This document shows, piece after piece, positions 1 through 62,024 of a stretch of 62,024 nucleotides of DNA. Source of the DNA: a virus. Its lineage: Duplodnaviria > Caudoviricetes. The stretch is taken from positions 1 through 62,024 of IMG/VR virus record IMGVR_UViG_3300031753_000006; one strand, written 5' to 3'. Made by a program: the position numbers and the translations under genes. A model generated the notes under the pieces. That model was given only the letters and a program-made list of their open reading frames with translations. It was not told the origin of the DNA and did no database searches. Position 1 is the first letter of the stretch. Each line of letters begins with the position of its first letter.

Positions 1-127
1 CTCGTCCCAGTCGTCAAACTCACTCGTCGTAGGCATCGTGAGATGCTCGCTGAGTCTGCCATGTCAGGTAAACTCCGGGCTATCGATCGTAGGTATGGCT
101 TACGTGATGAGCCGAGTGATACCTAAT
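1..127. repeat. Terminal direct repeat, left copy (probable assembly circularisation overlap)
   Basis: Bases 1-127 are identical to 61898-62024. Confidence 0.95.
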
Positions 128-734
128 CAAGGAAAGCCACTGTCGAACTGTCCCGCGTCGGGCTGTCCACCACTGCGGCTGTCGATTCGTCCGTGAGCAC
201 GATCACCGTCGGCCGCGCGTCCGTCACCAGGCGCGCCCAATCGAACGAGACTAGCTGCGACCGCTTGATGAATAGCACCTGCACCGCACTTGCGTCTGTC
301 TGTCCGGTCATACGAGCGTAGGATAGCACGGCCAGCCGCTCGTGCGCACAAAGCAACGCCGCGCGCTACCTTATGTGGATGCGCCGCGCGAGTTACTACA
401 CTTGTAGGATGGCGCTTGGCCCTCCGCTTGCGCTTGCTTACGCGCGCTCGTTCGGTCGATCGGACGTGCGATCACTTGGACGTGCATTGACCCGATCGTG
501 CCGTCATTGTTTCGGGGCCGGCGAGGGTACAGGCGGGAAGGCGGCTTGGGCGGCCACGGCTGTATAAAAAATTCAACAATTTGGAGTGATAACGTTAGAT
601 ATGACGTCGTCCGAAATTTACTACGTTTTTCTGACAATACACGCGAGCGAAGTGTGTAGTGGGCGGTGGGTGATAGGCTCCGCTCTCTCGTTGGCTCGCT
701 TGCGCTCACCTCCTCGTTCGCTCCGCAATTGTTC

Positions 735-763
735 TTGACTTCGGTCAACTATTCTTGCATACT
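735..763 (+). promoter_or_regulatory. Sigma70-type promoter
   Basis: TTGACT-N17-CATACT followed by GGAGGT RBS; the -35 lies in a TTGAC-TTCG-GTCAA palindrome. Confidence 0.5.
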
Positions 764-782
764 CTTCCTCGGAGGTTCTTTG

Positions 783-884
783 ATGCGCACTTGGCAAGAC
801 TGGCTGTTCCTTCCGTTCGCGCCGATCCTTTACGTTTACTGGGTTTACTTCCCGCCGTGCGATAGTCCAGACGGCTGTCAATAG
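783..884 (+). CDS. Small hydrophobic protein (33 aa)
   Basis: GGAGGT RBS then MRTWQDWLFLPFAPILYVYWVYFPPCDSPDGCQ. Confidence 0.45.
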   Translation: MRTWQDWLFLPFAPILYVYWVYFPPCDSPDGCQ

Positions 885-896
885 TAGACAACCCAC

Positions 897-1745
897 ATGT
901 CGGCCACATCCAAGGGCGCCTCGCTTCTTCAGTACAAGCTAGTTGACGGCGAGTGCCACGGTTATGTGGCCGAGTACCATCTCGCGACCTCACTCATCAA
1001 CTCCCAGATCGATTCACTGGCCAAGCGCGGCTACACTTGGCTGCGCCTCTGCATCCCTTACTGGCACGGCCTGAACGACGGACTTACGATGGATTCGACT
1101 GGCGGCACCCTCTCGCCACAACAGATGTCCAACCTCGCCGCGGTCATATCTTACGCAAAATCGGCCGGTTTTGAGCACGTTATGACCGTTCTGCTGCCCG
1201 AGGGACCGGACGATTCCCTCCACAACTGGAAGTCATGGGACGAAGCCTACTACGAGGAGTCGTGGATTCTGACTTGCGCGATTCGCAAGATTCTCGCCGC
1301 GGGCGGCCTTCCATTCGTGATCGAGATGAATGAGGGCGTGTGGGATCCCTCCACACTCTGGGGTCAGTTCAACAAACGGTGGTGGATCGATTACACTTCC
1401 ACGTTCGGCGACCGATCGAACGGAAATCATGTAGACGATGCGACCGTCAGCTTCGTGCCGACACAGATGCAGTGGATTAGCGAGATCTTTTCCGGCAATC
1501 TGCCCGGTGGCCTGTTCGTTCACGAGTACCACGATCAAGACTTCCCCGGTGCCACATGCGTGGCCGACGTTCATCGCGCGGTCAAGGCGCGGATGTACAC
1601 AGTTCCAGGCAGCCCGATTCTACACGTGGGCGAGACTTTCTGCGATTACACGACCTTGCGTGAATTGGGCAATTTCAATCCTCCTGTGATTATCGAATGG
1701 CCGCTGACAGCCGATGGTAACGTCGTGCAGAACGTGATACTGTGA
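897..1745 (+). CDS. Putative clan GH-A glycoside hydrolase (GH5-like TIM barrel)
   Basis: GYTWLRL strand, IEMNEG acid/base-like motif, HEY, LHVGET nucleophile-like motif. Confidence 0.55.
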   Translation: MSATSKGASLLQYKLVDGECHGYVAEYHLATSLINSQIDSLAKRGYTWLRLCIPYWHGLNDGLTMDSTGGTLSPQQMSNLAAVISYAKSAGFEHVMTVLLPEGPDDSLHNWKSWDEAYYEESWILTCAIRKILAAGGLPFVIEMNEGVWDPSTLWGQFNKRWWIDYTSTFGDRSNGNHVDDATVSFVPTQMQWISEIFSGNLPGGLFVHEYHDQDFPGATCVADVHRAVKARMYTVPGSPILHVGETFCDYTTLRELGNFNPPVIIEWPLTADGNVVQNVIL

Positions 1746-1972
1746 TGCGGAGATTGGCCGTCCTATTCGCCGCATCTGCCTTGTTTGCCGCGCCTACCAA
1801 GGTCGACGTCGTCCAGCTCTGGAACGACCTCGCCACTCAATCGGCAGTCTGGGTGACTCTCCAACAAGAGGTCGAACGAACTCCCGGCATATCGCCCATT
1901 CGATCGCAGCGCCAATGGGAGATTGTCCGGCGGGCATTTCATGAGGTCGACGTTGCTGTCCGCGCGCAATGA
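1742..1972 (+). CDS. Small secreted protein
   Basis: Signal-like MRRLAVLFAASALFA; start overlaps the upstream stop. Confidence 0.6.
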   Translation: MMRRLAVLFAASALFAAPTKVDVVQLWNDLATQSAVWVTLQQEVERTPGISPIRSQRQWEIVRRAFHEVDVAVRAQ

Positions 1973-1986
1973 TGTAAACTCAGATT

Positions 1987-2112
1987 ATGGACGACAAAAA
2001 AGTATCCAAGTCCGGCAAGGACATGAAGCTGAAACTGAAGGTCAAGATGAAAGTCCCAATGGGCATGGCTGGCAAGGCTCCGTCCGTGTCAATGGGCAAG
2101 AAGGGTAAATGA
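1987..2112 (+). CDS. Small Lys/Met-rich basic protein (41 aa, not in ORF track)
   Basis: MDDKKVSKSGKDMKLKLKVKMKVPMGMAGKAPSVSMGKKGK; TAAACT-N6-ATG upstream. Confidence 0.6.
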   Translation: MDDKKVSKSGKDMKLKLKVKMKVPMGMAGKAPSVSMGKKGK

Positions 2113-2273
2113 AGTTTCGGCCGACCGTCTACGTACGGGATTTGGTTTTGTGGTGCGCAATCGGCCTGCTGGGCGTGATGCTGTACACCGAACATAAGTC
2201 CGCTCGAGAGTTCGAGACAGCGACCCGACAGGGAGTCGAACATGCCCTCCAGCAACTCTTCAATCGGCAGTAA
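2109..2273 (+). CDS. Small membrane protein (54 aa, not in ORF track)
   Basis: ATGA overlap with previous gene; TM-like LVLWCAIGLLGVMLY. Confidence 0.55.
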   Translation: MKFRPTVYVRDLVLWCAIGLLGVMLYTEHKSAREFETATRQGVEHALQQLFNRQ

Positions 2274-2447
2274 GCTGCGCGAGGCCTTCCTAGGGTCGAG
2301 CCACCCGGTGTACCATTTTATTGTACTCACGCTGGCTCTTTATGTTGCCGTTAAGGTTCACCGCTGCCATTCTACTTGCCATCGCCAGCCTAGTTCTCGC
2401 TGACTCCTTCCAGTCCACCTCCGCACCCTCCGTGGTAAACTGTGGGC

Positions 2448-2801
2448 ATGAAGCGTCTTGTTGCCGCTGTAGTAGTTGTCCTCATCGGAATTGTCATGAT
2501 GATTCCGACCGCCGCCCAATCGGTCCTCACGTCGAATGACACGGTGCTCACTGGGCAGCAAACTGTCACATCCACAGCCACTAGTCTTGGCACGGCCGCC
2601 ACGGGTGGTATCAAAACCCTCTGTGTTGTTGCCGCGCACGGAAATGGCACCGCGATTGAGGTCGGCGGATCGAACGTGACAACGTCCAACGGTCTGATCC
2701 TCAATGCTGATCAATCCTGGTGCATCAACGTCAAGAACCTGAACGCGGTCTTCGTGGTCGGATCGGCCGGCGGCAATGTTTCTTGGGGCGCGACCAAGTG
2801 A
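2448..2801 (+). CDS. Secreted or membrane-anchored beta-rich protein
   Basis: MKRLVAAVVVVLIGIV signal; extended -10 TGGTAAACT-N6-ATG. Confidence 0.7.
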   Translation: MKRLVAAVVVVLIGIVMMIPTAAQSVLTSNDTVLTGQQTVTSTATSLGTAATGGIKTLCVVAAHGNGTAIEVGGSNVTTSNGLILNADQSWCINVKNLNAVFVVGSAGGNVSWGATK

Positions 2802-2807
2802 GGTGGC

Positions 2808-3539
2808 ATGAGAAAATTAATCTACAGCGCGTGTGCGATTCTCATTCTTTCGGCCGTTCTAAGCGGCGATAGTTTCAGCGGCGGCAGCGGATCCGGCGGC
2901 ACTACAGTCACGGTCGCGGCTCCCTACATCACGGTTGGCGGCGTCAAAGTCGTAATGGCAACCGGCTGGCCGTTCACAGCGTTCTTTAGTGGGTCATTCC
3001 TAGACGCTACAACCTCAACTCTAACCGCAGGTACAAATGGCTCCGAGTTAATGTCCTGTGTATGTAGCAACGCCAACTCATGGTACTCAATCTCCGCAAC
3101 AACTAGTGTAGAAGCGGAGATCGGTGGGCTAACCGCTGACAGTAACGCCGTAACAGCCCAATATACCGGCGGGATTTGGATGTGTGATACAACAAACGGT
3201 AAGCTCTATTCTCTTGAAACCGTGACTAACGCTGCCTCAGCTAGTTCTGGACTTATTTATGTTCAACTAGTCTCTTGGACATTGGCGGCGTGTGCAGGAA
3301 CTCCTTCTGCACCTACTGCATTAGGTCAGTTCCAAATTGTCCCCGCGTCCCCTTTGCATTTTAAATTATCCAAATCAGCGAGCAACCTTATTACCCAAAC
3401 CAGCATGGATGCTGGACAGACCTACACCCAATTAGACTCGAGAGCAATCGGAACAATAACCAAAGGCGGAGTTCACGTCCGCACGGGCAGCGCAAGCACG
3501 ACCGTAAATATGACGGTACTTTCGGTTGTTGTAACCTAA
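2808..3539 (+). CDS. Secreted Ser/Thr/Gly-rich protein
   Basis: Signal-like N-terminus, GAGGT RBS, beta-rich composition. Confidence 0.7.
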   Translation: MRKLIYSACAILILSAVLSGDSFSGGSGSGGTTVTVAAPYITVGGVKVVMATGWPFTAFFSGSFLDATTSTLTAGTNGSELMSCVCSNANSWYSISATTSVEAEIGGLTADSNAVTAQYTGGIWMCDTTNGKLYSLETVTNAASASSGLIYVQLVSWTLAACAGTPSAPTALGQFQIVPASPLHFKLSKSASNLITQTSMDAGQTYTQLDSRAIGTITKGGVHVRTGSASTTVNMTVLSVVVT

Positions 3540-3547
3540 TTCCCGTC

Positions 3548-5020
3548 ATGAAAACCCTAATCCTATTAGCCATATATCTTGTTAATAGCGACCTCAACCA
3601 AACTGGAGCGTTTTCGGATACAACGCTAACTACGTCTAACGTAAATACCTCCACGTTTGGGAAGGTCAGTTCCTACCACGTAGACGTCCCCACATTCACC
3701 CAACCTATCATAGCGCCCTCGATTGTCATAAACGGGACACCCCGTGACCTACTTCTGTTTACAACAATGACAAATAAGGTGTACGCGTTTGATGCGAATA
3801 GTTTTGGGTTACCGATTTGGAAAGTCACGCTTGGGACCACGAGAAGTATCTTCCCCTCTCGAGGCGTGGGAAATGAGACTAGGTGGACTGAAATAGGAAT
3901 TTTAGGTGCCCCCGCCGTTGATACTTCGTTGAATGCACTTTTTGTTGTCGCTGCTCTGCCCGCTACGTATCGTCTTTTTAAGGTATCCCTTCTAGATGGA
4001 TCGATCATAAATAGCACCGACATAACCGGTCAGGTTACCGGTACGGGTGATAGCGGAGATATGGTTGTGGGTGGTAAACTGCAATTCTCCGCCGCACAAC
4101 ATCTCCAAAGAACCGGCCTAACCATCGCAAATGGGAATGTCTATATCTGCTTCGGCTCGTTAGAAGACACCCGGCCTTGGCATGGGTGGGTCTTTGCGTA
4201 TACTGAATCCAACCTATCCCAAGTCGGTGTTTTTTGTACTACTCCATCGTCTTTTGGAGGGGGGATTTGGCAATCCGGCGGTGCGCCCTCCGTTGATGGT
4301 TCAGGAAACGTCTATGTTGTAACTGGAAACGGTAATTCCATTTCAGATGGTGTTGAATTAGGAGAGTCTATACTTAAACTAAGCCCAACACTTTCCCTTC
4401 TCGATTGGTTTACTACATCCTCCTTTTCAACCCTCGATCCCATAGATGCTGATATTTCTTCTGGTAGAGCAATACTCATCCCCGGTACGTCAAAAGTAAC
4501 GGCCGCTGGCAAGGACTTCACTGTTTACTCAGCGGACACGGCCTGCATGGGACACCTACAGGGATCGAATATCAACTGCACACTACAAACGTTCAAATCC
4601 AACGTAGCGGGTGTAGTCTCAGATACAACCGGCTCATATGGGAGTGTCCTAGTAAACAACAAACTCTACGTACCCACTACCGATGGTTCCATTTACGGAT
4701 TCACAGTCTCGTCCGGTGTGTTTAGCGTAACCCCACTAGCAACCCAACTGAACACCTACGGATTTCCAGGCACGGCGCAGATTTCCTCCTCTAACGGTAT
4801 AATCTGGACAGTCACGTCTACAAACGACAGTCACCTCAACCCCGCTAGCGGAACTCTGCGCGCCCTAAACGCCAGTACCCTAACCGAACTGTGGAACTCA
4901 GACCAAACTCCCGGTGATACTTTAGGGCACATGGTTAAATATGTCGGCCCAACTGTATACAACGGCAAAGTCTACGTACCCAACCAAGACGGGCAGATCC
5001 AGGTGTATGGGCTACGTTAA
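3548..5020 (+). CDS. PQQ-like beta-propeller protein (Acidobacteriota-type)
   Basis: TLTTSNVNTSTFGK, GGGIWQSGGAPSVDGSGNVYVVTGNG, ELWNS, PTVYNGKVYVP...VYGL motifs. Confidence 0.7.
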   Translation: MKTLILLAIYLVNSDLNQTGAFSDTTLTTSNVNTSTFGKVSSYHVDVPTFTQPIIAPSIVINGTPRDLLLFTTMTNKVYAFDANSFGLPIWKVTLGTTRSIFPSRGVGNETRWTEIGILGAPAVDTSLNALFVVAALPATYRLFKVSLLDGSIINSTDITGQVTGTGDSGDMVVGGKLQFSAAQHLQRTGLTIANGNVYICFGSLEDTRPWHGWVFAYTESNLSQVGVFCTTPSSFGGGIWQSGGAPSVDGSGNVYVVTGNGNSISDGVELGESILKLSPTLSLLDWFTTSSFSTLDPIDADISSGRAILIPGTSKVTAAGKDFTVYSADTACMGHLQGSNINCTLQTFKSNVAGVVSDTTGSYGSVLVNNKLYVPTTDGSIYGFTVSSGVFSVTPLATQLNTYGFPGTAQISSSNGIIWTVTSTNDSHLNPASGTLRALNASTLTELWNSDQTPGDTLGHMVKYVGPTVYNGKVYVPNQDGQIQVYGLR

Positions 5021-5032
5021 ACTGAGATCGTA

Positions 5033-5680
5033 ATGACCAAAACGCTCTCACAGACCTCTCCGCGCGGCCTTGTACCTTCTGGCGCATCTGACGTTGTCTA
5101 CCAAGAATTCCTCGACAAGCTCCACGTTCGCGACAAAGACTCGACTGGACAAATCGTTCGGGAGGCATTGGCTTCGTCCGGCGACCCGCGTTTCCGCGCT
5201 TTCCTCGAGTACACGATGGGCGGCAACCCGCGCCTCTCTCTTGCCCATGTAGCCAAGCAGTGCCAGATCGACATGCTGGAATTCCAAGCATTCTGGCGGG
5301 ACGCGCGAGTTAATCAATCGATCAACAAAGCGATCGACAATCTGCCTGTTCTGACGCAGGATATGATCGACGATGCGCGGACGGATGAGACAACCTGCCC
5401 AGCATGCGACGGCACCGGACAGATCGAGCGCGAGGGCAAGCCCGCGAAGATATGTGCGAATTGTCTCGGCAAGGGTGTAGTGCGGACGGTCGGCGACAAG
5501 CATTCGCGCGACAAATTGCTAGAAATGACGGGCGTGATCAAGAAAGAGGCGCCTGTCCAAGTCAACCTGAACATGCGCGGGATTGGCATGGAAGCCGCGG
5601 CAGCCAAACTGAACAAGGCCGTGCCGTTTGACCTCGACATCGAAGCAGAAACCGTTGACATCCCAGCCGATCCAGAGTAG
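5033..5680 (+). CDS. Terminase small subunit candidate with DnaJ-type zinc finger
   Basis: CPACDGTG...CANCLGKG; HTH-like N-terminal half; lies upstream of TerL. Confidence 0.5.
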   Translation: MTKTLSQTSPRGLVPSGASDVVYQEFLDKLHVRDKDSTGQIVREALASSGDPRFRAFLEYTMGGNPRLSLAHVAKQCQIDMLEFQAFWRDARVNQSINKAIDNLPVLTQDMIDDARTDETTCPACDGTGQIEREGKPAKICANCLGKGVVRTVGDKHSRDKLLEMTGVIKKEAPVQVNLNMRGIGMEAAAAKLNKAVPFDLDIEAETVDIPADPE

Positions 5681-5683
5681 ACT
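5655..5683 (+). promoter_or_regulatory. Sigma70 promoter, leaderless type
   Basis: TTGACA-N17-TAGACT-N6-ATG(5690). Confidence 0.65.
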
Positions 5684-5689
5684 CGGTAC

Positions 5690-6325
5690 ATGCGTAAACT
5701 GCTCGTGTTGTTCGTGACGTTTGCCACTGCTCCTCTGTTTGCACAGGCGACCGCCCTCACATTGAGTCTGGCCGGACCTACCATCTTCAAACCCGCTGGC
5801 ACTGTCGTTCTCAACCTCGCTCTTTCAGGGTCTAGCGGCGCGAACATATCTGGCGTCCAGTTCACCGTCCCAGCGCCCGGTGGATCGACCGTCGTAATGG
5901 CCGGCGCGGCGTCCACTGCGGCGAGCAAACAAGTTACGTGCAATCAAGCCGCGACTGGAACTTTGCCGCTGACGTGTATCGCGGTGGGTTTGAACAACGC
6001 GACGTTCTCTGATGGGGTGGTGGCGGTGTTGACCGTGACCTTGCCGAATCCGATCGTGCAGGGTCTGACGTGGACAATGCCTACTATAGTGGCGTCAACT
6101 GTCGGCGCCCAAGTGACCGCGACCTCAGCCGCGCCGACAAATCCTTGTAACATCACCGGCAGTGGGACGGTTGGGACAGCGGACATGACTGCGTCGATCT
6201 CACAGGCTCTGAATGCGGCCGTCTCGTGTGTGGATCTAACGGGAGATGGTGTCTGTAATATCTTCGATGTGGTGAGAGTTGTGATTGCCGCGCAGCCGTC
6301 TGGTGTGTGCAAAGTCGGGCCGTAA
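5690..6325 (+). CDS. Secreted cohesin-like plus dockerin-like domain protein
   Basis: Signal peptide; beta-sandwich (SGVQFTV...GLNNATFSDGVVAVLTVTL); two EF-hand-like repeats CNITGSGTVGTAD and DLTGDGVCNIFDV. Confidence 0.65.
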   Translation: MRKLLVLFVTFATAPLFAQATALTLSLAGPTIFKPAGTVVLNLALSGSSGANISGVQFTVPAPGGSTVVMAGAASTAASKQVTCNQAATGTLPLTCIAVGLNNATFSDGVVAVLTVTLPNPIVQGLTWTMPTIVASTVGAQVTATSAAPTNPCNITGSGTVGTADMTASISQALNAAVSCVDLTGDGVCNIFDVVRVVIAAQPSGVCKVGP

Positions 6326-6597
6326 TGATCCGCGCCCTCCTCGCCTTATTCCGCCCGCTGTACACAATCGCCAAGGAGTTGGCGATCATACGTGAGTTGT
6401 ACGAGTTGGAGTTACGAGAGCGGCACGTTAACCCACAATGGGCGCCGATGCCGCTGTCTCGAGTCACTGAAAAACCGAAGAAGGGAGACGTGGAGGTCAA
6501 CTACTTCGACGAGAATGCGGATCAGCGCAAACACAAACAAGTGGATTGGGAAGACGAGGATGAGTTCGATCCCGGCGGTTGGTCTGGAGCTTCTTAG
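6325..6597 (+). CDS. Hypothetical protein
   Basis: TAATG coupling to upstream gene; acidic C-terminus. Confidence 0.6.
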   Translation: MIRALLALFRPLYTIAKELAIIRELYELELRERHVNPQWAPMPLSRVTEKPKKGDVEVNYFDENADQRKHKQVDWEDEDEFDPGGWSGAS

Positions 6598-7847
6598 TGT
6601 ACGCTTCTGAGATCATCGAACGCCGCCTCGCAACCGCCAAACGTGCTGGCCTTCAGTATACCCGTCTTCCCCGTCTCGAGTCGATCGCACGTTCGGCCGA
6701 ACTAGAGTTGTTACGTTCGGACGGCCGCGGCGGCAAATTACCGGACGAACAACTGTCCCGCCCGCTCACGCAGGTCGAACAGGAGTTTGTGGCGTCAGAG
6801 CAACTATTGTGCAAGGTGGACTTCTCTTACTGGATGACCAGATATGCTTTTTGTGAACTTGATCCCGGAGTCACGCCCGATGGCAAAGGCGGTATCGCGC
6901 CGCCGATTCTTGCAGAGTCTCAGTTGCATTACATCAAGCTACTGGGGCGGAAAGAGGTTGAAGTCCACGCCGAGTACGGCAAATACAAACTTACCCTTGG
7001 CATTCACGCGTATTTCCACAAAACTAGACAGGTTATGGCTACAGCCACCACCCGTGCACTCACGTGGCACCGGTTGTTATTCTGGAATGGCACCCGAGCT
7101 TTTTGTGCCACACTTGACGAGCCGAGAATAGGAGAATTGTTCAAACGTGACCACATCATCCTCGACAACCTCCCGTGGTGGCAACTCCCGAAAGTCTACC
7201 CAGACGTCAAAGACACTGAGATCGGATTGGAGCCGCCAATCTCAAGCCGTATCAGTTATCAGGCAGAGAATCAAGTCACTGGTATCGGAACTGGGAGCCA
7301 AAATGACGTATCTCACCTTACGGAGGTCGCTCTCTGGAAATATCCTGGCAGAATTCGGTTTAGTTTTGTCCCATCGATCCCCAAGTCAGTCACTACCCTC
7401 CATATCCAAGAATCCACCGCCGACGGCAAAGGCAACTACTGGCACGAAGTCACCGAAGCGGCCCGTCACAAAAAACGCGGGTTCGAGCACTTCGTCTACG
7501 CGTTCATCCCGTGGTGGTTCAACAAAAACAAATACCGGTCTGTCCCTCCCAGTAACTGGCGGCCTGAGTCGCACACTATTAGCCACGCTGAACTCATCGA
7601 ACGAACGTCGCCTGAATTCAACGGAGGAGTTTTATACAAACCAACTCTGGAACAACTCTACTGGTGGGAATCGACCCGCGCGGAACACGTCAAAACAGGC
7701 GAACTCGCGGCGTTCCTAACGAACTATCCTGCCACGCCCGAACAGTCGTTTCAGAATCCGACGCAGGGAGCGTTGCCAGCTGAGTTGATGGAGGAAATGG
7801 AGACTGAGTGCAAGACGCCCGTGCCGTATGAAGTGGAGTGTGTCTGA
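6597..7847 (+). CDS. terL: Terminase large subunit, N-terminal ATPase part
   Basis: Walker A-like HKTRQVMAT, Walker B-like SHLTEVALW, coupling motif ESTADG, FIPWW, YPATPEQSF; start GTG 6597 (ORF open from 6579). Confidence 0.85.
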   Translation: MYASEIIERRLATAKRAGLQYTRLPRLESIARSAELELLRSDGRGGKLPDEQLSRPLTQVEQEFVASEQLLCKVDFSYWMTRYAFCELDPGVTPDGKGGIAPPILAESQLHYIKLLGRKEVEVHAEYGKYKLTLGIHAYFHKTRQVMATATTRALTWHRLLFWNGTRAFCATLDEPRIGELFKRDHIILDNLPWWQLPKVYPDVKDTEIGLEPPISSRISYQAENQVTGIGTGSQNDVSHLTEVALWKYPGRIRFSFVPSIPKSVTTLHIQESTADGKGNYWHEVTEAARHKKRGFEHFVYAFIPWWFNKNKYRSVPPSNWRPESHTISHAELIERTSPEFNGGVLYKPTLEQLYWWESTRAEHVKTGELAAFLTNYPATPEQSFQNPTQGALPAELMEEMETECKTPVPYEVECV

Positions 7848-8752
7848 TGGCGCTGGCTCCCGATGCCCTGCATGTCGGCGGTAGCAGCATTCATCGTTGC
7901 AACGAATCGTGGGAATCAATCCAAGCCGATCCTCGCGGCCTTCTCTTGATGTGGCACGAACCGCGCCCAGACGCGCATTACGTCATCTCGTGCGATCCAA
8001 CGATGGGCATCACCGGCTGGACAAGATCCGCGCGCCGAGACGGCGACGAAAAGGTGGATAATTGTGCAATCGAAATCTTTCAGTCCGAGGCCATCAAGCT
8101 CCCTCTTTTTAACGAGGACGGAATTCAGAAGATTGATCCGGCGACGAAGCAACCGGCTTTTGTTAGACGAGATATGCAAGTCGCAGAGTATGCCGGACCA
8201 GTGGACGCTGTTGAAGCAGCCAGGATCTGCAAACTCCTTGGACGGATATATCAGGGTGCCGATGAAGAATACGCCCGCCTCATATACGAAGCATGGCCTG
8301 GGCCAGGGGTACTTACTACTCAGGAGCTATTACGGCTTAATTACTCCAATATCTGGATGTGGGAATACATAACCGGCGAGGCTGAAGAAACCAACCGGAT
8401 GGGTTGGCAGTCGTCCTTCCAATCCCAGAAGATCCTGTGGTTTCGTTCGCGCCGACATTTGATGGAACGAAAGGCCAAGATCTATTCGCAGTGGCTGGTC
8501 GAAGAGTACGCGAACTCGGTCATCGATATGGACAAGATGCGTGCTAAGGCCGCATACGGATACCATGACGATCGAATGCAGGCTGCTAACATGGCTTTCT
8601 GGGCGGCCCACAGGTGGTCGTACGATGAATCCCCGCCAGAGCCGGTGACCGCGAACGCCGAGATGGACTTCCAGAAGTTCGCTCCGACATTAGGTGAATC
8701 AGGCGACTTCCGCGCGGCGTGGGAAGTGAGCGTCGATAACTGGGACGTTTGA
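7847..8752 (+). CDS. terL: Terminase large subunit, C-terminal nuclease part
   Basis: YVISCDPTMG, QVAEY, GYHDDRMQA RNase H-fold acidic motifs; TGATG overlap with the ATPase ORF. Confidence 0.8.
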   Translation: MALAPDALHVGGSSIHRCNESWESIQADPRGLLLMWHEPRPDAHYVISCDPTMGITGWTRSARRDGDEKVDNCAIEIFQSEAIKLPLFNEDGIQKIDPATKQPAFVRRDMQVAEYAGPVDAVEAARICKLLGRIYQGADEEYARLIYEAWPGPGVLTTQELLRLNYSNIWMWEYITGEAEETNRMGWQSSFQSQKILWFRSRRHLMERKAKIYSQWLVEEYANSVIDMDKMRAKAAYGYHDDRMQAANMAFWAAHRWSYDESPPEPVTANAEMDFQKFAPTLGESGDFRAAWEVSVDNWDV

Positions 8753-8777
8753 CATGCGCAACAATTAGGGTTACACT
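8749..8777 (+). promoter_or_regulatory. Sigma70 promoter
   Basis: TTGACA-N17-TACACT, 8 nt before ATG 8786. Confidence 0.65.
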
Positions 8778-8785
8778 CCAACCAT

Positions 8786-9061
8786 ATGGACCCTACCAGC
8801 TCCACTACTCAGGTGAAGCCCAAGCCCGCGAAGCCGAATCCGCCTGTCTCCAACCCACAGGGGGCGGTTGCCTCAGCCCCAGCCGCTCCCACCGCGCTTA
8901 ACGCTGATGGGTCGTACGACTTCCTGTACACGATCAATCCACAGGAGACGCGGCGCCTGCTCACGCGCACCGGACGAGCAAACCGCGAGGAGATGGAGAA
9001 GGAATTGCCGCGATATGTCGAGCGGATCGTCAAGCGGGCAGTGGAAAGTGAAATATATTGA
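8786..9061 (+). CDS. Hypothetical protein
   Basis: ORF directly after a promoter; Pro-rich N-terminus. Confidence 0.6.
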   Translation: MDPTSSTTQVKPKPAKPNPPVSNPQGAVASAPAAPTALNADGSYDFLYTINPQETRRLLTRTGRANREEMEKELPRYVERIVKRAVESEIY

Positions 9062-9131
9062 TGGTGGTTTGTGTCGACCAATTGGCCAGCAATTGTTGTG
9101 GTTGTGATGTTACTGTTATGGATGTGCCGAG

Positions 9132-9572
9132 ATGATGACTTGTGAGAAGTGCGGTGAAAGGCGGCGACTCGGTGACTGGCCGTACTGCCAAGACGAGACT
9201 GGCCGACACGGACATTCGCGTGGTCATGGCGGCACGTTACTCCAGTCGATCCATCCTATGGAGCGAGCTGTTGTGTTTCGCAACCCCCAAACCGGCGAGA
9301 TCCGCACTCCTGCCCGTAACGACACAGACATGCCCGACTCCTATAAACGCGCAGGGTTCGAGAGAGTGGAAATCGACACCCACCAGAAACGGCGCGAGTT
9401 GGAGAAGGAAGGGCACATGATGGAAGCAGCGTACTATGACAACGGGTCTGCGACGGCCGATCGAGAAATGGAACAGTCGGCCGGCCCAGAGTTGGACGGT
9501 TCGTGCGTCGGATCGGCTGGCGATAACGCATTGACACTTCAAGACCTTCGCAGCGCAGGTCTGCAAGACTAG
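9132..9572 (+). CDS. Zinc-ribbon-containing protein
   Basis: CEKCG...WPYC...H; lies between TerL and portal. Confidence 0.6.
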   Translation: MMTCEKCGERRRLGDWPYCQDETGRHGHSRGHGGTLLQSIHPMERAVVFRNPQTGEIRTPARNDTDMPDSYKRAGFERVEIDTHQKRRELEKEGHMMEAAYYDNGSATADREMEQSAGPELDGSCVGSAGDNALTLQDLRSAGLQD

Positions 9573-9589
9573 GCTACAATACAGGCAGC

Positions 9590-11569
9590 ATGCCTGAAGA
9601 CATTGCGGCTCTAGCCGGGGAATCCTTCGATCTACCGCCTATCAAAGAACTCGCGGCTGATGCTGCCAAACCTGGGACTGTGGAGTACGCCACAATCCAG
9701 TGGGCCAACGCCAAGCTCAAGCAGGGTCAGCAGTTTGTCGAAGCCAGCATCGGGTACTCCAACGCGACTTCTGCTATCGACGCTATCTTCTCGAACGAAC
9801 GGACGTCCGGTTCATCGTACGTGCCTACTCCTAAGCCGATGTCCCGCACCCGCGCGAATTTCGTGGGTAAAGTCGCCGAGGATCTGACTGCCCAGCTCAC
9901 CGACACCCGCATCTTCTGGAAGTACTCGACTCGCAACCCCGCGTACGAGAAACACGCCACGATTGCGAACGACAACGCGAAAGATTGGTACGTCAACCGA
10001 CTGATCGACCTCCGTCTCGGTGACGTAGTCCGCTACTACACTGTCGCCGGCACTGGTATTGCCCATCTCTACTATTCTCGGCGGCTCAACGACATGATGC
10101 TCGACGCGAAGGATCCTCGCTCCGTCTTCCCGGTCGACCCAGTGTCCTATCACACGTTCCAAGACGCGCTGGGCGTGATCATCCGTGATGCGCGCACACC
10201 TCGGTGGGTCAAATCCGAGTATGGTAAGACTGTCGTGGCTGACGCAGGCGGCGTTGGCATCTTCGGGTGGATGACCCAAGCGATCAAGGGTGGATCTACC
10301 CAGAAGCATTCCGGCCCACTGTCCAAACGTTCGGGCGACGACAAGCCCATCCCCGCGGTACCCACAGTATGGGTCAACACGATGTACTTGGCCGACCCGC
10401 GAGTAAATAAGAAAGAGAACGACGTTTACATGGGGCCTTGGAAGAACGGCAAGCCCCAATCGCCCTGGTCTTATCGCGTTAAGCCTGGGGCGCCGCTCTA
10501 CCCGTTCAAACGAATGATCGTATGGACAACGGAATGCCTGCTGTATGATGGCCCGTCTCCGTACTGGCACGGCAAATTCCCGGTCATCAAGCTCACTCTC
10601 AACCCATGGCCGAATTCTTGGCTGGGCAAAGCGCCACTTTGGGACTTACTCCCGCTTCAAGAATCCATGAATGCCCTGTTACGAGTCATCGACGATCACG
10701 CGGCGCAGTTGGCTCAACCGGGTGTGGTGGCCGACCGAAACGTGTCCGGCGCGGAACTGAAGAAGTTTAACAGCCGGGCCGCCGGTTGGAACATCCGAAC
10801 GAACACTGCGTCGGGCAAGGGGATCACCGTGGTCCCACCGCCGCCGCTCGATCAATCGCTCTGGGAACATGTCAACTGGATCAAAGAAGTGATGCAGATG
10901 CTGTCGGGCACGCTGGACGCCTCACAGTTGGCTGGCCTAGCACAAGTTCCATCGGACGACACGATCGACACTCTCATGAAAGCCATGACGCCAGGTAATC
11001 GTTCGCGATCTCGGATCATGGAAGGATTCATGAAGGAATTGGCCGAGATGTATCTCTACAACATGGCCGAGTTCGATACGATCAGCAAGCGAGTCGCGAA
11101 GTTCGGTCCCACGGCCGTCACGAATGAGGATTTTGATTTCGCCGCTGGCAACTTTATACCGGACGATGTACCGGGATCCGAGCCGGGAGATATCGCGTCC
11201 ACCTATGATGCCTTAGCTGCGGACGAGCCGCGGCCGGAATTCGAGCGTGCCAAGCAGTTGTTCCAGTCATTCACGTACGAGTACACGCCGAACACCCTCC
11301 TGAACTCGGCCGCGATGCAGGACCGGATGGAAGACTTTATGCTGGCCAAGATGGGCTATCTGGATTACTTCACATTCATGCAGAACTTAGGAAAGACGCA
11401 GATTGTGCCGCCGAGCATGAAGATTCCCGATTCGATTACTGAGCGGCTAGTGTTACAGCAGCAGATGGGGATCGGGATGATTGCCAACGCGCAAGGTCGG
11501 AAGGCCACTAACCAGTCAGCGCCATCGCAAGGGCAGAATGCTGCCGGCCCAACGATCCAGACATCGTGA
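9590..11569 (+). CDS. Portal protein
   Basis: 659 aa between TerL and scaffold/capsid; PYWHGKFP...WLGK...LLPLQESMN portal-like segment; Gln-rich tail. Confidence 0.8.
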   Translation: MPEDIAALAGESFDLPPIKELAADAAKPGTVEYATIQWANAKLKQGQQFVEASIGYSNATSAIDAIFSNERTSGSSYVPTPKPMSRTRANFVGKVAEDLTAQLTDTRIFWKYSTRNPAYEKHATIANDNAKDWYVNRLIDLRLGDVVRYYTVAGTGIAHLYYSRRLNDMMLDAKDPRSVFPVDPVSYHTFQDALGVIIRDARTPRWVKSEYGKTVVADAGGVGIFGWMTQAIKGGSTQKHSGPLSKRSGDDKPIPAVPTVWVNTMYLADPRVNKKENDVYMGPWKNGKPQSPWSYRVKPGAPLYPFKRMIVWTTECLLYDGPSPYWHGKFPVIKLTLNPWPNSWLGKAPLWDLLPLQESMNALLRVIDDHAAQLAQPGVVADRNVSGAELKKFNSRAAGWNIRTNTASGKGITVVPPPPLDQSLWEHVNWIKEVMQMLSGTLDASQLAGLAQVPSDDTIDTLMKAMTPGNRSRSRIMEGFMKELAEMYLYNMAEFDTISKRVAKFGPTAVTNEDFDFAAGNFIPDDVPGSEPGDIASTYDALAADEPRPEFERAKQLFQSFTYEYTPNTLLNSAAMQDRMEDFMLAKMGYLDYFTFMQNLGKTQIVPPSMKIPDSITERLVLQQQMGIGMIANAQGRKATNQSAPSQGQNAAGPTIQTS

Positions 11570-11641
11570 ACTGGGTCAGGTCATCTCCCGACTTGACACC
11601 ACTCAATTCCTACCCCTGTAGTTTGTGGTATTCTGTGGTCG

Positions 11642-11896
11642 ATGGCACTCTCAGTTGTCACTGGCGGTCACGGAAGCGGCGGAACTGGTGGCGCAGAACC
11701 CACTAGCGGTAGCCCCAACCCCAACCCCAACGGCTTTTTGGCTAAGTCAACTATGATCAATCACTCGGCGCCCTCGTTCGGCAAACAATCGTTCAGTCGT
11801 GCGTCGAAGGTCAGCACGACCCCCGGCAAACTCGGTCAGTCGTCTCGTCTGGCCCAGTCCGTCTCGTCTCTTCGCCGGAAAGGAGCATTGGCGTGA
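11642..11896 (+). CDS. Small Gly/Ser-rich basic protein
   Basis: Extended -10 TGGTATTCT-N7-ATG; low-complexity sequence. Confidence 0.6.
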   Translation: MALSVVTGGHGSGGTGGAEPTSGSPNPNPNGFLAKSTMINHSAPSFGKQSFSRASKVSTTPGKLGQSSRLAQSVSSLRRKGALA

Positions 11897-12042
11897 TCAC
11901 GTTCACTTTGAGAAATGCCAATGGCAATGTCAAGCCGAACTTTATCGAATTGAAGCAGAATGCGGACCAGCAGCACCGAGACGCTTTAGAGCAGTTACAT
12001 CTCAAGAACTTGGGTGCAGCAAAGGGGGAGAAAAATGGGTAG
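11893..12042 (+). CDS. Hypothetical protein (49 aa, not in ORF track)
   Basis: GTGA overlap, AGGAG RBS; fills the gap between two genes. Confidence 0.5.
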   Translation: MITFTLRNANGNVKPNFIELKQNADQQHRDALEQLHLKNLGAAKGEKNG

Positions 12043-12232
12043 CACAGCGGGTCAAATGGGCAGTGGTAAAGGCGGCTTCTTCCCCAAGAAGTCCGGCTTC
12101 TCGTCCGGTTTCGCGAAGAAAAAGACGGGCATTCTGTCCAAAGGCTTCTCGGGCAAGACTTCGAGCGACATGATCAAAGGGCCGCGAGACGCCAAAGGCA
12201 CTCGTGAGTCCGGCATGAACGGAGGGTACTAA
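12035..12232 (+). CDS. Small Gly/Lys-rich basic protein
   Basis: GGGGAG RBS; MGSTAGQMGSGKGGFFPKKSG. Confidence 0.65.
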   Translation: MGSTAGQMGSGKGGFFPKKSGFSSGFAKKKTGILSKGFSGKTSSDMIKGPRDAKGTRESGMNGGY

Positions 12233-12643
12233 GTGGGCGCGATGGCACCAGGAGCGGCGCTGTACGGAGTCGGTCAAGCTGACGGCAACCCGACTAACGC
12301 AGCCTCGGCACCTCTGCCCCCCTTACCGGACATGAACACTGGTGGCGACACCCAGCCGCAGACTGGCAACAAGGACGTTCTGGCCTCTCTGATGTCCGGT
12401 GTCGGCCCCGTTAAGAAGCACGCCGATACGATCGTTCAGTCGGCCAAGGAAATTGTGAAGATGGGGGTTATCCCCGGCGCGGAGCAAGTGGCCGCGCAGA
12501 TTATAAGTTTGGCGACCTCGTTAGTTCCGATGGCCGCCCAGAACCTGCTCAACCCGATGGGTGGGGCAGTGCAAAGTGGGAATAGCAGCGGGATGGGACA
12601 GATGTTACCGCCTCCGGGTGGTCCAGCCCCATTGCCACAGTAA
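12233..12643 (+). CDS. Pro/Gly-rich head-region protein
   Basis: Abuts the previous stop; between portal and scaffold. Confidence 0.6.
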   Translation: MGAMAPGAALYGVGQADGNPTNAASAPLPPLPDMNTGGDTQPQTGNKDVLASLMSGVGPVKKHADTIVQSAKEIVKMGVIPGAEQVAAQIISLATSLVPMAAQNLLNPMGGAVQSGNSSGMGQMLPPPGGPAPLPQ

Positions 12644-12649
12644 CGAAGC

Positions 12650-12930
12650 AAGGAAAGGACGAAATGCCGCACGACGTAAAGGGTAATTTGTTAAAAGTTG
12701 GCGACGAAGTGCTTCTTCGTGCAGTAGTTGAGGAAATTAGCACTGGTATAGAATTTTGTAATTGTAAGATCAAAACATTCTATCCGATGTATCCCAGTGA
12801 CAAGCACGATTCGTTTTCAGCGATTAACACCCGTCAGTTGGAAAAAGTGGAGTGTATTCCAAGTGAGGAAAATAAACCACTTGGTTGGGTTGATACTAAA
12901 AACCCTCAGTTTGTGTAAGGAAAGGACGAA
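12650..12930. repeat. 14-bp direct repeat AAGGAAAGGACGAA
   Basis: Copies at 12650-12663 and 12917-12930. Confidence 0.85.
12664..12918 (+). CDS. Hypothetical protein, probable inserted gene
   Basis: A/T-rich; flanked by a 14-bp direct repeat. Confidence 0.65.
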   Translation: MPHDVKGNLLKVGDEVLLRAVVEEISTGIEFCNCKIKTFYPMYPSDKHDSFSAINTRQLEKVECIPSEENKPLGWVDTKNPQFV

Positions 12931-12938
12931 GGTAATTT

Positions 12939-13688
12939 GTGACGATCGACGAAGTGATCTCGACTCTGGAACTTGACACGGAAACCGCGGCAATTCTGCG
13001 ATCCAAGGCGAAGGCCGAGAAGGCTGCCGCCCTCAAACAACAGAAGGATCTGGACACCATTGAAGCCCAGCGCGCGGCTCTTGAAGCTGAGCTGGTGGCT
13101 GACGGCAAAAAGGGTGCTCGCAACTACAAACAGTGGTACGAGGAGAATTTCCCAAAGATTCAGAAGTTGCAGGGTGATTACGCGAAGTATGTCGAGCGGT
13201 ATGGATCGATCGATACCACCACGACTACCACGACCACGACCCCCACGACCGTCCCTGCTGGCATGACGCCCGAACAAGTGTCCAAGATGATCCAGGATAC
13301 CTACACGCCGCAGTGGTCGACCCTCCTCAAGGGCAGTGGCAAAATCCTCGAGAAGCACATTCGCGCCGGCCGTAAGAACGAACTTGACTGGGACAAATTG
13401 TCCGAATTGGCTGCCACTCACAATGGCGATCTCGTGGCCGCGTACAACGAATGGGACGCGCCCGAAGCCGACAAGGCTCGTAAGGCTGACGAGGAAAAGC
13501 GCATTAACGAGGAAGTTGAGAAGCGTGTGAAAAAGCAGCAGACCAACAGTTTCTTCCCGACGACCGAACAGGCTCCGACGGGAGTGTCGCCGCTGTCGAA
13601 AGACCGCGGTGGCGAGCCGAAGTACGACCGTAATAAGGTCATCGAGTCCGCGATTTCGGGCTTGTATGAACCGAGCACAGTTCACTAG
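12939..13688 (+). CDS. Capsid scaffolding protein candidate
   Basis: Charged coiled-coil protein with a poly-Thr linker, directly upstream of the capsid gene. Confidence 0.65.
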   Translation: MTIDEVISTLELDTETAAILRSKAKAEKAAALKQQKDLDTIEAQRAALEAELVADGKKGARNYKQWYEENFPKIQKLQGDYAKYVERYGSIDTTTTTTTTTPTTVPAGMTPEQVSKMIQDTYTPQWSTLLKGSGKILEKHIRAGRKNELDWDKLSELAATHNGDLVAAYNEWDAPEADKARKADEEKRINEEVEKRVKKQQTNSFFPTTEQAPTGVSPLSKDRGGEPKYDRNKVIESAISGLYEPSTVH

Positions 13689-13697
13689 GAGGATTCG

Positions 13698-14804
13698 ATG
13701 CCTGATACCTTAACGCAAATCGAGGTAACGACCCGCCGTTACATTGACGAACAGCCCAAGTTGCGGGACTTGGTGTTCAACAAGGACCCCTTCATGTCCT
13801 TCTTGGACGAGAACTGCCTCGATGAAGTGGAGGGCGGCTCGACCTGGAATGACAATATCGAGTATGACGTGCAGGATGGCGGATCCTACAGCAAGGGACA
13901 GGACCTGCCTGCTGACCAACGTCAGATCGAGCAGCAACTCCGCTTCGATCCCAAGTACCAAACCGTGATGATCCCCTTTTATAAGGAAGACATCAAGGTT
14001 CTGAATAACGGACCGTTGGCGGTTGTGAAGCTGGTCGAGGAGCGTGTCGACAGCGCGTATATGCAACTCGGCGCGCAGACAGCACTGCAACTGTACTTCC
14101 AGGGCCAGTCCGGCAACTACATCAAGTTGATCAACGGATTGCTCGAGGCACTGAGCGATGGCACCACGAACGGCTGGGATGGTAATACCTACGCTGTCTA
14201 CGGCACCCTCACCCGCTCGTTGTACGGCGGCCGTATGCTCGCACCCGCGCCGACCACGTTCACCAATTCCACGTTCTCCCTGCCCCAGCTTGAAACGATG
14301 TATCAGTCGGTCAACTTTGGCAGCGGCGAGTATGAGCCGAACATCATCCTGACCACGGCGGTCGGGTACGGCATCATCCGCAACAACTTTCAGACCCAGC
14401 AACGGTTCCAGAATGTGACCGTGGCAAAGGGTGGATTCCGCGGCCTCGAGTACAACGGTGCCGTCGTGTTGGCTTCCCGCTATGCCCCCGGCTCCTACCT
14501 GACCAAGTCGAACGGCACGAACGATCGTGTGGCCGTTCGGTACCTGACCTACACCACGAACGGTGCGGTCACGGCCTACCCCACCGGCTCTCTCGGAACT
14601 GGCGAGTCGATCTGGCTCATCAATGCGCGCAAGCCGATGATCAAGTACCGCATCAGCAAGCAGGCACCGTTCAATGGTTCGCTCGACGACGATGGATTCA
14701 TCCCGTCGGCCGGTAACACCAAGATCGTGGGCAAGGTCCTGCTCGCCCACAACATGACCGTACTTCCCGGCTACCACTGCTACGGGTTCGGGTTCACGCA
14801 GTAA
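13698..14804 (+). CDS. Major capsid protein
   Basis: 368 aa, AGGAGG RBS, strong codon bias; INGL and PNIILTT...QQRF...GGFRGLEYNG coat-like segments. Confidence 0.85.
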   Translation: MPDTLTQIEVTTRRYIDEQPKLRDLVFNKDPFMSFLDENCLDEVEGGSTWNDNIEYDVQDGGSYSKGQDLPADQRQIEQQLRFDPKYQTVMIPFYKEDIKVLNNGPLAVVKLVEERVDSAYMQLGAQTALQLYFQGQSGNYIKLINGLLEALSDGTTNGWDGNTYAVYGTLTRSLYGGRMLAPAPTTFTNSTFSLPQLETMYQSVNFGSGEYEPNIILTTAVGYGIIRNNFQTQQRFQNVTVAKGGFRGLEYNGAVVLASRYAPGSYLTKSNGTNDRVAVRYLTYTTNGAVTAYPTGSLGTGESIWLINARKPMIKYRISKQAPFNGSLDDDGFIPSAGNTKIVGKVLLAHNMTVLPGYHCYGFGFTQ

Positions 14805-14832
14805 CGCACGAAAGGAAAATGAGGAGGAACTA

Positions 14833-15456
14833 ATGTCTGCAATCCAAGTCTACAAGCGAATCGCGAATCCCTTCATGCCGCAAGGCACGAGCGCGAAAAC
14901 AAACTCCGCTACTCCTTTCTATGCTCCTGGCGAGATCGGCTGTGGCTTTTTCGATCCGATGACCGGTTTCTCGTGCGCTCGAGTCCGACTGGATTCCGGT
15001 GCTACATCGGCCACCGCGGTCGGCGCGGTGAAGGCTGGGCAACTAGCTTTCTGGAAAGACCGCTCGAACAATCTCGTCACAAACGATCAGGCGCAGACTG
15101 ACATCGCCATCGCTCTTGGGGCCGCTGCCCCAGCCAACGCTTGGCTGAACCGTGTAGCCGGTGTATTCCAGTTGGCCGTTTCCACGGCTGCTGGTACCAA
15201 CGACTCAACCGGTAACCCGGTCACGTATGTCTGCGATATCGTGATCGAAGGTCCGAACGTCAACGTCTTCACTAAGGCGAGTGGCGCGACGGCCGGTTGC
15301 CAAGCGGTTTGCGATACTACGGCCAGCACGGCTCAGGCTATCGCGCTGACCAACACTAACACGGCTCCGACGTCCCAAGTTCTCGGTGTGTTCCGGTCGT
15401 CCACGATCACGAACAACTTGGCTCCTATGGACGTACAGATCGGATTCTTGGTGTAA
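14833..15456 (+). CDS. Capsid decoration/cement protein candidate
   Basis: Ala/Thr-rich, GAGGAGG RBS, directly after the capsid gene. Confidence 0.55.
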   Translation: MSAIQVYKRIANPFMPQGTSAKTNSATPFYAPGEIGCGFFDPMTGFSCARVRLDSGATSATAVGAVKAGQLAFWKDRSNNLVTNDQAQTDIAIALGAAAPANAWLNRVAGVFQLAVSTAAGTNDSTGNPVTYVCDIVIEGPNVNVFTKASGATAGCQAVCDTTASTAQAIALTNTNTAPTSQVLGVFRSSTITNNLAPMDVQIGFLV

Positions 15457-15465
15457 GGAGGAAAC

Positions 15466-15723
15466 ATGGCAGTTAACACCACAGCACCACAAGAACGATT
15501 TGTCTTCGGCCAGTTGGTCGGGCGTTTTTACCCCAGCCTGACTGTTGCAAATGGCGACACTCTGGCTGTACCGCTGATCCGGATTGTGGATATCTCCGCT
15601 CAACCAACAACGGCTGTTTCTGTTGGCACGACCATCGTGCAGAGCGCAACCGGCGCCACGATCACATTTGTTACTGGCGGCTCAGTGACTTTGAACCTCT
15701 GGGTGGTTGGCCGCGAGGGCTAA
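15466..15723 (+). CDS. Small virion structural protein candidate
   Basis: AAGGAGG RBS; beta-rich; last gene before a terminator. Confidence 0.6.
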   Translation: MAVNTTAPQERFVFGQLVGRFYPSLTVANGDTLAVPLIRIVDISAQPTTAVSVGTTIVQSATGATITFVTGGSVTLNLWVVGREG

Positions 15724-15753
15724 ACACGGATATTGTCCAATTGTCGCACTCCC

Positions 15754-15791
15754 AACCGGCCCCAAGGATTACCGTCCGAGGGGCCGTTTTA
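15754..15791 (+). terminator. Intrinsic terminator after the capsid operon
   Basis: CGGCCCC...GGGGCCG stem followed by TTTT. Confidence 0.6.
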
Positions 15792-15811
15792 CTAGGTAAA
15801 CTGGTGGCTGT

Positions 15812-16573
15812 ATGGCGAAATCGTCCGCATCGAGGATCCACGAGGTGAAAGTAAGCAGTTCCGGCACAGGTGAACGGTTCCGCGGATCGAGCGATATCCC
15901 ATTGGCGCCGGAAGGAGTCGCCAAGGCCCGCGCGCTCGCTAAGGAGATCGCCAAAAAGGGTGGGTTGGATTACATCTACGCCTCCAAAATGAAGCGAACC
16001 GCGCGCACGGCTGAGATTCTATCCAATGCAACCGGTGCGAAGATCGTCTGGACCGAGGAGTTCGTGGATTGGGCGCTGGGCGGCCTCGAGGGGAAGCCTG
16101 TAAACGACGAAACGATCGCTATTCAGAACGAATTTCTGCTCGATAAGCCTGACACGAAGGTCCTTGGCCGCGGCCCACTGAGTACACGAGACGGCGAGAG
16201 CTTCAATGCCTTCCGAAAGCGCGGTACCAAGTACACTATGGACGACGTCATACCCCGCGCAGAGAAGGAACCAGACGTTCGGCGTGCTTATATCGTGAAT
16301 TTCCGATTTATCAAGCTCGTGAAGGCTTGGATCAAGGCTGGCGCGGACAAAGATGGGTCGATCGACACGGACGAGATGGTGAAATACCTCAAAAACAACG
16401 ATTCGCCGCCTGGATCGATCGCAAAGTTGGTCGTGGGCGAGGGTGACAAGCCAAAACTGCAAGAAATCGACATTTTTGACGTTCCAAAGCTCGATGGCAA
16501 CGTCTTTTTGATCCGGCACTCGACAACGGCGTGGAATAAGCCTGAGAACGACACAAAGGACGACGATGAGTAA
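15812..16573 (+). CDS. Histidine phosphatase (phosphoglycerate mutase-like), circularly permuted
   Basis: RFRGSSDIPL, YIYAS.MKRTARTA and GESF motifs; the catalytic FLIRHSTTAWN segment is at the C-terminus. Confidence 0.8.
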   Translation: MAKSSASRIHEVKVSSSGTGERFRGSSDIPLAPEGVAKARALAKEIAKKGGLDYIYASKMKRTARTAEILSNATGAKIVWTEEFVDWALGGLEGKPVNDETIAIQNEFLLDKPDTKVLGRGPLSTRDGESFNAFRKRGTKYTMDDVIPRAEKEPDVRRAYIVNFRFIKLVKAWIKAGADKDGSIDTDEMVKYLKNNDSPPGSIAKLVVGEGDKPKLQEIDIFDVPKLDGNVFLIRHSTTAWNKPENDTKDDDE

Positions 16574-17006
16574 GAGTTCGGCCAGTCGGCTCACGCAAAT
16601 ACGACCTTCGCGTGCTTCAGGTACGGGACAGGACCCTCGGAAACTGCCTAAAACGTCCGTGCTTTATGCCCACTACAGTGGAGAGGGGTATGATTGCGAC
16701 GATTGTGCGTTTTGGCTGACAGACAACCGATGTATCATCCACAGATCCGATTTAACGGTCAATGACGAGGACAAATGTGGCTTCATGATCCAGGGGAAGC
16801 CAGATACGTTCTGGGGCAAGCCGCACCTGAACCTAGATCCGAAACAGACGGGATTTGTGCGGAATTGGGGCGGTAAAGGGTGTCGCGTCTGCACCTACTA
16901 CAATGTAAGTAGAGACTGTGATAAAGTGGACAAAAACTCGGCTGGAGACGACCCCGGCGAGATCAATCCCGATGCTTGCTGTGCGTTGCAGAAGAAGGTG
17001 AAGTGA
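16566..17006 (+). CDS. Cys-rich protein with two HiPIP-like repeats
   Basis: CDDC-x8-C-x14-C and CRVC-x8-C...INPDACC. Confidence 0.55.
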   Translation: MSKSSASRLTQIRPSRASGTGQDPRKLPKTSVLYAHYSGEGYDCDDCAFWLTDNRCIIHRSDLTVNDEDKCGFMIQGKPDTFWGKPHLNLDPKQTGFVRNWGGKGCRVCTYYNVSRDCDKVDKNSAGDDPGEINPDACCALQKKVK

Positions 17007-17194
17007 TGCAAGAGAAGATCATAAAACGGTTCGGGCTTGATCCTAAAACACTGGATTACTCTCGTCCCGGCAGTACTGTGAAAACAGTCGGATACTCTCC
17101 CAGTAAACAGAAGTGGTATGGGTGGAGCCACCGTGCTATCTCTGGGTTTGGGTCTAAACAGAAGGCGCAGTCATTTGCACGATCGGTGTCATAA
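17006..17194 (+). CDS. Small hypothetical phage protein
   Basis: TGATG and TAATG couplings; GYSPSKQKWYGWSHRA. Confidence 0.65.
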   Translation: MQEKIIKRFGLDPKTLDYSRPGSTVKTVGYSPSKQKWYGWSHRAISGFGSKQKAQSFARSVS

Positions 17195-18483
17195 TGGATG
17201 ATTTCAACACACTCTCGCAACGCCTTCTGAGCCGCTGCCCCTCTGCTGGCAAGATTCTGTCCGAGCAGTTGATCAACGATGCGTGGAAGCAACTACAAGC
17301 TCGCCGTGAGTGGTCCTGGCGCCGCGGTCACAATATATTCCAGCCGCCGCCGCTGGTTACCGCTGGCACTGTCACAACGAACAAGGGTACCGGCAACCCA
17401 AACCTTATTACCGGCGTCGGCACCAACTTCACCCAATCGATGGTCGGTCAGCAGATCCGAATCAACGGTCTGAACTTCCCCTATTACGACATCACGGCCG
17501 TTTTGTCGACCACGTCCCTGCTCATCGGCTCGCCCGGTTGGACCGCGCCCGACCTCACAAACGCGGCGTATACGATCCTTCAGATCTACTACCCCGTCCC
17601 GGCCGACTTCGGCTACTTCTACACGATCATCTCAGTCAAGGATGCGTACCGGCTATGGGACACGGTGACCGAGTCCGACCTTATGCTGCTAGACCCGCAA
17701 CGCGCGCAGACCGGCCAAACGTACGGATGTGCCTTCTATGACTATCAACCGATATTTCAGGGAATCGTCAACCCGACAGTTCAGGTATCAGGAACTGGGG
17801 CCGTACCTGTGTCGGGGGCGGTTGCGGCCGGCTACTCGGGTCCGGTACCGTACACATACGTCATCACGATCTCAACCGGCGGTCTACCCGGCGGAGCGCT
17901 CCAATTTACGTGGATTCGATCAGGACAGTCAACGTCTACTGGGCCGATAGCCGTACCGGACAATAATCCGATCACTCTGGCGGACGGGTTGGGCGTTACC
18001 GTGTCCTTCCCGGTGGGCACGTACAACCTCAATGACACGTTCGTGATCAACGCCAACCCTGCGACGGCTGGCGGCAATAGCGGCCAGATGCGGTATGAGT
18101 TGTGGCCCTCTCCATCGCTGAACACACCGACCTCGCCGGTATACCAATATCCATTCATCTACATCAAGCGAGAGTACGATCTGACGATCTCGAATCCGAC
18201 ACTGCCGCCGCTGATGGCTAACCGCGGGGATCTGGTTCTTGAGATGGCACTTGCTCAGTGCGCACGGTTCCCGGGGCCAGACACAGATCACCCTAACCCC
18301 TATTTCAACCTTGCGCTGGCATTACAGCACGAGGCACGGGTGGATCGGATGATGATCGATGCCGAGAGGAATGATGAAGAAGTGGGAGTTAGCCTCGTGA
18401 CTTATAAGGAATATCCATTTTACCCTGCTCCATGGTTAGACGGCTCTTGGCAGCAATCGCACGCTCCGTTCATCAGAGGATAA
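17194..18483 (+). CDS. Head-tail adaptor-like virion protein with inserted beta domains
   Basis: Helical N-terminus (EQLINDAWKQLQARREWSW), YELWPSP, helical C-terminus. Confidence 0.55.
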   Translation: MDDFNTLSQRLLSRCPSAGKILSEQLINDAWKQLQARREWSWRRGHNIFQPPPLVTAGTVTTNKGTGNPNLITGVGTNFTQSMVGQQIRINGLNFPYYDITAVLSTTSLLIGSPGWTAPDLTNAAYTILQIYYPVPADFGYFYTIISVKDAYRLWDTVTESDLMLLDPQRAQTGQTYGCAFYDYQPIFQGIVNPTVQVSGTGAVPVSGAVAAGYSGPVPYTYVITISTGGLPGGALQFTWIRSGQSTSTGPIAVPDNNPITLADGLGVTVSFPVGTYNLNDTFVINANPATAGGNSGQMRYELWPSPSLNTPTSPVYQYPFIYIKREYDLTISNPTLPPLMANRGDLVLEMALAQCARFPGPDTDHPNPYFNLALALQHEARVDRMMIDAERNDEEVGVSLVTYKEYPFYPAPWLDGSWQQSHAPFIRG

Positions 18484-18486
18484 ACC

Positions 18487-18945
18487 ATGCGGCCATCACA
18501 AGCCTGCCTCGATCTTATCAAATCATTCGAGTCTTGCCGCCTCGTGGCGTACCTCGCGCCAGAAAGCAAACCTGGCCGCCCAGTTTGGGCCATTGGCTAC
18601 GGCCACACTTCACCGTCCGTTAAGGAGGGAGATACATGCACGCAAGCACAGGCCGATTCTTGGTTTATCGAAGATTTAAACTCTGCTGTCGATCGTATCG
18701 CCGCCCTGATCACCTACACGCCACTTACACAGGGGCAGTTCGACGCCCTCGTATCCTTCGCGTACAACACGAAATGGGAGGCGTTCAGGACCTCTACCTT
18801 GTTGAAAAAGGTGAATGCGGGCGATATGGCTGGCGCGGCCGAGGAGTTTCCCAAGTGGATCGACTCGGCCCACAAGGTAATGAAAGGACTGATCCGGCGC
18901 CGCAATGCTGAACGAGAGTTGTTCTTGTCCAAGGAGGTCGCGTGA
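18487..18945 (+). CDS. Endolysin, GH24 lysozyme
   Basis: IKSFESCRLVAY, WAIGYGHT, QFDALVSFAYN, GLIRRRNAERELF. Confidence 0.92.
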   Translation: MRPSQACLDLIKSFESCRLVAYLAPESKPGRPVWAIGYGHTSPSVKEGDTCTQAQADSWFIEDLNSAVDRIAALITYTPLTQGQFDALVSFAYNTKWEAFRTSTLLKKVNAGDMAGAAEEFPKWIDSAHKVMKGLIRRRNAERELFLSKEVA

Positions 18946-19226
18946 ACGCTGAGTATGTCCACATCGGCCTAATGGTCGGCCAGTACGTCATCATCCCGTT
19001 CACTATCTGGGCGGCGCGATCGTACAAACAATCGATCATTGATACGTTGAAGGCGCATGTCGATGCGACGATCAAGACGCATGAAGAGGGCGAAGACGGC
19101 AAGTTCACGGAATTGTCAGCGCGCATTGGCAGGATCGAGGAGTTGCTTATTCGGCGAGGGCTGCCGAAGGCGGTGGGCCGGACAGGTCGTGCTGGCGCAA
19201 AACGAACCGGCGGAACCAACGTTTAA
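18942..19226 (+). CDS. Single-TM protein, holin candidate
   Basis: N-terminal TM, coiled coil, basic tail; coupled to the endolysin gene. Confidence 0.45.
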   Translation: MNAEYVHIGLMVGQYVIIPFTIWAARSYKQSIIDTLKAHVDATIKTHEEGEDGKFTELSARIGRIEELLIRRGLPKAVGRTGRAGAKRTGGTNV

Positions 19227-19372
19227 GCGACCACCAGATCACTTGTCCCGCCACTTGATCGTACATGCCCAACTGATCCACGGGCGTAACTTCCAAGATC
19301 CAGACGTCGCAAAAGACGATGTGTAAAGACCTCGGATTATTGGTACTATACCGAACAAATACACAGTGCCGA

Positions 19373-19573
19373 TCAAGGTTTTCTCACGATAAGCTTCGAG
19401 CCGTTCGATGCCAATCTCTGGATGAAGTTGTACCAGAAGGTCTTCCAGTATCCACTGGTTTCGGCGATCGGCGGGAGGGAGTCCGCAGCCTCGCTGAAGA
19501 CCTTGTAGGCGAAGGCTGAGATCATCGACCATTCGGTCGGCGTCAATTGCGGCAGTTGAAACGGCAGATGCAT
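19373..19573 (-). CDS. Small amphipathic protein (possible lysis accessory)
   Basis: ATG start; SLPP...YWKTFWYNFIQRLASN; next to lysis genes. Confidence 0.5.
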   Translation of the reverse strand: MHLPFQLPQLTPTEWSMISAFAYKVFSEAADSLPPIAETSGYWKTFWYNFIQRLASNGSKLIVRKP

Positions 19574-19609
19574 GGTTTAGTGAGTTTAGCCAGTTTAGCA
19601 AGTTTAGGC
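19574..19609. repeat. Four tandem 9-bp units containing CTAAAC on the - strand
   Basis: ggtttagtg agtttagcc agtttagca agtttaggc. Confidence 0.85.
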
Positions 19610-19792
19610 GGGCGGTGCGGCCGGCTTGGGATTCAGGAAACTGTCAGCGATTGGCATCACCACACGGTTCAACAGATCGATGATCGAAGCAGCGTGCTGC
19701 TGAGAGTTCGGATTCTTGACGAATAGGGACGCAGCCGAAATACCAACGATAAAAACGTCATGCAAAATCTGGTCGATTTCAGGGGTGCTCAT
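19604..19792 (-). CDS. Small hypothetical protein
   Basis: TATACT-N6-ATG start; MSTPEIDQILHDVFIVG. Confidence 0.6.
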   Translation of the reverse strand: MSTPEIDQILHDVFIVGISAASLFVKNPNSQQHAASIIDLLNRVVMPIADSFLNPKPAAPPA

Positions 19793-19833
19793 GTCTTCAG
19801 TATACGTCAATCACATCCCAAACTGCTAACCTA

Positions 19834-19862
19834 TTGACAGGAACCCGAATCTGCCGTATAAA
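19834..19862 (+). promoter_or_regulatory. Sigma70 promoter
   Basis: TTGACA-N17-TATAAA. Confidence 0.7.
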
Positions 19863-19876
19863 GGAGGCACACACCC

Positions 19877-20731
19877 ATGAGGGCTTTGAACTGGCAAGAA
19901 ATTGACCGCTTGCGGGATGGCCTAGTCACACCCAGACTATCCATCAAGCAGCGTGAAGACGACGAGGTGAAATATGTCCATTACGACTTCGACGACCCCA
20001 AGCGATTCCCCAAGCAACCCAACCAGATCGAACTCACGCACCTCACGGATTTGCAGTATGGCAGCAAGGGATTTCAGCGTGATCGGTTTCTCGCTTATCG
20101 GGACTGGATTCTGTCTTCTCCTAATCGCTTTGTCTTTCTCGGGGGCGACCTCATTGACGCCGCCACCATTCTCTCCGTTGCGTCCCCCTACGACAACACT
20201 GAAGAACCCATCGACCAAGTCGACGGAGTTGTCGAACTGCTTGAGCCGCTGGCTGCCAAAGGACGGCTTCTTGGATACGTTGGTGGTAATCACGAGAGAC
20301 GGACAATTAAGACGTTTGGGGATTGTGGACGGACAATCGCTCGAGAACTCAAGGTGCCGTATTCCCGAGGCGTCCAACTGATCGATATCAAGTTCGGCAA
20401 GCATGATCCCCTGAAAGTATCCCTTTGGCACGGAGGTGGATCAGCCCGTACCAAAGGCTCTAAAGCACAGATGATTCATAGGTTCATGAGCCAAGCGGAT
20501 AGTCAAATATACATGGTTGGGCATCTACACGACTGTATAGTTGTGTATGACTGGAGGCAAAAACGGGTCGGCAACCGTATAAAACTACAGAAAATTGTTG
20601 GCGTAATGAGTTCGTCGTTTTTGGGCTACTGGAATCAGTACAGTGAAGTTGCCGCAATGTCGCCCTCTGACACACTCATGGCGCGTATAATCGTTGGGCG
20701 AGACGGCTCATGGGAATTGACGCTAAAATAG
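19877..20731 (+). CDS. Calcineurin-like metallophosphoesterase
   Basis: TDLQYG, GGDLID, GGNHE, WHG and GHLH motifs. Confidence 0.88.
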   Translation: MRALNWQEIDRLRDGLVTPRLSIKQREDDEVKYVHYDFDDPKRFPKQPNQIELTHLTDLQYGSKGFQRDRFLAYRDWILSSPNRFVFLGGDLIDAATILSVASPYDNTEEPIDQVDGVVELLEPLAAKGRLLGYVGGNHERRTIKTFGDCGRTIARELKVPYSRGVQLIDIKFGKHDPLKVSLWHGGGSARTKGSKAQMIHRFMSQADSQIYMVGHLHDCIVVYDWRQKRVGNRIKLQKIVGVMSSSFLGYWNQYSEVAAMSPSDTLMARIIVGRDGSWELTLK

Positions 20732-20732
20732 T

Positions 20733-21218
20733 ATGCCCAAAACTGTAGAACAGAAGGAGTACATGCGGCAATACCGGATCAAAAACGCCGCTAGGATTAA
20801 GGAACTGCAAGACAAGTATCGTGCCACGCATCCAGAGTACCGGGACAAAGCCGCCCGTCGAGCACGGGAATGGGGAGCCGAAAACAAAGAGCGACGTAGA
20901 TTAGTGGCTCGACAGACCAGAGAGCAGAAAATCAAAGAGGATGAGGATCTGTTTTTCTATCTTCGTAGACGGTCGCGACTAAAGCATTTGTATGGCATAA
21001 CGCCTGAGCAGTATGACGAGATGTTTGACGCACAAAAAGGAGTGTGTGCTATCTGTGAGGCACCTCCGAATAAAAAGCGTCTAAATATAGACCACGACCA
21101 CAAAACTGGTAAAGTTCGAGGATTGCTTTGTGCTCCGTGCAATCGTTGGATTGGTAGAATGGGCGATGACCCAGAACGCATCTTACAGGCTGTTGCGTAT
21201 TTAGAGGCCGCCCGTTGA
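20733..21218 (+). CDS. Endonuclease VII-family (His-Me) endonuclease, probably homing-type
   Basis: YGITPEQY...QKGVCAIC...IDHDHKTGKVRGLLCAPCN. Confidence 0.9.
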   Translation: MPKTVEQKEYMRQYRIKNAARIKELQDKYRATHPEYRDKAARRAREWGAENKERRRLVARQTREQKIKEDEDLFFYLRRRSRLKHLYGITPEQYDEMFDAQKGVCAICEAPPNKKRLNIDHDHKTGKVRGLLCAPCNRWIGRMGDDPERILQAVAYLEAAR

Positions 21219-21430
21219 GTGACGTAATCCCCGACGGCGCGATCACAGCTAATGAATATGCCCATCGGTACGGGATCAGTAATACCACGGCCAGAAGCCA
21301 ATTGGAGAATCTGATTGCCGACGGTAAGATGAAGAAAATACACGTTCATGCGACCTTCTTCGTGCCCACTGGTAAAATAGACTCATGCCCTCCTGCGCAG
21401 AATGGGAAGACGAAGAAACCGAAACGGTAA
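21215..21430 (+). CDS. Winged-helix DNA-binding protein
   Basis: ITANEYAHRYGISNTTARSQLENLIADG. Confidence 0.6.
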   Translation: MSDVIPDGAITANEYAHRYGISNTTARSQLENLIADGKMKKIHVHATFFVPTGKIDSCPPAQNGKTKKPKR

Positions 21431-21496
21431 TCGACCTATTCTTCCTTTGGGACAACTGCGGGCACGGGCATGCTAAAATCACAACTGAGGTACAAC

Positions 21497-21751
21497 ATGG
21501 CCGATCGACCGTCTTTCCCGCCCGACAAAGCACCCAGCGACACAATGGCTGGCATCCACTCGCCCGCCGGTTTCAACGGTAAGCCCGGTTCCCCCGGCGA
21601 CCGCAAGGCCCCGACGAAGCACTATCCGTCCACTACTGCGATGGTGCCGAAGCGCGCTAATGTGATCGACGGCCCCGGCAAGGGTTGTGGCATCACTGGC
21701 GAGAACGGCAAGAAAAGTTCTGGGTATCAGAAGCCCGGTGGCGGCCAATAA
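21497..21751 (+). CDS. Small Gly/Pro/Lys-rich protein
   Basis: GAGGT RBS; extended -10 TGCTAAAAT upstream. Confidence 0.6.
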   Translation: MADRPSFPPDKAPSDTMAGIHSPAGFNGKPGSPGDRKAPTKHYPSTTAMVPKRANVIDGPGKGCGITGENGKKSSGYQKPGGGQ

Positions 21752-21787
21752 AATAGGCCATCTCTAACAGCACGATATAATTGAGTC

Positions 21788-23143
21788 GTGCCCGGTCCTC
21801 CGCCCTACACTCAGTACACTCTCACAGCTCTGACCACAGAGATCAGCAACCTCCTTGCCGATCCGACGCAGAAGTACTGGACTGTACCGGAGATCCAGTA
21901 CGCCATCCAGGAGGGCATGTATGTCTGGGGTGCGTTGACATCGTACTGGCGTGACAGTTCCCCGTTCAATCTCACTCCGAACGAGGGGATCTACGACCTG
22001 TCAGTCAAACTACCGGCCTTGCGCACAAGATCTTGGACGCTGGGCCAGATGGTCGCCGACATCCAGTACTCTATCCTCGAGGCGCCAAACGGCATTTTGG
22101 GCACTGGGATGTCCGGACAAACGACCGTGACGGCGATCCTGAATGCGATCAATCGAGCGAGAAACCGGTTCATTCTCGACTCTGTGCTGCCGTTCACAGT
22201 TACTTCAATGCCGGTTCTTTTGCCGCCATCTACTGGCGTCGTAACTTTCGCAAACAACATAGGTTACCTGCATCGGGCGGCGTGGAAAGATGGGCCTAGC
22301 GGTACGTGGACAAACCTGTGGCGGCAAGACAATTATTCGGCCGACGCTGGCCTGTACCAATGGGGCACGACCACAGGCACGCCGCGGATCTTCAGTGAGT
22401 CCAATCTGACGCCGCTGGAGTTGCAGCTCATCCCACCGCCAGCCGCTGCTGGAATCCTGCAAACGATCAGCGTCATGTCCACGATGCTTGACCTCACAAA
22501 GTCCGGCACAACGTTCAACATACCGGACGAATGGATCCACGCGATCAAGTGGGGCGCGCTGTCGGAGTTGCTATCGGTCGACTCACTGATCGCCGATCCG
22601 GCTCGTGCTCAATACGCGAACACGAGATACCAGCAGGCCGTGGACTTCGCCAAGAACTCGAAGTCGATTATTCGATTACGGTTTGGCAACACCCCACTGA
22701 TGATCGATACGTTCCAGAGCATCGACGCTGGAGTACCGATGTGGCGCAACCAACAGGGAACTCCACAGATGGCGGGCATCATGTACGATCTAGTGGCCAT
22801 CGTGCCGGGATCGCCGCAGGTTGCGTATACCGTGACTGCCGACGTCGTCCAATCAGCCCCTATCCCGTTGATCGGCACGGACGACATAGATCTCGGCCCA
22901 GAGGACATCGGCCACCTGATTGATTACGTAGTCCACATCCTCACATTCAAGTGCGGCGGTAAAGAGTTCGCGTCCACGTATAGCCGTTACAACGATTTCA
23001 TGGACGCCGTCTCGTTCCGCGGCCAGATCAACAAAGCGCGGATTCAGTACCTCAAGCCGACGATGGAACAGCCGTCGATGGAAGAGGGAGAACGGCCAGA
23101 TGTCTATCAGTTGCAGTCAACTAAGAAGGGAGGCGGCAAATGA
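21788..23143 (+). CDS. Neck/adaptor-like virion protein
   Basis: LLADP...YWTVPEIQYAIQEG adaptor-like start; IPDEWIHAIKWGAL; TATAAT-N6-GTG. Confidence 0.6.
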   Translation: MPGPPPYTQYTLTALTTEISNLLADPTQKYWTVPEIQYAIQEGMYVWGALTSYWRDSSPFNLTPNEGIYDLSVKLPALRTRSWTLGQMVADIQYSILEAPNGILGTGMSGQTTVTAILNAINRARNRFILDSVLPFTVTSMPVLLPPSTGVVTFANNIGYLHRAAWKDGPSGTWTNLWRQDNYSADAGLYQWGTTTGTPRIFSESNLTPLELQLIPPPAAAGILQTISVMSTMLDLTKSGTTFNIPDEWIHAIKWGALSELLSVDSLIADPARAQYANTRYQQAVDFAKNSKSIIRLRFGNTPLMIDTFQSIDAGVPMWRNQQGTPQMAGIMYDLVAIVPGSPQVAYTVTADVVQSAPIPLIGTDDIDLGPEDIGHLIDYVVHILTFKCGGKEFASTYSRYNDFMDAVSFRGQINKARIQYLKPTMEQPSMEEGERPDVYQLQSTKKGGGK

Positions 23144-23358
23144 CGATTCTAGTGGATTGTTACTATTGCGGCTGTCCAGTTCACTTCGATCCTAGTGGGA
23201 AGTTGGCGGCGCTGGGGATCACTGTCGCGACTTGTGAAGAGCATAACCTCGCGGTGATTTGCAGCCTCTGCACAGATATGATGGAAGTAGAGGGAGTGGA
23301 AGTCGAGATTGTGGACGAGAATGAACTGAAGAAAAGGATCGAGAAGGAAGCTGCGTAA
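23140..23358 (+). CDS. Small zinc-binding protein
   Basis: CYYCGC...CEEH...CSLC; coupled on both sides. Confidence 0.6.
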   Translation: MTILVDCYYCGCPVHFDPSGKLAALGITVATCEEHNLAVICSLCTDMMEVEGVEVEIVDENELKKRIEKEAA

Positions 23359-25997
23359 TGCCGGATATCGCGAAACAGACACTGCGGATGGATTGCGCGG
23401 GCGTGGATTTGCGTGCGCCGCTCGATGCCATGCCTCCCGGCCACTTCCCCTACCTGGATAACGTTCGTGTGGTCGAGGAGGGAAGGCTCGAGGCACGGCC
23501 GGGATACACCACATTCAATACCGTCGCGCTCTCCACCAAGGCTCTACATTCGATCCGCCGTCTGAACGACGCCGCAATGTTCTTTGCTGCGGCGGGGTAT
23601 ATCTACGTTGTGGGGAATGGCACAACGCTGTGGGCTGGAACCGAGAATGCACTAGCACAGATTGACACTGGCTACTCCGGTAACCCACTGTCCATAATCA
23701 ACTTCCGGCCAGAGAACTCGCCGTCCTCCTTTGCGTATGTGTACGACGCCAACAAGATGACCAAGGTGCGGCCGGACGGCACACTGCGGCCCATTGGCGT
23801 GGTCCCACCGCTCAACCCGGCACTGACTGAAGCTGACTATGGGCCACCGGCAATGGCAGTGCTCGACGAAGGACAATCAATAACCGGGTGGACAATTGGC
23901 GCCGGCTCCTCTTTCTCGGTCATCAATCTGGTCGATCGACAGGGATCTGGCGGCGGAAATGACGGCACGATCGGGTCGATCACGTATAACAGTGGGTCAA
24001 CTGGTTGGTGCTGCATCGTACCGAGCAGCCCGGTGAGCCCGAACTGGGCGGGTAGTCGGATGCGCGTGCTACTCAACAGCGGCGGTGGCAATCAAGAGAC
24101 GGTGCTCGTGCGAGAGATCCACCCGGCGATCGTGAGTACGACCGTGCAAGCAGTGCAGTATGACAGCGGTAATTCGGGTGTATGTTCATTGGTTCTAGTC
24201 AACTCGCCGACCGGTCTGACGCGCAATTCGATGGTGACAATCGCGGGCAACCTGTACCGCGTGCTGGCCGTGATCCCGTCGCCGGACGGCACTACGTACT
24301 CAGTGCGATTGAACAGTGGCGCCCACACAATCGCGGCGGCTGATGCCGTGGTGGGCAAGATCTCTTGGTATACGTACACCATCCAGACTCACGCGGCGGC
24401 CGAGACGTTGACTGCTCAATGCGTATATGCGCGCGGCACCAGTTTCGGTGGTGCGAGCGCAGTATCAAACATCGCACGGCTGGTTGCGGTGGACGCCTCA
24501 AAAGCGAACAATCGTGCGGTCGATCTAGCGAACGATTACATGCACATTTCGTTCTGGGCCACGGTGGGGGCTGGGGTCAAGCAGGTCCGACTGTACCTGG
24601 ATGTGGACGCCGGGACGTCGTCTCTGGCCAACGCCTTCACTAATAACTACTTCATCTTCACTCTGACGCCCGCACAGTTGTTCGGTGCGAATGCCGCGCC
24701 CACAGGTGGGTCATGGAACGAACTGTTGATTCCACTGTCGTCAGGGGTGAGGGTGGGCAGTGATCCCACGCGCAACCTATCGAACGTCCAGGCGTTGAAG
24801 ATCGAGGTCACACAGACACAAGCGGGCGATATCGCGTTCGATTGGTGGTACTTGTTCGGCACGTACGGGCCTGTCATCCAGCCCAATTCTCCTGTAGGAT
24901 ACCTGTATGAGACTCGTTACCGCGATTCTACGACTGGTGCCGCTTCAGTTCCTGGCCCTCCTACTCGATACAGTCTTAACCCTTTACGGGAAGAGGTACT
25001 TGTCACTCCACAAACAACCGCAGCGCCAAGTGTTGATTCGGACGATGTATATAGACAAGGAGGAACACTTTCAAATTTTACATTTGACGGAACAGTTGCA
25101 AATAATAACGGATCCCCCAACACGTTCCATGACGATTTCAGTGACAATTCGATAGGGGCCAATCCAGCCGCCGATCTTACCCTCATACAGCCTTGGTCCG
25201 TTGTCGACAACGTCTGGACCGGCACCATCAACGTCGTCGGAACCTCAGTAACCTGGGTCAGCGGCACGCAGTTCAATCCAGCGTGCGTGGCTGGCACTGT
25301 GATCATAATCAATGGCGTTGCCTATCAGATGTACGGCAGCCCGATCTCTTCGACCTTCCTTGAGATCACCTCGTCAGGCGGTGTGCAGACTGGAGTCACA
25401 TTCACTGTGGCCAACCCAATTCTCACCGGACAAGCGTTGCCATTTGCGTTCGGGCCACTCGAGGGTCCGTTCGCACCAGTCGTGTTCGCACTAGGCGACC
25501 CAAAGAATCCCGGCACGCTCTACTTCACGAACGCAGCCAACTTGGACGGTGCCAGTGACCTGAACACACTGGAGGTCGCACCACCGAGCGAACCGCTGAT
25601 CTCTGGAGCGGTGTGGAACGGACTAGTGTTCGTGGGATCGAGAGATAACGTGTACCTAATACGGTACACATACTTGTTGAGTCCTGGCAGCAGCGGCCCT
25701 GGAACGTTCCAGGTGAACCGGCTTCCATCGCCTTCCGGTATCTGGTCGCGATGGGCTTGCGTGCGTGGCCAAGACGGAGTGTACTTCCTTGGGCGAGACG
25801 GGATCTACCGCGCGACTGAACAAGGAGTCGTGAGTGTGACCGATCCATCGCTGTACCCGCTATTCCCGCATGACGGTGGTAGTTTGCCATCTGGATTCAA
25901 AGTGAACGGAGTGCCCGCGCCAGATATGACGGCGCTATCATCGTTGAGGCTGACCGCCGCTGACAATGATATCTACTTTGACTACACGCCGATCTAG
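23358..25997 (+). CDS. Tail nozzle / DNA-stabilisation-like protein, N-terminal part
   Basis: GVDLR.P...LDNV...GRLEARPG start; propeller-like GVYFLGRDGIY; large beta insertions. Confidence 0.6.
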   Translation: MPDIAKQTLRMDCAGVDLRAPLDAMPPGHFPYLDNVRVVEEGRLEARPGYTTFNTVALSTKALHSIRRLNDAAMFFAAAGYIYVVGNGTTLWAGTENALAQIDTGYSGNPLSIINFRPENSPSSFAYVYDANKMTKVRPDGTLRPIGVVPPLNPALTEADYGPPAMAVLDEGQSITGWTIGAGSSFSVINLVDRQGSGGGNDGTIGSITYNSGSTGWCCIVPSSPVSPNWAGSRMRVLLNSGGGNQETVLVREIHPAIVSTTVQAVQYDSGNSGVCSLVLVNSPTGLTRNSMVTIAGNLYRVLAVIPSPDGTTYSVRLNSGAHTIAAADAVVGKISWYTYTIQTHAAAETLTAQCVYARGTSFGGASAVSNIARLVAVDASKANNRAVDLANDYMHISFWATVGAGVKQVRLYLDVDAGTSSLANAFTNNYFIFTLTPAQLFGANAAPTGGSWNELLIPLSSGVRVGSDPTRNLSNVQALKIEVTQTQAGDIAFDWWYLFGTYGPVIQPNSPVGYLYETRYRDSTTGAASVPGPPTRYSLNPLREEVLVTPQTTAAPSVDSDDVYRQGGTLSNFTFDGTVANNNGSPNTFHDDFSDNSIGANPAADLTLIQPWSVVDNVWTGTINVVGTSVTWVSGTQFNPACVAGTVIIINGVAYQMYGSPISSTFLEITSSGGVQTGVTFTVANPILTGQALPFAFGPLEGPFAPVVFALGDPKNPGTLYFTNAANLDGASDLNTLEVAPPSEPLISGAVWNGLVFVGSRDNVYLIRYTYLLSPGSSGPGTFQVNRLPSPSGIWSRWACVRGQDGVYFLGRDGIYRATEQGVVSVTDPSLYPLFPHDGGSLPSGFKVNGVPAPDMTALSSLRLTAADNDIYFDYTPI

Positions 25998-26005
25998 GTA
26001 CGACT

Positions 26006-27700
26006 ATGCCATTTAATCCACCAAAGCAGATCGCTAAGGGGTTTGGGACTCCGTCGTGGACATTGCCATTCTCATCCAACGTAACTTCAGGCAATATCAT
26101 AATCGTGTTCGGCACTCTTACTGGGGCCGGGGCTGGATCGGCCAACCCTACTGACAATCTGGGTAACACATACATACGAGCAGTAGCACAAACCGACGTT
26201 GCTGGAGCTGGACTAAACGTATGGTATTGCTTCTCGATCGCAGGTGGGGCTTGCACACTTACTTTTCCTTCAAATAGCGCCAGTGTTGTGATCATGGCCG
26301 AGTACAACATGACGTCCGGCAGTTTGGACGTGGCCAACTCATCTACCAATGCCACTATTCCGTTCAGCATCACGACTACGCATGCGACAGAACTTCTTGT
26401 TGCGGTGTGCATCAACGGGTTACAGCCGACTACATGGGGTGTCAGCGGCAGCTTCGTAATCGAGACACAAGAGGATGCGTCTAATCCGCAGCCGGTCAGT
26501 CTCGTGTTGTGCGACCAGACGGTTAACTCGACTGGCACATACAGTGTGTCTTTCACTGAGGCGCCGTCTTTTTCAGCGGACGGAGCGATTCTCGGTTTCT
26601 TCGGCACGGCGATGACCGTGAATTGCAATAATCCGCCAGTTGGAACTGTGGGCGTTCCGTACACCACAACATTCACGGCTTCGGGCGGGACGGCTCCTTA
26701 CACCTTCACCATCTCTGCTGGATCATTGCCGCCTGGTATCACGCTGGCAAGTAACGGTGTCGCATCAGGAGTGCCGACGGCCTCTGGGTTGTACAGCTTC
26801 ACAGTGCAGGCTACGGATGCTACGTCGGCTACTGGGACTGCTGTATGCACGATCAACATCCTAGCCCCGACTACACTTCGGTTCGAGATCCCTAAGAAAC
26901 GGTGGTTCCCGCATGCGTACGCCGACACGATTGTCACGCATTACTTGGATGAGACGTTCTTGGGTAACGTGAACAAGGAGCAGTTGTTGCTGCTCTCGGC
27001 CGCAAAGGGATTTATATATACCAGTGGAGGGGATACGGACAACGGATCCGTGATTCCGAGCACGGTTATCACACCGTCGATGGATGGTGGTGACCCAAGG
27101 ATACAGAAACTATATGTCGACATCATGACTGATCTGGATGGCACCGGCACGGTTAAAGCGACCGCTCAGTTCAATAATCAGACGACAACTGGCGCGACTG
27201 TGTCTTACACACCTATTGGAACCAGAATCCAGCAGTTGCAGAATATATCGTCTCTGTCGTCATTGAACCTATACCGTAATCTGTCCGTCGCGTACACTTG
27301 GACTGGTGGTCCCGACGGCCCCCGCCTGTACATCTGTGAGCCGGCTGGGTATGCACAACCGTACATCTCAACGTTCATCGTGACACAGTTCATCAACCTA
27401 GCCTTCCCTGGTTGGAAGCACCATCGCCAGCTCTACGCTGGTTACATCAGTAACAGCAACGTCCTCTTTACGATCAAGACACAGGACGGACGGACGTATG
27501 GACCATATACGCTGCCGTCGACCGGCGGCCAGTTCCAGATCATCACGGCAAAGTTGGACCAGAACATTAAGGATCTAGCGTTCGCGTATCAGTTGGATGG
27601 ACAAGGGCAGAACTTCGTCTTATTCCCCGAGGCGTTCACGATCGAAACGAAAGAGTGGACAGAGCCGAGTTACATCCCGCTCGCCATCTTCAAGACGTGA
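26006..27700 (+). CDS. Tail protein with putative Ig (He_PIG) domain and nozzle-like C-terminus
   Basis: GTVGVPYTTTFTASGGTAPYTF...GSLPPGITL...SGVPT; DGGDPRIQKLY. Confidence 0.65.
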   Translation: MPFNPPKQIAKGFGTPSWTLPFSSNVTSGNIIIVFGTLTGAGAGSANPTDNLGNTYIRAVAQTDVAGAGLNVWYCFSIAGGACTLTFPSNSASVVIMAEYNMTSGSLDVANSSTNATIPFSITTTHATELLVAVCINGLQPTTWGVSGSFVIETQEDASNPQPVSLVLCDQTVNSTGTYSVSFTEAPSFSADGAILGFFGTAMTVNCNNPPVGTVGVPYTTTFTASGGTAPYTFTISAGSLPPGITLASNGVASGVPTASGLYSFTVQATDATSATGTAVCTINILAPTTLRFEIPKKRWFPHAYADTIVTHYLDETFLGNVNKEQLLLLSAAKGFIYTSGGDTDNGSVIPSTVITPSMDGGDPRIQKLYVDIMTDLDGTGTVKATAQFNNQTTTGATVSYTPIGTRIQQLQNISSLSSLNLYRNLSVAYTWTGGPDGPRLYICEPAGYAQPYISTFIVTQFINLAFPGWKHHRQLYAGYISNSNVLFTIKTQDGRTYGPYTLPSTGGQFQIITAKLDQNIKDLAFAYQLDGQGQNFVLFPEAFTIETKEWTEPSYIPLAIFKT

Positions 27701-27708
27701 GGTAGACC

Positions 27709-28653
27709 ATGCCTGGAGCGCCGCCACTTAATCCGATCACACAACAGGTCTTCCAGACGTTCTCTCGCCTGTCCGTGCCGCCCGAGCACGAGACGATGCA
27801 GGGCGTGATCTCGGACATCTATAACAAAATACAAGCCGTGCAGGCCGGGTCGCAGACGGTGCAGGCGCAGATACCCACCACGGCGGCCATCACACAAATT
27901 GCACAATCAGTCGCCATTCCGGCATCGGCAGCGGTGTTACCTACGGCTCTGAATGCGATCGTGCCTATCGTCCTTGCCCAACCGAACTCGACCTCACCTC
28001 TCCGCGATCAGAATGGCAACGTCGTGACTGCGGTGGACGGTGCAGTCGTCGCTTGGAATATCGGTGGAGCGGATGCCGGTGTGTTCTACCAATTCACCAG
28101 AGCGTCGGCCGTTTGGTCGTACGTAAGTGGGTACGTGGCAAGACAGCAGAATCAGTTGGCGACGTTGGCAGGACTGTTGGGGCCGTCGGACACTGGGCTG
28201 TTGGTCGATGTGACTGATTACGCCCACATCCTCAAATGGACCGGGACGGCCTGGACATATGCCGATCCATCCGATCCCGCCGGTCGTATCGAGATGTTCC
28301 TAGTCGATCCCAACCCTGTGACTGGATGGCACTTGTGCGACGGAACAGCCAATGTCCCGTACCTGAAGTTTGACGGCACAACACCCACACAGACACTACC
28401 AGACCTGATCAGCACGACGGCCAAGGCAGCGTATGCCAAGTTGGGTTCTCCAGTGTCTGGATCGCCGGTCGCAGCCACGGCGCCCACATTCACTGGGAAT
28501 GCGCAGACATTCACTACCACGCCCGCCGCGGCGTTCGTGTCTGGGTCGCAAGTCGACGCCTTCACCGCACCGAATCCATACACGCCAACCGGGTCAGTCA
28601 GTGCCACGGGAGAACCGAGAAACATTGTACTTAGGCCGTGGTTCCGTACTTGA
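27709..28653 (+). CDS. Tail fibre protein with collar-like domain
   Basis: PAGRIEMF...GWHLCDGT...LPDL and terminal EPRNIVLRPW. Confidence 0.65.
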   Translation: MPGAPPLNPITQQVFQTFSRLSVPPEHETMQGVISDIYNKIQAVQAGSQTVQAQIPTTAAITQIAQSVAIPASAAVLPTALNAIVPIVLAQPNSTSPLRDQNGNVVTAVDGAVVAWNIGGADAGVFYQFTRASAVWSYVSGYVARQQNQLATLAGLLGPSDTGLLVDVTDYAHILKWTGTAWTYADPSDPAGRIEMFLVDPNPVTGWHLCDGTANVPYLKFDGTTPTQTLPDLISTTAKAAYAKLGSPVSGSPVAATAPTFTGNAQTFTTTPAAAFVSGSQVDAFTAPNPYTPTGSVSATGEPRNIVLRPWFRT

Positions 28654-28665
28654 TATACTGGGATT

Positions 28666-29058
28666 ATGGCGAACGAGATTTCGGTCACTTCGGCCCTTAC
28701 GTATACCAACACGGCGAATGGCATTGCCGCGACCACTCTACAGATCGGTGGGGCGAGCAATAACGCTCTATTCAACATCAGCGGCAAGAACTTCGTCTAC
28801 GCGACCAAATCGTTCACTACTGGCGCGGGTGGAACTGCGATCCCTCTCGGCGCGGTTGGCACGCTTGGATGGGTAGCCATCAAGAACAACGACGCCGCGA
28901 ACTACATTCAAGTCTTGACGGCGGTATCTGGCACTGTCTTCCTTCGTATCAACGCTGGAGAGATGGCCAGCTTCCGGTTCGACCAAGGCGTGACTGCGCC
29001 GGCTATCCTCGCCAACACCGCTTCAGTCCTTACCGAATACATGATCCTGGAGAACTGA
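28666..29058 (+). CDS. Virion protein candidate, paralogue 1
   Basis: 130 aa MANEI...ILEN; closely similar to the next gene. Confidence 0.8.
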   Translation: MANEISVTSALTYTNTANGIAATTLQIGGASNNALFNISGKNFVYATKSFTTGAGGTAIPLGAVGTLGWVAIKNNDAANYIQVLTAVSGTVFLRINAGEMASFRFDQGVTAPAILANTASVLTEYMILEN

Positions 29059-29450
29059 TGGCCAACGAAATTCAAGTGACGTTGGCGTTACAGTACACCA
29101 ACGCCGCGCAGTCCATCCCGCCCACGTTACTACAGATCGCCGGTACGGCCAACCAGTCTCTCTTCTCGATCAGCGGCAAGAACTTCACGGACGGCACCAA
29201 GTCATTCCCGACTTCGGCCGGTGGGACGGCAATTCCGTTAGGTGGCGTTGGCACCCTCGGATGGGCAGTGATCCGCAATCTTGATCCAACGAACTATGTG
29301 CAGGTTCTAACCGCGGTATCCGGCACGGTGTTTCTCAGGATCAACGCTGGCGAGGCCGCGCTGTTTCGATTCGACCAAGGTGTCACGGCACCCGCTATCC
29401 TCGCCAACACCGCGGCTTGTGTCTGTCAATGGCTTATCCTCGAGAATTGA
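29058..29450 (+). CDS. Virion protein candidate, paralogue 2
   Basis: 130 aa MANEI...ILEN; TGATG coupling. Confidence 0.8.
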   Translation: MANEIQVTLALQYTNAAQSIPPTLLQIAGTANQSLFSISGKNFTDGTKSFPTSAGGTAIPLGGVGTLGWAVIRNLDPTNYVQVLTAVSGTVFLRINAGEAALFRFDQGVTAPAILANTAACVCQWLILEN

Positions 29451-29462
29451 TACAATGGGTGC

Positions 29463-29918
29463 GTGAGCACTGCCAACAAGCCTATTGAATTCAAACCAGT
29501 TGGAGAGGATGAACCAACTCCCGCAACCCCTGCCCTAGACGTCCGACTCCTCACCACAGAGGAAGTCGAAACCCTCCGACCTGAATTCGAGGCACAAAGA
29601 GCGGTCTTCCCGAACCCGCAGACTTCGTTTGCCGTGGGTGCTGTGGATGCCGACGGTAAGGTGGTCGCCTTCCTATTCTTCCAGTTGCAAGTTCACGCCG
29701 AGCCGATGAAGATCGATCATCCGCACGAAGCGTTGTTCAGTCGATTGGTCGATGTCGGCGAACGGACACTGGTCGAGCGGTGCGGGTCGCAACTGGTATA
29801 TGCCTTTACGCCGCCGGGTAAGATCACGAGGTTAGCACAGATGGCCGGTATGCAGATTGAGCCGTGGGTTGTCATGAGCAAGATCGTTGGGCCGCCGGGA
29901 GAGGAGGTGATCCAATAA
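29463..29918 (+). CDS. GNAT-like protein candidate
   Basis: AVDADGKVVAF strand pattern; position before ejection genes, as in podoviruses. Confidence 0.4.
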   Translation: MSTANKPIEFKPVGEDEPTPATPALDVRLLTTEEVETLRPEFEAQRAVFPNPQTSFAVGAVDADGKVVAFLFFQLQVHAEPMKIDHPHEALFSRLVDVGERTLVERCGSQLVYAFTPPGKITRLAQMAGMQIEPWVVMSKIVGPPGEEVIQ

Positions 29919-30448
29919 TGTTCGGACCAAGTAGTGGTGAATCAGCAGCTTCAACGGCACAGCAAGGATTCGGCATTCCAGCTCTGGGACAAGGCACGAC
30001 CAATCTGCAAACCGGCGCGAACTTCTTTCAGACGTTGCTTGGGGGCAACAAGGCGAACACGGAAGCACTGTTACAGCCAGACATCAACCGGATCAGAGAG
30101 AGCACACAGGGCGCATTGCAGGGTGTGTCGACGCTTATGCCGCGCGGTGGAGGTCGGTCAGCCACACTATTCCAACAACCCTTCGCGGCACAGAGTCAGA
30201 TCGGTAATTTGTTCAGTGGATTGAGATCTGGAGCGGCCGGTGGATTAGCACAGATCGGCGGCCAGCAAGCACAGATCGGGCAGACGTCGGCGCAGAACCT
30301 GTTCCAGAACTCGATGCAGCAGCGGCAATACCACGACCAGCAGATGGCCAAATTGGCTCAAGGCATCTTCGGTCTTGCGACGTTGCCATTTGGTGGTGGG
30401 TCGGCGACCGGCGGGTTACTCGGTGCCATTCCGGGGATTGGAGGTTAA
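29918..30448 (+). CDS. DNA ejection / pilot protein candidate
   Basis: Gly/Gln/Ala-rich with hydrophobic Gly-rich C-terminus; GAGGAGGT RBS. Confidence 0.55.
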   Translation: MFGPSSGESAASTAQQGFGIPALGQGTTNLQTGANFFQTLLGGNKANTEALLQPDINRIRESTQGALQGVSTLMPRGGGRSATLFQQPFAAQSQIGNLFSGLRSGAAGGLAQIGGQQAQIGQTSAQNLFQNSMQQRQYHDQQMAKLAQGIFGLATLPFGGGSATGGLLGAIPGIGG

Positions 30449-32299
30449 ATGGGCGCGTTCATAACAGGTTTGGGCGAGGGGGCTGCGAACTACGGAACGC
30501 AGCAACGTTCGCTCGAGAACCAGAGAACCATCACCGGCATGCAACAGTCCGGTGAGACACAACGGCTAGCGATGACCCATTGGGAAAACCAGCGTCAGGC
30601 TCTGGCCGGCGCGATCCAGCAGGCCGCGATGTCCGAACCGGTCGGCAGTCCTTTGCGCCATCAGTACCTCGATGCATGGACCCGTCTACTCGGCGAAAAA
30701 CCCGGCGCCAAACTGGACGCTTACCACACCGAATTCTCGCAATTACAGAATCATGCTCGAGCGGCCGATCAGGAAGGGCAGATTGCCTCCGCGGCGACCA
30801 GAGCCGCCTCCCAACCCATATCCGGCCCTCCCAATCCAGCCTCACCTGGGCAAACTCCCGGTGCGACCCCGACGATCCCGCCGATGCCTGGGCCATCCGG
30901 TATGCCGGAACAACGTCTGGGCGGTCCACTAGCCGCGCAACCGCCCACATCGCCTGTCCAACCGATCACACAGACAGGAGGGGCTGGCGGCCAAAATGCC
31001 GCGTCTCCCTTTCCGGACACCGCCGTTTCTGCCTCAGCAGTCCCAACAGCCGCACCAACAGGCGCTGGGGCAGTTGCTAATCAAGGCAGTGCAGGGCCTT
31101 CCCAATCTGTTCCGTCGATAGACGATCTGTGGAACTCGCCAATGTCGCCGGCTGAGCGGGCTGCGATGGCGCCGATGCATTACGGCCCGCAGTTTGCGGA
31201 TGCCATCAGCAAGATCCCTGGAATTGACAAGTTCCCGCTGCTAGCCACTGAAGCGAAGTTGCAAGCGTATGGGCTTAAGCCAACGCCGATGGCGGGACTA
31301 ATCCGGCCGATCAACGTACCGGGATTGATCCCCGCACCGCCCGGAGCAACCAGTGCGCTGGATGGTTCACCTATCAGTACACCGTACGTTCGTGTGCAAA
31401 GGAGTTTGATAGATAACACTGAGCAATACTACCCAGAGTATGGTACTACCTCGCCGACAGTAATGCCGGATCCAAACTCCAAGACCGGGTTCTCGCGTGT
31501 GGTGTTTGATACGCAAGGGCAAGAGATCAGCCGGGTTACCGGGGCCACGCCGCCGGGACAGTTCGTACCCAAGGTCACCAAGTCGGAGAAGGAAACGGTT
31601 GTTGACTTTGGCGATCACAAGGAGATTTGGCCGGTCGGTACAGAGACAGTGACGCAGGGGGTTATTCCAGGGCAGGATCCCAAGGGGAATGCCACACCGG
31701 CACCGACGTCCAACCTACCGCACCCGCTCATTCCCGGCCCGTCGGTACCACCCGCCCGCAACATCGGCGAGAAGACACTGACACCGAACCAAGAGATGAC
31801 CAGTGAGCAAAAGCTGGGACAGTACCAACTGGCCAAAGATCGTGCGCAGATGGTCATTCAGAACGCTCCCATGCTTGCTTCGTTGATCGAATCTGGCAAG
31901 CTGGAACTCGAGCTGGACACCGACGGTTTCCTCAAGGCTATTGTGAACCGCTCGATGCCAATGAACGCACGAGAGGCACAATTAGCGTCGGACTTCATCA
32001 CCTTGTCGGAAGACATCAACGTTCTCCGCGGGCCGCTGGGCGCCACTGGATTTCGTGGTCCTGAAGCGTTTCAGCGATTGCAAGCGCAGAAAGGACAATT
32101 GCTCGCCCGGCCGGAGATCACCGTGGGTGTGTTGCAGAATACCATCCAAGCGTTGAACCGACAGATCGGGCCGATTCAGAAACGTGTGGGTGTGTCGCCA
32201 CCCGCCGCGCAGCCGACGCCTAACGAACAGCCGACACCAGCCGGTCCCGCCATGTCCAAGACCGCACAGGAATACCTGAAAAAGAGAGGTAAACTGTAG
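30449..32299 (+). CDS. Internal virion / ejection protein candidate
   Basis: MGAFITGLGEG start, Pro/Ala/Gln-rich; GGAGGT RBS. Confidence 0.55.
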   Translation: MGAFITGLGEGAANYGTQQRSLENQRTITGMQQSGETQRLAMTHWENQRQALAGAIQQAAMSEPVGSPLRHQYLDAWTRLLGEKPGAKLDAYHTEFSQLQNHARAADQEGQIASAATRAASQPISGPPNPASPGQTPGATPTIPPMPGPSGMPEQRLGGPLAAQPPTSPVQPITQTGGAGGQNAASPFPDTAVSASAVPTAAPTGAGAVANQGSAGPSQSVPSIDDLWNSPMSPAERAAMAPMHYGPQFADAISKIPGIDKFPLLATEAKLQAYGLKPTPMAGLIRPINVPGLIPAPPGATSALDGSPISTPYVRVQRSLIDNTEQYYPEYGTTSPTVMPDPNSKTGFSRVVFDTQGQEISRVTGATPPGQFVPKVTKSEKETVVDFGDHKEIWPVGTETVTQGVIPGQDPKGNATPAPTSNLPHPLIPGPSVPPARNIGEKTLTPNQEMTSEQKLGQYQLAKDRAQMVIQNAPMLASLIESGKLELELDTDGFLKAIVNRSMPMNAREAQLASDFITLSEDINVLRGPLGATGFRGPEAFQRLQAQKGQLLARPEITVGVLQNTIQALNRQIGPIQKRVGVSPPAAQPTPNEQPTPAGPAMSKTAQEYLKKRGKL

Positions 32300-32301
32300 C
32301 A

Positions 32302-33474
32302 ATGGCCTGGGATCCATTCGACGAGTATTTCAACGATCCCGAGTTCCGCAAGCTCGCTGGACCGGACAAGATCGCTGTGCTCAGTCGAGTCGATCCAGAG
32401 TTCGCGCAGTTGCCGATCAAGGAACAGGCCAATGCGGTGCAGGCTTACCTGAACACACCGTCGGCCGGCAAAGGCGTGCTCGAGACTGTGGCCGATGCCC
32501 TTGGCGGCACGGCCTTGTCCCTCGTCCACCCCGTCGAAGCCTTCCGCGCAGCCTCCCAAGCACAGGAATTAGAGCGCCAACGAGCGGCCGAAGCATCGCA
32601 GTCCGGCCATCCGTTCGAGGCATTTGGACATCGACTGGCCGCTGGTATGCCTGTTTGGATTGGGCCGATGGCAGGGCAAGCAGGCGAGGATATCGGCGAG
32701 GGAAGGACAGCGCAGGGGTTGACTGAGGCAGGGATGGCATTGGGACCGTCAGCTCTGGGAGGTGCGGCAAGAGCAATCCCACCCAGCGCCAGATTTTTAA
32801 AAGGAGCGGCTAAAGCATCGCCAGCAGCATTTGCAGCAGCATCTAAAACATGGCCCGTATGGTCGACCGAACTGGTGCCTGGAATGCCACACTGGCTAGC
32901 ACCCGCTGTAACGGCCGCTGCTGGAGCACCTGAGTTGATCCGTGGTGGGTTGGCCGAGATGAGAGGAGAGCAGTACCCTCCAGCGCCGATACCATCGGTA
33001 GGAGCACCGCCTGTTAGATTTCCGGAACGACCAGCCCCGGTATCAGCACCGCCGGTTACCTTCCCACCCGCGGCCTCCACACCCACACCCAAGCCTGCGC
33101 CGCCGGTTACCTTCCCACCAGTAGGCGAGGAACCTGCGCCGCCACCGACTCGAACGTATCCCGCACCGCCTGTTCGATTTCGCAAGACCGCCAATGCCAA
33201 AGAGGAAGCTGGACCGACCGCACCCCCGACCATTCCACCGGTCGTCCAAGTCGTCACACCACCCGAAACCCTTCCGTCTCAAGACTGGCGTTTTGAGGAC
33301 GCTCGAGATATGGCTCGCTTACTCAATCAACACGGCATTAATCCGGCTGACCTAGAAGCGAATGAATGGACGATCGCCGCGCCAGCTCTCAAGCGTAACT
33401 TGGGCGTGCCGAACCCACGCGCACAACAGCTCGTCATGCAGGAGTGGAACAAACTCCAGCCAAGGGGGCAGTAG
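32302..33474 (+). CDS. Internal virion protein candidate with Pro-rich repeats
   Basis: Ala/Gly-rich helices; four APPV(R/T)F repeats. Confidence 0.5.
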   Translation: MAWDPFDEYFNDPEFRKLAGPDKIAVLSRVDPEFAQLPIKEQANAVQAYLNTPSAGKGVLETVADALGGTALSLVHPVEAFRAASQAQELERQRAAEASQSGHPFEAFGHRLAAGMPVWIGPMAGQAGEDIGEGRTAQGLTEAGMALGPSALGGAARAIPPSARFLKGAAKASPAAFAAASKTWPVWSTELVPGMPHWLAPAVTAAAGAPELIRGGLAEMRGEQYPPAPIPSVGAPPVRFPERPAPVSAPPVTFPPAASTPTPKPAPPVTFPPVGEEPAPPPTRTYPAPPVRFRKTANAKEEAGPTAPPTIPPVVQVVTPPETLPSQDWRFEDARDMARLLNQHGINPADLEANEWTIAAPALKRNLGVPNPRAQQLVMQEWNKLQPRGQ

Positions 33475-34056
33475 ATGCCCTTCAATCTCTTCGCACCGTC
33501 CACTTGGTTGAGCGGATTTGGCTCATCGCCACAACCCACAGGCCTGTTCCAAACTCGCGTGACCCGCACTCCTGGCGGCGTGGCGCCAATGGATCCAGAG
33601 AAACGCGCGGTATACAACGACCGGATCGACCCACTGCAAGTCGTCGCCCAATCCAATCTACCGCCCGAACAAAAGGCCGCTCTCATGTCTGCATGGAAGT
33701 CACAAGGACCCGGTTTCATTACCGCCCAGCCTGATCAAGTACAGAACTCGCCCGTGATGCGGCACGAACAGATCCACGCTCTACAGCAACAAGCTGGCCT
33801 GAACCCGTACGCAAACGAGATCGCCGGTCTAGTGAACCCAGGTCTGGTCGATCAGATCCGCAACACTCCGATCTATCAACAGGAGTTCAAGCAGTACGGC
33901 GAGGCGCCCACGATCGCGGACGAGGGGTCGGCGTTTCAGTTGACCATGATGCCGAACGACAGTTCGACGCCAAACTTACAGGACGCCATCATGCGCCACT
34001 TGAAGACACAAGTGCAGCAGAAGCAGCTCGCGCGGCTTACTTCACCCCGCGGTTAA
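33475..34056 (+). CDS. HExxH-motif protein (zincin-like)
   Basis: MRHEQIHALQ plus downstream DEGSAF. Confidence 0.5.
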   Translation: MPFNLFAPSTWLSGFGSSPQPTGLFQTRVTRTPGGVAPMDPEKRAVYNDRIDPLQVVAQSNLPPEQKAALMSAWKSQGPGFITAQPDQVQNSPVMRHEQIHALQQQAGLNPYANEIAGLVNPGLVDQIRNTPIYQQEFKQYGEAPTIADEGSAFQLTMMPNDSSTPNLQDAIMRHLKTQVQQKQLARLTSPRG

Positions 34057-34780
34057 TCCCAAAAGTAGCCTCGCTAAACAGTTCCTCGTACTCAGGTTCG
34101 CCCGGTCGGCATCCGTACGTCTCTAGGAATTGATCTCTATTCCGATCGGCTCCTCGCTTGATACAATTAGCGTCCGCTGGTTCGGCAAACCGCAAAGTGT
34201 TTGCACCGTTGCCAATGTGGAGCATCGGAAGATCGATACAGACAGCCCTGATTCCGGCCCAGTGCATTCGCACATGATATTCGGCGTCTTCACAATAAGC
34301 AGGGTAATATGATTCATTGAATGGACCTACCTTGTCGTAACAGGACTTGCGGATGAGAAAGCCAGAGAAGTTGGGGTGTGGCCGACCGCATGGTAAAATT
34401 TCTTCTGGGAAACCGAATTGCTCCTCGTTATCCACACTCACAGTAGTTACGAACTTATGACCAGTGAATTGAAGAATGCGGTATGTCGGCGGTGACACGA
34501 TCACGTCGTTGTTCAACACCAAAGCATGCTCACCACCACGCCGCCACACATCCCTCAGAGCGAGGTTCCAGCAGGCTGCAAGAGACTTCTGTTGAGCCAA
34601 CGCCGTGTAGACCACGTTCTCGAACTTTGCGGCGGTTGCCATACCCCACTGCTGAGTGCCATCTGTGGAGGCATTATCGACGATCGTGATCTCGACTGGG
34701 GTGTCTTGTGCGAGCGCGGCTTTGAGGGTTCGGCGGGTCAGGTGGAGGCCGTTGCGGGCGACTATGATGATAGAGTTCAT
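34037..34780 (-). CDS. Glycosyltransferase family 2
   Basis: IVDNASTDGT, LNNDV, VGPFNESYYPAYCEDAEY. Confidence 0.9.
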   Translation of the reverse strand: MNSIIIVARNGLHLTRRTLKAALAQDTPVEITIVDNASTDGTQQWGMATAAKFENVVYTALAQQKSLAACWNLALRDVWRRGGEHALVLNNDVIVSPPTYRILQFTGHKFVTTVSVDNEEQFGFPEEILPCGRPHPNFSGFLIRKSCYDKVGPFNESYYPAYCEDAEYHVRMHWAGIRAVCIDLPMLHIGNGANTLRFAEPADANCIKRGADRNRDQFLETYGCRPGEPEYEELFSEATFGINRGVK

Positions 34781-34896
34781 TTGTAGGAGATCCACAGTTG
34801 GTGGCTTACGACGAAAATAATTATACCGACGGATAGCCTAAAGTCGTTTATAACCGCCGCAGCAGACAAAGACAACATCAAAGAAAGGATCTTCAT
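34777..34896 (-). CDS. Small hydrophobic protein (39 aa, not in ORF track)
   Basis: ATGA overlaps at both ends; MKILSLMLSLSAAAV. Confidence 0.45.
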   Translation of the reverse strand: MKILSLMLSLSAAAVINDFRLSVGIIIFVVSHQLWISYK

Positions 34897-35243
34897 TGCC
34901 GACGCCCGTTAGAGATAGACGTGATATCACCGAGCGATGGTTGCATGATCGTGTGGCTCATGTCCACTTCTTCGATCAGTGCACCGGCCGAATTGTGGTT
35001 CGATTGCCGTTGATCATCATCGGCAAACTTACGTAAAGCGGCAGTGGCATACCTCTCGTCTCGGTAGGTACGGATGATCGCTTCGTTCTTGTCGGCGCCC
35101 AGGCTGACGACCGTGTGCTGGCGGGCTGCAATGGTCATGCCATCGGACGCACGATAGAGCATTGCTTGCGACGGACGTTTGTTCCCCTGCCGGTCGACCG
35201 ACTCTGGGTAGGTTTCGAGAATGTGGGTGTAGGGTTTGCTCAT
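34893..35243 (-). CDS. Hypothetical protein
   Basis: ATGA-coupled ORF. Confidence 0.6.
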   Translation of the reverse strand: MSKPYTHILETYPESVDRQGNKRPSQAMLYRASDGMTIAARQHTVVSLGADKNEAIIRTYRDERYATAALRKFADDDQRQSNHNSAGALIEEVDMSHTIMQPSLGDITSISNGRRQ

Positions 35244-35458
35244 TCTGCCTCAATTTCAAAACGGTCTTGGAATTCCGAGTAAAGTTTTTGTACAGCGGCC
35301 ATTGCCTGTTCCGCAGTTAGAAAACTTCCTCCGTAAGACCAACTAGCAATTCCGTCTTCTGGTCTTATATCGATACGGTCAATGATCTCTCCGGTTTCAG
35401 TTTCGTACAATACTCGACCGCAGTAAATCGTATACCATTTCAATTTGGTTTTTTTCAT
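35240..35458 (-). CDS. Hypothetical protein
   Basis: ATGA-coupled, A/T-rich ORF. Confidence 0.6.
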   Translation of the reverse strand: MKKTKLKWYTIYCGRVLYETETGEIIDRIDIRPEDGIASWSYGGSFLTAEQAMAAVQKLYSEFQDRFEIEAE

Positions 35459-35970
35459 TTAATCGCCTCGACCCCTAAGATCCAGCGGTCCCTCGCAATG
35501 TCTGCGCCTTCGATCATCCGCCAGTTAAATCGATAGTACGATGTCCAGTCGGCGCATGTCAAGAGGAATTGCTTCAGGCTTGCGGCATCGTATCCCCACT
35601 CATGCTGATCGTCTTTCGAGTCCATGTATGCTCCGTACACATTAGTCATGTATACCTGTGTGGAGATCCTTCCCTCTTGCCACATCTTAGCCAGTTCCCA
35701 CATATCAGGTACGCACACGATCAAAGATCCGTACGGCTTGAGAATGCGGTAGCACTCTTGAATCAACGACTTCGCTTCGCCGCAACGAAAATGCTCGCAG
35801 ATATGATGTAAGACAATGTAGTCAGCCTCATTATCGTGGAACATCGGCATCGAGTCACCACTGGCCACAACGTCGGGAGACCACTTCTCCTGACAGTCGA
35901 CGTTCAGCCAGACCGTGTTACCGGTCGATTGGAATTTCCTCTGGCCGCTACCTACGTTAATGCCGAGCAC
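35455..35970 (-). CDS. Class I SAM-dependent methyltransferase
   Basis: INVGSG, WLNVD, HICEH, ECYRILKPYGSLIVCVPD. Confidence 0.85.
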   Translation of the reverse strand: MLGINVGSGQRKFQSTGNTVWLNVDCQEKWSPDVVASGDSMPMFHDNEADYIVLHHICEHFRCGEAKSLIQECYRILKPYGSLIVCVPDMWELAKMWQEGRISTQVYMTNVYGAYMDSKDDQHEWGYDAASLKQFLLTCADWTSYYRFNWRMIEGADIARDRWILGVEAIK

Positions 35971-36130
35971 GGTTATAAACCTTTTCTAGTTCATCTTGGA
36001 TCTTGTTGTATTCATACACCACCCGTTTATACCGTTCCCACAGTTCTTCGCTGATCTCCGTTTTATAACCACACGACTCGTAAAAGCCGTAATCAGGCCA
36101 ACGTTCACAACGCTCAATTTTAATCTTCAC
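35957..36130 (-). CDS. Hypothetical protein
   Basis: GTG start overlapping the upstream stop. Confidence 0.5.
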   Translation of the reverse strand: MKIKIERCERWPDYGFYESCGYKTEISEELWERYKRVVYEYNKIQDELEKVYNRARH

Positions 36131-36819
36131 TATGCCCCCTTCCACCCCATATCCCCAGTCAACATCCGGTACCAGTTCCCAATCCCCGGTGACCGGCCGT
36201 TGAAGTGGTACACACTCGGCGTATTGTGCGTCACGGCGTTCGATCCATCGGGCGATAGTTCGTGTGACGCTGCCGACGCCATAGTCTGGAACACGTTGCA
36301 ACCCGAGTCGATCGTGGTGATCAGACGGCCCTTGCGGTAGAGATACCACTTCGTCCAACAGAGTTGGTCATCGTTGCCCCAATTGTCGATGTTGTCCGAC
36401 ATGGACAACAAGGCTTCAATCACCGCGCCTCGTTCGCCCATCCAACCGCCCGAGTTGATGTATCGCCATGGAGAGCGCCGATCCACAATAGGATAGTGGG
36501 TGGAGAGGTTGACGTCTGGCCAACAATTCTTCTCGGCCGACACGAGGATCAGTGAGCCGACCTGCTGGTATTTCTCGAGGATGGACTTTGATGTACCGTT
36601 GATGAACGTGTCCGCGCCATCGGTGAACAGGACGAACGGCTCCTCTCTCGTCTCAAGGAACTTGGCGGCGTCTCGGATCTTGGCGAGTGCGTGGCCGGGA
36701 TATATGCCGGTGCCGTAAGTGGCCAGCTCGATGTCGTACAGTTCGCACGATCGGCGCAACAAACTGAGGTCGATCCTCGGTGTATCATAATCGCAAGTGA
36801 AGATGAGGAGATCGCTCAC
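36130..36819 (-). CDS. PLOD/lysyl-hydroxylase-type glycosyltransferase domain protein
   Basis: LFTDGADT, VSAEKNCWPD, YINSGGWMG, DDQ, IDSGCNVFQT, HFNG. Confidence 0.8.
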   Translation of the reverse strand: MSDLLIFTCDYDTPRIDLSLLRRSCELYDIELATYGTGIYPGHALAKIRDAAKFLETREEPFVLFTDGADTFINGTSKSILEKYQQVGSLILVSAEKNCWPDVNLSTHYPIVDRRSPWRYINSGGWMGERGAVIEALLSMSDNIDNWGNDDQLCWTKWYLYRKGRLITTIDSGCNVFQTMASAASHELSPDGSNAVTHNTPSVYHFNGRSPGIGNWYRMLTGDMGWKGA

Positions 36820-37094
36820 TGCGGCCTCTCATCTTCCGGCGTGTTAGGCGTGCCGGTATAGCACTGATCCTTCTTACAAAAGCAACACCCCTTGGCCTTA
36901 CTGCAATAGTGCGAGCACTGCGCCTCACCATTCTGCCGCTTGCATGACCGCATGTTGCACGGCGGCTCGTTCGGATGTTCAGTGTCTTTGCAGGGGGTCG
37001 GCTGACCGGCCATGCAGGTCTGCGTAGTCAACCCGCCGATTACCACGCACGCGATCAACAAAAAGACAGATAGACAGATCAACTTAGCCACCAA
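36816..37094 (-). CDS. Small secreted or anchored Cys-rich protein
   Basis: Hydrophobic N-terminus then about 10 Cys; GGAGGT RBS. Confidence 0.65.
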   Translation of the reverse strand: MVAKLICLSVFLLIACVVIGGLTTQTCMAGQPTPCKDTEHPNEPPCNMRSCKRQNGEAQCSHYCSKAKGCCFCKKDQCYTGTPNTPEDERPQ

Positions 37095-37941
37095 TCACCT
37101 CCTTGTACACCCGTTCCAAGCACTCAGCGTGGTACTGCCAAGTCAACGTCCGCGCGAACTCATTAGGTCGCCAGTCCCACGACTGCGCCGTCAACGCCCA
37201 TCTGATCAACCGTTCGAGCAGCCCCTCGTCCGTTGGATCGAACCGGACTAGGCCGGGATAGTGCTCGCCGCCCCAGTTAGCCGAGGTATCGAGCACGCGA
37301 CAGCCAGCGCACAAGGCTTCTCCGGTCGTGAGGGACATGCGCTCAGACGTTGAGGCGTTGACGAACACCTTGTGGTCGAAGTATTTCTGGGCCAGTTGTT
37401 CGCGGGTTAGGCCAGTCGCTAGCTCGAATGGTACGCCGAGACGTTGGCAGATCGCACTGACCGTCGGCACACCTTTGTCTGTATCGCCGCGGGCAGAGAC
37501 GCACAGGACACCGTATACTGCGTTTCTGACATACGACAATGGCGCCGCATGAAACATTTCGTCAGTGCCATTAGGGATCACCCGAACGTTCCTACCATGA
37601 AGGATCGGCAACAATCCAGACTCTGTGTGGCTAAACGGTAGGATAAACCGCGCGTTCGATAACACGGCTCTAGCATACGACCCACTGAACCCATAGTAGA
37701 TCGGCGTCACCACGTACGGCAATCCGACTGCGAGCACGGCTTCGTAATTCCCGTTCGACCAATCGAAGTCACAGTGATAGATGTGGGCTAGATCGAAGTT
37801 GCCCGTCGCCATCGCCGTTCGATCCCAGCCCGTCTCGACGCACGTATGGCCGCGCTTACGAAGGGCTTCCATTGTGGCGTCGAGCGCGATCAGGTCGCCG
37901 CCTGGGTGGACTCGGCCGCGGTTAAGAAAGGCTATGCGCAC
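37084..37941 (-). CDS. GT-B fold glycosyltransferase (GT4-like)
   Basis: GGD...ALRKRGH, VIPNGTD, VFVNASTSE...EALCAGC; GTG start with GGAGG RBS. Confidence 0.8.
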   Translation of the reverse strand: MRIAFLNRGRVHPGGDLIALDATMEALRKRGHTCVETGWDRTAMATGNFDLAHIYHCDFDWSNGNYEAVLAVGLPYVVTPIYYGFSGSYARAVLSNARFILPFSHTESGLLPILHGRNVRVIPNGTDEMFHAAPLSYVRNAVYGVLCVSARGDTDKGVPTVSAICQRLGVPFELATGLTREQLAQKYFDHKVFVNASTSERMSLTTGEALCAGCRVLDTSANWGGEHYPGLVRFDPTDEGLLERLIRWALTAQSWDWRPNEFARTLTWQYHAECLERVYKEVIGG

Positions 37942-39005
37942 GTAGGCCTCCATGACTTGACGGCATTGACTACAGATATCTGTTCGATTGAATTCATCCT
38001 TGTATAGAATGGCAATCGCAGTAATTGATTCGCCGCACGCACGGTGTTGGGAAAGTCCTTGTCGTCCAATCCAAATCGACGATGAAGTGGTTGGTAGTGG
38101 ATCACTGCTTGAATACCGCGGTCGGCGAGGTGTTTGATCAGGCTCGTGCGCGCCTCTGGAGTGGGGGCAACCAGGTAATACATATGGAATGACTGTTCGC
38201 AGGCAGGTGGTATACACGGGCGCACAAATCCAAAGTTGCTTGCCCACGCTGCTAACTCGACGTCATATCCGTACCACAGCCTAGCCCGCTTATTTTGGAT
38301 CACATCGGCGCATTCCAGTTGTCCCAACAACATCGCGGCCAACACATCAGACGGTGAGTACGACGATCCATACCCCACCCAAGTGTACTTATCCACGTCT
38401 CCACGATTCATCGCCTGCCGGTTCGTTCCCTTGTCGCGGATGATGTACGCACGTTCGATCAAGGACGGGTCGTTGATGATCAGTGCGCCACCCTCACCCA
38501 TGTTAAAGTTCTTCGTGTTATGGAACGATAGAGCGGCCAGCCGACCGAATGTACCGAGATACTTGCCATTGTACTTGGCGAGGAAGGCGTGGGCACAATC
38601 TTCAATTACATTATCGCTATTCAGTGGCGCAGCTACGCCAGCGTAGTGAAGGACCACGTCAGTCTGCACTTCTGCGTTTTGCGTTTGTGAATCCACATCC
38701 ACGAAGAACGTGTTGTCAGTTATGTTAGCAATTGACGGAAATCCATAAGACGGCAATGTCATTCCAGGCCGGTCATACAGTTTTGCCGCCATCTCCAATG
38801 CCGCCGTGCCAGACGTCGTCAACAACACTTTTGGCACACCCAACTCCTGTTCGATCCACCGCTCGCACTCTCGAGTGTACGGCCCGTCGCCACCAGGATC
38901 GGACATCGCCTTGGCTGCTAGTTCCCTCGAACGTTCGGGGATCCAAGCGCGGTTGAATGGTATTGAGTACTGTGGTTGTGGTTGTGGTTGTATCACTTCG
39001 GCCAC
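37932..39005 (-). CDS. rffA: DegT/DnrJ-family sugar aminotransferase, WecE/RffA-like
   Basis: LLTTSGTAALEMAA, IEDCAH, SFHNTKN, GEGG, RDKGTNR, VDKYTW. Confidence 0.88.
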   Translation of the reverse strand: MAEVIQPQPQPQYSIPFNRAWIPERSRELAAKAMSDPGGDGPYTRECERWIEQELGVPKVLLTTSGTAALEMAAKLYDRPGMTLPSYGFPSIANITDNTFFVDVDSQTQNAEVQTDVVLHYAGVAAPLNSDNVIEDCAHAFLAKYNGKYLGTFGRLAALSFHNTKNFNMGEGGALIINDPSLIERAYIIRDKGTNRQAMNRGDVDKYTWVGYGSSYSPSDVLAAMLLGQLECADVIQNKRARLWYGYDVELAAWASNFGFVRPCIPPACEQSFHMYYLVAPTPEARTSLIKHLADRGIQAVIHYQPLHRRFGLDDKDFPNTVRAANQLLRLPFYTRMNSIEQISVVNAVKSWRPTCA

Positions 39006-39556
39006 TCCCGGCGCTTACGGATGTACTGCAGCGTCTCTTCAGGCTGTGGGTATTCGACCACCGTGCCGTTCAGGATAGCAGGCAAGTGAGCGTGAACCAG
39101 ATCGACGTAGAGAGGGGTCAAGCGGTTCCACACGCTACGAACAGTCTCACCGGCATGGATAACTTCCCGTCTCTGCCCAATGATCGGGCCGGCGTCCACT
39201 GTCTTCTCCATTCGGAACATCGTTACACCAGTTTCTTTAGCGCCCTCTTCAACAGCCCAGACAACGGGTGAGCAGCCGCGGAACTTAGGCAGGAGGGAGT
39301 CGTGGAGGCAGTAAGCGCCTAACTTAGCTGCCGCGCAGAATTCCTCGGGGATCCACTGCCGCCAGTTCACAGCAAGCAGGACGTCACACTCAGGAGTGTA
39401 AGCAATCGAAGGGAATGTTCGCAAGTTTTTCACGTACGCTGGTTCCCCTTGTTGTTCCAAGGATGTGATAATCGATACATCGTCTCTTTGCTCGTACAGA
39501 TACTTCATGACCTCGACCGCCCGCTGCGTATTCCCGTACAGGTTAATCCTAGCCAT
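38993..39556 (-). CDS. Formyltransferase (Fmt/ArnA N-terminal domain), probable sugar N-formyltransferase
   Basis: HDSLLPKFRGCSP, ETGVTMF, VDAGPII. Confidence 0.85.
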   Translation of the reverse strand: MARINLYGNTQRAVEVMKYLYEQRDDVSIITSLEQQGEPAYVKNLRTFPSIAYTPECDVLLAVNWRQWIPEEFCAAAKLGAYCLHDSLLPKFRGCSPVVWAVEEGAKETGVTMFRMEKTVDAGPIIGQRREVIHAGETVRSVWNRLTPLYVDLVHAHLPAILNGTVVEYPQPEETLQYIRKRREWPK

Positions 39557-40244
39557 TCGTCACCTGTGTTCGCAGCCGGATCCACTCGTCGAACTCAGCC
39601 GCGCCGTACAGTTCGAGCATCCGTTCCCTCTCTCGTGCAGCATGTGGAGCGATTATATCCTGCATTTTGTTGACGGTCAACATGTTTTTGTGCTCGACGA
39701 CTGAGAGGCCGGTGCGACCGACGTGGAATCCCAACTTGGTCATTCGTATAGACATGTCTTGGTCGCAGTAGCGCCACGGGAAGTTGACCTCGTCCCACCC
39801 ACCCATCGACTCCCACAGACTGCGCTCCGTTAGGAAGCACGCGCCCCAATGAGCGTTCGGTGTCCAGTCCGGTCGACCGGCCGTTTCCTCGGGCGCGACG
39901 ATACCCGAGCCGTGCTTCTGGTATGCGGTCAGCAGGCCCTCCAACCACCCCGGCGTCACGTATACGTCGTTGGACATGAAGACGGCGTATCGGGTGCGCG
40001 CTAGGGCGACTCCCATGTTGAACGGACGAGCGGCGCCGAGTGGATTGGCAGTGCGAATGTACGTAACATCATCTCGTAAATCAAAATCTTGAATCCCAAC
40101 CGCAAGTGATCCATTCTCGATTAAGACAAGGTCGTATAGATTACGTGGAGTATTGTCTGCCAATTGATTTGCGCACTTAGATGTAGAATCTATAAGCTCC
40201 TGGTCAATCAAGCACACCGGCAGTACAATCGTCACATCCTTCAC
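39549..40244 (-). CDS. Glycosyltransferase family 2
   Basis: IENGS, FMSNDV, GGWDE...YCDQD. Confidence 0.85.
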   Translation of the reverse strand: MKDVTIVLPVCLIDQELIDSTSKCANQLADNTPRNLYDLVLIENGSLAVGIQDFDLRDDVTYIRTANPLGAARPFNMGVALARTRYAVFMSNDVYVTPGWLEGLLTAYQKHGSGIVAPEETAGRPDWTPNAHWGACFLTERSLWESMGGWDEVNFPWRYCDQDMSIRMTKLGFHVGRTGLSVVEHKNMLTVNKMQDIIAPHAARERERMLELYGAAEFDEWIRLRTQVTNG

Positions 40245-40795
40245 GGTTTCCTCCGAATCGCTAGTGTATTATACACTCCCAGATCCTCCCAGCCCTTGGT
40301 GTACTCATCCAGCACAGTCACGATATCTGGATAGGCTGGATTGCCGTAGTCATGTGCGCACACGACACCACCCGAACGGAGCATTGGCAGGTATAGCAAA
40401 CAGTCGTTCGTAATGCCCGCGTGAGTATGGTCGCCGTCGATGTGTAGCAAACTAATAGGACCGCACACGTACTGGACCGCCATTGCCGACCTCATTTTAT
40501 ACACGCGCCAATTCCAGTAATACTGGAATTTGTCTTCGATATTTCGTTTGAATGCTGGGATTGCACCGCCTTCCATCCACACGAACGGATCAATCAACGT
40601 AACATGAGATCCTTGATTAACCGCGCACTGAAGTAAAATCGACGACGACTTACCAGCCCAACATCCGATCTCAACTTTATCTCCACAATTGGAGTTAGCC
40701 TGTTCGAATAGCGCCCGAGATTCCTCCTCGCCGAACCACCCATCGATCGTACTAGTGTACTTCCACATGTCCTCAAAGGTCAGCCGTCCGCTCAT
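40241..40795 (-). CDS. Class I SAM methyltransferase (Methyltransf_24-like)
   Basis: VEIGCWAGKSS, LLHIDGDH, GGVVCAHDY. Confidence 0.88.
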   Translation of the reverse strand: MSGRLTFEDMWKYTSTIDGWFGEEESRALFEQANSNCGDKVEIGCWAGKSSSILLQCAVNQGSHVTLIDPFVWMEGGAIPAFKRNIEDKFQYYWNWRVYKMRSAMAVQYVCGPISLLHIDGDHTHAGITNDCLLYLPMLRSGGVVCAHDYGNPAYPDIVTVLDEYTKGWEDLGVYNTLAIRRKP

Positions 40796-41490
40796 AAGTA
40801 CAACACTCCTGGTACTCGTTCAATCAGTTCGTGGCCAGAGATCAGTTCGCCCTTGCTGTTGGTTATGCCGCAGTGGGCCATGATAGGCGGCGTCACATAA
40901 CCCACCACACCATCACCACACTTCACGACCTCTCGGCAGAACGCAAAGTCTTCTGACTGACCAATCCCTCCAGCGTCGGTCACGTAAGGCCCAAACAACT
41001 CCCAACACTTCCACGTCATGAAATGGCAGTAACCGGCGACGGCGTCGGTCCATTCAAATTGTGAATGTGTACCTCCCGTCGTAACACCATTCGGCTTATG
41101 GTACGGATGACGGACGCCACCAACCACAGTCGGGCAATTGGGATCCCGCACGGCCCATTGCATCGGCTCCAACCACCCCGGAAACACGCACACATCATTG
41201 TCCAACACACACAGCCACTCGCCGCGGCCGAACATCATCTCGCTATGTCGCACGCCCAGATTCTTGAGTGCGCCCAAGCAATGCCGGCTGCCTATCACAC
41301 GAACGACCGTTGTGTTCTTCGGATTGTAGAGAGCTTGGTTGTCGAGGAAGTTGCGGACGCGGAAGTCAGTCGATTCGTCATCAACGAGTGTGAGGGTGTA
41401 GGCGGCCGGGTCGGTGTTGCGGCGGATCGACTCGAGGCACTGGACAGTGAGCCGGTACCTGTCGTGGCAGAGGATGACGATGTTGGTCAT
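40792..41490 (-). CDS. Glycosyltransferase family 2
   Basis: LVDDESTD, LDNDV, SEDFAF. Confidence 0.87.
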   Translation of the reverse strand: MTNIVILCHDRYRLTVQCLESIRRNTDPAAYTLTLVDDESTDFRVRNFLDNQALYNPKNTTVVRVIGSRHCLGALKNLGVRHSEMMFGRGEWLCVLDNDVCVFPGWLEPMQWAVRDPNCPTVVGGVRHPYHKPNGVTTGGTHSQFEWTDAVAGYCHFMTWKCWELFGPYVTDAGGIGQSEDFAFCREVVKCGDGVVGYVTPPIMAHCGITNSKGELISGHELIERVPGVLYL

Positions 41491-42212
41491 TGGTTCACCT
41501 TGATAGGCAAGACATCTGTATAATTCTCATACAAAAAGCGATGCGGCAGTTGATGATCCTTCTCTAATGTGTGCCCTTGGAGCCACTTGGCCTGCCGATA
41601 AGTCGGCTTAGTAGAGGATCCACCACCATGATGTGTACACGACACACCAGACATCCACACTTCCTTGCCAAATCGAGCCGATTCGCACGCGACCCACAGG
41701 TCCAAACAATGATGAGTGAGGCGATTAACTGGCCACCCACCACAACGACGAATAAAATCAGTACGTACTGCCATAAAGAATGCATCAACAACTGCGACAC
41801 GCCTGTCTCCCTTCTCCAACTCGCCGTGCGTTTGCCAGTCCGTCTGGTTGCTCACATATCCCTGCCGAGCAAGGTTACGGAGTTGATACCGAGTCTTGTA
41901 GAGATCGTCACTTCCAAGTTGGACGGCACCGCCTAGCCCGACACACACACATTCGGGATTGTTGAACAAGTGCGTGACGCGGTCAATCCATAATGGGTCG
42001 TGGATCGTGACATCGTCGTGGATGTAAATTACAACTTCCGATTCCGATTCAACTGCGGTTCTAAATAAATCTTCATATGCAAGGCAAGGTTGGTACTTGT
42101 TATCCCGGTTGTCAAACGAATTGTCCAGTTCGATCAACGGGTTCGCATCCGGCGCCCACGATTGTTGCGGCCCAGGCCCACCGCACAACACACTGACAAC
42201 CTCAACTGTCAC
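41487..42212 (-). CDS. GT-A fold glycosyltransferase-like protein
   Basis: IYIHDDV, VAVVDAFFMAVR, HHCLDL, CTHHGG. Confidence 0.75.
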   Translation of the reverse strand: MTVEVVSVLCGGPGPQQSWAPDANPLIELDNSFDNRDNKYQPCLAYEDLFRTAVESESEVVIYIHDDVTIHDPLWIDRVTHLFNNPECVCVGLGGAVQLGSDDLYKTRYQLRNLARQGYVSNQTDWQTHGELEKGDRRVAVVDAFFMAVRTDFIRRCGGWPVNRLTHHCLDLWVACESARFGKEVWMSGVSCTHHGGGSSTKPTYRQAKWLQGHTLEKDHQLPHRFLYENYTDVLPIKVNQ

Positions 42213-42457
42213 TCAACCTCCAGTTCGGACGCATGTTCTTTCGACCAAGTGATCAGACTGTAACGCGAGCCGACGTCATATCCTTGCGCCGTTAGCTTGG
42301 CCCGCACTCTGGACAACTGCACCTTCATCGTGCCCACCGCGATTCCGATCATGGCCGCGACCTGCTTGTCTGTGCCCGCCGTCTTGGCGAATGCAATGAC
42401 AATAGACCGTTCGCGCGGCGTCAAGTGGTACACGGAACTTCTCGTCGGCTCAACCAT
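42209..42457 (-). CDS. LuxR-type HTH regulator
   Basis: LTPRE...DKQVAAMIGIAVGTMKVQLSRVRAKL. Confidence 0.8.
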   Translation of the reverse strand: MVEPTRSSVYHLTPRERSIVIAFAKTAGTDKQVAAMIGIAVGTMKVQLSRVRAKLTAQGYDVGSRYSLITWSKEHASELEVE

Positions 42458-43712
42458 TCAATCCTCCCAGCCCTTCCTGAAACCACTTCTTCCAAGTCAC
42501 CGACAACTTCGGCCAATCAAGATGCGCCACACTATCCCGCAGCTCCGCCCGTTTGAACTCTGGATCCTCGTCCACAATCCTGATCGCCTGAGCGGCCGAT
42601 TGTGCGAACGCATAGCCGGACACAAGAGCACGGCGTAGGTTGTACGGTGTATCGACGTGAGTACCGATCGGCCTCACCCTGTACTCTTCAGGGACGAGTT
42701 CTGGGCCGGCGGCGTGGTCGGTAACGATACACGGAACACCACAAGCCAACGATTCCACAATGGGAAAGCCAAAACCCTCGCCTCTTGATGGAAGGATTGT
42801 GCAGTCGCAGCCCGAATACCTAAGCGCCATTTGCGCATCTGAAAGTAGTACTGTGACGTGCATGTCGTCCCGTCCAAGGCCATAATCCGCGGCAAGACCG
42901 GGAAAAGACCAGTAGCGTTCGGGTACATCAGTATGAAACCAAGCGTGGAACCGGTTGCCATAGTGCTCCTTCATCGCCGCCGCACACTCGAACGCCGCGC
43001 CCCAGTCCTTTCTGAACTGGTTCGTCATCACGCAGCCGAGGACGACCTTCCCTTCCCATCCAAGCTTGGCCTTTGCGCCATCGTCTCGTTTGAACTTGTC
43101 GAGCCATATTCCGTGTGGCATCCAGTCCGCGTCAGGTCGGCCAGATCGCTGAAGTACGTCACATCCCCATCTTGATGAAGCAGCAATTCGATCAAAACCT
43201 GCCGCAGCAGCCGCAGCAAGCGCCGGGAGTGTTGCTCCATTTGGGCCCGCGGCGTCCACAGGCGTATACGCCCACTTTTGGAAATTGCGACCTTCACCGA
43301 GGAACCTTTCGAGGTTGGGTCCCGTACCTCGAGGCTGACTAAACCAGAGGAGCCGGGTGAGGTCCCAGTTCGAGAAGATGATGCCGTCCTTACCGCCGCT
43401 AAAGTCGTTCCAGACATGTTCGATATATTCCTCTCCCCACTGAGCGGACTCAGGGTAGTTGTACTGCATCCAAGACCATGTGCGGCGATTAATGCCGCCG
43501 CGGCCGAGATAACCGACTCGAAACTCAGGCATTGAGACGAGCAAGTCAGCTAGATCGCGACCGACTCGGCTCAACCCGCCTTGAACAGACGGGCAATCAG
43601 ACAGAATTAGAATCGGGATGGGCTTACGCCTATCAAGTTTGATCATGTTAGTTGTTTTTGTGGTCGCCGCCCTCGTTAGTCGAGGATAGCGACAGTCGAT
43701 GAAAACAGCCAA
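42450..43712 (-). CDS. Glycosyltransferase family 4 (GT-B)
   Basis: PHGI, NQFRKD, LPSRGEGFGFPIVESLACGVPCI; true start may be ATG 43646. Confidence 0.9.
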   Translation of the reverse strand: MAVFIDCRYPRLTRAATTKTTNMIKLDRRKPIPILILSDCPSVQGGLSRVGRDLADLLVSMPEFRVGYLGRGGINRRTWSWMQYNYPESAQWGEEYIEHVWNDFSGGKDGIIFSNWDLTRLLWFSQPRGTGPNLERFLGEGRNFQKWAYTPVDAAGPNGATLPALAAAAAAGFDRIAASSRWGCDVLQRSGRPDADWMPHGIWLDKFKRDDGAKAKLGWEGKVVLGCVMTNQFRKDWGAAFECAAAMKEHYGNRFHAWFHTDVPERYWSFPGLAADYGLGRDDMHVTVLLSDAQMALRYSGCDCTILPSRGEGFGFPIVESLACGVPCIVTDHAAGPELVPEEYRVRPIGTHVDTPYNLRRALVSGYAFAQSAAQAIRIVDEDPEFKRAELRDSVAHLDWPKLSVTWKKWFQEGLGGLNG

Positions 43713-43757
43713 ACCAGAAATTCAAATAGTTCAAGCATGTGATTGTGTCCGTTACCG

Positions 43758-43931
43758 TTACTTCTTTTTTGCGCTCACTCGACTCGGCAGTCCCTTGCGC
43801 GGCGTCGACGCGAAGTCATGCAACTGGCCCTTCGACATCTTGGCCAGACTCTTGTTCTGAGGCTTCAACTTCGACGGGCTGTGTTCGGCGATCGCCATTG
43901 CCTGTTGTTGTGCTTTTGAGACTGCTGGCAT
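43758..43931 (-). CDS. Small basic protein, DUF3008-like
   Basis: MPAVSKAQQQAMAIA...QLHDFAST...LP. Confidence 0.7.
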   Translation of the reverse strand: MPAVSKAQQQAMAIAEHSPSKLKPQNKSLAKMSKGQLHDFASTPRKGLPSRVSAKKK

Positions 43932-43939
43932 ACCACACA

Positions 43940-43969
43940 AGCATACTACCGATCGATACCGATTGTCAA
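43940..43969 (-). promoter_or_regulatory. Sigma70 promoter heading the glycan cluster
   Basis: TTGACA-N18-TATGCT-N8-ATG on the - strand. Confidence 0.6.
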
Positions 43970-43973
43970 TACC

Positions 43974-44345
43974 CTAATCGCCCGTCATCGCTTCAAACTC
44001 AACCACGTTAAACGGCTTCCCACGACGTTTGCTCGCGGCGATCTGTGACGGCGTCACCCCATTCTCGACCAGCAGTTCGGCCGAGATAGTTTCCCGCCCA
44101 TCTTGCTGCCGGATGATCACGACATGTGGGCCGTCGCGCACGCCATACCGGCCTTCTGGGTTGACCAGCCCTTGCTCCTCGATCACAATCTCCGCGATAC
44201 GTTTCTTGACTTCGTCAAAGCGGGCGATCAAGTTTTTGAGTGAGTGGCCCTCACGAACGAGCGCGCGGAGTTCCGGTTGGCACTGAGTGGGACATTCCGA
44301 GACTTCCAAGAAGTTGAAGAGTGTTTCGTCTGATCGTTTGGCCAT
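43974..44345 (-). CDS. Hypothetical protein
   Basis: GAGGT RBS; coiled segment. Confidence 0.65.
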   Translation of the reverse strand: MAKRSDETLFNFLEVSECPTQCQPELRALVREGHSLKNLIARFDEVKKRIAEIVIEEQGLVNPEGRYGVRDGPHVVIIRQQDGRETISAELLVENGVTPSQIAASKRRGKPFNVVEFEAMTGD

Positions 44346-44402
44346 GGATATGCGAACCTCAATAAAAAAGTGTGGGTGCGGTCGAAGATAATCGCGTCTG
44401 AA

Positions 44403-45923
44403 TCACTCTTTCACCCACTTTGTCATCAGTTTGCCGTCCGACTTGATCGGCACCTTACACATCCTAACGCCGGTTTGCCGGTCAGTCAAGACATTTCCCA
44501 TAACTTCTTCCATGACGGCTTGAACGACCTCGCCTTGGTCTTCCGGTACTTCGTGCAGGAATTCGTCATATACGTGCATCAGCGGATAGACTGGGATCCC
44601 GTACTCAGCCAGCACATTGAACCGCTCAGTCATCTCGCCCATCGCTAGTTTGGCCAGATCCGCGTTGAACCCCTGAATGCCGTGATTCGATCCTTGCCTC
44701 ACACCGGCCTCTTGCACGTACCCAAGGAAGGACTGCGTCTCGGGAATCCGGCGTACACGACCACATCGCGTCCACGCAATCCCATACCGCCTTATACTCT
44801 CTTCCTCGGCATTAAGGTACCTTCGCACGCTAGGGTAAATTCCGAACCAGCGTTCGATGAACTGCGCACACCAAGATTCATCCATCCATTCTGGTAACGC
44901 CGTGTTGGCAGAAGCGTACGTGACCGCCATGAGGTCGAGAAGCCCGAGTCCAGTGATGAGATAACATACAGCGAAATTGACGTTCTTACAAGGCGCGCGA
45001 TGAAATAACTTGTCAACATTCGCAGGATCATCAATTCCAAACGCTGCCATCGCTGTCGCAACATGTATATCTCCATCCTCCTGGTAAATCCGAATCATCG
45101 TTGGGTCGCCCGAACGATCAGCCAGTAGCCTCAGTTCGATCTGCGCCCAATCCCTCTGCGCGATCACATGCCCTTCCGACGCAATAAAGCCGGCGCGGAT
45201 CTCTCGACCCAATACAGTTCTCGCCGGTATGTTCGCTAAGTTTGGATTCTTGCTAGCAATACGTCCAGTAGCTGTACGAGTCGTTGTAATCTGAGTATGT
45301 ACTCGGAGTTCATCGGTGTAGTGATGTCGTCCACAGGCAGGACAATCTCGTCCAGCAGGGTGCCGTCGTGCTCTACGCGGCATACTATCAACATACGTTC
45401 CCTTGAGTTTAGCGCACTCGCGGTAGTCGAGAATCAGCCGGACTACCGGGAATTCCCTCTTGAACTGCTCGAGCGTTTTTTTGCCGGTCGAGAGTTTGCC
45501 GCCGCGGGTCTTTTTGATGTCAACTGCGGAGTTGGTGTGTATGTCGAGTACGTTATAGAGTAGACGCGAAATTTGTTCGCTCGAATCCACGTTAAAAGAT
45601 TCTTCAAATGTGCTGGATCCGAGACTGGGTGAGTTATCATCGACATTGCTTTCGTCCTCCTCGTCTTCCGTGCTCAACTCTACGAATTTGTCCAATTTGT
45701 CGGCCGGGATCTCGTTCACTATATCCGCGCGCAGGTCGCCCATCCGCTGGCCGAGACGGAAGGACAGGTCGGCGAAGTGGCCGGGATCGATACGCAGGCC
45801 ATAACGCTGCATCTGGGAGATCATGGGCAGCGGGAGAACGTCCAAACGACGGATATTCTCAGGCGATGGACGGTCGGTGATCTCGATACCGCCGAAAAGT
45901 GCCATTACGGTTGTTGCATCCAA
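44403..45923 (-). CDS. polA: DNA polymerase family A, polymerase domain only
   Basis: TATGRIASKNPNLANIP, DWAQIELR (motif A), KNVNFAVCY (B), NHGIQG, VYDE (C). Confidence 0.92.
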   Translation of the reverse strand: MDATTVMALFGGIEITDRPSPENIRRLDVLPLPMISQMQRYGLRIDPGHFADLSFRLGQRMGDLRADIVNEIPADKLDKFVELSTEDEEDESNVDDNSPSLGSSTFEESFNVDSSEQISRLLYNVLDIHTNSAVDIKKTRGGKLSTGKKTLEQFKREFPVVRLILDYRECAKLKGTYVDSMPRRARRHPAGRDCPACGRHHYTDELRVHTQITTTRTATGRIASKNPNLANIPARTVLGREIRAGFIASEGHVIAQRDWAQIELRLLADRSGDPTMIRIYQEDGDIHVATAMAAFGIDDPANVDKLFHRAPCKNVNFAVCYLITGLGLLDLMAVTYASANTALPEWMDESWCAQFIERWFGIYPSVRRYLNAEEESIRRYGIAWTRCGRVRRIPETQSFLGYVQEAGVRQGSNHGIQGFNADLAKLAMGEMTERFNVLAEYGIPVYPLMHVYDEFLHEVPEDQGEVVQAVMEEVMGNVLTDRQTGVRMCKVPIKSDGKLMTKWVKE

Positions 45924-46312
45924 AACATGTGGTCAGCCAAGTGCCGCAGCACATCTTCTACGCTGTCACAATGGATCATCGACGGCAAGAAGTAGAACAC
46001 CGTGTTTTTTTGTTCCTTACCACACAGAATGACTTTCTTTCGAGCGGCGATGGCCATGCCCAACTCCACGTACTTGCCGCGGCCGGGACGATCGCCGAAC
46101 TGATCGGTGAATAAGACCAGTGCATCTGCCCGCAACACATCTTGCACGTCCTTTTGGGCTTCGTCAATCTGGACTTCTGGGTGGTACGGGTCGATTGCTT
46201 GTGATTGATCCAACCACCGCGAAGTTACTTCAATGCCGCATTGGTTAAGCCGTTCCTTAACGCCGTTCAGCCATTCTTTGGCAGCATAGTTATGCGCTAA
46301 GTAGACTTTCAT
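45905..46312 (-). CDS. Nucleoside 2-deoxyribosyltransferase-like / nucleotide N-glycosidase
   Basis: KVYLA, VTSRW, DVQDVLRADALV, GKYVELGMAIA. Confidence 0.75.
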   Translation of the reverse strand: MKVYLAHNYAAKEWLNGVKERLNQCGIEVTSRWLDQSQAIDPYHPEVQIDEAQKDVQDVLRADALVLFTDQFGDRPGRGKYVELGMAIAARKKVILCGKEQKNTVFYFLPSMIHCDSVEDVLRHLADHMFWMQQP

Positions 46313-46797
46313 TTCGGCTCCTTGTACAAGCCTTCCGGCACTGTTGGGCCGCCATGCTCCAGATACCAGAATTCCATCATTGCGTTGTACGCAATCGCGG
46401 CTAGTTGCATCTTCAGGTCGCCGAACTTGTCATGCGGCTTTCGCGCACAGTAATCGGCGATATGCCCGATGATATGGTTGATCGGAGACTTCTCACCTTC
46501 GAGCCGGCTGTCGGTGTACTGTTCGACCGACCCATACTTCTCGGCAGCGTAATGCGCGATCTTGCCCATCAGGATGATGAATTGCCAGTTAAGTCTGTGG
46601 GTCTGATGGTCGACTGGTTGGCGCTTGGCCGATTTGACAGGAACCTCTGACGGGACGCGGATGAATATCTCACCGTCTCTTATCACTACGCGATCGGCAG
46701 CTTCCACACCAACAGGCACTTCTTGCACTCCATCTGCCCGCGGAACGGCCACATCATCGATTGATGGAACGATCGACACCACACTCTTCTCATCCAT
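46309..46797 (-). CDS. dATP/dGTP diphosphohydrolase-like (DUF5664) protein
   Basis: HYAAEKYG...NHIIGH...LAAIAYNAMM. Confidence 0.6.
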   Translation of the reverse strand: MDEKSVVSIVPSIDDVAVPRADGVQEVPVGVEAADRVVIRDGEIFIRVPSEVPVKSAKRQPVDHQTHRLNWQFIILMGKIAHYAAEKYGSVEQYTDSRLEGEKSPINHIIGHIADYCARKPHDKFGDLKMQLAAIAYNAMMEFWYLEHGGPTVPEGLYKEPK

Positions 46798-48234
46798 TCA
46801 AGCCACCCTCCATTCTTCCCGTATGAGCCTTTCTCGCTCGCCTTCAAGCCACTTCGCCAATCGCCCCGTCCAGTCGGCATCACCACAAGCATATTGGATC
46901 TGCCGGTCGAGGGGCGCGTGTACGATCGATTTCCGCGGCATTCGCCCCATGTGTTGTTCGATATGTCCCAGCCAATCTCGTCCAAAGAGACGGAGTTTGA
47001 GTTCTCCCTTGGCCCAAGTTGGCGGTTTCCACGGGTCGTATTCCGAAAAGCCATTATCCTCCTTTTTGTACAGATGCTTCATCACGCGCCTGATAACGGC
47101 TTCCGATTCGTGGGCTTTATATTTCACGGCATCGGCCCGATGATTCTTGCCGCACTCTGGACATCCCTTGCCTTTTAGGTGGTAAGTGGATTCTCGCATG
47201 GACTGCGTGGCGAATGCAAGAGCTTCTGCGAGCCAATCGTCCAGTTTGGCCTTCGAGGCGGGGGTGACGACCTCGTCGTAACTAGTCATCCGGTAGCCAA
47301 AAATCCGATAGACCGCTTGTTTGAGTCCTTGCGGTTGGGAGCCGCCCAAGTGGTACAGTTCCTGCATGGTGTCTCGGAAAGCGGGAATGTGTATACCAAC
47401 GGTTGACAATTCAGCAAGATCGTAAACTGAGTTGTGCAGAATAACAGTGTTGTACCCCCAAACCAAAGCGGTTGCAAAAGCATCCAATAGCTCCTTGTCT
47501 TGTGCCAAAATCATGTAACCGGTACCGAGTGTGGACGAGAACTGGATTGAGTAGAGTTGGCCATCGTCGGACTCAGTATCAATCGCGATAGTGTCCGATT
47601 CAGTGGTCATCGTGGCCCAGACCTCGGCTTCAGTCTTGAGCAGCCGGTAATCCAATCGATCGGCCGTGGGTATGGGCGGATTCCATTCGCCTCGCAGCCA
47701 TTTACCGAGGTTCTTCCAATCCTCCAGTAGTGGGATCATGAACCGCGTTTCGCGCAGCCCAGCAGCAGGATGATACATTGGCACCACCACGCCTTCCCAT
47801 CCAAATAGCCCGCTGCCTTTGTAATATGTCGGAAAACCATGCTCTAACTCTAGGTTGCTGCCAATAAGACCGCAAGCTGTGGCACCGGCCAAGATCACGA
47901 TCTCTGGGTTCACCGTCCATATTTCCTCCGCCAAGTGGTTCGGGACACATGCCGCCAACTGTACGGCAGATGGCCGTACATCCATTCCGCCGCGCTCACA
48001 TCGGCACTGCATACAGTTCGTGATGAAGATGTCGCGACGCCGCAGGCCGGCTAACGAAAAGTACGTGTGATCCTGCTCTCGACCGCTCACTCCAACGAAC
48101 GGTATACCATCCTTGTCTTCGTTCTTGCCTGGGCCTTCACCTATGAGCATGATACGGGTGTCTGTAGGTCCACATGGGAACACCTGACGTTTGCCCGTAC
48201 ATTCAGAGCATCGACCGTACGACCACGACATCAA
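46798..48234 (-). CDS. Uracil-DNA glycosylase (family 4-like) fused to a PolA-type 3'-5' exonuclease
   Basis: IGEGPGKNED..GIPFVG.SG and YHPAA; AIDTE, HNSVYDL, YACGDAD. Confidence 0.88.
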   Translation of the reverse strand: MMSWSYGRCSECTGKRQVFPCGPTDTRIMLIGEGPGKNEDKDGIPFVGVSGREQDHTYFSLAGLRRRDIFITNCMQCRCERGGMDVRPSAVQLAACVPNHLAEEIWTVNPEIVILAGATACGLIGSNLELEHGFPTYYKGSGLFGWEGVVVPMYHPAAGLRETRFMIPLLEDWKNLGKWLRGEWNPPIPTADRLDYRLLKTEAEVWATMTTESDTIAIDTESDDGQLYSIQFSSTLGTGYMILAQDKELLDAFATALVWGYNTVILHNSVYDLAELSTVGIHIPAFRDTMQELYHLGGSQPQGLKQAVYRIFGYRMTSYDEVVTPASKAKLDDWLAEALAFATQSMRESTYHLKGKGCPECGKNHRADAVKYKAHESEAVIRRVMKHLYKKEDNGFSEYDPWKPPTWAKGELKLRLFGRDWLGHIEQHMGRMPRKSIVHAPLDRQIQYACGDADWTGRLAKWLEGERERLIREEWRVA

Positions 48235-48584
48235 TACTTCTTTCCTCCTTCGGCTAGTCTGGCTTCTCGTTTGTGATCGGCACGGGTGCGGTTGTATCGC
48301 ATTTTCTCTTGGTAGGCGCCATCCAAATCCAGACCTCTAGCCGCCGCCAGATCGAAGATACGGATGAGGCAATCCACCAGTTCAACCTCGAACATTTTAC
48401 GATGTGGGAGCTTGTCGTCTTGAGCGTTCTTCCGGTCACCCTCCATCGCCTCAGCCAGTTCGGAGACGCATAGCATAAGAAGCTCTCCGTTGTTACGAGC
48501 TATTGGGTACTGGCCAGTTACAAGATCGGTCCACCACTGCCGGTTGGCCTCGTGGCATTCGATTGCGTAATCGTTAAGACTCAC
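48231..48584 (-). CDS. MazG-like NTP pyrophosphohydrolase
   Basis: SELAEAMEG.RK, EVELVDCLIRIFD, EKMRYN; AGGAGG RBS. Confidence 0.8.
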   Translation of the reverse strand: MSLNDYAIECHEANRQWWTDLVTGQYPIARNNGELLMLCVSELAEAMEGDRKNAQDDKLPHRKMFEVELVDCLIRIFDLAAARGLDLDGAYQEKMRYNRTRADHKREARLAEGGKKY

Positions 48585-48843
48585 TGCGAATCCTCCTGAT
48601 AGTGCTGCGCGATACACCGAATGACCAAGCTAGACTGCGTTGGCTCCAACCGCCGTCCAAGAGCTTACGCACTTTGGCACGTTTAGATACATCCAGTCTG
48701 CGCCAATTCTTCATGTGTGGTTTACGTGAATAGACGCCACTAGGCACGACGGATATCAATCCTTTCATTCTCTTCCGGTTCAAATAATACGGCTTCGGAT
48801 AATTCGGACGATCCCATTTTCGCAGTGACGACCGACATGGCAC
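48574..48843 (-). CDS. Small HTH protein (start uncertain)
   Basis: GWSQRSLAWSFGVSRSTIRRI. Confidence 0.55.
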   Translation of the reverse strand: MPCRSSLRKWDRPNYPKPYYLNRKRMKGLISVVPSGVYSRKPHMKNWRRLDVSKRAKVRKLLDGGWSQRSLAWSFGVSRSTIRRIRSES

Positions 48844-48922
48844 GACCGTGGCCTGTAGGCATGAGACAGATCGTCACTTCTACAGCGTCAATTAACATAA
48901 TTTGCGGATTAAGGCTTGCCAT
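48740..48922 (-). CDS. Hypothetical protein
   Basis: GGAG RBS and ATG; fills the gap. Confidence 0.45.
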   Translation of the reverse strand: MASLNPQIMLIDAVEVTICLMPTGHGRAMSVVTAKMGSSELSEAVLFEPEENERIDIRRA

Positions 48923-49640
48923 TGATCCACTCCAAAACCTTCCTCGCGCCGGTCTTACCGATCCCCGGCAGCGTCTCCCACTCATGTGATCCTAACTCAA
49001 CGATACGCCGCGGGCAAGAGAAATATGACGATAGATCGAACGTTTTCTTGTCGCCCATTCCAGGCAGTTGGTAGAGCCACCTCTGAACTGGCGTGGCCTC
49101 GGACTGGAATATGCCCTTACCCTCGCGCGGCGGGATCGGAGCCGGCGCATAGATCACTCGTTTGTCCAGATGTTCGGACCACGGGTGCTGCCATTGGTCG
49201 TGCCAATCGACGAGGGTGGCGACCGTCTCGTCAATACCAAAAGTACGCCAAGTAAACACGTTGCCAAGAAATCTAAGCCGATTAAGAAAATGAGAAACTT
49301 CAGCATAGCGGAATTGTCCTTTCGGTTGGTGCCATGGAAAGCCGATCTCGAGCATGCCGCCCTCAGCACGGCGCCAAGGACCCTCGACTATGAGATAGTA
49401 ATAGTCATAGCAATCGAGCGCTCGACCTACTTGCCCGCCGGCCAATCTATGGGATCGAACCGAGTCCAGAAGGTCCGAGATGGTCTTCCTCTCTACGCCT
49501 ACTAGCACCCGACCCGATGGTCCCCAGCCGTCCCATTGAAAATCTGTTGCGACGTTTGGAACGGATTCGGCGTCACAGCCAAGTTGGCGGATTCCAGTAA
49601 GGAGTTCGCGAGAGCCGACTGCGGAATCAACGAGGATCAC
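48909..49640 (-). CDS. ERCC4/XPF-type nuclease with HhH tail (resolvase candidate)
   Basis: ILVDS, GVERKTISDL, LIVEG, LPGIGKTGA. Confidence 0.8.
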   Translation of the reverse strand: MILVDSAVGSRELLTGIRQLGCDAESVPNVATDFQWDGWGPSGRVLVGVERKTISDLLDSVRSHRLAGGQVGRALDCYDYYYLIVEGPWRRAEGGMLEIGFPWHQPKGQFRYAEVSHFLNRLRFLGNVFTWRTFGIDETVATLVDWHDQWQHPWSEHLDKRVIYAPAPIPPREGKGIFQSEATPVQRWLYQLPGMGDKKTFDLSSYFSCPRRIVELGSHEWETLPGIGKTGARKVLEWINGKP

Positions 49641-49876
49641 AGCAGTTCCGTCTCCAACGCATCGATCAAACTGTTCAACGCCAGTCGCACCAACATAACG
49701 TCCACATGCATACCCGCGCCTCGGAAGTCCCGATACGGCAACATCCGGCGGTAGTCACTCATCGCCTTGAGGTTGCGCCGATTGTACAGGTGCCGCACAA
49801 AGGCGATCTCATCCTCGGTCGTCCAATCGGACGATTCGTCGGGCGTGATGATGAACGTGTTTTCGGTGTCTGGCAT
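49637..49876 (-). CDS. Hypothetical protein
   Basis: RBS; coupled to the downstream gene. Confidence 0.6.
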   Translation of the reverse strand: MPDTENTFIITPDESSDWTTEDEIAFVRHLYNRRNLKAMSDYRRMLPYRDFRGAGMHVDVMLVRLALNSLIDALETELL

Positions 49877-49886
49877 GGGGCCTCAG

Positions 49887-50108
49887 TTACGCGTTCGGCA
49901 GTCGGCTGTGGTTCTCGGCAATCCGCAGCAGTTCGTTGTCGACCTCTTCATCCAACATCATGTTGCGCAACTGCTCGATGTTACTGATGTCGCCAACATT
50001 GCGCAATTCGAGGGTGGCCAGTTCGCGCGCTTCGGCTTCTGTGTTCGCGTCGACTTCGGTGTTCAGTTCGATCTCGGCGCGGAGGATGACGTTAAAGCGA
50101 TGTGACAT
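49887..50108 (-). CDS. Hypothetical acidic protein
   Basis: GAGG RBS. Confidence 0.6.
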   Translation of the reverse strand: MSHRFNVILRAEIELNTEVDANTEAEARELATLELRNVGDISNIEQLRNMMLDEEVDNELLRIAENHSRLPNA

Positions 50109-50116
50109 GAGTTCCT

Positions 50117-50905
50117 CTATTCTCCCGGTCTGAGCACTGCCATCAAGTTCTCAAGGGTGATCGCTTGACCTTCCAGCACTCCGTTCACCCCAGCTTGTCC
50201 TACGTTATCTTGGGACTCTACCACGTCGAGAGAGAACTTGTCCCAGTAATAATCGGCTTCTTTGTGGGCGTCGAACACGCAACGAACGATCGATGTGGTA
50301 CAGTAACCGAGATGCGGCGGACCATCCCACACCGTCCTTCCAGTTCTGTTGTCGTTGCGGTATTCGTCCTTTGCCTTCATGGTGACCAACACCAGCTTGT
50401 GGTTTAGGGAATCAATTAGATCAGTCCAATCTTGTTTCGGCGGCCCCCACACGCGGCTCTTGCCAACTTCCTGCTTGCGGCCAAAGTGCGAGTACCCAAT
50501 CCAATCCCATATCTGCGTGCCGGAATCCATGACGATCGGCTCGACTTCTTGACGGCCAGCTAGCGCAACCACTGAGTCGAACAGACGTTTGGTCACATCC
50601 TCGTACACTTTCTTGACCTCGTCAAAGTTCGTGTTCGTGGCGAGCTGCAACGCTTGCTTTTGCGTCACGAAGTCCGTATCGTTCATGTACGGGATTTGCA
50701 GACCGACTTCTTCATGGTAATCACGCACGGTCTTGCGGGTCTTGCGGTCGCACACGATCCATCCAGGGATCTTGCTGCGGGCGTCGGCCCATTCAGTTGC
50801 GGTGGCACAAAGGCGGGTCTTGCCGCTGCCCTCGCCGCCGAAGATACCGAAGCAACCATGATCTGGACGATCAATCGAACGTGTGAAACCTGGGATGTTG
50901 CTCAC
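50117..50905 (-). CDS. P-loop ATPase, Sak4/AAA_24-like recombination protein
   Basis: GGEGSGKT, IVMDSGT; next to exonuclease and SSB candidates. Confidence 0.7.
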   Translation of the reverse strand: MSNIPGFTRSIDRPDHGCFGIFGGEGSGKTRLCATATEWADARSKIPGWIVCDRKTRKTVRDYHEEVGLQIPYMNDTDFVTQKQALQLATNTNFDEVKKVYEDVTKRLFDSVVALAGRQEVEPIVMDSGTQIWDWIGYSHFGRKQEVGKSRVWGPPKQDWTDLIDSLNHKLVLVTMKAKDEYRNDNRTGRTVWDGPPHLGYCTTSIVRCVFDAHKEADYYWDKFSLDVVESQDNVGQAGVNGVLEGQAITLENLMAVLRPGE

Positions 50906-51540
50906 TCTGGCTTAACTCCTTTCGATGCGGCGAGTACATTAGCCCACCACCCTTCGCACTCTAATTCGCTGAATTCCACGACCGATACCTGCCCGATCGG
51001 CTTAAACGGGCGTGTGTAATCCCCCAGCCCGAAGCATATATCGTATTGCACTTGCCGGATTGGTTGCAAGAACTTTTTCGCGCTCATCGCACAGTAACTA
51101 AGTCCCTGCTTGAGGTACATCCACAAGTATGCGATCGACTGGGCTTTCTTGGTTGAGTACTTGCATTCCCACCATTTCGTGAAATCTTCCGTTAGGTCGT
51201 CGAATAGCAGTCCGTCTGGCGTGCCGTATATGTTGTCACGCTCCAGCTCACATGGCTGCCAGATCAATCGGTCGTGCCCGTAGTGGGTCGCACGGAATTC
51301 CTCCCAACTCACGCCCAGCGCGGGCAGCAGCGGGTACTCTTTCTCAGTGAACCGGTCGAACGGAAAGTCCACGTCTTCTGGGTCGGACAACTTGCCGGCT
51401 GCTATGCCTAACGCACGATTGACCGCACCGACGTGGACTCCGTGGGAACGAGGAACGGACGGAGCTGGACCGCGGTACGTTCGGCCGGTTGACATCATGG
51501 CCGGATCCAAGACCATCCGTTCCTCTGAGATAATTTTCAT
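50902..51540 (-). CDS. PD-(D/E)xK exonuclease
   Basis: GTPDG...ECKYS...QGLSYC. Confidence 0.75.
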   Translation of the reverse strand: MKIISEERMVLDPAMMSTGRTYRGPAPSVPRSHGVHVGAVNRALGIAAGKLSDPEDVDFPFDRFTEKEYPLLPALGVSWEEFRATHYGHDRLIWQPCELERDNIYGTPDGLLFDDLTEDFTKWWECKYSTKKAQSIAYLWMYLKQGLSYCAMSAKKFLQPIRQVQYDICFGLGDYTRPFKPIGQVSVVEFSELECEGWWANVLAASKGVKPE

Positions 51541-51667
51541 TTGTAACTTTGGGGACGGGAATATACGTATTCCCGGTCAGCGGTTTCCACTGCTCCGCTC
51601 TTGGCCTCGGCCGACTTAACGACCTTGCGGGCGAGTAGCTGACAATGAGCCATTTCCCCAAACCCAA

Positions 51668-52603
51668 TCACGCAGGAACCGTGAACTTCGTCGGCTTGCC
51701 GTCGTTATCATACTCGGCAGTGACGCCGATCTCGGCAAACTTTTCGGCCACAAACTCCGGGTTCTTCACGAGGGATTGGACCGCGGCGAGTTGAGAGGGC
51801 GGAAGTTTCGGATTGTGCTTCGTGTATTCGTTCGTCACGAAACCAAAGAGGGCCTGCATGGATTTGATCTCCGACCCCTTCTTACGTTCAGCGACGAGCT
51901 TGAGGACTTTGGTCGTGAGGTCTTCGGGCGATTCAACCGATGCGGCGCCCGTAGAGGTCGACTGTGTAGCTGCCGTCGACGTTGAAGAAGTAGTGCTTGA
52001 GTTGCCGCTCAGGTAGTTTGGGTTGTTCCACTTGGTCGCGACCTTGTACGTGATGTCAATCGTCTTGGTCGAATCGTCCTTGTCCTTCACCGGCTTCGTG
52101 TTCAGCCGCATGCCGAACTTGTCATTGCAGTCCTTCGGCGAGTAGGACGCCAGTTCGAACTCCAAGCCAGCGAAGTCAGGCGCATAGGCGTTGTTGAGCG
52201 TGGCCTTGGGGAAGCCCTGTTTGGCCAACGACTCGAGGAACACCATCGCGGCCGTGGATTTGTTGAACGGCTCGCTATCTAGCATGTGGACCGTATTGCC
52301 CTCAGCATCCGGCTCATCAGACTGGGGCACGGGATCTAAATCGGTCTCGTTCTTTGCAACGGCCGGACGATAGTGCTTAAGGGATTCTTGGCCAAATGAC
52401 AGCCGCATGTCCTGTTGTTCGGCTTCGCGCACCGGCTGCCAGTTGGCGTCGAGCGTGATCAAGTCGAGGACGAGATAAAGTTGGTTCGGACGGAAATCCG
52501 TCTTGATGTTCTGTGTTTTGGCGGACTTGACACGGTACTTGCCGGCCTCTACTCCACCACCACCCTGCTTTGCCAGATCCGGGTTGAAAGATGCTTTTGG
52601 CAT
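51668..52603 (-). CDS. Single-stranded DNA-binding protein candidate
   Basis: VEAGKYRV N-terminus; strong promoter and RBS; heads the recombination module. Confidence 0.45.
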   Translation of the reverse strand: MPKASFNPDLAKQGGGGVEAGKYRVKSAKTQNIKTDFRPNQLYLVLDLITLDANWQPVREAEQQDMRLSFGQESLKHYRPAVAKNETDLDPVPQSDEPDAEGNTVHMLDSEPFNKSTAAMVFLESLAKQGFPKATLNNAYAPDFAGLEFELASYSPKDCNDKFGMRLNTKPVKDKDDSTKTIDITYKVATKWNNPNYLSGNSSTTSSTSTAATQSTSTGAASVESPEDLTTKVLKLVAERKKGSEIKSMQALFGFVTNEYTKHNPKLPPSQLAAVQSLVKNPEFVAEKFAEIGVTAEYDNDGKPTKFTVPA

Positions 52604-52665
52604 AATTGTTGTTTGTCTCCAAATGGCGGTTTGGCCGCCGGTTACGCTGTTATGTTGATGTTGTT

Positions 52666-52694
52666 ATGTTACGATGCGGTCACCGAGTTGTCAA
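52666..52694 (-). promoter_or_regulatory. Sigma70 promoter
   Basis: TTGACA-N17-TAACAT. Confidence 0.6.
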
Positions 52695-52912
52695 GAGTTT
52701 TCTTCACCGTGGCCGCGATCGGTTTGCATGGCGTGCATCTGTGATGGGTTCAGGTTCTCGCCGCGCTGTTTGGCAGGAGAGCCGTAGGAATCAAGGAAGC
52801 CATTACGAATTTTTTCGGCCAAAGCGTTCGCCTCGTAAAAGCTGTATTCATCAAGACGATCGGCGATCTGATCACGCACACTCTGCACGATTTCTTCAAT
52901 GGATGCTGTCAC
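52691..52912 (-). CDS. Hypothetical protein
   Basis: GGAGG RBS, GTGA overlap. Confidence 0.55.
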   Translation of the reverse strand: MTASIEEIVQSVRDQIADRLDEYSFYEANALAEKIRNGFLDSYGSPAKQRGENLNPSQMHAMQTDRGHGEENS

Positions 52913-53262
52913 TGCCCCTCCTTCGGTTTGGCGGCGCGGCTCTTACGTACCAATTCCAGCCTCTTCCTTCGCGCAATAATGTTCTGTTCGTTAATAAATC
53001 CCGATTCGGAAACACACGAAACCCATTCCCGATCCGCCTGTTCGTATCCGTGCAGGTAGGCGCGATCTTCCATCACCGCTGCCCGCTCCATGCCTTCCCG
53101 GATGCCACGCTGGTAGGCTGCTTCGGCGGATTCGGGTCGCGGTTTACTTGGAACAAAGCCGTGGCATTCGCAGGACCGGCAATGTGCGTCTCCGTGCTTG
53201 CCAGCCATGTGCCCACACCGGGCACACACTAGCCGCTCTGCCTCCTGCCGCTGGTCAGTCAT
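52909..53262 (-). CDS. Zinc-finger hypothetical protein
   Basis: CARCGH...H...CRSCECHGF. Confidence 0.55.
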   Translation of the reverse strand: MTDQRQEAERLVCARCGHMAGKHGDAHCRSCECHGFVPSKPRPESAEAAYQRGIREGMERAAVMEDRAYLHGYEQADREWVSCVSESGFINEQNIIARRKRLELVRKSRAAKPKEGQ

Positions 53263-53749
53263 CGGTGGCTCCTGAGCATTGACAGTAAGTACCGCGCACC
53301 GATGCCATTTCGTCTGGCAGAAGCGCTGTGCACGTCTTTTCATGCTGTGGATGTCCACATACCGAACAAGTACCCCCGACCTCCTTCTGGTTGAGAGCGG
53401 CACGGACCATAGCCAGTGCTTCTTGCCTGCCTGTGCTGATAAGTCGCAATTCCGGTGGCCCATCCATCCGAACTCCGGCGCAAACGATTAGTGCGTCGAT
53501 AGCCTTCAGTGCCTGCTCCATTCGCTTCACGCGCCAGAATATCTGATCCCGCTCGTTTTGTAGACGATCCACGGTGTCAAGTGCGAGTTGATGGGCCTGA
53601 AACTGCTGCTCCCCGCGTTCAAGCCTTCGGCGGATCTCGGCCAGTTCATCTTCTAAACTCTTCCAGTATCGTTTCCCGGCAGAATCATCCACTTGAGTGA
53701 GGAGTTGATCTATCGTTAGCTTCTCCAACAGGTTCTCTGCTCGTGTCAT
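53255..53749 (-). CDS. Coiled-coil protein with C-terminal Cys/His cluster
   Basis: CSVCGHPQH...C...CQC. Confidence 0.55.
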   Translation of the reverse strand: MTRAENLLEKLTIDQLLTQVDDSAGKRYWKSLEDELAEIRRRLERGEQQFQAHQLALDTVDRLQNERDQIFWRVKRMEQALKAIDALIVCAGVRMDGPPELRLISTGRQEALAMVRAALNQKEVGGTCSVCGHPQHEKTCTALLPDEMASVRGTYCQCSGATDD

Positions 53750-55326
53750 AATTTCTCCAATGGCCGCGGCAATTGTTCTTCCCTTCGCACTTTGAACCAT
53801 TTCGGGACATGGTCGCCCGCAGCCCGCAGCAACCACTTCACGTTATCATCGACGATCAAGGTAGTCCCACGATCATCCGGGTAACGGTTGATTCGACCGG
53901 ACGACTGCACGAGTTCTTGGCCGGCCATGTACCACGGGTAGTCGAAATCTTGATCGGTCCGCGCGGCGATCAGTTTATCGGTGGGTGGGAGGAATGGCAT
54001 CTTGCTCAGGACTTGCCATTCGGCCGTGCGTCCGGCGAAGTTCCATCCAGTGCTAAACGATGGAGATACCAACACAGATCCGCAATCGCCTTGTTTGAAA
54101 GTCTCGAAAGCCTGCGTTGCTGTAGCGGTTTCAGGGTCAGCCGCTCCATTAAGAACGATTCGATAGCGGCTCCCAAGTTGCTCACCGATTTGTTTAGCTC
54201 TTGCATACGAAACTGTATGAGTGAGTCCGTTACGGTCACTGCCCCACTTGAAGATTTCATCGTGCCTTTCGATCCACTTTTGCCTGTCTTCATTCCCCCA
54301 CCTTTCGTCATGTTTCACCTTACAAGTTGGCACCCAGATCACCGGACCGTTCACCGCTGGGAATTGCCGGCTCCACTCCTTAAACTCATAATCATCGCGT
54401 TTGATCCCTAGCAGTTGCATCGTCTTCGGACGTAGCGTGGCTGACATCAGGATCACGCGCTGGATACCTTGGAACAACCGTTCCTTGTATCGACCGGGCC
54501 AGACGCATTGGAATCGCCACAGCCGCCCTTCGTCGCTGCCGTCCACGCGAGTGCAGATCCAGTTGTTGTCATGCTTGCTGAATTGCGAGAGCTTGTATGC
54601 GGCGTCATAGATCTCTTCGGCGCGGCGCAGGCGCCCGAAGTCCTTACCGGTAAATCGACCGGACGATTTGGACTCGAGTTGGACGAGCGCGAGATGGTCA
54701 TAGGCTGATTGCAGGATCCGTGGGGCTAGTCCGCTCCACTCCTCGATGTCCTCTCCTGGTCTTTGGCTCGCGTGGAACCCAAGACCGGCTTCTCTTGATT
54801 GTCGTTCGGTAAATCGGAAGTCCAGGGAGTTGGAAAGCCAACCATCGGCGAGTCCGGCTTCATCGCAAACCAACGTGTCGGGTTTACGTATTCCCTCGCC
54901 ACGGCTGTTAGCCGCCAACCAATAAGCGTAATTAGTGACGACGATGTTTGCGGCGTCTTGGGATCTAAAGTCGCAAAGATACGGGCAGCCAAGTTTGTCA
55001 GCACATTGCATTCTTCTTCCGTCATCGCAATTTCCACCTTCCCAACAGGCATAATTTCGGCGACCCCGGATGTGTGCAATTCTGTTTCCAATAAATGTGT
55101 CACGGTACTGATCCTCCAATCCGTGCGTGGCCGTTAGGATGACCGTTCGGCCGCCGAACAACTTCGCCAACCCATATGCAATCGCGCTCTTGCCACCGCC
55201 CGGTGGAATGCCCATTGCGATGAACCGCTTCTCGGACGTTAAAGCGAATTCATAGGCTTCGTGCTGACAATCGCGGAACTGATCGAACGAGTCAGGGAAG
55301 CCTAGGTCGTGAGGAGATAGCATCAA
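53746..55326 (-). CDS. DinG/XPD-family SF2 helicase
   Basis: FRDCQ, PPGGGKS, four-Cys Fe-S-like segment, DEAG, MSATL, QSSGRINR..DD. Confidence 0.85.
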   Translation of the reverse strand: MMLSPHDLGFPDSFDQFRDCQHEAYEFALTSEKRFIAMGIPPGGGKSAIAYGLAKLFGGRTVILTATHGLEDQYRDTFIGNRIAHIRGRRNYACWEGGNCDDGRRMQCADKLGCPYLCDFRSQDAANIVVTNYAYWLAANSRGEGIRKPDTLVCDEAGLADGWLSNSLDFRFTERQSREAGLGFHASQRPGEDIEEWSGLAPRILQSAYDHLALVQLESKSSGRFTGKDFGRLRRAEEIYDAAYKLSQFSKHDNNWICTRVDGSDEGRLWRFQCVWPGRYKERLFQGIQRVILMSATLRPKTMQLLGIKRDDYEFKEWSRQFPAVNGPVIWVPTCKVKHDERWGNEDRQKWIERHDEIFKWGSDRNGLTHTVSYARAKQIGEQLGSRYRIVLNGAADPETATATQAFETFKQGDCGSVLVSPSFSTGWNFAGRTAEWQVLSKMPFLPPTDKLIAARTDQDFDYPWYMAGQELVQSSGRINRYPDDRGTTLIVDDNVKWLLRAAGDHVPKWFKVRREEQLPRPLEKL

Positions 55327-55405
55327 TCACAACCACATAATCCACGCGCGAGAATTGAATCGAACTTGGCAATCACTTCTTTGTTGAGCAGTTCCATTGT
55401 GCCTC

Positions 55406-55762
55406 CTAAGCCTTGTCGACAACTTCTTTTGGCACTGTGAACGTACCAATGTCTTTTTTGTCGAACGAAAATGTGACTTCGTAACTAGACCCGAAATTGC
55501 AAGTATCGCAACCACCACTATGGTATTGAGACTGCCGGAATTTGTCGGTGCCGAATACCTTTGCCAGCTTGAGCAGAATATCGAGAGTCAGCGGCACGTA
55601 TTCATACATTGCTTTAACCGTAACGTCGAACGCATCCTCACGATCTTGAACCTCAGCATCGAATTCAGAGATGTATTCCTCGCAGCCTTCCCAACACGCA
55701 ACAACTTCTTCTTTGGTCATAGTGCCTTCAATCATAACCCCCGCCATCATTGCCGTCAACAC
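55406..55762 (-). CDS. Hypothetical protein
   Basis: Acidic ORF with GCDTC; start uncertain. Confidence 0.55.
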   Translation of the reverse strand: MLTAMMAGVMIEGTMTKEEVVACWEGCEEYISEFDAEVQDREDAFDVTVKAMYEYVPLTLDILLKLAKVFGTDKFRQSQYHSGGCDTCNFGSSYEVTFSFDKKDIGTFTVPKEVVDKA

Positions 55763-57030
55763 TTATTTCATGCTACTTTGGTCCTATTCTCGTGTCCAGT
55801 CCCACAAACGCAACATCCACTGCCACAACCACGCGCAACCCGAATTACCTCCTGACCGCCCAGAACCAGAAACGTCCGATACACTCGAACGTCCTCGTCT
55901 GCTTGCGCACGCACGATGTATGGGCCGGCCGGCTTGCGTTCAACCAATTGACCAAACGCACGATCGTACACGGCAGCCCGTGGGACCCCACCACGCGGGC
56001 ATGGCGCGAGCATGACGACATAATGCTGACGGACTGGCTTGCGCGATATGAGGGCTTGTACATCCACGCACCGTCGATGATCTCGCAGTCGGTCGAAACA
56101 GTCGCACATGAGAATGGCTATAACCCCGTGGTACAGTACTTGAACTCGTTGAACTGGGATGGCGAGCCGCGGTTGGATGAATGGCTGCAAAACTACCTCG
56201 GATGTATACCGAATGACGCACAGTCCGATCGATACTTGGCCGCGGTAGGCCGCTGTACGTTCATTGGCGCGGTCGCTCGAGCGTATAAACCAGGATGTAA
56301 GGTGGACACCTGTCTGATCCTCGAGGGTGGCCAAGGCAAATTCAAGTCCACGGCCGTGCATACGTTGGCCGGCGACTGGTATACGGACGATCTGAGAGAT
56401 ATCAGCAGCAAGGACGCCGCCCTGCAAGCGCAGACTTGGATCGTGGAATTGAGCGAACTGGACAGTCTCACCCGTGCTGAGGCATCACACATCAAGGCGT
56501 TCATCAGTCGTCAGGTCGATCGATTCCGGCCGCCGTACGGCAAACGCATCGAGGAATTCCCGCGGCCTGGGATCTTCGTTGGGACGGTCAACCCCTCGGA
56601 GTACTTGAAGGATGACACGGGCGCGCGCCGCTTTTGGCCCGTTGAGACCGGACACATCCATATCCCTTGGCTGGCTGAGGATCGTGATCAGCTCTGGGCT
56701 GAGGCTACAACGCGCTACATGGCCGGCGAGGCGTGGTGGTTCGACTCCACGGCACGGGCTGAACTGGCGGCCCCTATGGAGGCTAGCAAGCGCGTTGCGG
56801 ACCCATGGGAGGATGACGTCATGAACTTCGTTCGAGCGCACGTTATGAACGGCGCCCGGTACGTCACTCTCAGGGATATCCAGGTGGTAGCGCTGGACAT
56901 TAAGAACTCGGCGCGCGACCAACGGACGGACAACCGAGTGGCCTCAATCCTGAGAGTGCATGGGTGGAAGCGCGGCCAGTTCAGGTCTGGCGTGGGTCGG
57001 GTGTGGGGCTACTCGCCCGCAACCGAGTAA
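55750..57030 (+). CDS. VirE/VapE-family P-loop helicase (primase-associated type)
   Basis: WDGEPRL, PGCKVD, EGGQGKFKST, ELSEL, FRPPYG, DDTGARRFWP; start may be GTG 55792. Confidence 0.9.
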   Translation: MPSTLISCYFGPILVSSPTNATSTATTTRNPNYLLTAQNQKRPIHSNVLVCLRTHDVWAGRLAFNQLTKRTIVHGSPWDPTTRAWREHDDIMLTDWLARYEGLYIHAPSMISQSVETVAHENGYNPVVQYLNSLNWDGEPRLDEWLQNYLGCIPNDAQSDRYLAAVGRCTFIGAVARAYKPGCKVDTCLILEGGQGKFKSTAVHTLAGDWYTDDLRDISSKDAALQAQTWIVELSELDSLTRAEASHIKAFISRQVDRFRPPYGKRIEEFPRPGIFVGTVNPSEYLKDDTGARRFWPVETGHIHIPWLAEDRDQLWAEATTRYMAGEAWWFDSTARAELAAPMEASKRVADPWEDDVMNFVRAHVMNGARYVTLRDIQVVALDIKNSARDQRTDNRVASILRVHGWKRGQFRSGVGRVWGYSPATE

Positions 57031-57194
57031 GCATCGTATACCCCAAACTCATCCGAGAACACAAACTGCTTGATCATCGTATCGTCGGGCGTATGCCCTT
57101 CGTTAACCTCGTACCTCTTGATAGCCTCCTCACGTGATACATCGAGGTACGCGCGTTTCACTCCCAACCACCCGATCACTGTTAACTTGTGCAT
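57009..57194 (-). CDS. Small hypothetical protein
   Basis: AAGGAGG RBS. Confidence 0.6.
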   Translation of the reverse strand: MHKLTVIGWLGVKRAYLDVSREEAIKRYEVNEGHTPDDTMIKQFVFSDEFGVYDAYSVAGE

Positions 57195-57204
57195 TTCGTC
57201 CTCC

Positions 57205-57460
57205 TTACGTGGTGACGCTGGTGTCAGACTGGGGCTGGCTAAATCGTTGAGCCATCCCTATATAACCACTGTCACCAGTAAACCACTTGTATGTGTATGT
57301 TTTAATATAGGCCACCCCTACCATATGGTATACATCATTGTATATACGTATATTCCATACATAAGTGAGAGTGGCCACTTGTCACTGGTTCACCGGTGAC
57401 ACAATAGAATCAATCAGTTACAAAGTCACCAGTTGTCACAGGTTTAGGTAGTGGTGACGG
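57205..57460. other. Candidate replication origin
   Basis: Six GTCAC/GTGAC motifs around an A/T-rich core, just downstream of the helicase gene. Confidence 0.45.
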
Positions 57461-58706
57461 GACTACATTTCGCTCAGGTTCTCGGTCGAGGCACTTGGAG
57501 CATGCGTCCGCGCCATAGTAAGGAATCATCGCACCGCAGAATCGGCAGTCCTTCATGCGTCCTCCCCGCCCTCCTCGTTCGTTTGGCCAGTCACTTGGCC
57601 GGCCGGTATAACTCCTGCCCATTGGCTCTGGCCTAGGGTGGCGCGGATGTGGGTATAGCCATGTCCTGTGGCCGACGATACTTGGATGCTCACTAGGACT
57701 TCTATTTGTTCCAGCAGCAATGCTCTAGGATTGATCGTTTCGGGCATTTTGCAGCCTCCTGTCTGGCTTGTTCGTAGCAGATCCCCTGATGTGTGTGGCT
57801 ACCGTCTCGCAATTGCATAGCGGCCTCTTCTCGCACAGCTAGGCCACAATTGACACAATAGACGGTTATCTGATGCTCCAGACGTTGATTCGCAGTCATT
57901 GGTGGCTCACCCCATTGCATACCCATGACCAAACGTCTCGGAATTCATCTTCGTTCGGTTCCCGCCCATAGATGCTGCGAAACATTGCCAACAGATCGCC
58001 GCGGTCTTTGGTGTCCGTGTCCTCGTGCGACTCCACGTACTCCCTGATCTCATCTTTAGTCCACGTCATATCCGCCCGCCTTTCGACCGCTGGAACGCTG
58101 CGAACCTCTCGGCGTCTACCATCCGATAGTGCGCAAATGTGGCTGTGCATTTGCGGCAAAACCCCTGTGAGTCCAGCCCGTCCTCACAATTCCGGCATAC
58201 AGAGAGGCCGGTCGATCGCACGGGCTTTCGTTTGTCCGGCCGAACGGCTTGACGGTCTTTGCCAACGAATGTCTTTACGAACACGGTTCTACCCTCACAG
58301 TCAAACGGCCGGCCGGAAAGTAAACCGACTGCCGCGGTGTATGCACGGCCGTTGCATTGTCTACCGCGTAAATCTCTAACTTTCCGCGCGAACCGTACGG
58401 GTATGCGTCGAATTCCAAAAATGCTTGTACGAACGGCTCTTTCGTGTAAATATCAACTCTCGTCATAGGTCAATTCCCCTTTCGTCTCAGATATGAGTGT
58501 GTCAACAGCTCGTATGCGCGGCGCCTTGCTTCGAGCGGCCGACATACGAACGGATTCATAATCCAACAGTCAAACCGCCAACCATACCAGCAAAGGTGAC
58601 TCAACCGCAGGACCTTGATCCCGTCAAGCTTATGCTTGTACGTTAGTTTCCGCTCTGCTACTGTCATTCGGCTTGAACCTCCAGTACCCCATGCAGTCGC
58701 ATCCAA
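57410..58706 (-). other. Run of short overlapping early-type ORFs (boundaries uncertain)
   Basis: Successive short ORFs at 57410, 57553, 57702, 57896, 58066, 58275 and 58470, several with CxxC pairs and GGAG RBSs. Confidence 0.5.
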
Positions 58707-59500
58707 TACCGCGCGAGTGCAATGTAATTCCGGTACTCATTCACTTGCGCGGCCGTGTAACTCTCCCGTCGGCCTACAGCGCGATAGTGTACTTCCCACC
58801 ATTCGACTGGATGGTGTTCACATCCAATGGTGATATGGCCGACCTCTCGCACGATAAGTGGGTGTTTCGTGCCTTGGATTTGTAACGGGATTACGCCATT
58901 AGGCAAGGTTCCTTCGGCCCCGCTGAGGTCGGCCCCGCTGAGGTCGGCCCCGTAGAGGTCGGCCCCGTAGAGGTTGGCCCCGCTGAGGCCGGCCCTGCTG
59001 AGGTTGGCCCCGTAGAGGTTGGCCCCGCTGAGGTTGGCCCCGCTGAGGTTGGCCCCGTAGAGGTTGGCCCCGTAGAGGTTGGCCCCGCTGAGGCCGGCCC
59101 TGCTGAGGTCGGCCCCGCTGAGGTCGGCCCCGCTGAGGTTGGCCCCGCTGAGGTTGGCCCCGCTGAGGTTGGCCCCGCTGAGGTCGGCCCCGTAGAGGTT
59201 GGCCCCGCTGAGGTTGGCCCCGTAGAGGTTGGCCCCGTAGAGGTTGGCCCCGCTGAGGCCGGCCCTGCTGAGGTCGGCCCTGCTGAGGTCGGCCCTGCTG
59301 AGGTCGGCCCTGCTGAGGTTGGCCCTGCTGAGGTCGGCCCCGTAGAGGTTGGCCCCGCTGAGGCCGGCCCTGCTGAGGTCGGCCCTGCTGAGGTCGGCCC
59401 CGCTGAGGTTGGCCCCGCTGAGGTCGGCCCCGCCTAAGCTATCGGCCTCAATTGTCATGATTACAGCGTTAGTGAATCGATTCGTGATGGTGATCGACAT
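58664..59500 (-). CDS. Pentapeptide repeat protein
   Basis: About 34 (G/R)A(D/N/G)L(S/Y) units; C-terminal IGCEHH...W domain. Confidence 0.93.
   Translation of the reverse strand: MSITITNRFTNAVIMTIEADSLGGADLSGANLSGADLSRADLSRAGLSGANLYGADLSRANLSRADLSRADLSRADLSRAGLSGANLYGANLYGANLSGANLYGADLSGANLSGANLSGANLSGADLSGADLSRAGLSGANLYGANLYGANLSGANLSGANLYGANLSRAGLSGANLYGADLYGADLSGADLSGAEGTLPNGVIPLQIQGTKHPLIVREVGHITIGCEHHPVEWWEVHYRAVGRRESYTAAQVNEYRNYIALARYWMRLHGVLEVQAE
58915..59431. repeat. 15-bp coding tandem repeat array
   Basis: Variants of ggccccgctgaggt(c/t), about 34 copies. Confidence 0.93.
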
Positions 59501-59504
59501 CGTC

Positions 59505-60221
59505 TTATGCTCCTAACTGTATCAGGTTACTAAGGTTCCTTTTGTTCATTCCATGCACTAAGATCGTGATATCTTTCCGTCGATCATTAGCGCGTATCCC
59601 ATTACACAATCCACATCGCTCGCATGTTGTCTTGTGTCCCTGCTCGTCTGATGCCGGACATGGTATCTCTCCAGGTATCATCAGTTCGCCGGCTGGCCGT
59701 ACTCTGAAACAGCGCCATCCATGCACATGTGCGCGCCAATACTCCAGCTCTGAGTCCACACTGGCCATCAGATACTCACGGTATGGTGCGTACTGTGGTT
59801 TCGCCCATTGGTGCGTGTACCCTGTCCACTTTCGAGCGAACAAACACACATACCGCAGCACGCCCAATGGTATGTGGACAGGGTCACCGTATGCCCCCCA
59901 CCTTACAGCGCGGCCAGTGAAGACTTCAGGATATCGGCATTGAGGTAGATAGGCGTACCTACCCGCCTTATATGCGCGCCATACTGCATTCGGCCCCTGA
60001 GCCACATTCACGTAGCAAGTCCTGTCCGTCCATCCGTCCGTACCGCGCAATTTACAATCGCCGCAAATGGCATCGTCTTGATTCGACCGTACCGCGTCGA
60101 CCGGACTCATGTCATTCCGTAAGATCCACGCTTGGATCATATCGCCGGTCTTTCGATTGGATGATTCAGTGGTTGCGATTATGACGCGTTGAGAGTCAGT
60201 GTGAAGGATGTAGCCACTCAC
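59505..60221 (-). CDS. Gp88-like Cys-rich protein (possible Fe-S or radical-SAM-related fold)
   Basis: NRKTG, CGDC...TCYV, RWGAYGDP, GYTHQW, CPAS...TCERCGLC. Confidence 0.55.
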   Translation of the reverse strand: MSGYILHTDSQRVIIATTESSNRKTGDMIQAWILRNDMSPVDAVRSNQDDAICGDCKLRGTDGWTDRTCYVNVAQGPNAVWRAYKAGRYAYLPQCRYPEVFTGRAVRWGAYGDPVHIPLGVLRYVCLFARKWTGYTHQWAKPQYAPYREYLMASVDSELEYWRAHVHGWRCFRVRPAGELMIPGEIPCPASDEQGHKTTCERCGLCNGIRANDRRKDITILVHGMNKRNLSNLIQLGA

Positions 60222-60391
60222 GCAATCACTTCCGAGCCATCGATTGGCCGTACGCTCCATTCACGTACCGCAGTCCAGCGCCACGCTAGATCTTTGGCGT
60301 ACGTCTCGGCGGACTGTACATCGTCGAATTCAAGCCCATTAGTGCACCACTGACCGCTGGAATCGGCGATAACCCACACTTTGTACTTCAT
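60218..60391 (-). CDS. Small phage protein (57 aa, not in ORF track)
   Basis: GGAG RBS; MKYKVWVIADSSGQWCTNGLEF...DLAWRW; GTGA overlap. Confidence 0.65.
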   Translation of the reverse strand: MKYKVWVIADSSGQWCTNGLEFDDVQSAETYAKDLAWRWTAVREWSVRPIDGSEVIA

Positions 60392-60530
60392 GACGCACTA
60401 CTCCCTTAGTGTTCACTCTGCTAACTCGCTCGTTCGTACGTTCGCAGATAGTGACAATCGGATGCTAGGCCGGTCCCACGGTAGATTGTGACGTCGGCCT
60501 AGAATCCTCAGTGACTACCTCAGCGCGCAA

Positions 60531-61619
60531 CTATCGCACGTTGGCCATATCCCGCGCTAGTTCGAGCGCGCGTTGTTTGAGCGCATCTCCCGGACCAAAG
60601 AAGGCCGCGCTGAGTCGCGTGTCCTGTGAACGGCCGTACTCATGATCGGCGTAGTACGTGACTCCGTTGAACGCTCCCCAAAGCGTATCTTTGGCCGTTG
60701 GGAGATCGGACCCGGGAGAGCTAATCATCGCTTCTAGGATCGCCTTACCCGCGCGGTTCAGCTTATCCTCCGTTGGCACGTTCGAGCGCTCGTGGTTGGC
60801 CACAATCGCGTCAAGCCCCATGCTCATCGGCGCCGAATCGTTCATCACCTGTTCGAGTGCAGATTCGCCTTGAGTGAGCCGATATACGTATTCGAGTCGG
60901 CCAGTGTGATCAATCGCCACTTTGGACAGTTCCTCCGCGACCTCGTTCATGCGTTGAACTGACTCAATGGCCATTCCCATGGTTTCCTTGGCGCGCGCCG
61001 CAGTCTTTTCGGACCACTTGCTCGTATGCTTGAGCCGAAATGTGTAGTCGCGGCCGCTGCCTTCAGCTAGCGCGCAAGACAGGGTGTTCCAGCAAACTAC
61101 ACGCGTCTGAGTCGGTTGGCCGATTGTACGCATTGAGCCATCATGCGAAGTCGCTAGCATCATGTAACCCTTGACCTCATCCACTCCGCCGATTGACGCA
61201 TCCGCAGCGCCACCAAGCTTGGCCAGCGCCACAATCTTGCTTCCACCCTCTAGTCCGATCAGTGTTTCGAGCGTAGCATTGCCGGCTGCGCAATACTCTT
61301 GGAAGAATTCGACAATCTCCTGATTCTGCAATGGGTGATAGCGATCAGTGGCTACCTGAAAGACTTGATCGGTGTCCGCTCGTACGATCGCCTTGAAGCC
61401 TTCCAAAGGCTTGACTAACAAGTCTTGCCCTGTGGCGTCCTTCATGGCAATCGCGCGACGCTGTACTCTCCAATCCAAGCCGGCCGCCTGAAGCCATGCC
61501 TTTACCATGTCCGGTGTTGTGAGCGTGGCGATGTTCGCGTGATCGACATTCACGCCTAATCCATGCCAAGGGGTTTGGCCGACAAAGGCCATCATGTTAT
61601 TCGTAATCTTGTGTGCCAT
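60531..61619 (-). CDS. DUF932 family protein
   Basis: MAH...PWHGLG, AGLDW, YHPLQN, SHDGS, RVVCWNTL, TLWGAFNGVT. Confidence 0.88.
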   Translation of the reverse strand: MAHKITNNMMAFVGQTPWHGLGVNVDHANIATLTTPDMVKAWLQAAGLDWRVQRRAIAMKDATGQDLLVKPLEGFKAIVRADTDQVFQVATDRYHPLQNQEIVEFFQEYCAAGNATLETLIGLEGGSKIVALAKLGGAADASIGGVDEVKGYMMLATSHDGSMRTIGQPTQTRVVCWNTLSCALAEGSGRDYTFRLKHTSKWSEKTAARAKETMGMAIESVQRMNEVAEELSKVAIDHTGRLEYVYRLTQGESALEQVMNDSAPMSMGLDAIVANHERSNVPTEDKLNRAGKAILEAMISSPGSDLPTAKDTLWGAFNGVTYYADHEYGRSQDTRLSAAFFGPGDALKQRALELARDMANVR

Positions 61620-61669
61620 CTGAATTACTCCATTAGGCTCAGTCCAGTTAGGATTCTGGCCGTGATGAC

Positions 61670-61698
61670 ATCATGCGGCAATCCAATCGTTATTGCAA
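61670..61698 (-). promoter_or_regulatory. Candidate early promoter
   Basis: TTGCAA-N17-CATGAT upstream of the GGAG RBS of the DUF932 gene. Confidence 0.4.
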
Positions 61699-61897
61699 TA
61701 GTCTCTTTGGTTATTGGTGTAGCGATAGCGTTTGAGATAGACCGCGCAAGCGGGCTAGATCATAAGCCTAATACCATCCGTCCTACCATCCGCTCTGTAG
61801 TCTATACTGGCAGTAGATGGAACGTGATACAGATTGGAGATGTCCTCGGTGCCACAAATGGTATCGAATGAGGACGACTTATTGCAAGCTATGCGCG

Positions 61898-62024
61898 CTC
61901 GTCCCAGTCGTCAAACTCACTCGTCGTAGGCATCGTGAGATGCTCGCTGAGTCTGCCATGTCAGGTAAACTCCGGGCTATCGATCGTAGGTATGGCTTAC
62001 GTGATGAGCCGAGTGATACCTAAT
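61898..62024. repeat. Terminal direct repeat, right copy
   Basis: Identical to 1-127. Confidence 0.95.

Follow-up and report, generated by a model that had tools for sequence, protein, structure and literature searches.

What is to be made of a histidine phosphatase whose catalytic motif stands at the end of the chain? To our knowledge, every chain of this textbook fold family opens with strand 1 and the RHG nucleophile. The gene that raises the question lies at 15812..16573 of the window, that is, the whole 62,024-base stretch analysed here, which corresponds to a complete virus record; like every feature described below, it is on the plus strand. It was recognized from the list of open reading frames and the Pfam family His_Phos_1, encodes 253 amino acids followed by a stop codon, and is present in a single copy. 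The analyses below identify it as a natural circular permutant of a branch-1 histidine phosphatase, whose chain now starts and ends in the loop that follows the catalytic His; the permutation alters the topology of the protein, not its homology. The phage genome is complete, with terminal repeats, and the gene sits between those of the major head protein (13698..14804; phrog_9953, 1.9e-14) and the endolysin (18487..18945; phrog_7, 1.2e-54; Phage_lysozyme, 9.2e-40). A portal protein (9590..11569; phrog_156, 9.1e-11; SU10_portal, 5.2e-06) and a charged, helical protein without family match, probably scaffold-like given its position and composition (12939..13688), are also encoded there. A blastn search with positions 13000-19000 returned only a 127-base match in the endolysin, and a Pfam scan of the phage genome detected no gene for a 2H protein, a kinase or an RNA ligase.

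The chain begins with a leader of 20 residues, MAKSSASRIHEVKVSSSGTG (15812..15871), which is disordered in the structural model and common to the next gene. The fold core (residues 21-219; 15872..16468), delimited by the alignment with PhoE, the structural match and the strands of the AF2 model, corresponds to the canonical enzyme from the RxxG loop through the last beta-hairpin. The segment that normally follows the RHG motif, ERFRGSSDIPL..EG..A..YIYASKMKRTARTA, begins at residue 21, in agreement with the original prediction that it would start about 20 residues into the protein. Between strands 215-219 and 231-235, an 11-residue linker (residues 220-230; 16469..16501) connects what used to be the C-terminal hairpin with the formerly N-terminal strand; its column 230 is a Gly in 128 of the 138 permuted domains that were aligned (a set of 139 when the tandem canonical protein P0012 is included) and an Asn in this protein. 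The relocated strand 1 and catalytic motif, VFLIRHSTTAWN (residues 231-242; 16502..16537), are assigned from the PhoE alignment, the DSSP strand and conservation. The motif ends 11 residues before the stop codon, near the extreme C-terminus as had been claimed, and nothing comes after it but the acidic tail KPENDTKDDDE (16538..16570), which is disordered (pLDDT <50 for residues 247-253) and has counterparts in P0002-P0004 only in the 11-sequence family alignment. The motif is thus found at residues 231-242 of 253 and not, as in the canonical order, with strand 1 at the N-terminus of the domain. An in-frame TAA, read in the sequence just 5' of the ATG (15797..15799), excludes a longer N-terminus and a hidden N-terminal RHG strand. 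A possible ribosome-binding site, GGTGG, is located 5 bases 5' of the ATG (15803..15807).

The Pfam profile His_Phos_1 (PF00300) matches the protein with 72.1 bits (gathering cut-off 21.7, E = 6.5e-20), the match covering residues 21-141 and profile positions 15-129 of 194. Taken alone, these profile positions would suit an enzyme without any permutation, truncated at its N-terminus and devoid of the RHG strand, whose second-His motif would then be the C-terminal IRHS, since a strand followed by a His does resemble such a motif. Nevertheless, there is a separate second-His motif at residues 158-165, a region that reads VTHxR in 115 of the 139 aligned domains and is aligned to the IVTHG of PhoE, and the C-terminal segment aligns to residues 4-18 of PhoE, including the Thr and the Asn of RHGxTxWN. 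A truncated enzyme is, in our estimation, very improbable. On the side of the permutation, a profile of 11 relatives aligns with PhoE (1EBB, 1H2E) in two pieces of swapped order: profile positions 231-245 correspond to PhoE residues 4-18, LYLTRHGETKWNVER, and positions 20-175 to residues 17-162. The same exchange appears against the canonical-order sequences P0147, P0148, P0152 and P0153, whose residues 11-33 match residues 224-246 of the query and whose residues 36-192 match its residues 21-190.

As expected, re-ordering the chain improved its match to a profile once the tails were trimmed. Against an HMM built from 8 canonical-order relatives, the best domain of the native protein in the tail-trimming test scores 125.1 bits, while all 25 re-ordered, tail-trimmed versions score between 130.1 and 146.8 bits as one domain and five shuffled-strand controls score 123.5-125.6 bits. 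The part that did not stand is the plain rotation at every third residue with the tails left in place, which brought no gain (135.2 bits for the native sequence versus 114-135 for the rotated ones); this version is uninformative, because it places 31 tail residues in between the motifs, and HMMER in any case adds up pieces that are out of order. Similarly, a Pfam search with only the last 29 residues came back empty at E <= 10, such a short piece being unable to reach a score. Together, the swap against PhoE, the canonical-order relatives, the trimmed re-ordering and the fold of the AF2 model support a natural permutant with termini between RHGxTxxN and RxxG.

The AF2 model, a check suggested along with the original prediction, is confident (pLDDT 83.7, pTM 0.82) and comprises strands at residues 54-57, 77-80, 158-162, 203-207, 215-219 and 231-235 according to DSSP. 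In this model, the chain has the alpha/beta/alpha fold of PhoE and PspA. VIA-align superimposes residues 19..223 of the model on residues 16..199 of 4ij6_B with Z 17.1 and an rmsd of 2.9 over 180 residues, and gives Z 16.2 with 1h2e; the best structural neighbours are PspA, a riboflavin-pathway HFP, PhoE and CobC. The top Foldseek matches are TIGAR and phosphoglycerate mutases, with 221 PDB matches at E <= 0.001. The BFVD fold search returned no end-to-end match to the model, its best hit being a Tenacibaculum phage histidine phosphatase with a TM of 0.54. Residues 1-18 of the leader are modelled with pLDDT <50 and the relocated block (residues 231-240) with pLDDT 92, its residues 231-235 forming a strand in the predicted structure. 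The chain opens in the loop just past the catalytic motif (ERFRGSSDIPL...), passes through the remainder of the alpha/beta/alpha fold as far as the final hairpin and is returned by the 11-residue linker to the former strand 1 and its RHxxTxWN motif, so that the nucleophile His236 and Arg235 would come from the last ordered segment.

The search for homologues with the same order was equally favorable. Among the best 150 of 1050 matches, taken as representatives clustered at 50% identity, 129 have the permuted order; 65 of these measure <=350 aa and 35 measure >=1000 aa. The 65 stand-alone representatives end ~5-30 residues past the motif and were drawn from several sources (lgn, ena, jgi and ncbi), and the permuted order is also found in the independent metagenome contigs L007-L018. 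These observations bear on the possibility of an assembly or gene-calling artefact, in which a chimera would have been joined or a truncated second phosphatase gene would begin in fusion with the first. Tandem duplicates of the canonical form, P0012 for example, do mimic the permuted order if they are read across their middle. Yet, in addition to the diversity of sources, no RHG was found upstream in the full permuted matches, and the stop codon just before the start codon is in frame. Since the order is common to 129 of the 150 best representatives and His236 is present in 138 of 138 permuted domains, an assembly error is excluded, and an artefact of any of these kinds is scarcely conceivable. 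A contig of 151 bases from one soil DNA run is identical to positions 16555-16705, the RH strand being outside it; no RNA run was listed with matching sequence. With at least 129 clusters (50% identity) that have it, the permuted order is a stable natural arrangement rather than an isolated case. As to whether it arose once, the tree of the core (FastTree) needs two changes of the order label, of which the starred branches force only one, and the canonical-order relatives make up one side of a branch (support 89). The tblastn searches of 50,697 GenBank phage records with P0001 and P0045 found no match, and a search of genome contigs for related loci found none. Literature searches retrieved no published description of a circularly permuted histidine phosphatase or phage phosphoglycerate mutase, and on phosphoglycerate mutases in polyvalent proteins they turned up nothing beyond reference-list mentions. 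The permuted form is a large family of uncultured-phage proteins, not found described in print.

In the active site, Arg235 and His236 align to the RHG of PhoE, the Gly of which is a Ser here. Both residues, as well as Thr239 and Asn242, do not vary among the 11 aligned family sequences, and the permuted domains keep His236 in 138, Arg235 in 124, Thr239 in 136 and Asn242 in 118 of 138 cases; one sub-clade, which reads ILHSLTDDD, is devoid of Arg235 and Asn242. The second phosphate-binding Arg, Arg62 (15995..15997; RTARTA, or RAxxTA in general), is kept in all 139 aligned domains, and Glu93 in the LEG motif (16088..16090) in 136 of them. Asp86 (16067..16069) occupies, in the PhoE alignment, the column of the Glu of LRE, which we take to be the canonical proton donor. 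This column contains Pro in 80, Ser in 26 and Asp in 15 of the 139 domains, and Glu93 may act as the proton donor in place of the acid at the LRE position. The original prediction had also noticed that the usual second His (VxHG) seemed to be replaced in YIVNFR (residues 160-165), and rightly so: Asn163 (16298..16300) aligns with the His of IVTHG in PhoE, the protein reading IVNFR where the family has VTHxR. The column is His in 115, Asn in 15 and Ser in 9 of the 139 domains. The Asn state is a minority (15 of the 138 permuted domains, including one 4179-aa protein), and Asp86 accompanies it in 12 of the 15 rows. A putative EF-hand at residues 171-194 was rejected, since EF-hand_1 scores 15 bits versus a cut-off of 25.4 and this stretch is simply the helix-loop-helix that usually follows the His in the family.

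With an Asn in place of the catalytic His, and a Pro at the acid position in 80 of the 139 domains, the activity may be low or different. The replaced His, the variable proton-donor column and the sub-clade devoid of Arg235 and Asn242 would even be congruent with a weakened or dead pseudo-phosphatase, in which the fold and the phosphate pocket were kept to bind some phosphorylated ligand or to play a structural part in the virion. Nevertheless, the conservation of His236, Arg62 and Glu93 points to selection on catalysis, and the recurrence of Asn163, mostly together with Asp86, looks like a remodelled active site rather than decay. We find a pseudo-phosphatase rather unlikely and favor an active phosphomonoesterase, which would proceed via a phospho-His236 intermediate.

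The surroundings of the domain in its relatives suggest what such an enzyme may be for. Other Pfam domains were detected in 19 of the 57 multi-domain carriers, and only His_Phos_1 in the other 38. The partners are 2H (8 carriers), ddrB-ParB (6), XkdF-type protease (4), SLT (3) and SNF2 (2), while a Sno helicase, an ART, a Fic and an MTase domain occur in one carrier each; the carrier P0085 also has a weak Acb1 match. The presence of the domain inside giant phage proteins with SLT, SNF2, ParB, 2H, ADP-ribosyltransferase, Fic and head-protease domains suggests a virion-associated phosphatase effector, and the location of the gene, together with these relatives, is consistent with an effector that would travel with the virion or act early. 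Alternatively, the protein could be an ordinary cytoplasmic auxiliary metabolic enzyme, similar to CobC, PspA or GpmB, which stands in the structural module by chance and has nothing to do with the virion or with host defence, as its single domain and its nearest structures, which are small metabolic phosphatases, may indicate. Yet all NCBIfam equivalogs are far below their cut-offs (44.8 bits for the best one versus 326), the family is fused to SLT, head-protease, ParB, SNF2, 2H, ART and Fic domains in the 19 carriers mentioned above, and the leader of the gene is also present on an unrelated neighbour; a metabolic enzyme of this kind seems quite unlikely. The protein is most probably a fixed permuted branch-1 phosphatase of the PhoE/CobC/PspA type that would work as a phosphomonoesterase and phage effector. 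Given the recurrent 2H partner, one may speculate that it acts on terminal phosphates, for instance those of nucleotides or of RNA ends.

The neighbour in question is the next gene (16566..17006), defined from the list of open reading frames and its homologues, which overlaps the phosphatase stop codon by 8 bases and encodes a Cys-rich protein of 146 aa of unknown family. It starts with MSKSSASRL..SGTGQ, and the phosphatase leader with MAKSSASR: 7 of 9 residues match, but only 13 of 27 bases are identical, and no other pair among 61,425 ORF pairs shares a leader in this way. The leader is kept in the phosphatases P0002-4, P0008, P0009, P0014 and L010; on the side of the neighbour, it is present in 5 of 5 close homologues and absent in the distant L004 homologue. 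The Cys-rich protein has 8 invariant Cys and matches no Pfam, PHROG or NCBIfam family; its AF2 model is unusable (pLDDT 36), and a search of viral contigs for related loci with its alignment recovered only the L004 contig again. When residues 1-40, leader included, were combined with the scaffold-like and major head proteins in a complex prediction, the score was 0.00, which makes no call either way. It had also been proposed that the permutation freed the N-terminus for a leader, but a leader does not generally come with the permutation, as many permuted relatives start at (M)ERFRGSS or sit inside giant proteins. Tentatively, the permuted phosphatase could serve many uncultured phages, as a large group, as a virion-delivered counter-defence enzyme that would dephosphorylate host immune nucleotides or damaged RNA ends at entry, alone or with a 2H enzyme, and for which MAKSSASR would be a portable capsid-loading tag, but we regard this as doubtful.

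The permutation implies that the catalytic strand of a histidine phosphatase can be provided from the C-terminal end, and the family lends itself to the study of how a permuted enzyme folds and assembles its active site. Annotation is concerned as well, since Pfam and NCBI describe the permuted members as histidine phosphatases that are either ordinary or apparently truncated. Among phages, a phosphatase module is now to be counted with the domains that make up giant multi-domain proteins; its frequent 2H partner is a testable lead on substrates, and the leader common to two unrelated neighbours may be a packaging signal and a reusable one.

Compared with known systems, the phage protein has the same alpha/beta/alpha fold as PhoE (YhfR of Geobacillus stearothermophilus, 1EBB/1H2E), PspA (4IJ5/4IJ6) and CobC (6NRU, 6E4B), with Z 16-17 and an rmsd of ~3 over 178-181 residues, and it has the RHGxTxWN, RxxG..PLT, SxxxRAxxTA, GxxEG and GESF motifs in common with PhoE. 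Contrary to the three of them, it carries strand 1 and the RHG motif after the last hairpin and not at the start of the chain, and it adds the 20-residue disordered leader. It further differs from PhoE by being 7 residues longer around GRGPxST (residues 112-127) and by having Asn163 for the second His and Asp86 for the Glu of LRE. The closest canonical-order sequences among the matches listed (P0147, P0148, P0152, P0153, P0154, P0143, P0145 and P0158; E ~1e-14 to 1e-15) share the family-specific AWxxxG..D.S(I/V)D..M region but start with strand 1 and RHG. The giant carriers of the permuted domain combine SLT, SNF2, ddrB-ParB, 2H, methyltransferase, ADP-ribosyltransferase and Fic in one chain, which is reportedly also the repertoire of the polyvalent proteins of phages and conjugative elements. 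The main text of Iyer et al. 2017 (PMC5512222) contains neither 'phosphatase' nor 'phosphoglycerate mutase' nor 'permut', so the phosphatase module appears to be unlisted there, although the supplements may list the domain. Polyvalent proteins enter the host along with the DNA. They have at least two effector domains, as do 19 of the 57 multi-domain relatives, whereas the phage protein has a single one. Phages also possess enzymes for the phosphate ends of RNA or immune nucleotides, such as T4 polynucleotide kinase/phosphatase and 2H phosphoesterases such as Acb1. The folds of these enzymes, HAD and 2H respectively, are unrelated to that of the permuted phosphatase, and a 2H domain accompanies the latter in 8 of the 57 multi-domain carriers.

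The 62,024-base virus record carries direct terminal repeats and is complete. Its histidine phosphatase gene (15812..16573, + strand) is an open reading frame of 253 residues, and an in-frame TAA stop a short way upstream of the ATG (15797-15799, + strand) rules out a longer N-terminus. The original prediction had placed the RH-motif strand at the extreme C-terminus of this protein and the segment that usually follows it near the N-terminus. Both observations are confirmed for ORF 15812..16573: VFLIRHSTTAWN occupies residues 231-242, with the acidic tail KPENDTKDDDE alone after it, and ERFRGSSDIPL begins at residue 21. The Pfam His_Phos_1 profile matches the protein with 72.1 bits (cut-off 21.7), but the match is limited to residues 21-141, corresponding to profile positions 15-129 of 194; positions 1-14, which hold strand 1 and the RHG motif, have no equivalent in its N-terminal part.

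A word-indexed search of 485 candidates retrieved 12 proteins at E <= 0.001. Eleven full-length proteins were aligned, excluding P0012, a relative of 434 aa with a tandem arrangement. E21, F23-S27, R62, E93, G94 and the GESFN block are invariant in this alignment, and so are the C-terminal R235, H236, T239 and N242. The profile built from it was run against PDB sequences and matches PhoE of Geobacillus stearothermophilus (1EBB, 1H2E), a reference of canonical order, as two separate pieces: profile positions 231-245 correspond to PhoE residues 4-18 (LYLTRHGETKWNVER) and positions 20-175 to residues 17-162. These pieces are contiguous in PhoE and have their order swapped in the permuted family, which is therefore a circular permutation by definition. 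At the rim of the active site, the new termini separate the Asn of RHGxTxWN from the RxxG loop. The swapped alignment and the order shared by most of the best matches support the proposal of a natural permutant with its termini in the active-site loop.

The effect of re-ordering on profile matches depends on the tails. By themselves, the C-terminal 29 residues have no match in Pfam. On an HMM made from eight canonical-order relatives, the native sequence obtains 125.1 bits for HMM positions 35-212 and an extra 8.3 bits for residues 223-250 on positions 13-40. Untrimmed rotations, taken at every third residue, bring no gain (114-135 bits vs 135.2 bits for the native sequence), because HMMER sums out-of-order pieces and because rotation inserts 31 tail residues between the motifs. 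With the tails trimmed, each of the 25 re-ordered versions matches HMM positions 15-211 in a single domain with 130.1-146.8 bits, against 123.5-125.6 bits for five controls in which the C-terminal piece was shuffled and 123.8 bits for the core without that piece. The improvement that had been anticipated from re-ordering is thus obtained only once the disordered tails are removed, and not by plain rotation.

The AF2 model made from the 11-sequence alignment (mean pLDDT 83.7, pTM 0.82) has the expected histidine phosphatase fold, with residues 1-18 and 247-253 disordered. Foldseek returned 221 PDB matches at E <= 0.001, with TIGAR and phosphoglycerate mutases at the top, and VIA-align gave Z 17.1 to the phosphoserine phosphatase 4ij6_B (rmsd 2.9, 180 residues; model residues 19..223 over chain residues 16..199) and Z 16.2 to PhoE. 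The predicted docking of the relocated strand is based on its DSSP assignment (231-235), the confidence values (this strand lies within a block of pLDDT 92) and sequence conservation.

An exhaustive search of 50%-identity representatives yielded 1050 proteins at E <= 0.001 (256 at E <= 1e-10), and chain order was classified for the best 150 of these 1050. Homologues of the same order, which the original prediction had called for, predominate: 129 of the best 150 have the whole permuted domain in one stretch and two (P0084 and P0150) have the C-terminal strand after an insertion, while eight are canonical and 11 are fragments or unclear; by eye, five of these 11 end in an RH motif at the C-terminus, and RHG opens two of them (P0128, P0134). 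Among the best 150 of 1050, every full permuted match lacks an RHG ahead of the domain. The large size of the family, the variety of its sources (lgn, ena, jgi and ncbi among them) and its presence on independent metagenome contigs rule out an artefact. His236 is kept in 138/138 permuted domains, Thr239 in 136, Arg235 in 124 and Asn242 in 118; when P0012 is added to these domains (139 rows), Arg62 is kept in all and Glu93 in 136. P0012 consists of two canonical histidine phosphatase domains in tandem, and positions 14-242 of the permuted-family profile align across its middle (residues 4-237). Read in this way it is a look-alike of the permuted order, and it illustrates the classical duplication route to permutation.

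In a FastTree phylogeny of the common core (138 permuted rows, eight canonical rows and both halves of P0012 as outgroup), the canonical relatives lie on one side of a branch with support 89. The permuted label changes twice on the tree, only one change being forced by well-supported branches; a single origin of the permutation would be possible. One sub-clade (P0114, P0118, P0126, P0127, P0138, P0141 and P0155) reads ILHSLTDDD for IRHGxTxWN and has lost the Arg and Asn and kept the His; five of its seven members are fused to at least one of 2H, XkdF protease, ADP-ribosyltransferase and Fic, and in P0126 His_Phos_1 alone was detected. In P0084 (1989 aa), the domain (646-831) and the C-terminal catalytic strand (1063-1089) are separated by about 230 residues, and the permutation linker appears to contain another, inserted segment. 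Among the stand-alone permuted proteins, many terminate a few residues past the motif in Gly/Gln/Ala-Ser (..GPGS, ..SSQS, ..GAQS, ..GNAS); the clade of the window has an acidic DDDE tail in place of these ends.

The replacement of the usual second His was also predicted correctly, as Asn163 of YIVNFR (residues 160-165) aligns with the His of PhoE IVTHG. Over the 139 rows this column holds His in 115, Asn in 15 and Ser in 9. The Glu of PhoE LRE, which we take to be the proton donor, corresponds to Asp86, in a column with Pro in 80 rows, Ser in 26 and Asp in 15. Within the 138 permuted domains, 12 of the 15 rows with Asn163 also have Asp86, whereas only three of the 114 His rows combine His with Asp; the Asn/Asp state is also present in P0032, a relative of 4179 aa. 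This co-variation suggests that the two active-site positions were remodelled together, and the Asn/Asp state has the look of an alternative active site that is being maintained, not of decay. A weak EF-hand-like loop, DKDGSIDTDEM (residues 171-194, bases 16322-16393), scores 15 bits, under the cut-off; its Asp185 is retained in 102/138 relatives.

The gene lies within the head module, which includes the portal (9590-11569), a scaffold-like protein (12939-13688), the major head protein (13698-14804), two small proteins of no assigned function that precede the phosphatase, a Cys-rich protein directly after it (16566-17006), a 429-aa protein of no assigned function, an endolysin (18487-18945) and an SU10-like adaptor (21788-23143). 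Elsewhere in the genome, a run of sugar-modifying genes (34040-43712, - strand) encodes four GT2-type, one GT4-type and a PLOD-type glycosyltransferase, a DegT-family aminotransferase, a formyltransferase and methyltransferases; DNA or a surface glycan may be what it modifies. At 45908-48234 (- strand), a nucleoside 2-deoxyribosyltransferase-like gene adjoins a fusion of uracil-DNA-glycosylase-superfamily and 3'-5' exonuclease domains; the pair is next to a family A DNA polymerase and hints at unusual base chemistry. A pentapeptide-repeat protein (58667-59500, - strand; 210 bits) could be a DNA mimic.

The Cys-rich protein (146 aa, eight invariant Cys) is unrelated to the phosphatase, has no family in Pfam, PHROG or NCBIfam, and gives an AF2 model of only pLDDT 36. 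An 8-base overlap between its start and the phosphatase stop suggests that translation of the two is coupled. The disordered leader of the phosphatase (residues 1-20; bases 15812-15871) opens with MAKSSASRI, identical at 7/9 positions to the MSKSSASRL of the next gene (leader at 16566-16631), and a second short match, SGTG, follows in both; this is the sole pair with at least 6/8 identities among 61,425 ORF N-terminus pairs in the window. At the nucleotide level, only 13/27 bases are the same and all common residues after Met use different codons. The leader is found in 5/5 close homologues of the Cys-rich protein, and a distant one in contig L004 begins directly past its position; likewise, it is present in the phosphatase relatives P0002-4, P0008, P0009, P0014 and syntenic contig L010, and missing from those beginning at (M)ERFRGSS. 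Given this distribution and the codon divergence, the leader behaves like a portable N-terminal tag under peptide-level selection, perhaps one for packaging or addressing. The favoured reading, a tentative one of low confidence, is that it might be a capsid-loading signal. As had been proposed, the N-terminus freed by the permutation can carry a leader, but the tag is confined to one lineage and is not a trait of the whole permuted family.

The 129 permuted representatives from the best 150 matches include 65 of <=350 aa, 29 of 351-999 aa and 35 of >=1000 aa, the longest having 5366 aa. In a Pfam scan of 57 multi-domain carriers, His_Phos_1 starts at profile position 7-22 in all of them; 38 show it alone and 19 a further domain: 2H phosphoesterase (eight carriers, one with a weak Acb1 match), ddrB-ParB (six), XkdF-type head protease (four), SLT lytic transglycosylase (three), SNF2 (two), and Strawberry-notch helicase, ADP-ribosyltransferase, Fic and methyltransferase (one each). 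The N-terminal SLT and C-terminal head protease domains point to carriers that reside in the capsid. Iyer et al. in 2017 reportedly described 'polyvalent proteins' with this domain repertoire and proposed their delivery together with invading DNA. Because of its location in the head module and the polyvalent-type domains of the carriers, the stand-alone protein would be a virion-associated or early-acting phosphatase effector. Candidate substrates, to judge by the partnership with 2H, would be nucleotides or RNA with phosphate ends; a Pfam scan detected no 2H, kinase or RNA ligase gene in the phage of the window, and no cultured relative was found.

The closest public relative is named 'histidine phosphatase family protein' at NCBI, no NCBIfam model reaches its cut-off for the protein, and PHROG gives a single match, to a family whose function is unknown. 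A search of the full-text literature, covering few subscription journals, returned nothing relevant on circular permutation of histidine phosphatase or phosphoglycerate mutase, and neither 'phosphatase' nor 'permut' occurs in the main text of the polyvalent-protein paper (PMC5512222). Sequence and fold place the protein in the branch-1 histidine phosphatase superfamily, from which it differs in chain order and, in its own lineage, also at the second His. Circular permutation is already known from other enzyme families; the interest of this family lies in its size, its consistency and its ties to phage effector proteins.

Follow-up and report, generated by a model that had tools for sequence, protein, structure and literature searches.

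The window analysed here, a stretch of 62,024 nucleotides, is a complete podophage-like genome (62 kb) in which Pfam identifies a portal (9590-11569) and adaptor of SU10-like type. The head genes and the genes that follow them lie on its forward strand, where the major capsid protein gene (13698-14804; PHROGs phrog_9953, major head protein, E 1.9e-14) is followed by genes for a 207-aa protein (14833-15456) and an 85-aa protein (15466-15723), a head-gene segment (13698..15723) that is syntenic in relatives. The stretch between these head genes and a conserved structural gene is a variable hotspot, which holds a phosphatase gene (15812-16573, 253 aa), a gene for a Cys-rich protein (16566-17006, 146 aa) and a small Tad6-like ORF (17006..17194). 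The structural gene that closes the hotspot encodes a 429-aa protein of the structural module (17194..18483), with homologues 45-57% identical in all 11 relatives tabulated. The Tad6-like ORF, which has no leader of the kind described below, matches Pfam PF25188 (E 3.8e-13; 50.1 bits, cutoff 27) over profile positions 48-95 of 145 only.

The genes of the hotspot are tightly packed. The phosphatase and Cys-rich genes share a strand and overlap by 8 nt (ATGAGTAA), the probable ATG of the Tad6-like ORF at 17006 overlaps the Cys-rich stop codon (TGATG), and the start of the 429-aa gene overlaps the stop before it (TAATG). The phosphatase and Cys-rich genes are translationally coupled within a head-to-neck structural operon, and their position and coupling fit late expression. 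The intergenic region 3′ of the 85-aa gene (15724..15811) carries a GC-rich stem-loop (GGCCCC...GGGGCC), GUUUU and a purine-rich stretch that leads into the ATG of the phosphatase; its predicted RNA fold reaches -30 kcal/mol (z -1.5), and a simple terminator scan makes no call there. In the metagenomic locus L034 the phosphatase is placed as in the window, and an analogous stem-loop followed by U7 (z -2.3) occupies the same position. A further homologue, in L005, lies ~3 kb to the downstream side of a major head protein called by PHROGs, in a gene order common to L004.

Single window proteins used as queries found no matches in IMG/VR, where alignments were needed to find relatives. In cultured-phage records, tblastn gave no matches for either window protein, for P0045 or P0098, or for the Cys-rich protein of L008, so there is no virion proteome to borrow. 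The phosphatase alignment retrieved no relatives from genome contigs and 13 loci from metagenome contigs, with the leader in L034 only; the Cys-rich alignment retrieved no relatives from metagenome contigs.

A nine-residue N-terminus shared by two proteins

The phosphatase begins MAKSSASRIHEVKVSSSGTGERF and the Cys-rich protein begins MSKSSASRLTQIRPSRASGTGQDP, giving the common start M-[A/S]-KSSASR-[I/L]. The first-pass annotation had proposed that the two proteins share an N-terminal peptide conserved at the protein and not the DNA level, and both parts of that claim hold; the peptide is, moreover, translated. Over residues 2-25, the local BLOSUM62 score of 49 is the highest among 4095 pairs drawn from 91 window ORFs (runner-up 36), and none of 20,000 composition-preserving shuffles reaches it (maximum 39). 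The KSSASR stretch is encoded by aaa tcg tcc gca tcg agg in the phosphatase and by aag agt tcg gcc agt cgg in the Cys-rich gene; by our own count, ~26 of 63 aligned leader nucleotides (~41%) are identical, with a switch between TCN and AGY at three Ser codons of the leader. A six-frame motif scan places KSSASR at these two sites only, and a degenerate DNA pattern for the tag has two forward and no reverse matches in the whole record.

Homologues delimit the peptide further. The tag is kept in 11 phosphatases and seven Cys-rich proteins, and its Ser residues at positions 4 and 5 are invariant, with R8 nearly so. Among 10 leader-bearing phosphatases, which are ~40% identical overall, mean pairwise column identity is 0.87 at positions 1-9, 0.15 at positions 10-20 and 0.48 over the rest, and the 9-mer at positions 1-9 ranks first of 245 for conservation. 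The corresponding values for the seven Cys-rich proteins are 0.88, 0.42 and 0.66, and their first 9-mer ranks third of 138; all six aligned sequences carry the tag, as does P0023. By these alignments the conserved unit is residues 1-9 only, MAKSSASRI (15812..15838) in the phosphatase and MSKSSASRL (16566..16592, overlapping the phosphatase stop codon) in the Cys-rich protein. Beyond it lie a hypervariable Ser/Gly/Thr-rich linker in the phosphatase (residues 10-20, 15839..15871), which ends in SGTG, and a variable linker in the Cys-rich protein (residues 10-25, 16593..16640), whose family core starts at about query residue 25. The earlier inclusion of SGTG in the tag has to be given up, as homologues do not conserve it; the phosphatase SGTG aligns with the native NGTG loop of P0058, a relative of canonical order.

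Because nucleotides and Ser codon families have changed while positions 1-9 form the best-conserved 9-mer of the phosphatase, the tag is probably under purifying selection as a peptide; the L034 leader also differs from the window leader at synonymous sites. The build suits a tag. The peptide occupies the very N-terminus, its second residue is small, and a variable linker follows it; disorder is predicted for the phosphatase leader (pLDDT below 50), pLDDT is 58-63 over residues 1-20 of the Cys-rich protein, and the fold seems able to do without the peptide.

Whether homologues lack the peptide had been named earlier as a check on this idea, and the outcome is divided: close homologues of both families keep the tag, whereas distant ones start directly at the domain. 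In the phosphatase alignment (n=11), two sequences start at (D)ERFRG and three are extended by unrelated sequence; M[AS]KSS opens none of the 149 other representatives of the Cys-rich family, in many of which the core starts at residue 2. The tag is rare, and the expectation that varied cargo would carry it is not supported. When a 40-aa leader alignment was compared with 5.8 billion proteins, the same two families alone were recovered, at a sensitivity limited by the scoring of only the 8000 candidates sharing most words. In IMG/VR, a degenerate DNA pattern for the tag, written with TCN-TCN Ser codons, matched 107 stretches, and none of the 80 examined was a credible gene start of either family (75 lay in open frames of fewer than 60 codons; L117 and L105 were internal to longer frames). 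Two small hotspot proteins of relatives, L010 (MAKSGAIAV...) and L011 (MAKTSAIAL...), were considered as a third cargo and match the tag at 5 of 9 positions, which we judged too weak.

A permuted phosphatase and its Cys-rich partner

The phosphatase body (15872..16573, from ERFRGSS to the end) matches Pfam PF00300 at residues 21-141 (72.1 bits against a cutoff of 21.7). HMMER alignment to PDB 1ebb maps query residues 231-245 to chain residues 4-18 and query residues 20-175 to chain residues 17-162, which shows the protein to be a circular permutation with the first strand and RH motif moved to the C-terminus (VFLIRHSTTAWN, residues 231-242, 16502-16537). In this element R235 and H236 (the catalytic R-H pair), T239 and N242 are invariant (n=11); Arg62, Glu93 and the Asn of the WN motif are invariant as well. 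The AF2 model (pLDDT 83.7) has 221 Foldseek matches in the PDB at E<=0.001, headed by TIGAR, 9mmh (a riboflavin-pathway histidine family phosphatase) and PGAM1, with E ~1e-7 for TIGAR/PGAM. The fold, PF00300 and the R-H, Arg62, Glu93 and WN Asn residues are those of branch 1 of the histidine phosphatase superfamily (PhoE, dPGM, TIGAR, CobC), from which the window enzyme differs in its permutation and, within its clade, in the replacement of the second catalytic His by Asn. This substitution (N163) is found in the window protein and P0002-4, 4 of the 11 sequences, against His in the remaining seven, and it makes enzymatic activity uncertain. A tie to aRES and ADPR-1''-phosphate phosphatase was considered and dropped because that enzyme is described as a Macro-domain protein, not a histidine phosphatase (10.64898/2026.01.28.702374).

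The Cys-rich protein carries a tandem HiPIP-like double four-Cys domain (16641..17006; C44, C47, C56 and C71, then C106, C109, C118 and C138/139). It belongs to a family of 259 representatives at E<=1e-3, and across 80 sequences the Cys positions form two sets of four that are invariant or nearly so. The secondary-structure pattern is likewise repeated in the AF2 model (pLDDT 88.6). All 15 Foldseek rows are HiPIP, at E 1.2-9.2 and hence below usual thresholds. Fold comparison (VIA) against 48161 chains yields nine at Z>=2, every one HiPIP-type, the best at a Z of 4.1 with an rmsd of 2.9 over 58 residues, also below usual thresholds. The window protein has no match to Pfam HIPIP (PF01355) at E<=0.1, and relatives match it weakly, at 15-17 bits against a cutoff of 22. 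The likeness to HiPIP thus consists of a CxxC...C...C pattern, present twice, and of weak structural matches that are without exception HiPIP or the HiPIP-like benzylsuccinate synthase small subunit; the differences are that the unit is tandem-duplicated, viral and partnered with phosphoesterases, and that all scores are sub-threshold. The Cys-rich partner is possibly an iron-sulfur protein.

The two proteins had been labelled unrelated, a description that suits their folds, which differ, and not their function. In P0055 and P0058 a canonical His_Phos_1 domain is fused to the Cys-rich domain, and in L004 the two genes lie ~1.5 kb apart, without a leader; from these arrangements, phosphatase and Cys-rich protein are functional partners forming one unit. 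Co-folding of the pair gave ipSAE values of 0.00 and 0.00 against a mark of 0.32, a run without controls that speaks neither for nor against binding.

Both domains recur in large phage proteins. The phosphatase domain lies inside ORFs of at least 3709, 2887 and at least 1256 aa with SNF2, ART-PolyVal (a weak match) and ADPrib_exo_Tox (loci L002, L003 and L006, respectively), and the Cys-rich domain is fused to SNF2 (P0052), InPase (P0126) and 2H/Acb1-like (P0137) domains. L008 has a gene for a portal-InPase fusion that is immediately preceded by a Cys-rich homologue. According to Iyer et al. 2017 (PMC5512222), InPase and 2H are phage-type domains of polyvalent proteins that are probably packaged, with fusions to portal or MuF, and attachment to such virion-type proteins elsewhere suggests that relatives of both window domains are virion-associated.

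Possible roles of the tag

We favour, at a probability of roughly 40%, the reading that the tag is a virion-incorporation address label for an injected enzyme pair. It draws on what is observed at this locus and its relatives, namely the tag, its conservation and modularity, the domain partnership, the location in a structural operon and the covalent attachment to virion-type proteins elsewhere. The hotspot accessory module is composed of a permuted histidine phosphatase and a tandem HiPIP-like partner, each bearing the nine-residue tag on a disordered linker. Removal of Met would expose A/S-KSSASR-I/L at the N-terminus for recognition by a component of the assembling procapsid, be it the scaffold, the inner face of the capsid or the portal. 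Both proteins would then be built into the virion late in infection and enter the next host together with the DNA; there the pair may act on a phosphorylated small molecule, probably nucleotide-derived. About 20 related phages with capsid proteins 60-87% identical have neither gene and no tag, and so give no grounds for a conserved receptor. A window-specific receptor gene was also sought in the head module and the idea dropped; the sole ORFs there that only the window has (11799-12173 and 12664-12918) belong to no family and have no relatives.

[quoted passage not shown] As with the CTS of IPI-III and Alt, a short N-terminal peptide is here common to otherwise unrelated proteins of one phage, M[AS]KSSASR[IL] on two cargo families only; in T4 these proteins are late-expressed and include injected anti-defence proteins, according to the same account. 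The T4 sequence differs in targeting the scaffolding core, and the window peptide in having just two cargo families, which are partners, in a podophage-type genome, and in lacking sequence similarity to the CTS. The T4 CTS is removed by a prohead protease. No gene for such a protease was found among the 58 window ORFs by Pfam, 22 of which were also compared with PHROGs, and the window peptide has no consistent cleavage motif. Residues 10-12 are not conserved, and no more than 3 of 11 phosphatase leaders have Glu at position 11, which argues against a T4-type cleavage site. An earlier suggestion that the peptide is a cleavage tag is not supported by these results.

Phage P1 provides the second comparison. 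[quoted passage not shown] The P1 signal is, in that account, carried by one large protein and dependent on other Dar proteins, whereas a nine-residue core here stands on two small proteins, and no Dar homologues were seen. Polyvalent proteins (Iyer, Burroughs, Anand, de Souza and Aravind 2017, PMC5512222) extend the parallel: both window domains occur in giant multidomain phage proteins with SNF2, ADP-ribosyltransferase, InPase and 2H domains, InPase also being portal-fused, and polyvalent proteins are argued there, from context, to be packaged and injected. The window proteins instead stand alone, and a short tag takes the place that covalent linkage has in polyvalent proteins. The words 'phosphatase', 'histidine phosphatase', 'cysteine', 'HIPIP' and 'iron-sulfur' are absent from the main text of PMC5512222, so neither domain appears to be in its catalogue, supplementary files aside.

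The most ambitious form of the virion-loading reading is that the nine-residue tag is portable and brings both proteins, as a counter-defence module, into the capsid of a podophage without a prohead protease, to be injected along with the DNA. It would be the third independent type of capsid targeting after T4 and P1 and a trans equivalent of polyvalent fusion, and would add two uncatalogued domains to the injected effectors; we put it forward tentatively and consider it rather unlikely as a whole.

Confinement of the tag to exactly two partner families makes a pair-specific role as natural as virion loading. The peptide might be a docking or pseudosubstrate element unconnected with the capsid: the phosphatase leader could occupy or gate the active-site pocket and the partner's leader dock at the same site, or both could bind a third factor, so that the separate proteins act like the fused forms. 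Since such fusions exist (P0055 and P0058), separately encoded partners would need some means of association. In the HMMER alignment to 1ebb, the new N-terminus follows immediately on the WN of the catalytic strand. The leader therefore starts where the fold is permuted, next to the active-site loop, a position that would also suit regulation, and it is basic and Ser-rich where the adjoining C-terminal tail of clade 1 is acidic. However, the monomer model predicts a disordered leader with no confident contacts, a complementary interface does not usually consist of identical peptides on both partners, and leaderless phosphatases and Cys-rich proteins are common, the L004 pair among them. We consider a docking role unlikely.

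Start sharing can also arise mechanically by recombination, as seen in L008, where the Cys-rich gene and the downstream portal-InPase gene both begin with an exact 17-nt repeat (ATGCCCAAGAACAGCAT). More generally, 3 of 12,947 within-locus ORF pairs share at least five of residues 2-9, and two of the three consist of a Cys-rich gene and its immediate neighbour. The tag could accordingly be the relic of a 5′-end duplication, produced when one gene was inserted at the start of another and kept for expression or stability (for example Met removal or the N-terminal stability rule) and not for addressing; A/S and K at positions 2-3 are common in well-expressed bacterial genes. Neutral relics would nevertheless diverge as peptides, whereas residues 1-9 have remained the most conserved 9-mer of phosphatases ~40% identical while nucleotides and Ser codons turned over, and selection on expression, which acts mainly on nucleotides, would not hold KSSASR through residue 9. 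This origin strikes us as quite improbable.

Modification of the tag (Ser phosphorylation, O-glycosylation or ADP-ribosylation), marking or regulating both proteins, would suit the invariant S4 and S5 and the nearly invariant R8. The genome carries a block at 34037-43712 with six glycosyltransferase-type, two methyltransferase-type and one formyltransferase-type proteins, as well as a run of nine Thr in a scaffold-like protein (12939-13688), and relatives of the phosphatase domain adjoin ADP-ribosyltransferase domains. Yet no link was found between the transferase block and the tagged proteins, the block may equally serve DNA or surface modification, and the variable linker is richer in Ser/Thr but unconstrained, which together leave a modification site very unlikely. 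Chance similarity of low-complexity N-termini, whose Ser-richness does raise the background, is refuted by the shuffles, by the ranking of the pair and by the recurrence and conservation of the same 9-mer in the 11 phosphatase and seven Cys-rich homologues, and its probability is negligible.

Transferable short capsid-targeting peptides are experimentally known from very few phages (T4 and P1) and are useful for loading foreign proteins. If virion loading is the correct reading, this simple podophage would add a compact example of only nine residues, with solo effector domains replacing covalent fusion to virion proteins. Three further findings stand whatever the tag does, each with no report found in our literature searches: a permuted histidine phosphatase family in phages, a large viral tandem HiPIP-like family (259 representatives), and the recurrent fusion of the HiPIP-like domain to phosphoesterases (His phosphatase, InPase and 2H) and SNF2. 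Together they suggest that phage counter-defence has an unexplored theme in which an enzyme is combined with a cofactor domain.

A shared nine-residue leader on two adjacent proteins

The phosphatase (15812–16573, 253 amino acids) and the Cys-rich protein that follows it (16566–17006, 146 amino acids) both begin with the leader M-[A/S]-KSSASR-[I/L], and both ORF starts match those read in the first-pass annotation. As that annotation also stated, the codons differ and conservation is at the peptide level: by manual count, the two leaders agree at 26 of 63 aligned nucleotides, with three Ser codons switched between TCN and AGY. In a six-frame scan, KSSASR occurs at just two places in the window. 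The pair's N-terminal similarity is the highest among 4095 ORF pairs (score 49, runner-up 36), a value reached by none of 20,000 shuffles.

A search among proteins of similar length found 11 relatives of the phosphatase (E ≤ 0.001). Within an 11-sequence alignment, six proteins start with MAKSS[A/H][S/A]RI, two start straight at (D)ERFRG, and three have unrelated extensions. Four proteins from a later search (P0018–P0021) and one encoded on a metagenome contig (L034, MAKSSATRI) bring the leader-bearing phosphatases to 11; the L034 and window leaders show synonymous differences (tcg/tct, tcc/tct, agg/cgt, atc/att). All five close relatives of the Cys-rich protein start with M[A/S]KSSA[S/T][R/H]L, and a further homologue (P0023) is also leader-bearing; none of the 149 other Cys-rich representatives listed starts with the leader. 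Phosphatase column identity is 0.87 at positions 1–9, 0.15 in the linker and 0.48 in the body, and residues 1–9 are the best conserved of 245 nine-residue windows. The corresponding values for the Cys-rich protein are 0.88, 0.42 and 0.66, with residues 1–9 ranking third of 138. The SGTG that had been proposed as part of the tag is not conserved among homologues; its phosphatase copy aligns with the NGTG loop after the RHG strand of a homologue of canonical strand order, P0058. Residues 1–18 of the phosphatase are predicted to be disordered in its structure model. A tree of 24 permuted phosphatases places the leader-bearing proteins in two well-separated clades; these and a leaderless clade of 11 meet in a trichotomy whose branching order is not resolved, a distribution for which a single gain or a single loss would be enough.

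When 5.8 billion proteins of 71–2000 amino acids were searched with a leader profile built from twelve 40-residue N-termini (E ≤ 10, scoring the 8000 candidates with the most shared words), 24 were returned, comprising 18 phosphatases and six Cys-rich proteins. The expectation of a leader on varied cargo was thus not borne out, these two families alone being recovered. Scanning IMG/VR for the leader with TCN-TCN codons gave 107 stretches, with no credible gene start among the 80 fetched.

A permuted phosphatase and its HiPIP-like partner

The phosphatase matches Pfam His_Phos_1 (72 bits), and its model (pLDDT 83.7) has structural matches to TIGAR, PGAM and related enzymes. Alignment of the family profile with PDB 1ebb places residues 231–245 (lyliRHeatawNkpe) on 4–18 and residues 20–175 on 17–162, indicating circular permutation in this family of phage histidine phosphatases, with the RH-nucleophile first strand at the C-terminus (16502–16546) and a body that begins ERFRGSS. 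Copies of the domain inside giant proteins retain the permuted strand order, and R235, H236, T239 and N242 are invariant. Given this permutation, the leader begins exactly at the permutation break, beside the catalytic loop. At the position of the second catalytic His, the window protein and the three relatives closest to it have Asn (N163, 16298–16300; 4 of 11 aligned phosphatases), whereas the other seven retain His; activity of the N163 proteins may be altered or lost.

The Cys-rich family has 259 representatives (E ≤ 1e-3), a core at about query residues 25–143, and nearest Atlas clusters that are mostly viral. Of the Cys residues compared across 80 sequences, five are fully invariant and a further four almost so, and the model (pLDDT 88.6) repeats a secondary-structure pattern twice. 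All 15 Foldseek rows are HiPIP-type but weak (E 1.2–9.2), and a comparison with 48,161 chains gave nine with Z ≥ 2, all HiPIP-type (best Z 4.1). Because these matches are weak, though all of one type, we term the protein HiPIP-like rather than HiPIP; like the rest of this mostly viral family, it is built from two HiPIP-like four-Cys units (16641–17006).

The two proteins had been taken as unrelated, whereas they are partners: P0055 and P0058 carry a canonical-order His_Phos_1 domain followed by the Cys-rich domain in one polypeptide, and in a different phage type (locus L004) the two genes, both leaderless, are separated by about 1.5 kb. Relatives of the tagged domains are elsewhere covalently joined to virion-type proteins. 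The Cys-rich domain is fused to InPase in P0126 and to an SNF2 helicase in P0052, a 2H/Acb1-like phosphoesterase is inserted between its two halves in P0137, and in locus L008 its gene lies immediately upstream of a portal-InPase fusion. The permuted phosphatase is found inside a giant ORF of at least 3709 amino acids with SNF2 (L002), an ORF of 2887 amino acids with a weak ART-PolyVal match (L003), and an ORF of at least 1256 amino acids with ADPrib_exo_Tox (L006). The 2017 paper by Iyer et al. on phage polyvalent proteins (PMC5512222) counts InPase and 2H among the phage-type domains of such proteins, which it regards as likely to be packaged and fused to portal or MuF; its text, supplementary files apart, does not contain "phosphatase", "cysteine", "HIPIP" or "iron-sulfur". 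Leaderless standalone phosphatases lie near head genes in L004 and L005; in L001/L033 and L035–L037 they begin at or overlap the stop of ORFs of 500–811 amino acids, which are Gly/Gln-rich by eye and match no Pfam or PHROG family. These ORFs may encode internal virion proteins, or ORF and phosphatase may once have been a single ORF.

Structural operon and accessory hotspot

The window, a complete viral record of 62,024 bp with direct terminal repeats and 55% G+C, carries its structural module on the plus strand at about 9.1 to 34 kb. In order, this strand encodes an SU10-type portal (9590–11569, family match), a scaffold-like coiled-coil protein read from translation (12939–13688), the major capsid protein (13698–14804, phrog_9953), 207- and 85-residue proteins identified as ORF translations (14833–15456 and 15466–15723), the two leader-bearing genes (15812–17006, from ORFs and sequence), a small Tad6-like ORF (17006–17194, Pfam match), a 429-residue protein conserved in relatives (17194–18483), a lysozyme (18487–18945, family match) and an SU10-type adaptor (21788–23143, Pfam match). 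From the phosphatase to the 429-residue gene, every junction is an overlapping stop/start (ATGAGTAA, TGATG, TAATG). The tagged pair is encoded in the phage structural operon, adjoining a Tad6-like gene. The product of that gene scores above cutoff against Pfam Tad6, a type I Thoeris inhibitor, over roughly one third of the model; its ORF lacks the leader and shows translational coupling with the Cys-rich gene. According to a review (PMC13728456), Tad6 is an anti-Thoeris protein that binds ThsB.

About 20 related phages, with capsid proteins 60–87% identical to that of the window, all keep the order capsid, ~200, ~85 and ~416–431 amino acids, and their interval between the last two is empty or holds assorted small genes. 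Compared with these loci (L010–L026, L044–L058), window positions 15724–17193 are a variable accessory hotspot, and neither the phosphatase nor the Cys-rich gene occurs in the hotspot of any of the ~20 capsid-related phages examined. L034 has its leader-bearing phosphatase at the same site as the window. Hotspot genes of the relatives encode 58–106 amino acids, including a recurrent "...E(I/V)SF(E/K)PA.GG.IS" family; two small hotspot proteins, beginning MAKSGAIAV (L010) and MAKTSAIAL (L011), resemble the tag too weakly to count as carriers. Both the window (15757–15789) and L034 (619–654) have, after the head genes and ahead of the phosphatase, a GC-rich stem-loop followed by a U-run. Statistical support for the fold is weak (z −1.5 and −2.3), a simple scan called no terminator upstream of the phosphatase, and an attenuator reducing accessory-gene expression is possible.

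Elsewhere, the scaffold-like protein contains nine Thr followed by PTT (SIDTTTTTTTTTPTTV), possibly a linker or glycosylation array. A dense minus-strand block (34037–43712) encodes six glycosyltransferase-type proteins (three GT2, one Glyco_tranf_2_5, one PLOD-type and one GT1/GT4-conflict), two of methyltransferase type and one of formyltransferase type; its target may be DNA, a virion protein or the host surface. Family A DNA polymerase is split across two minus-strand ORFs (46798–48234 and 44403–45923), with UDG-superfamily and 3'-5' exonuclease domains fused in one and the polymerase domain in the other, and a nucleoside 2-deoxyribosyltransferase-like gene (45905–46312) between them.

Possible roles of the leader

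The nine-residue N-terminal tag is conserved, modular, disordered and carried by two partner proteins. We favour, at a probability of roughly 0.4, a tag that would bring an injected enzyme pair into the virion, because this reading best joins the tag, the partnership, the operon, the virion-type relatives and the Tad6-like neighbour. The role would be analogous to those of the T4 CTS (PMC3012670) and the P1 DarB signal (PMC9024508). It stays an inference because the tag is limited to two families that are themselves partners, and because rivals remain. A docking or regulatory element, a role that suits a leader lying at the active-site break, is unlikely, and a retained duplication relic somewhat more so. 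Only three of 12,947 within-locus ORF pairs from 58 loci have at least five of residues 2–9 in common: the window pair, a non-adjacent pair on opposite strands in L020, and the L008 Cys-rich protein with its adjacent portal-InPase (MPKNSI). The L008 start is an exact 17-nt direct repeat (7977–7993 and 8529–8545) spanning the start codon and five codons, and has the look of a junction left by insertion or recombination, with the neighbour's start reused. Because of this exact DNA repeat, start-sharing near the Cys-rich family can arise mechanically; in the window's clade, the shared start has since been kept at the peptide level despite divergence of its DNA. A modification site, for which the phage's large transferase block offers a setting, is improbable.

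Literature searches found no paper joining histidine phosphatase with virion, bacteriophage and mass spectrometry, none joining circular permutation with the histidine phosphatase superfamily, and no mention of HiPIP among the papers listed for it with bacteriophage or anti-defense; neither protein was found in cultured-phage records. Should the tag be a capsid address, it would be a new version of capsid-targeting signals already known; whatever the tag does, the permuted phosphatase and the HiPIP-like domain of its partner are new at the level of families.
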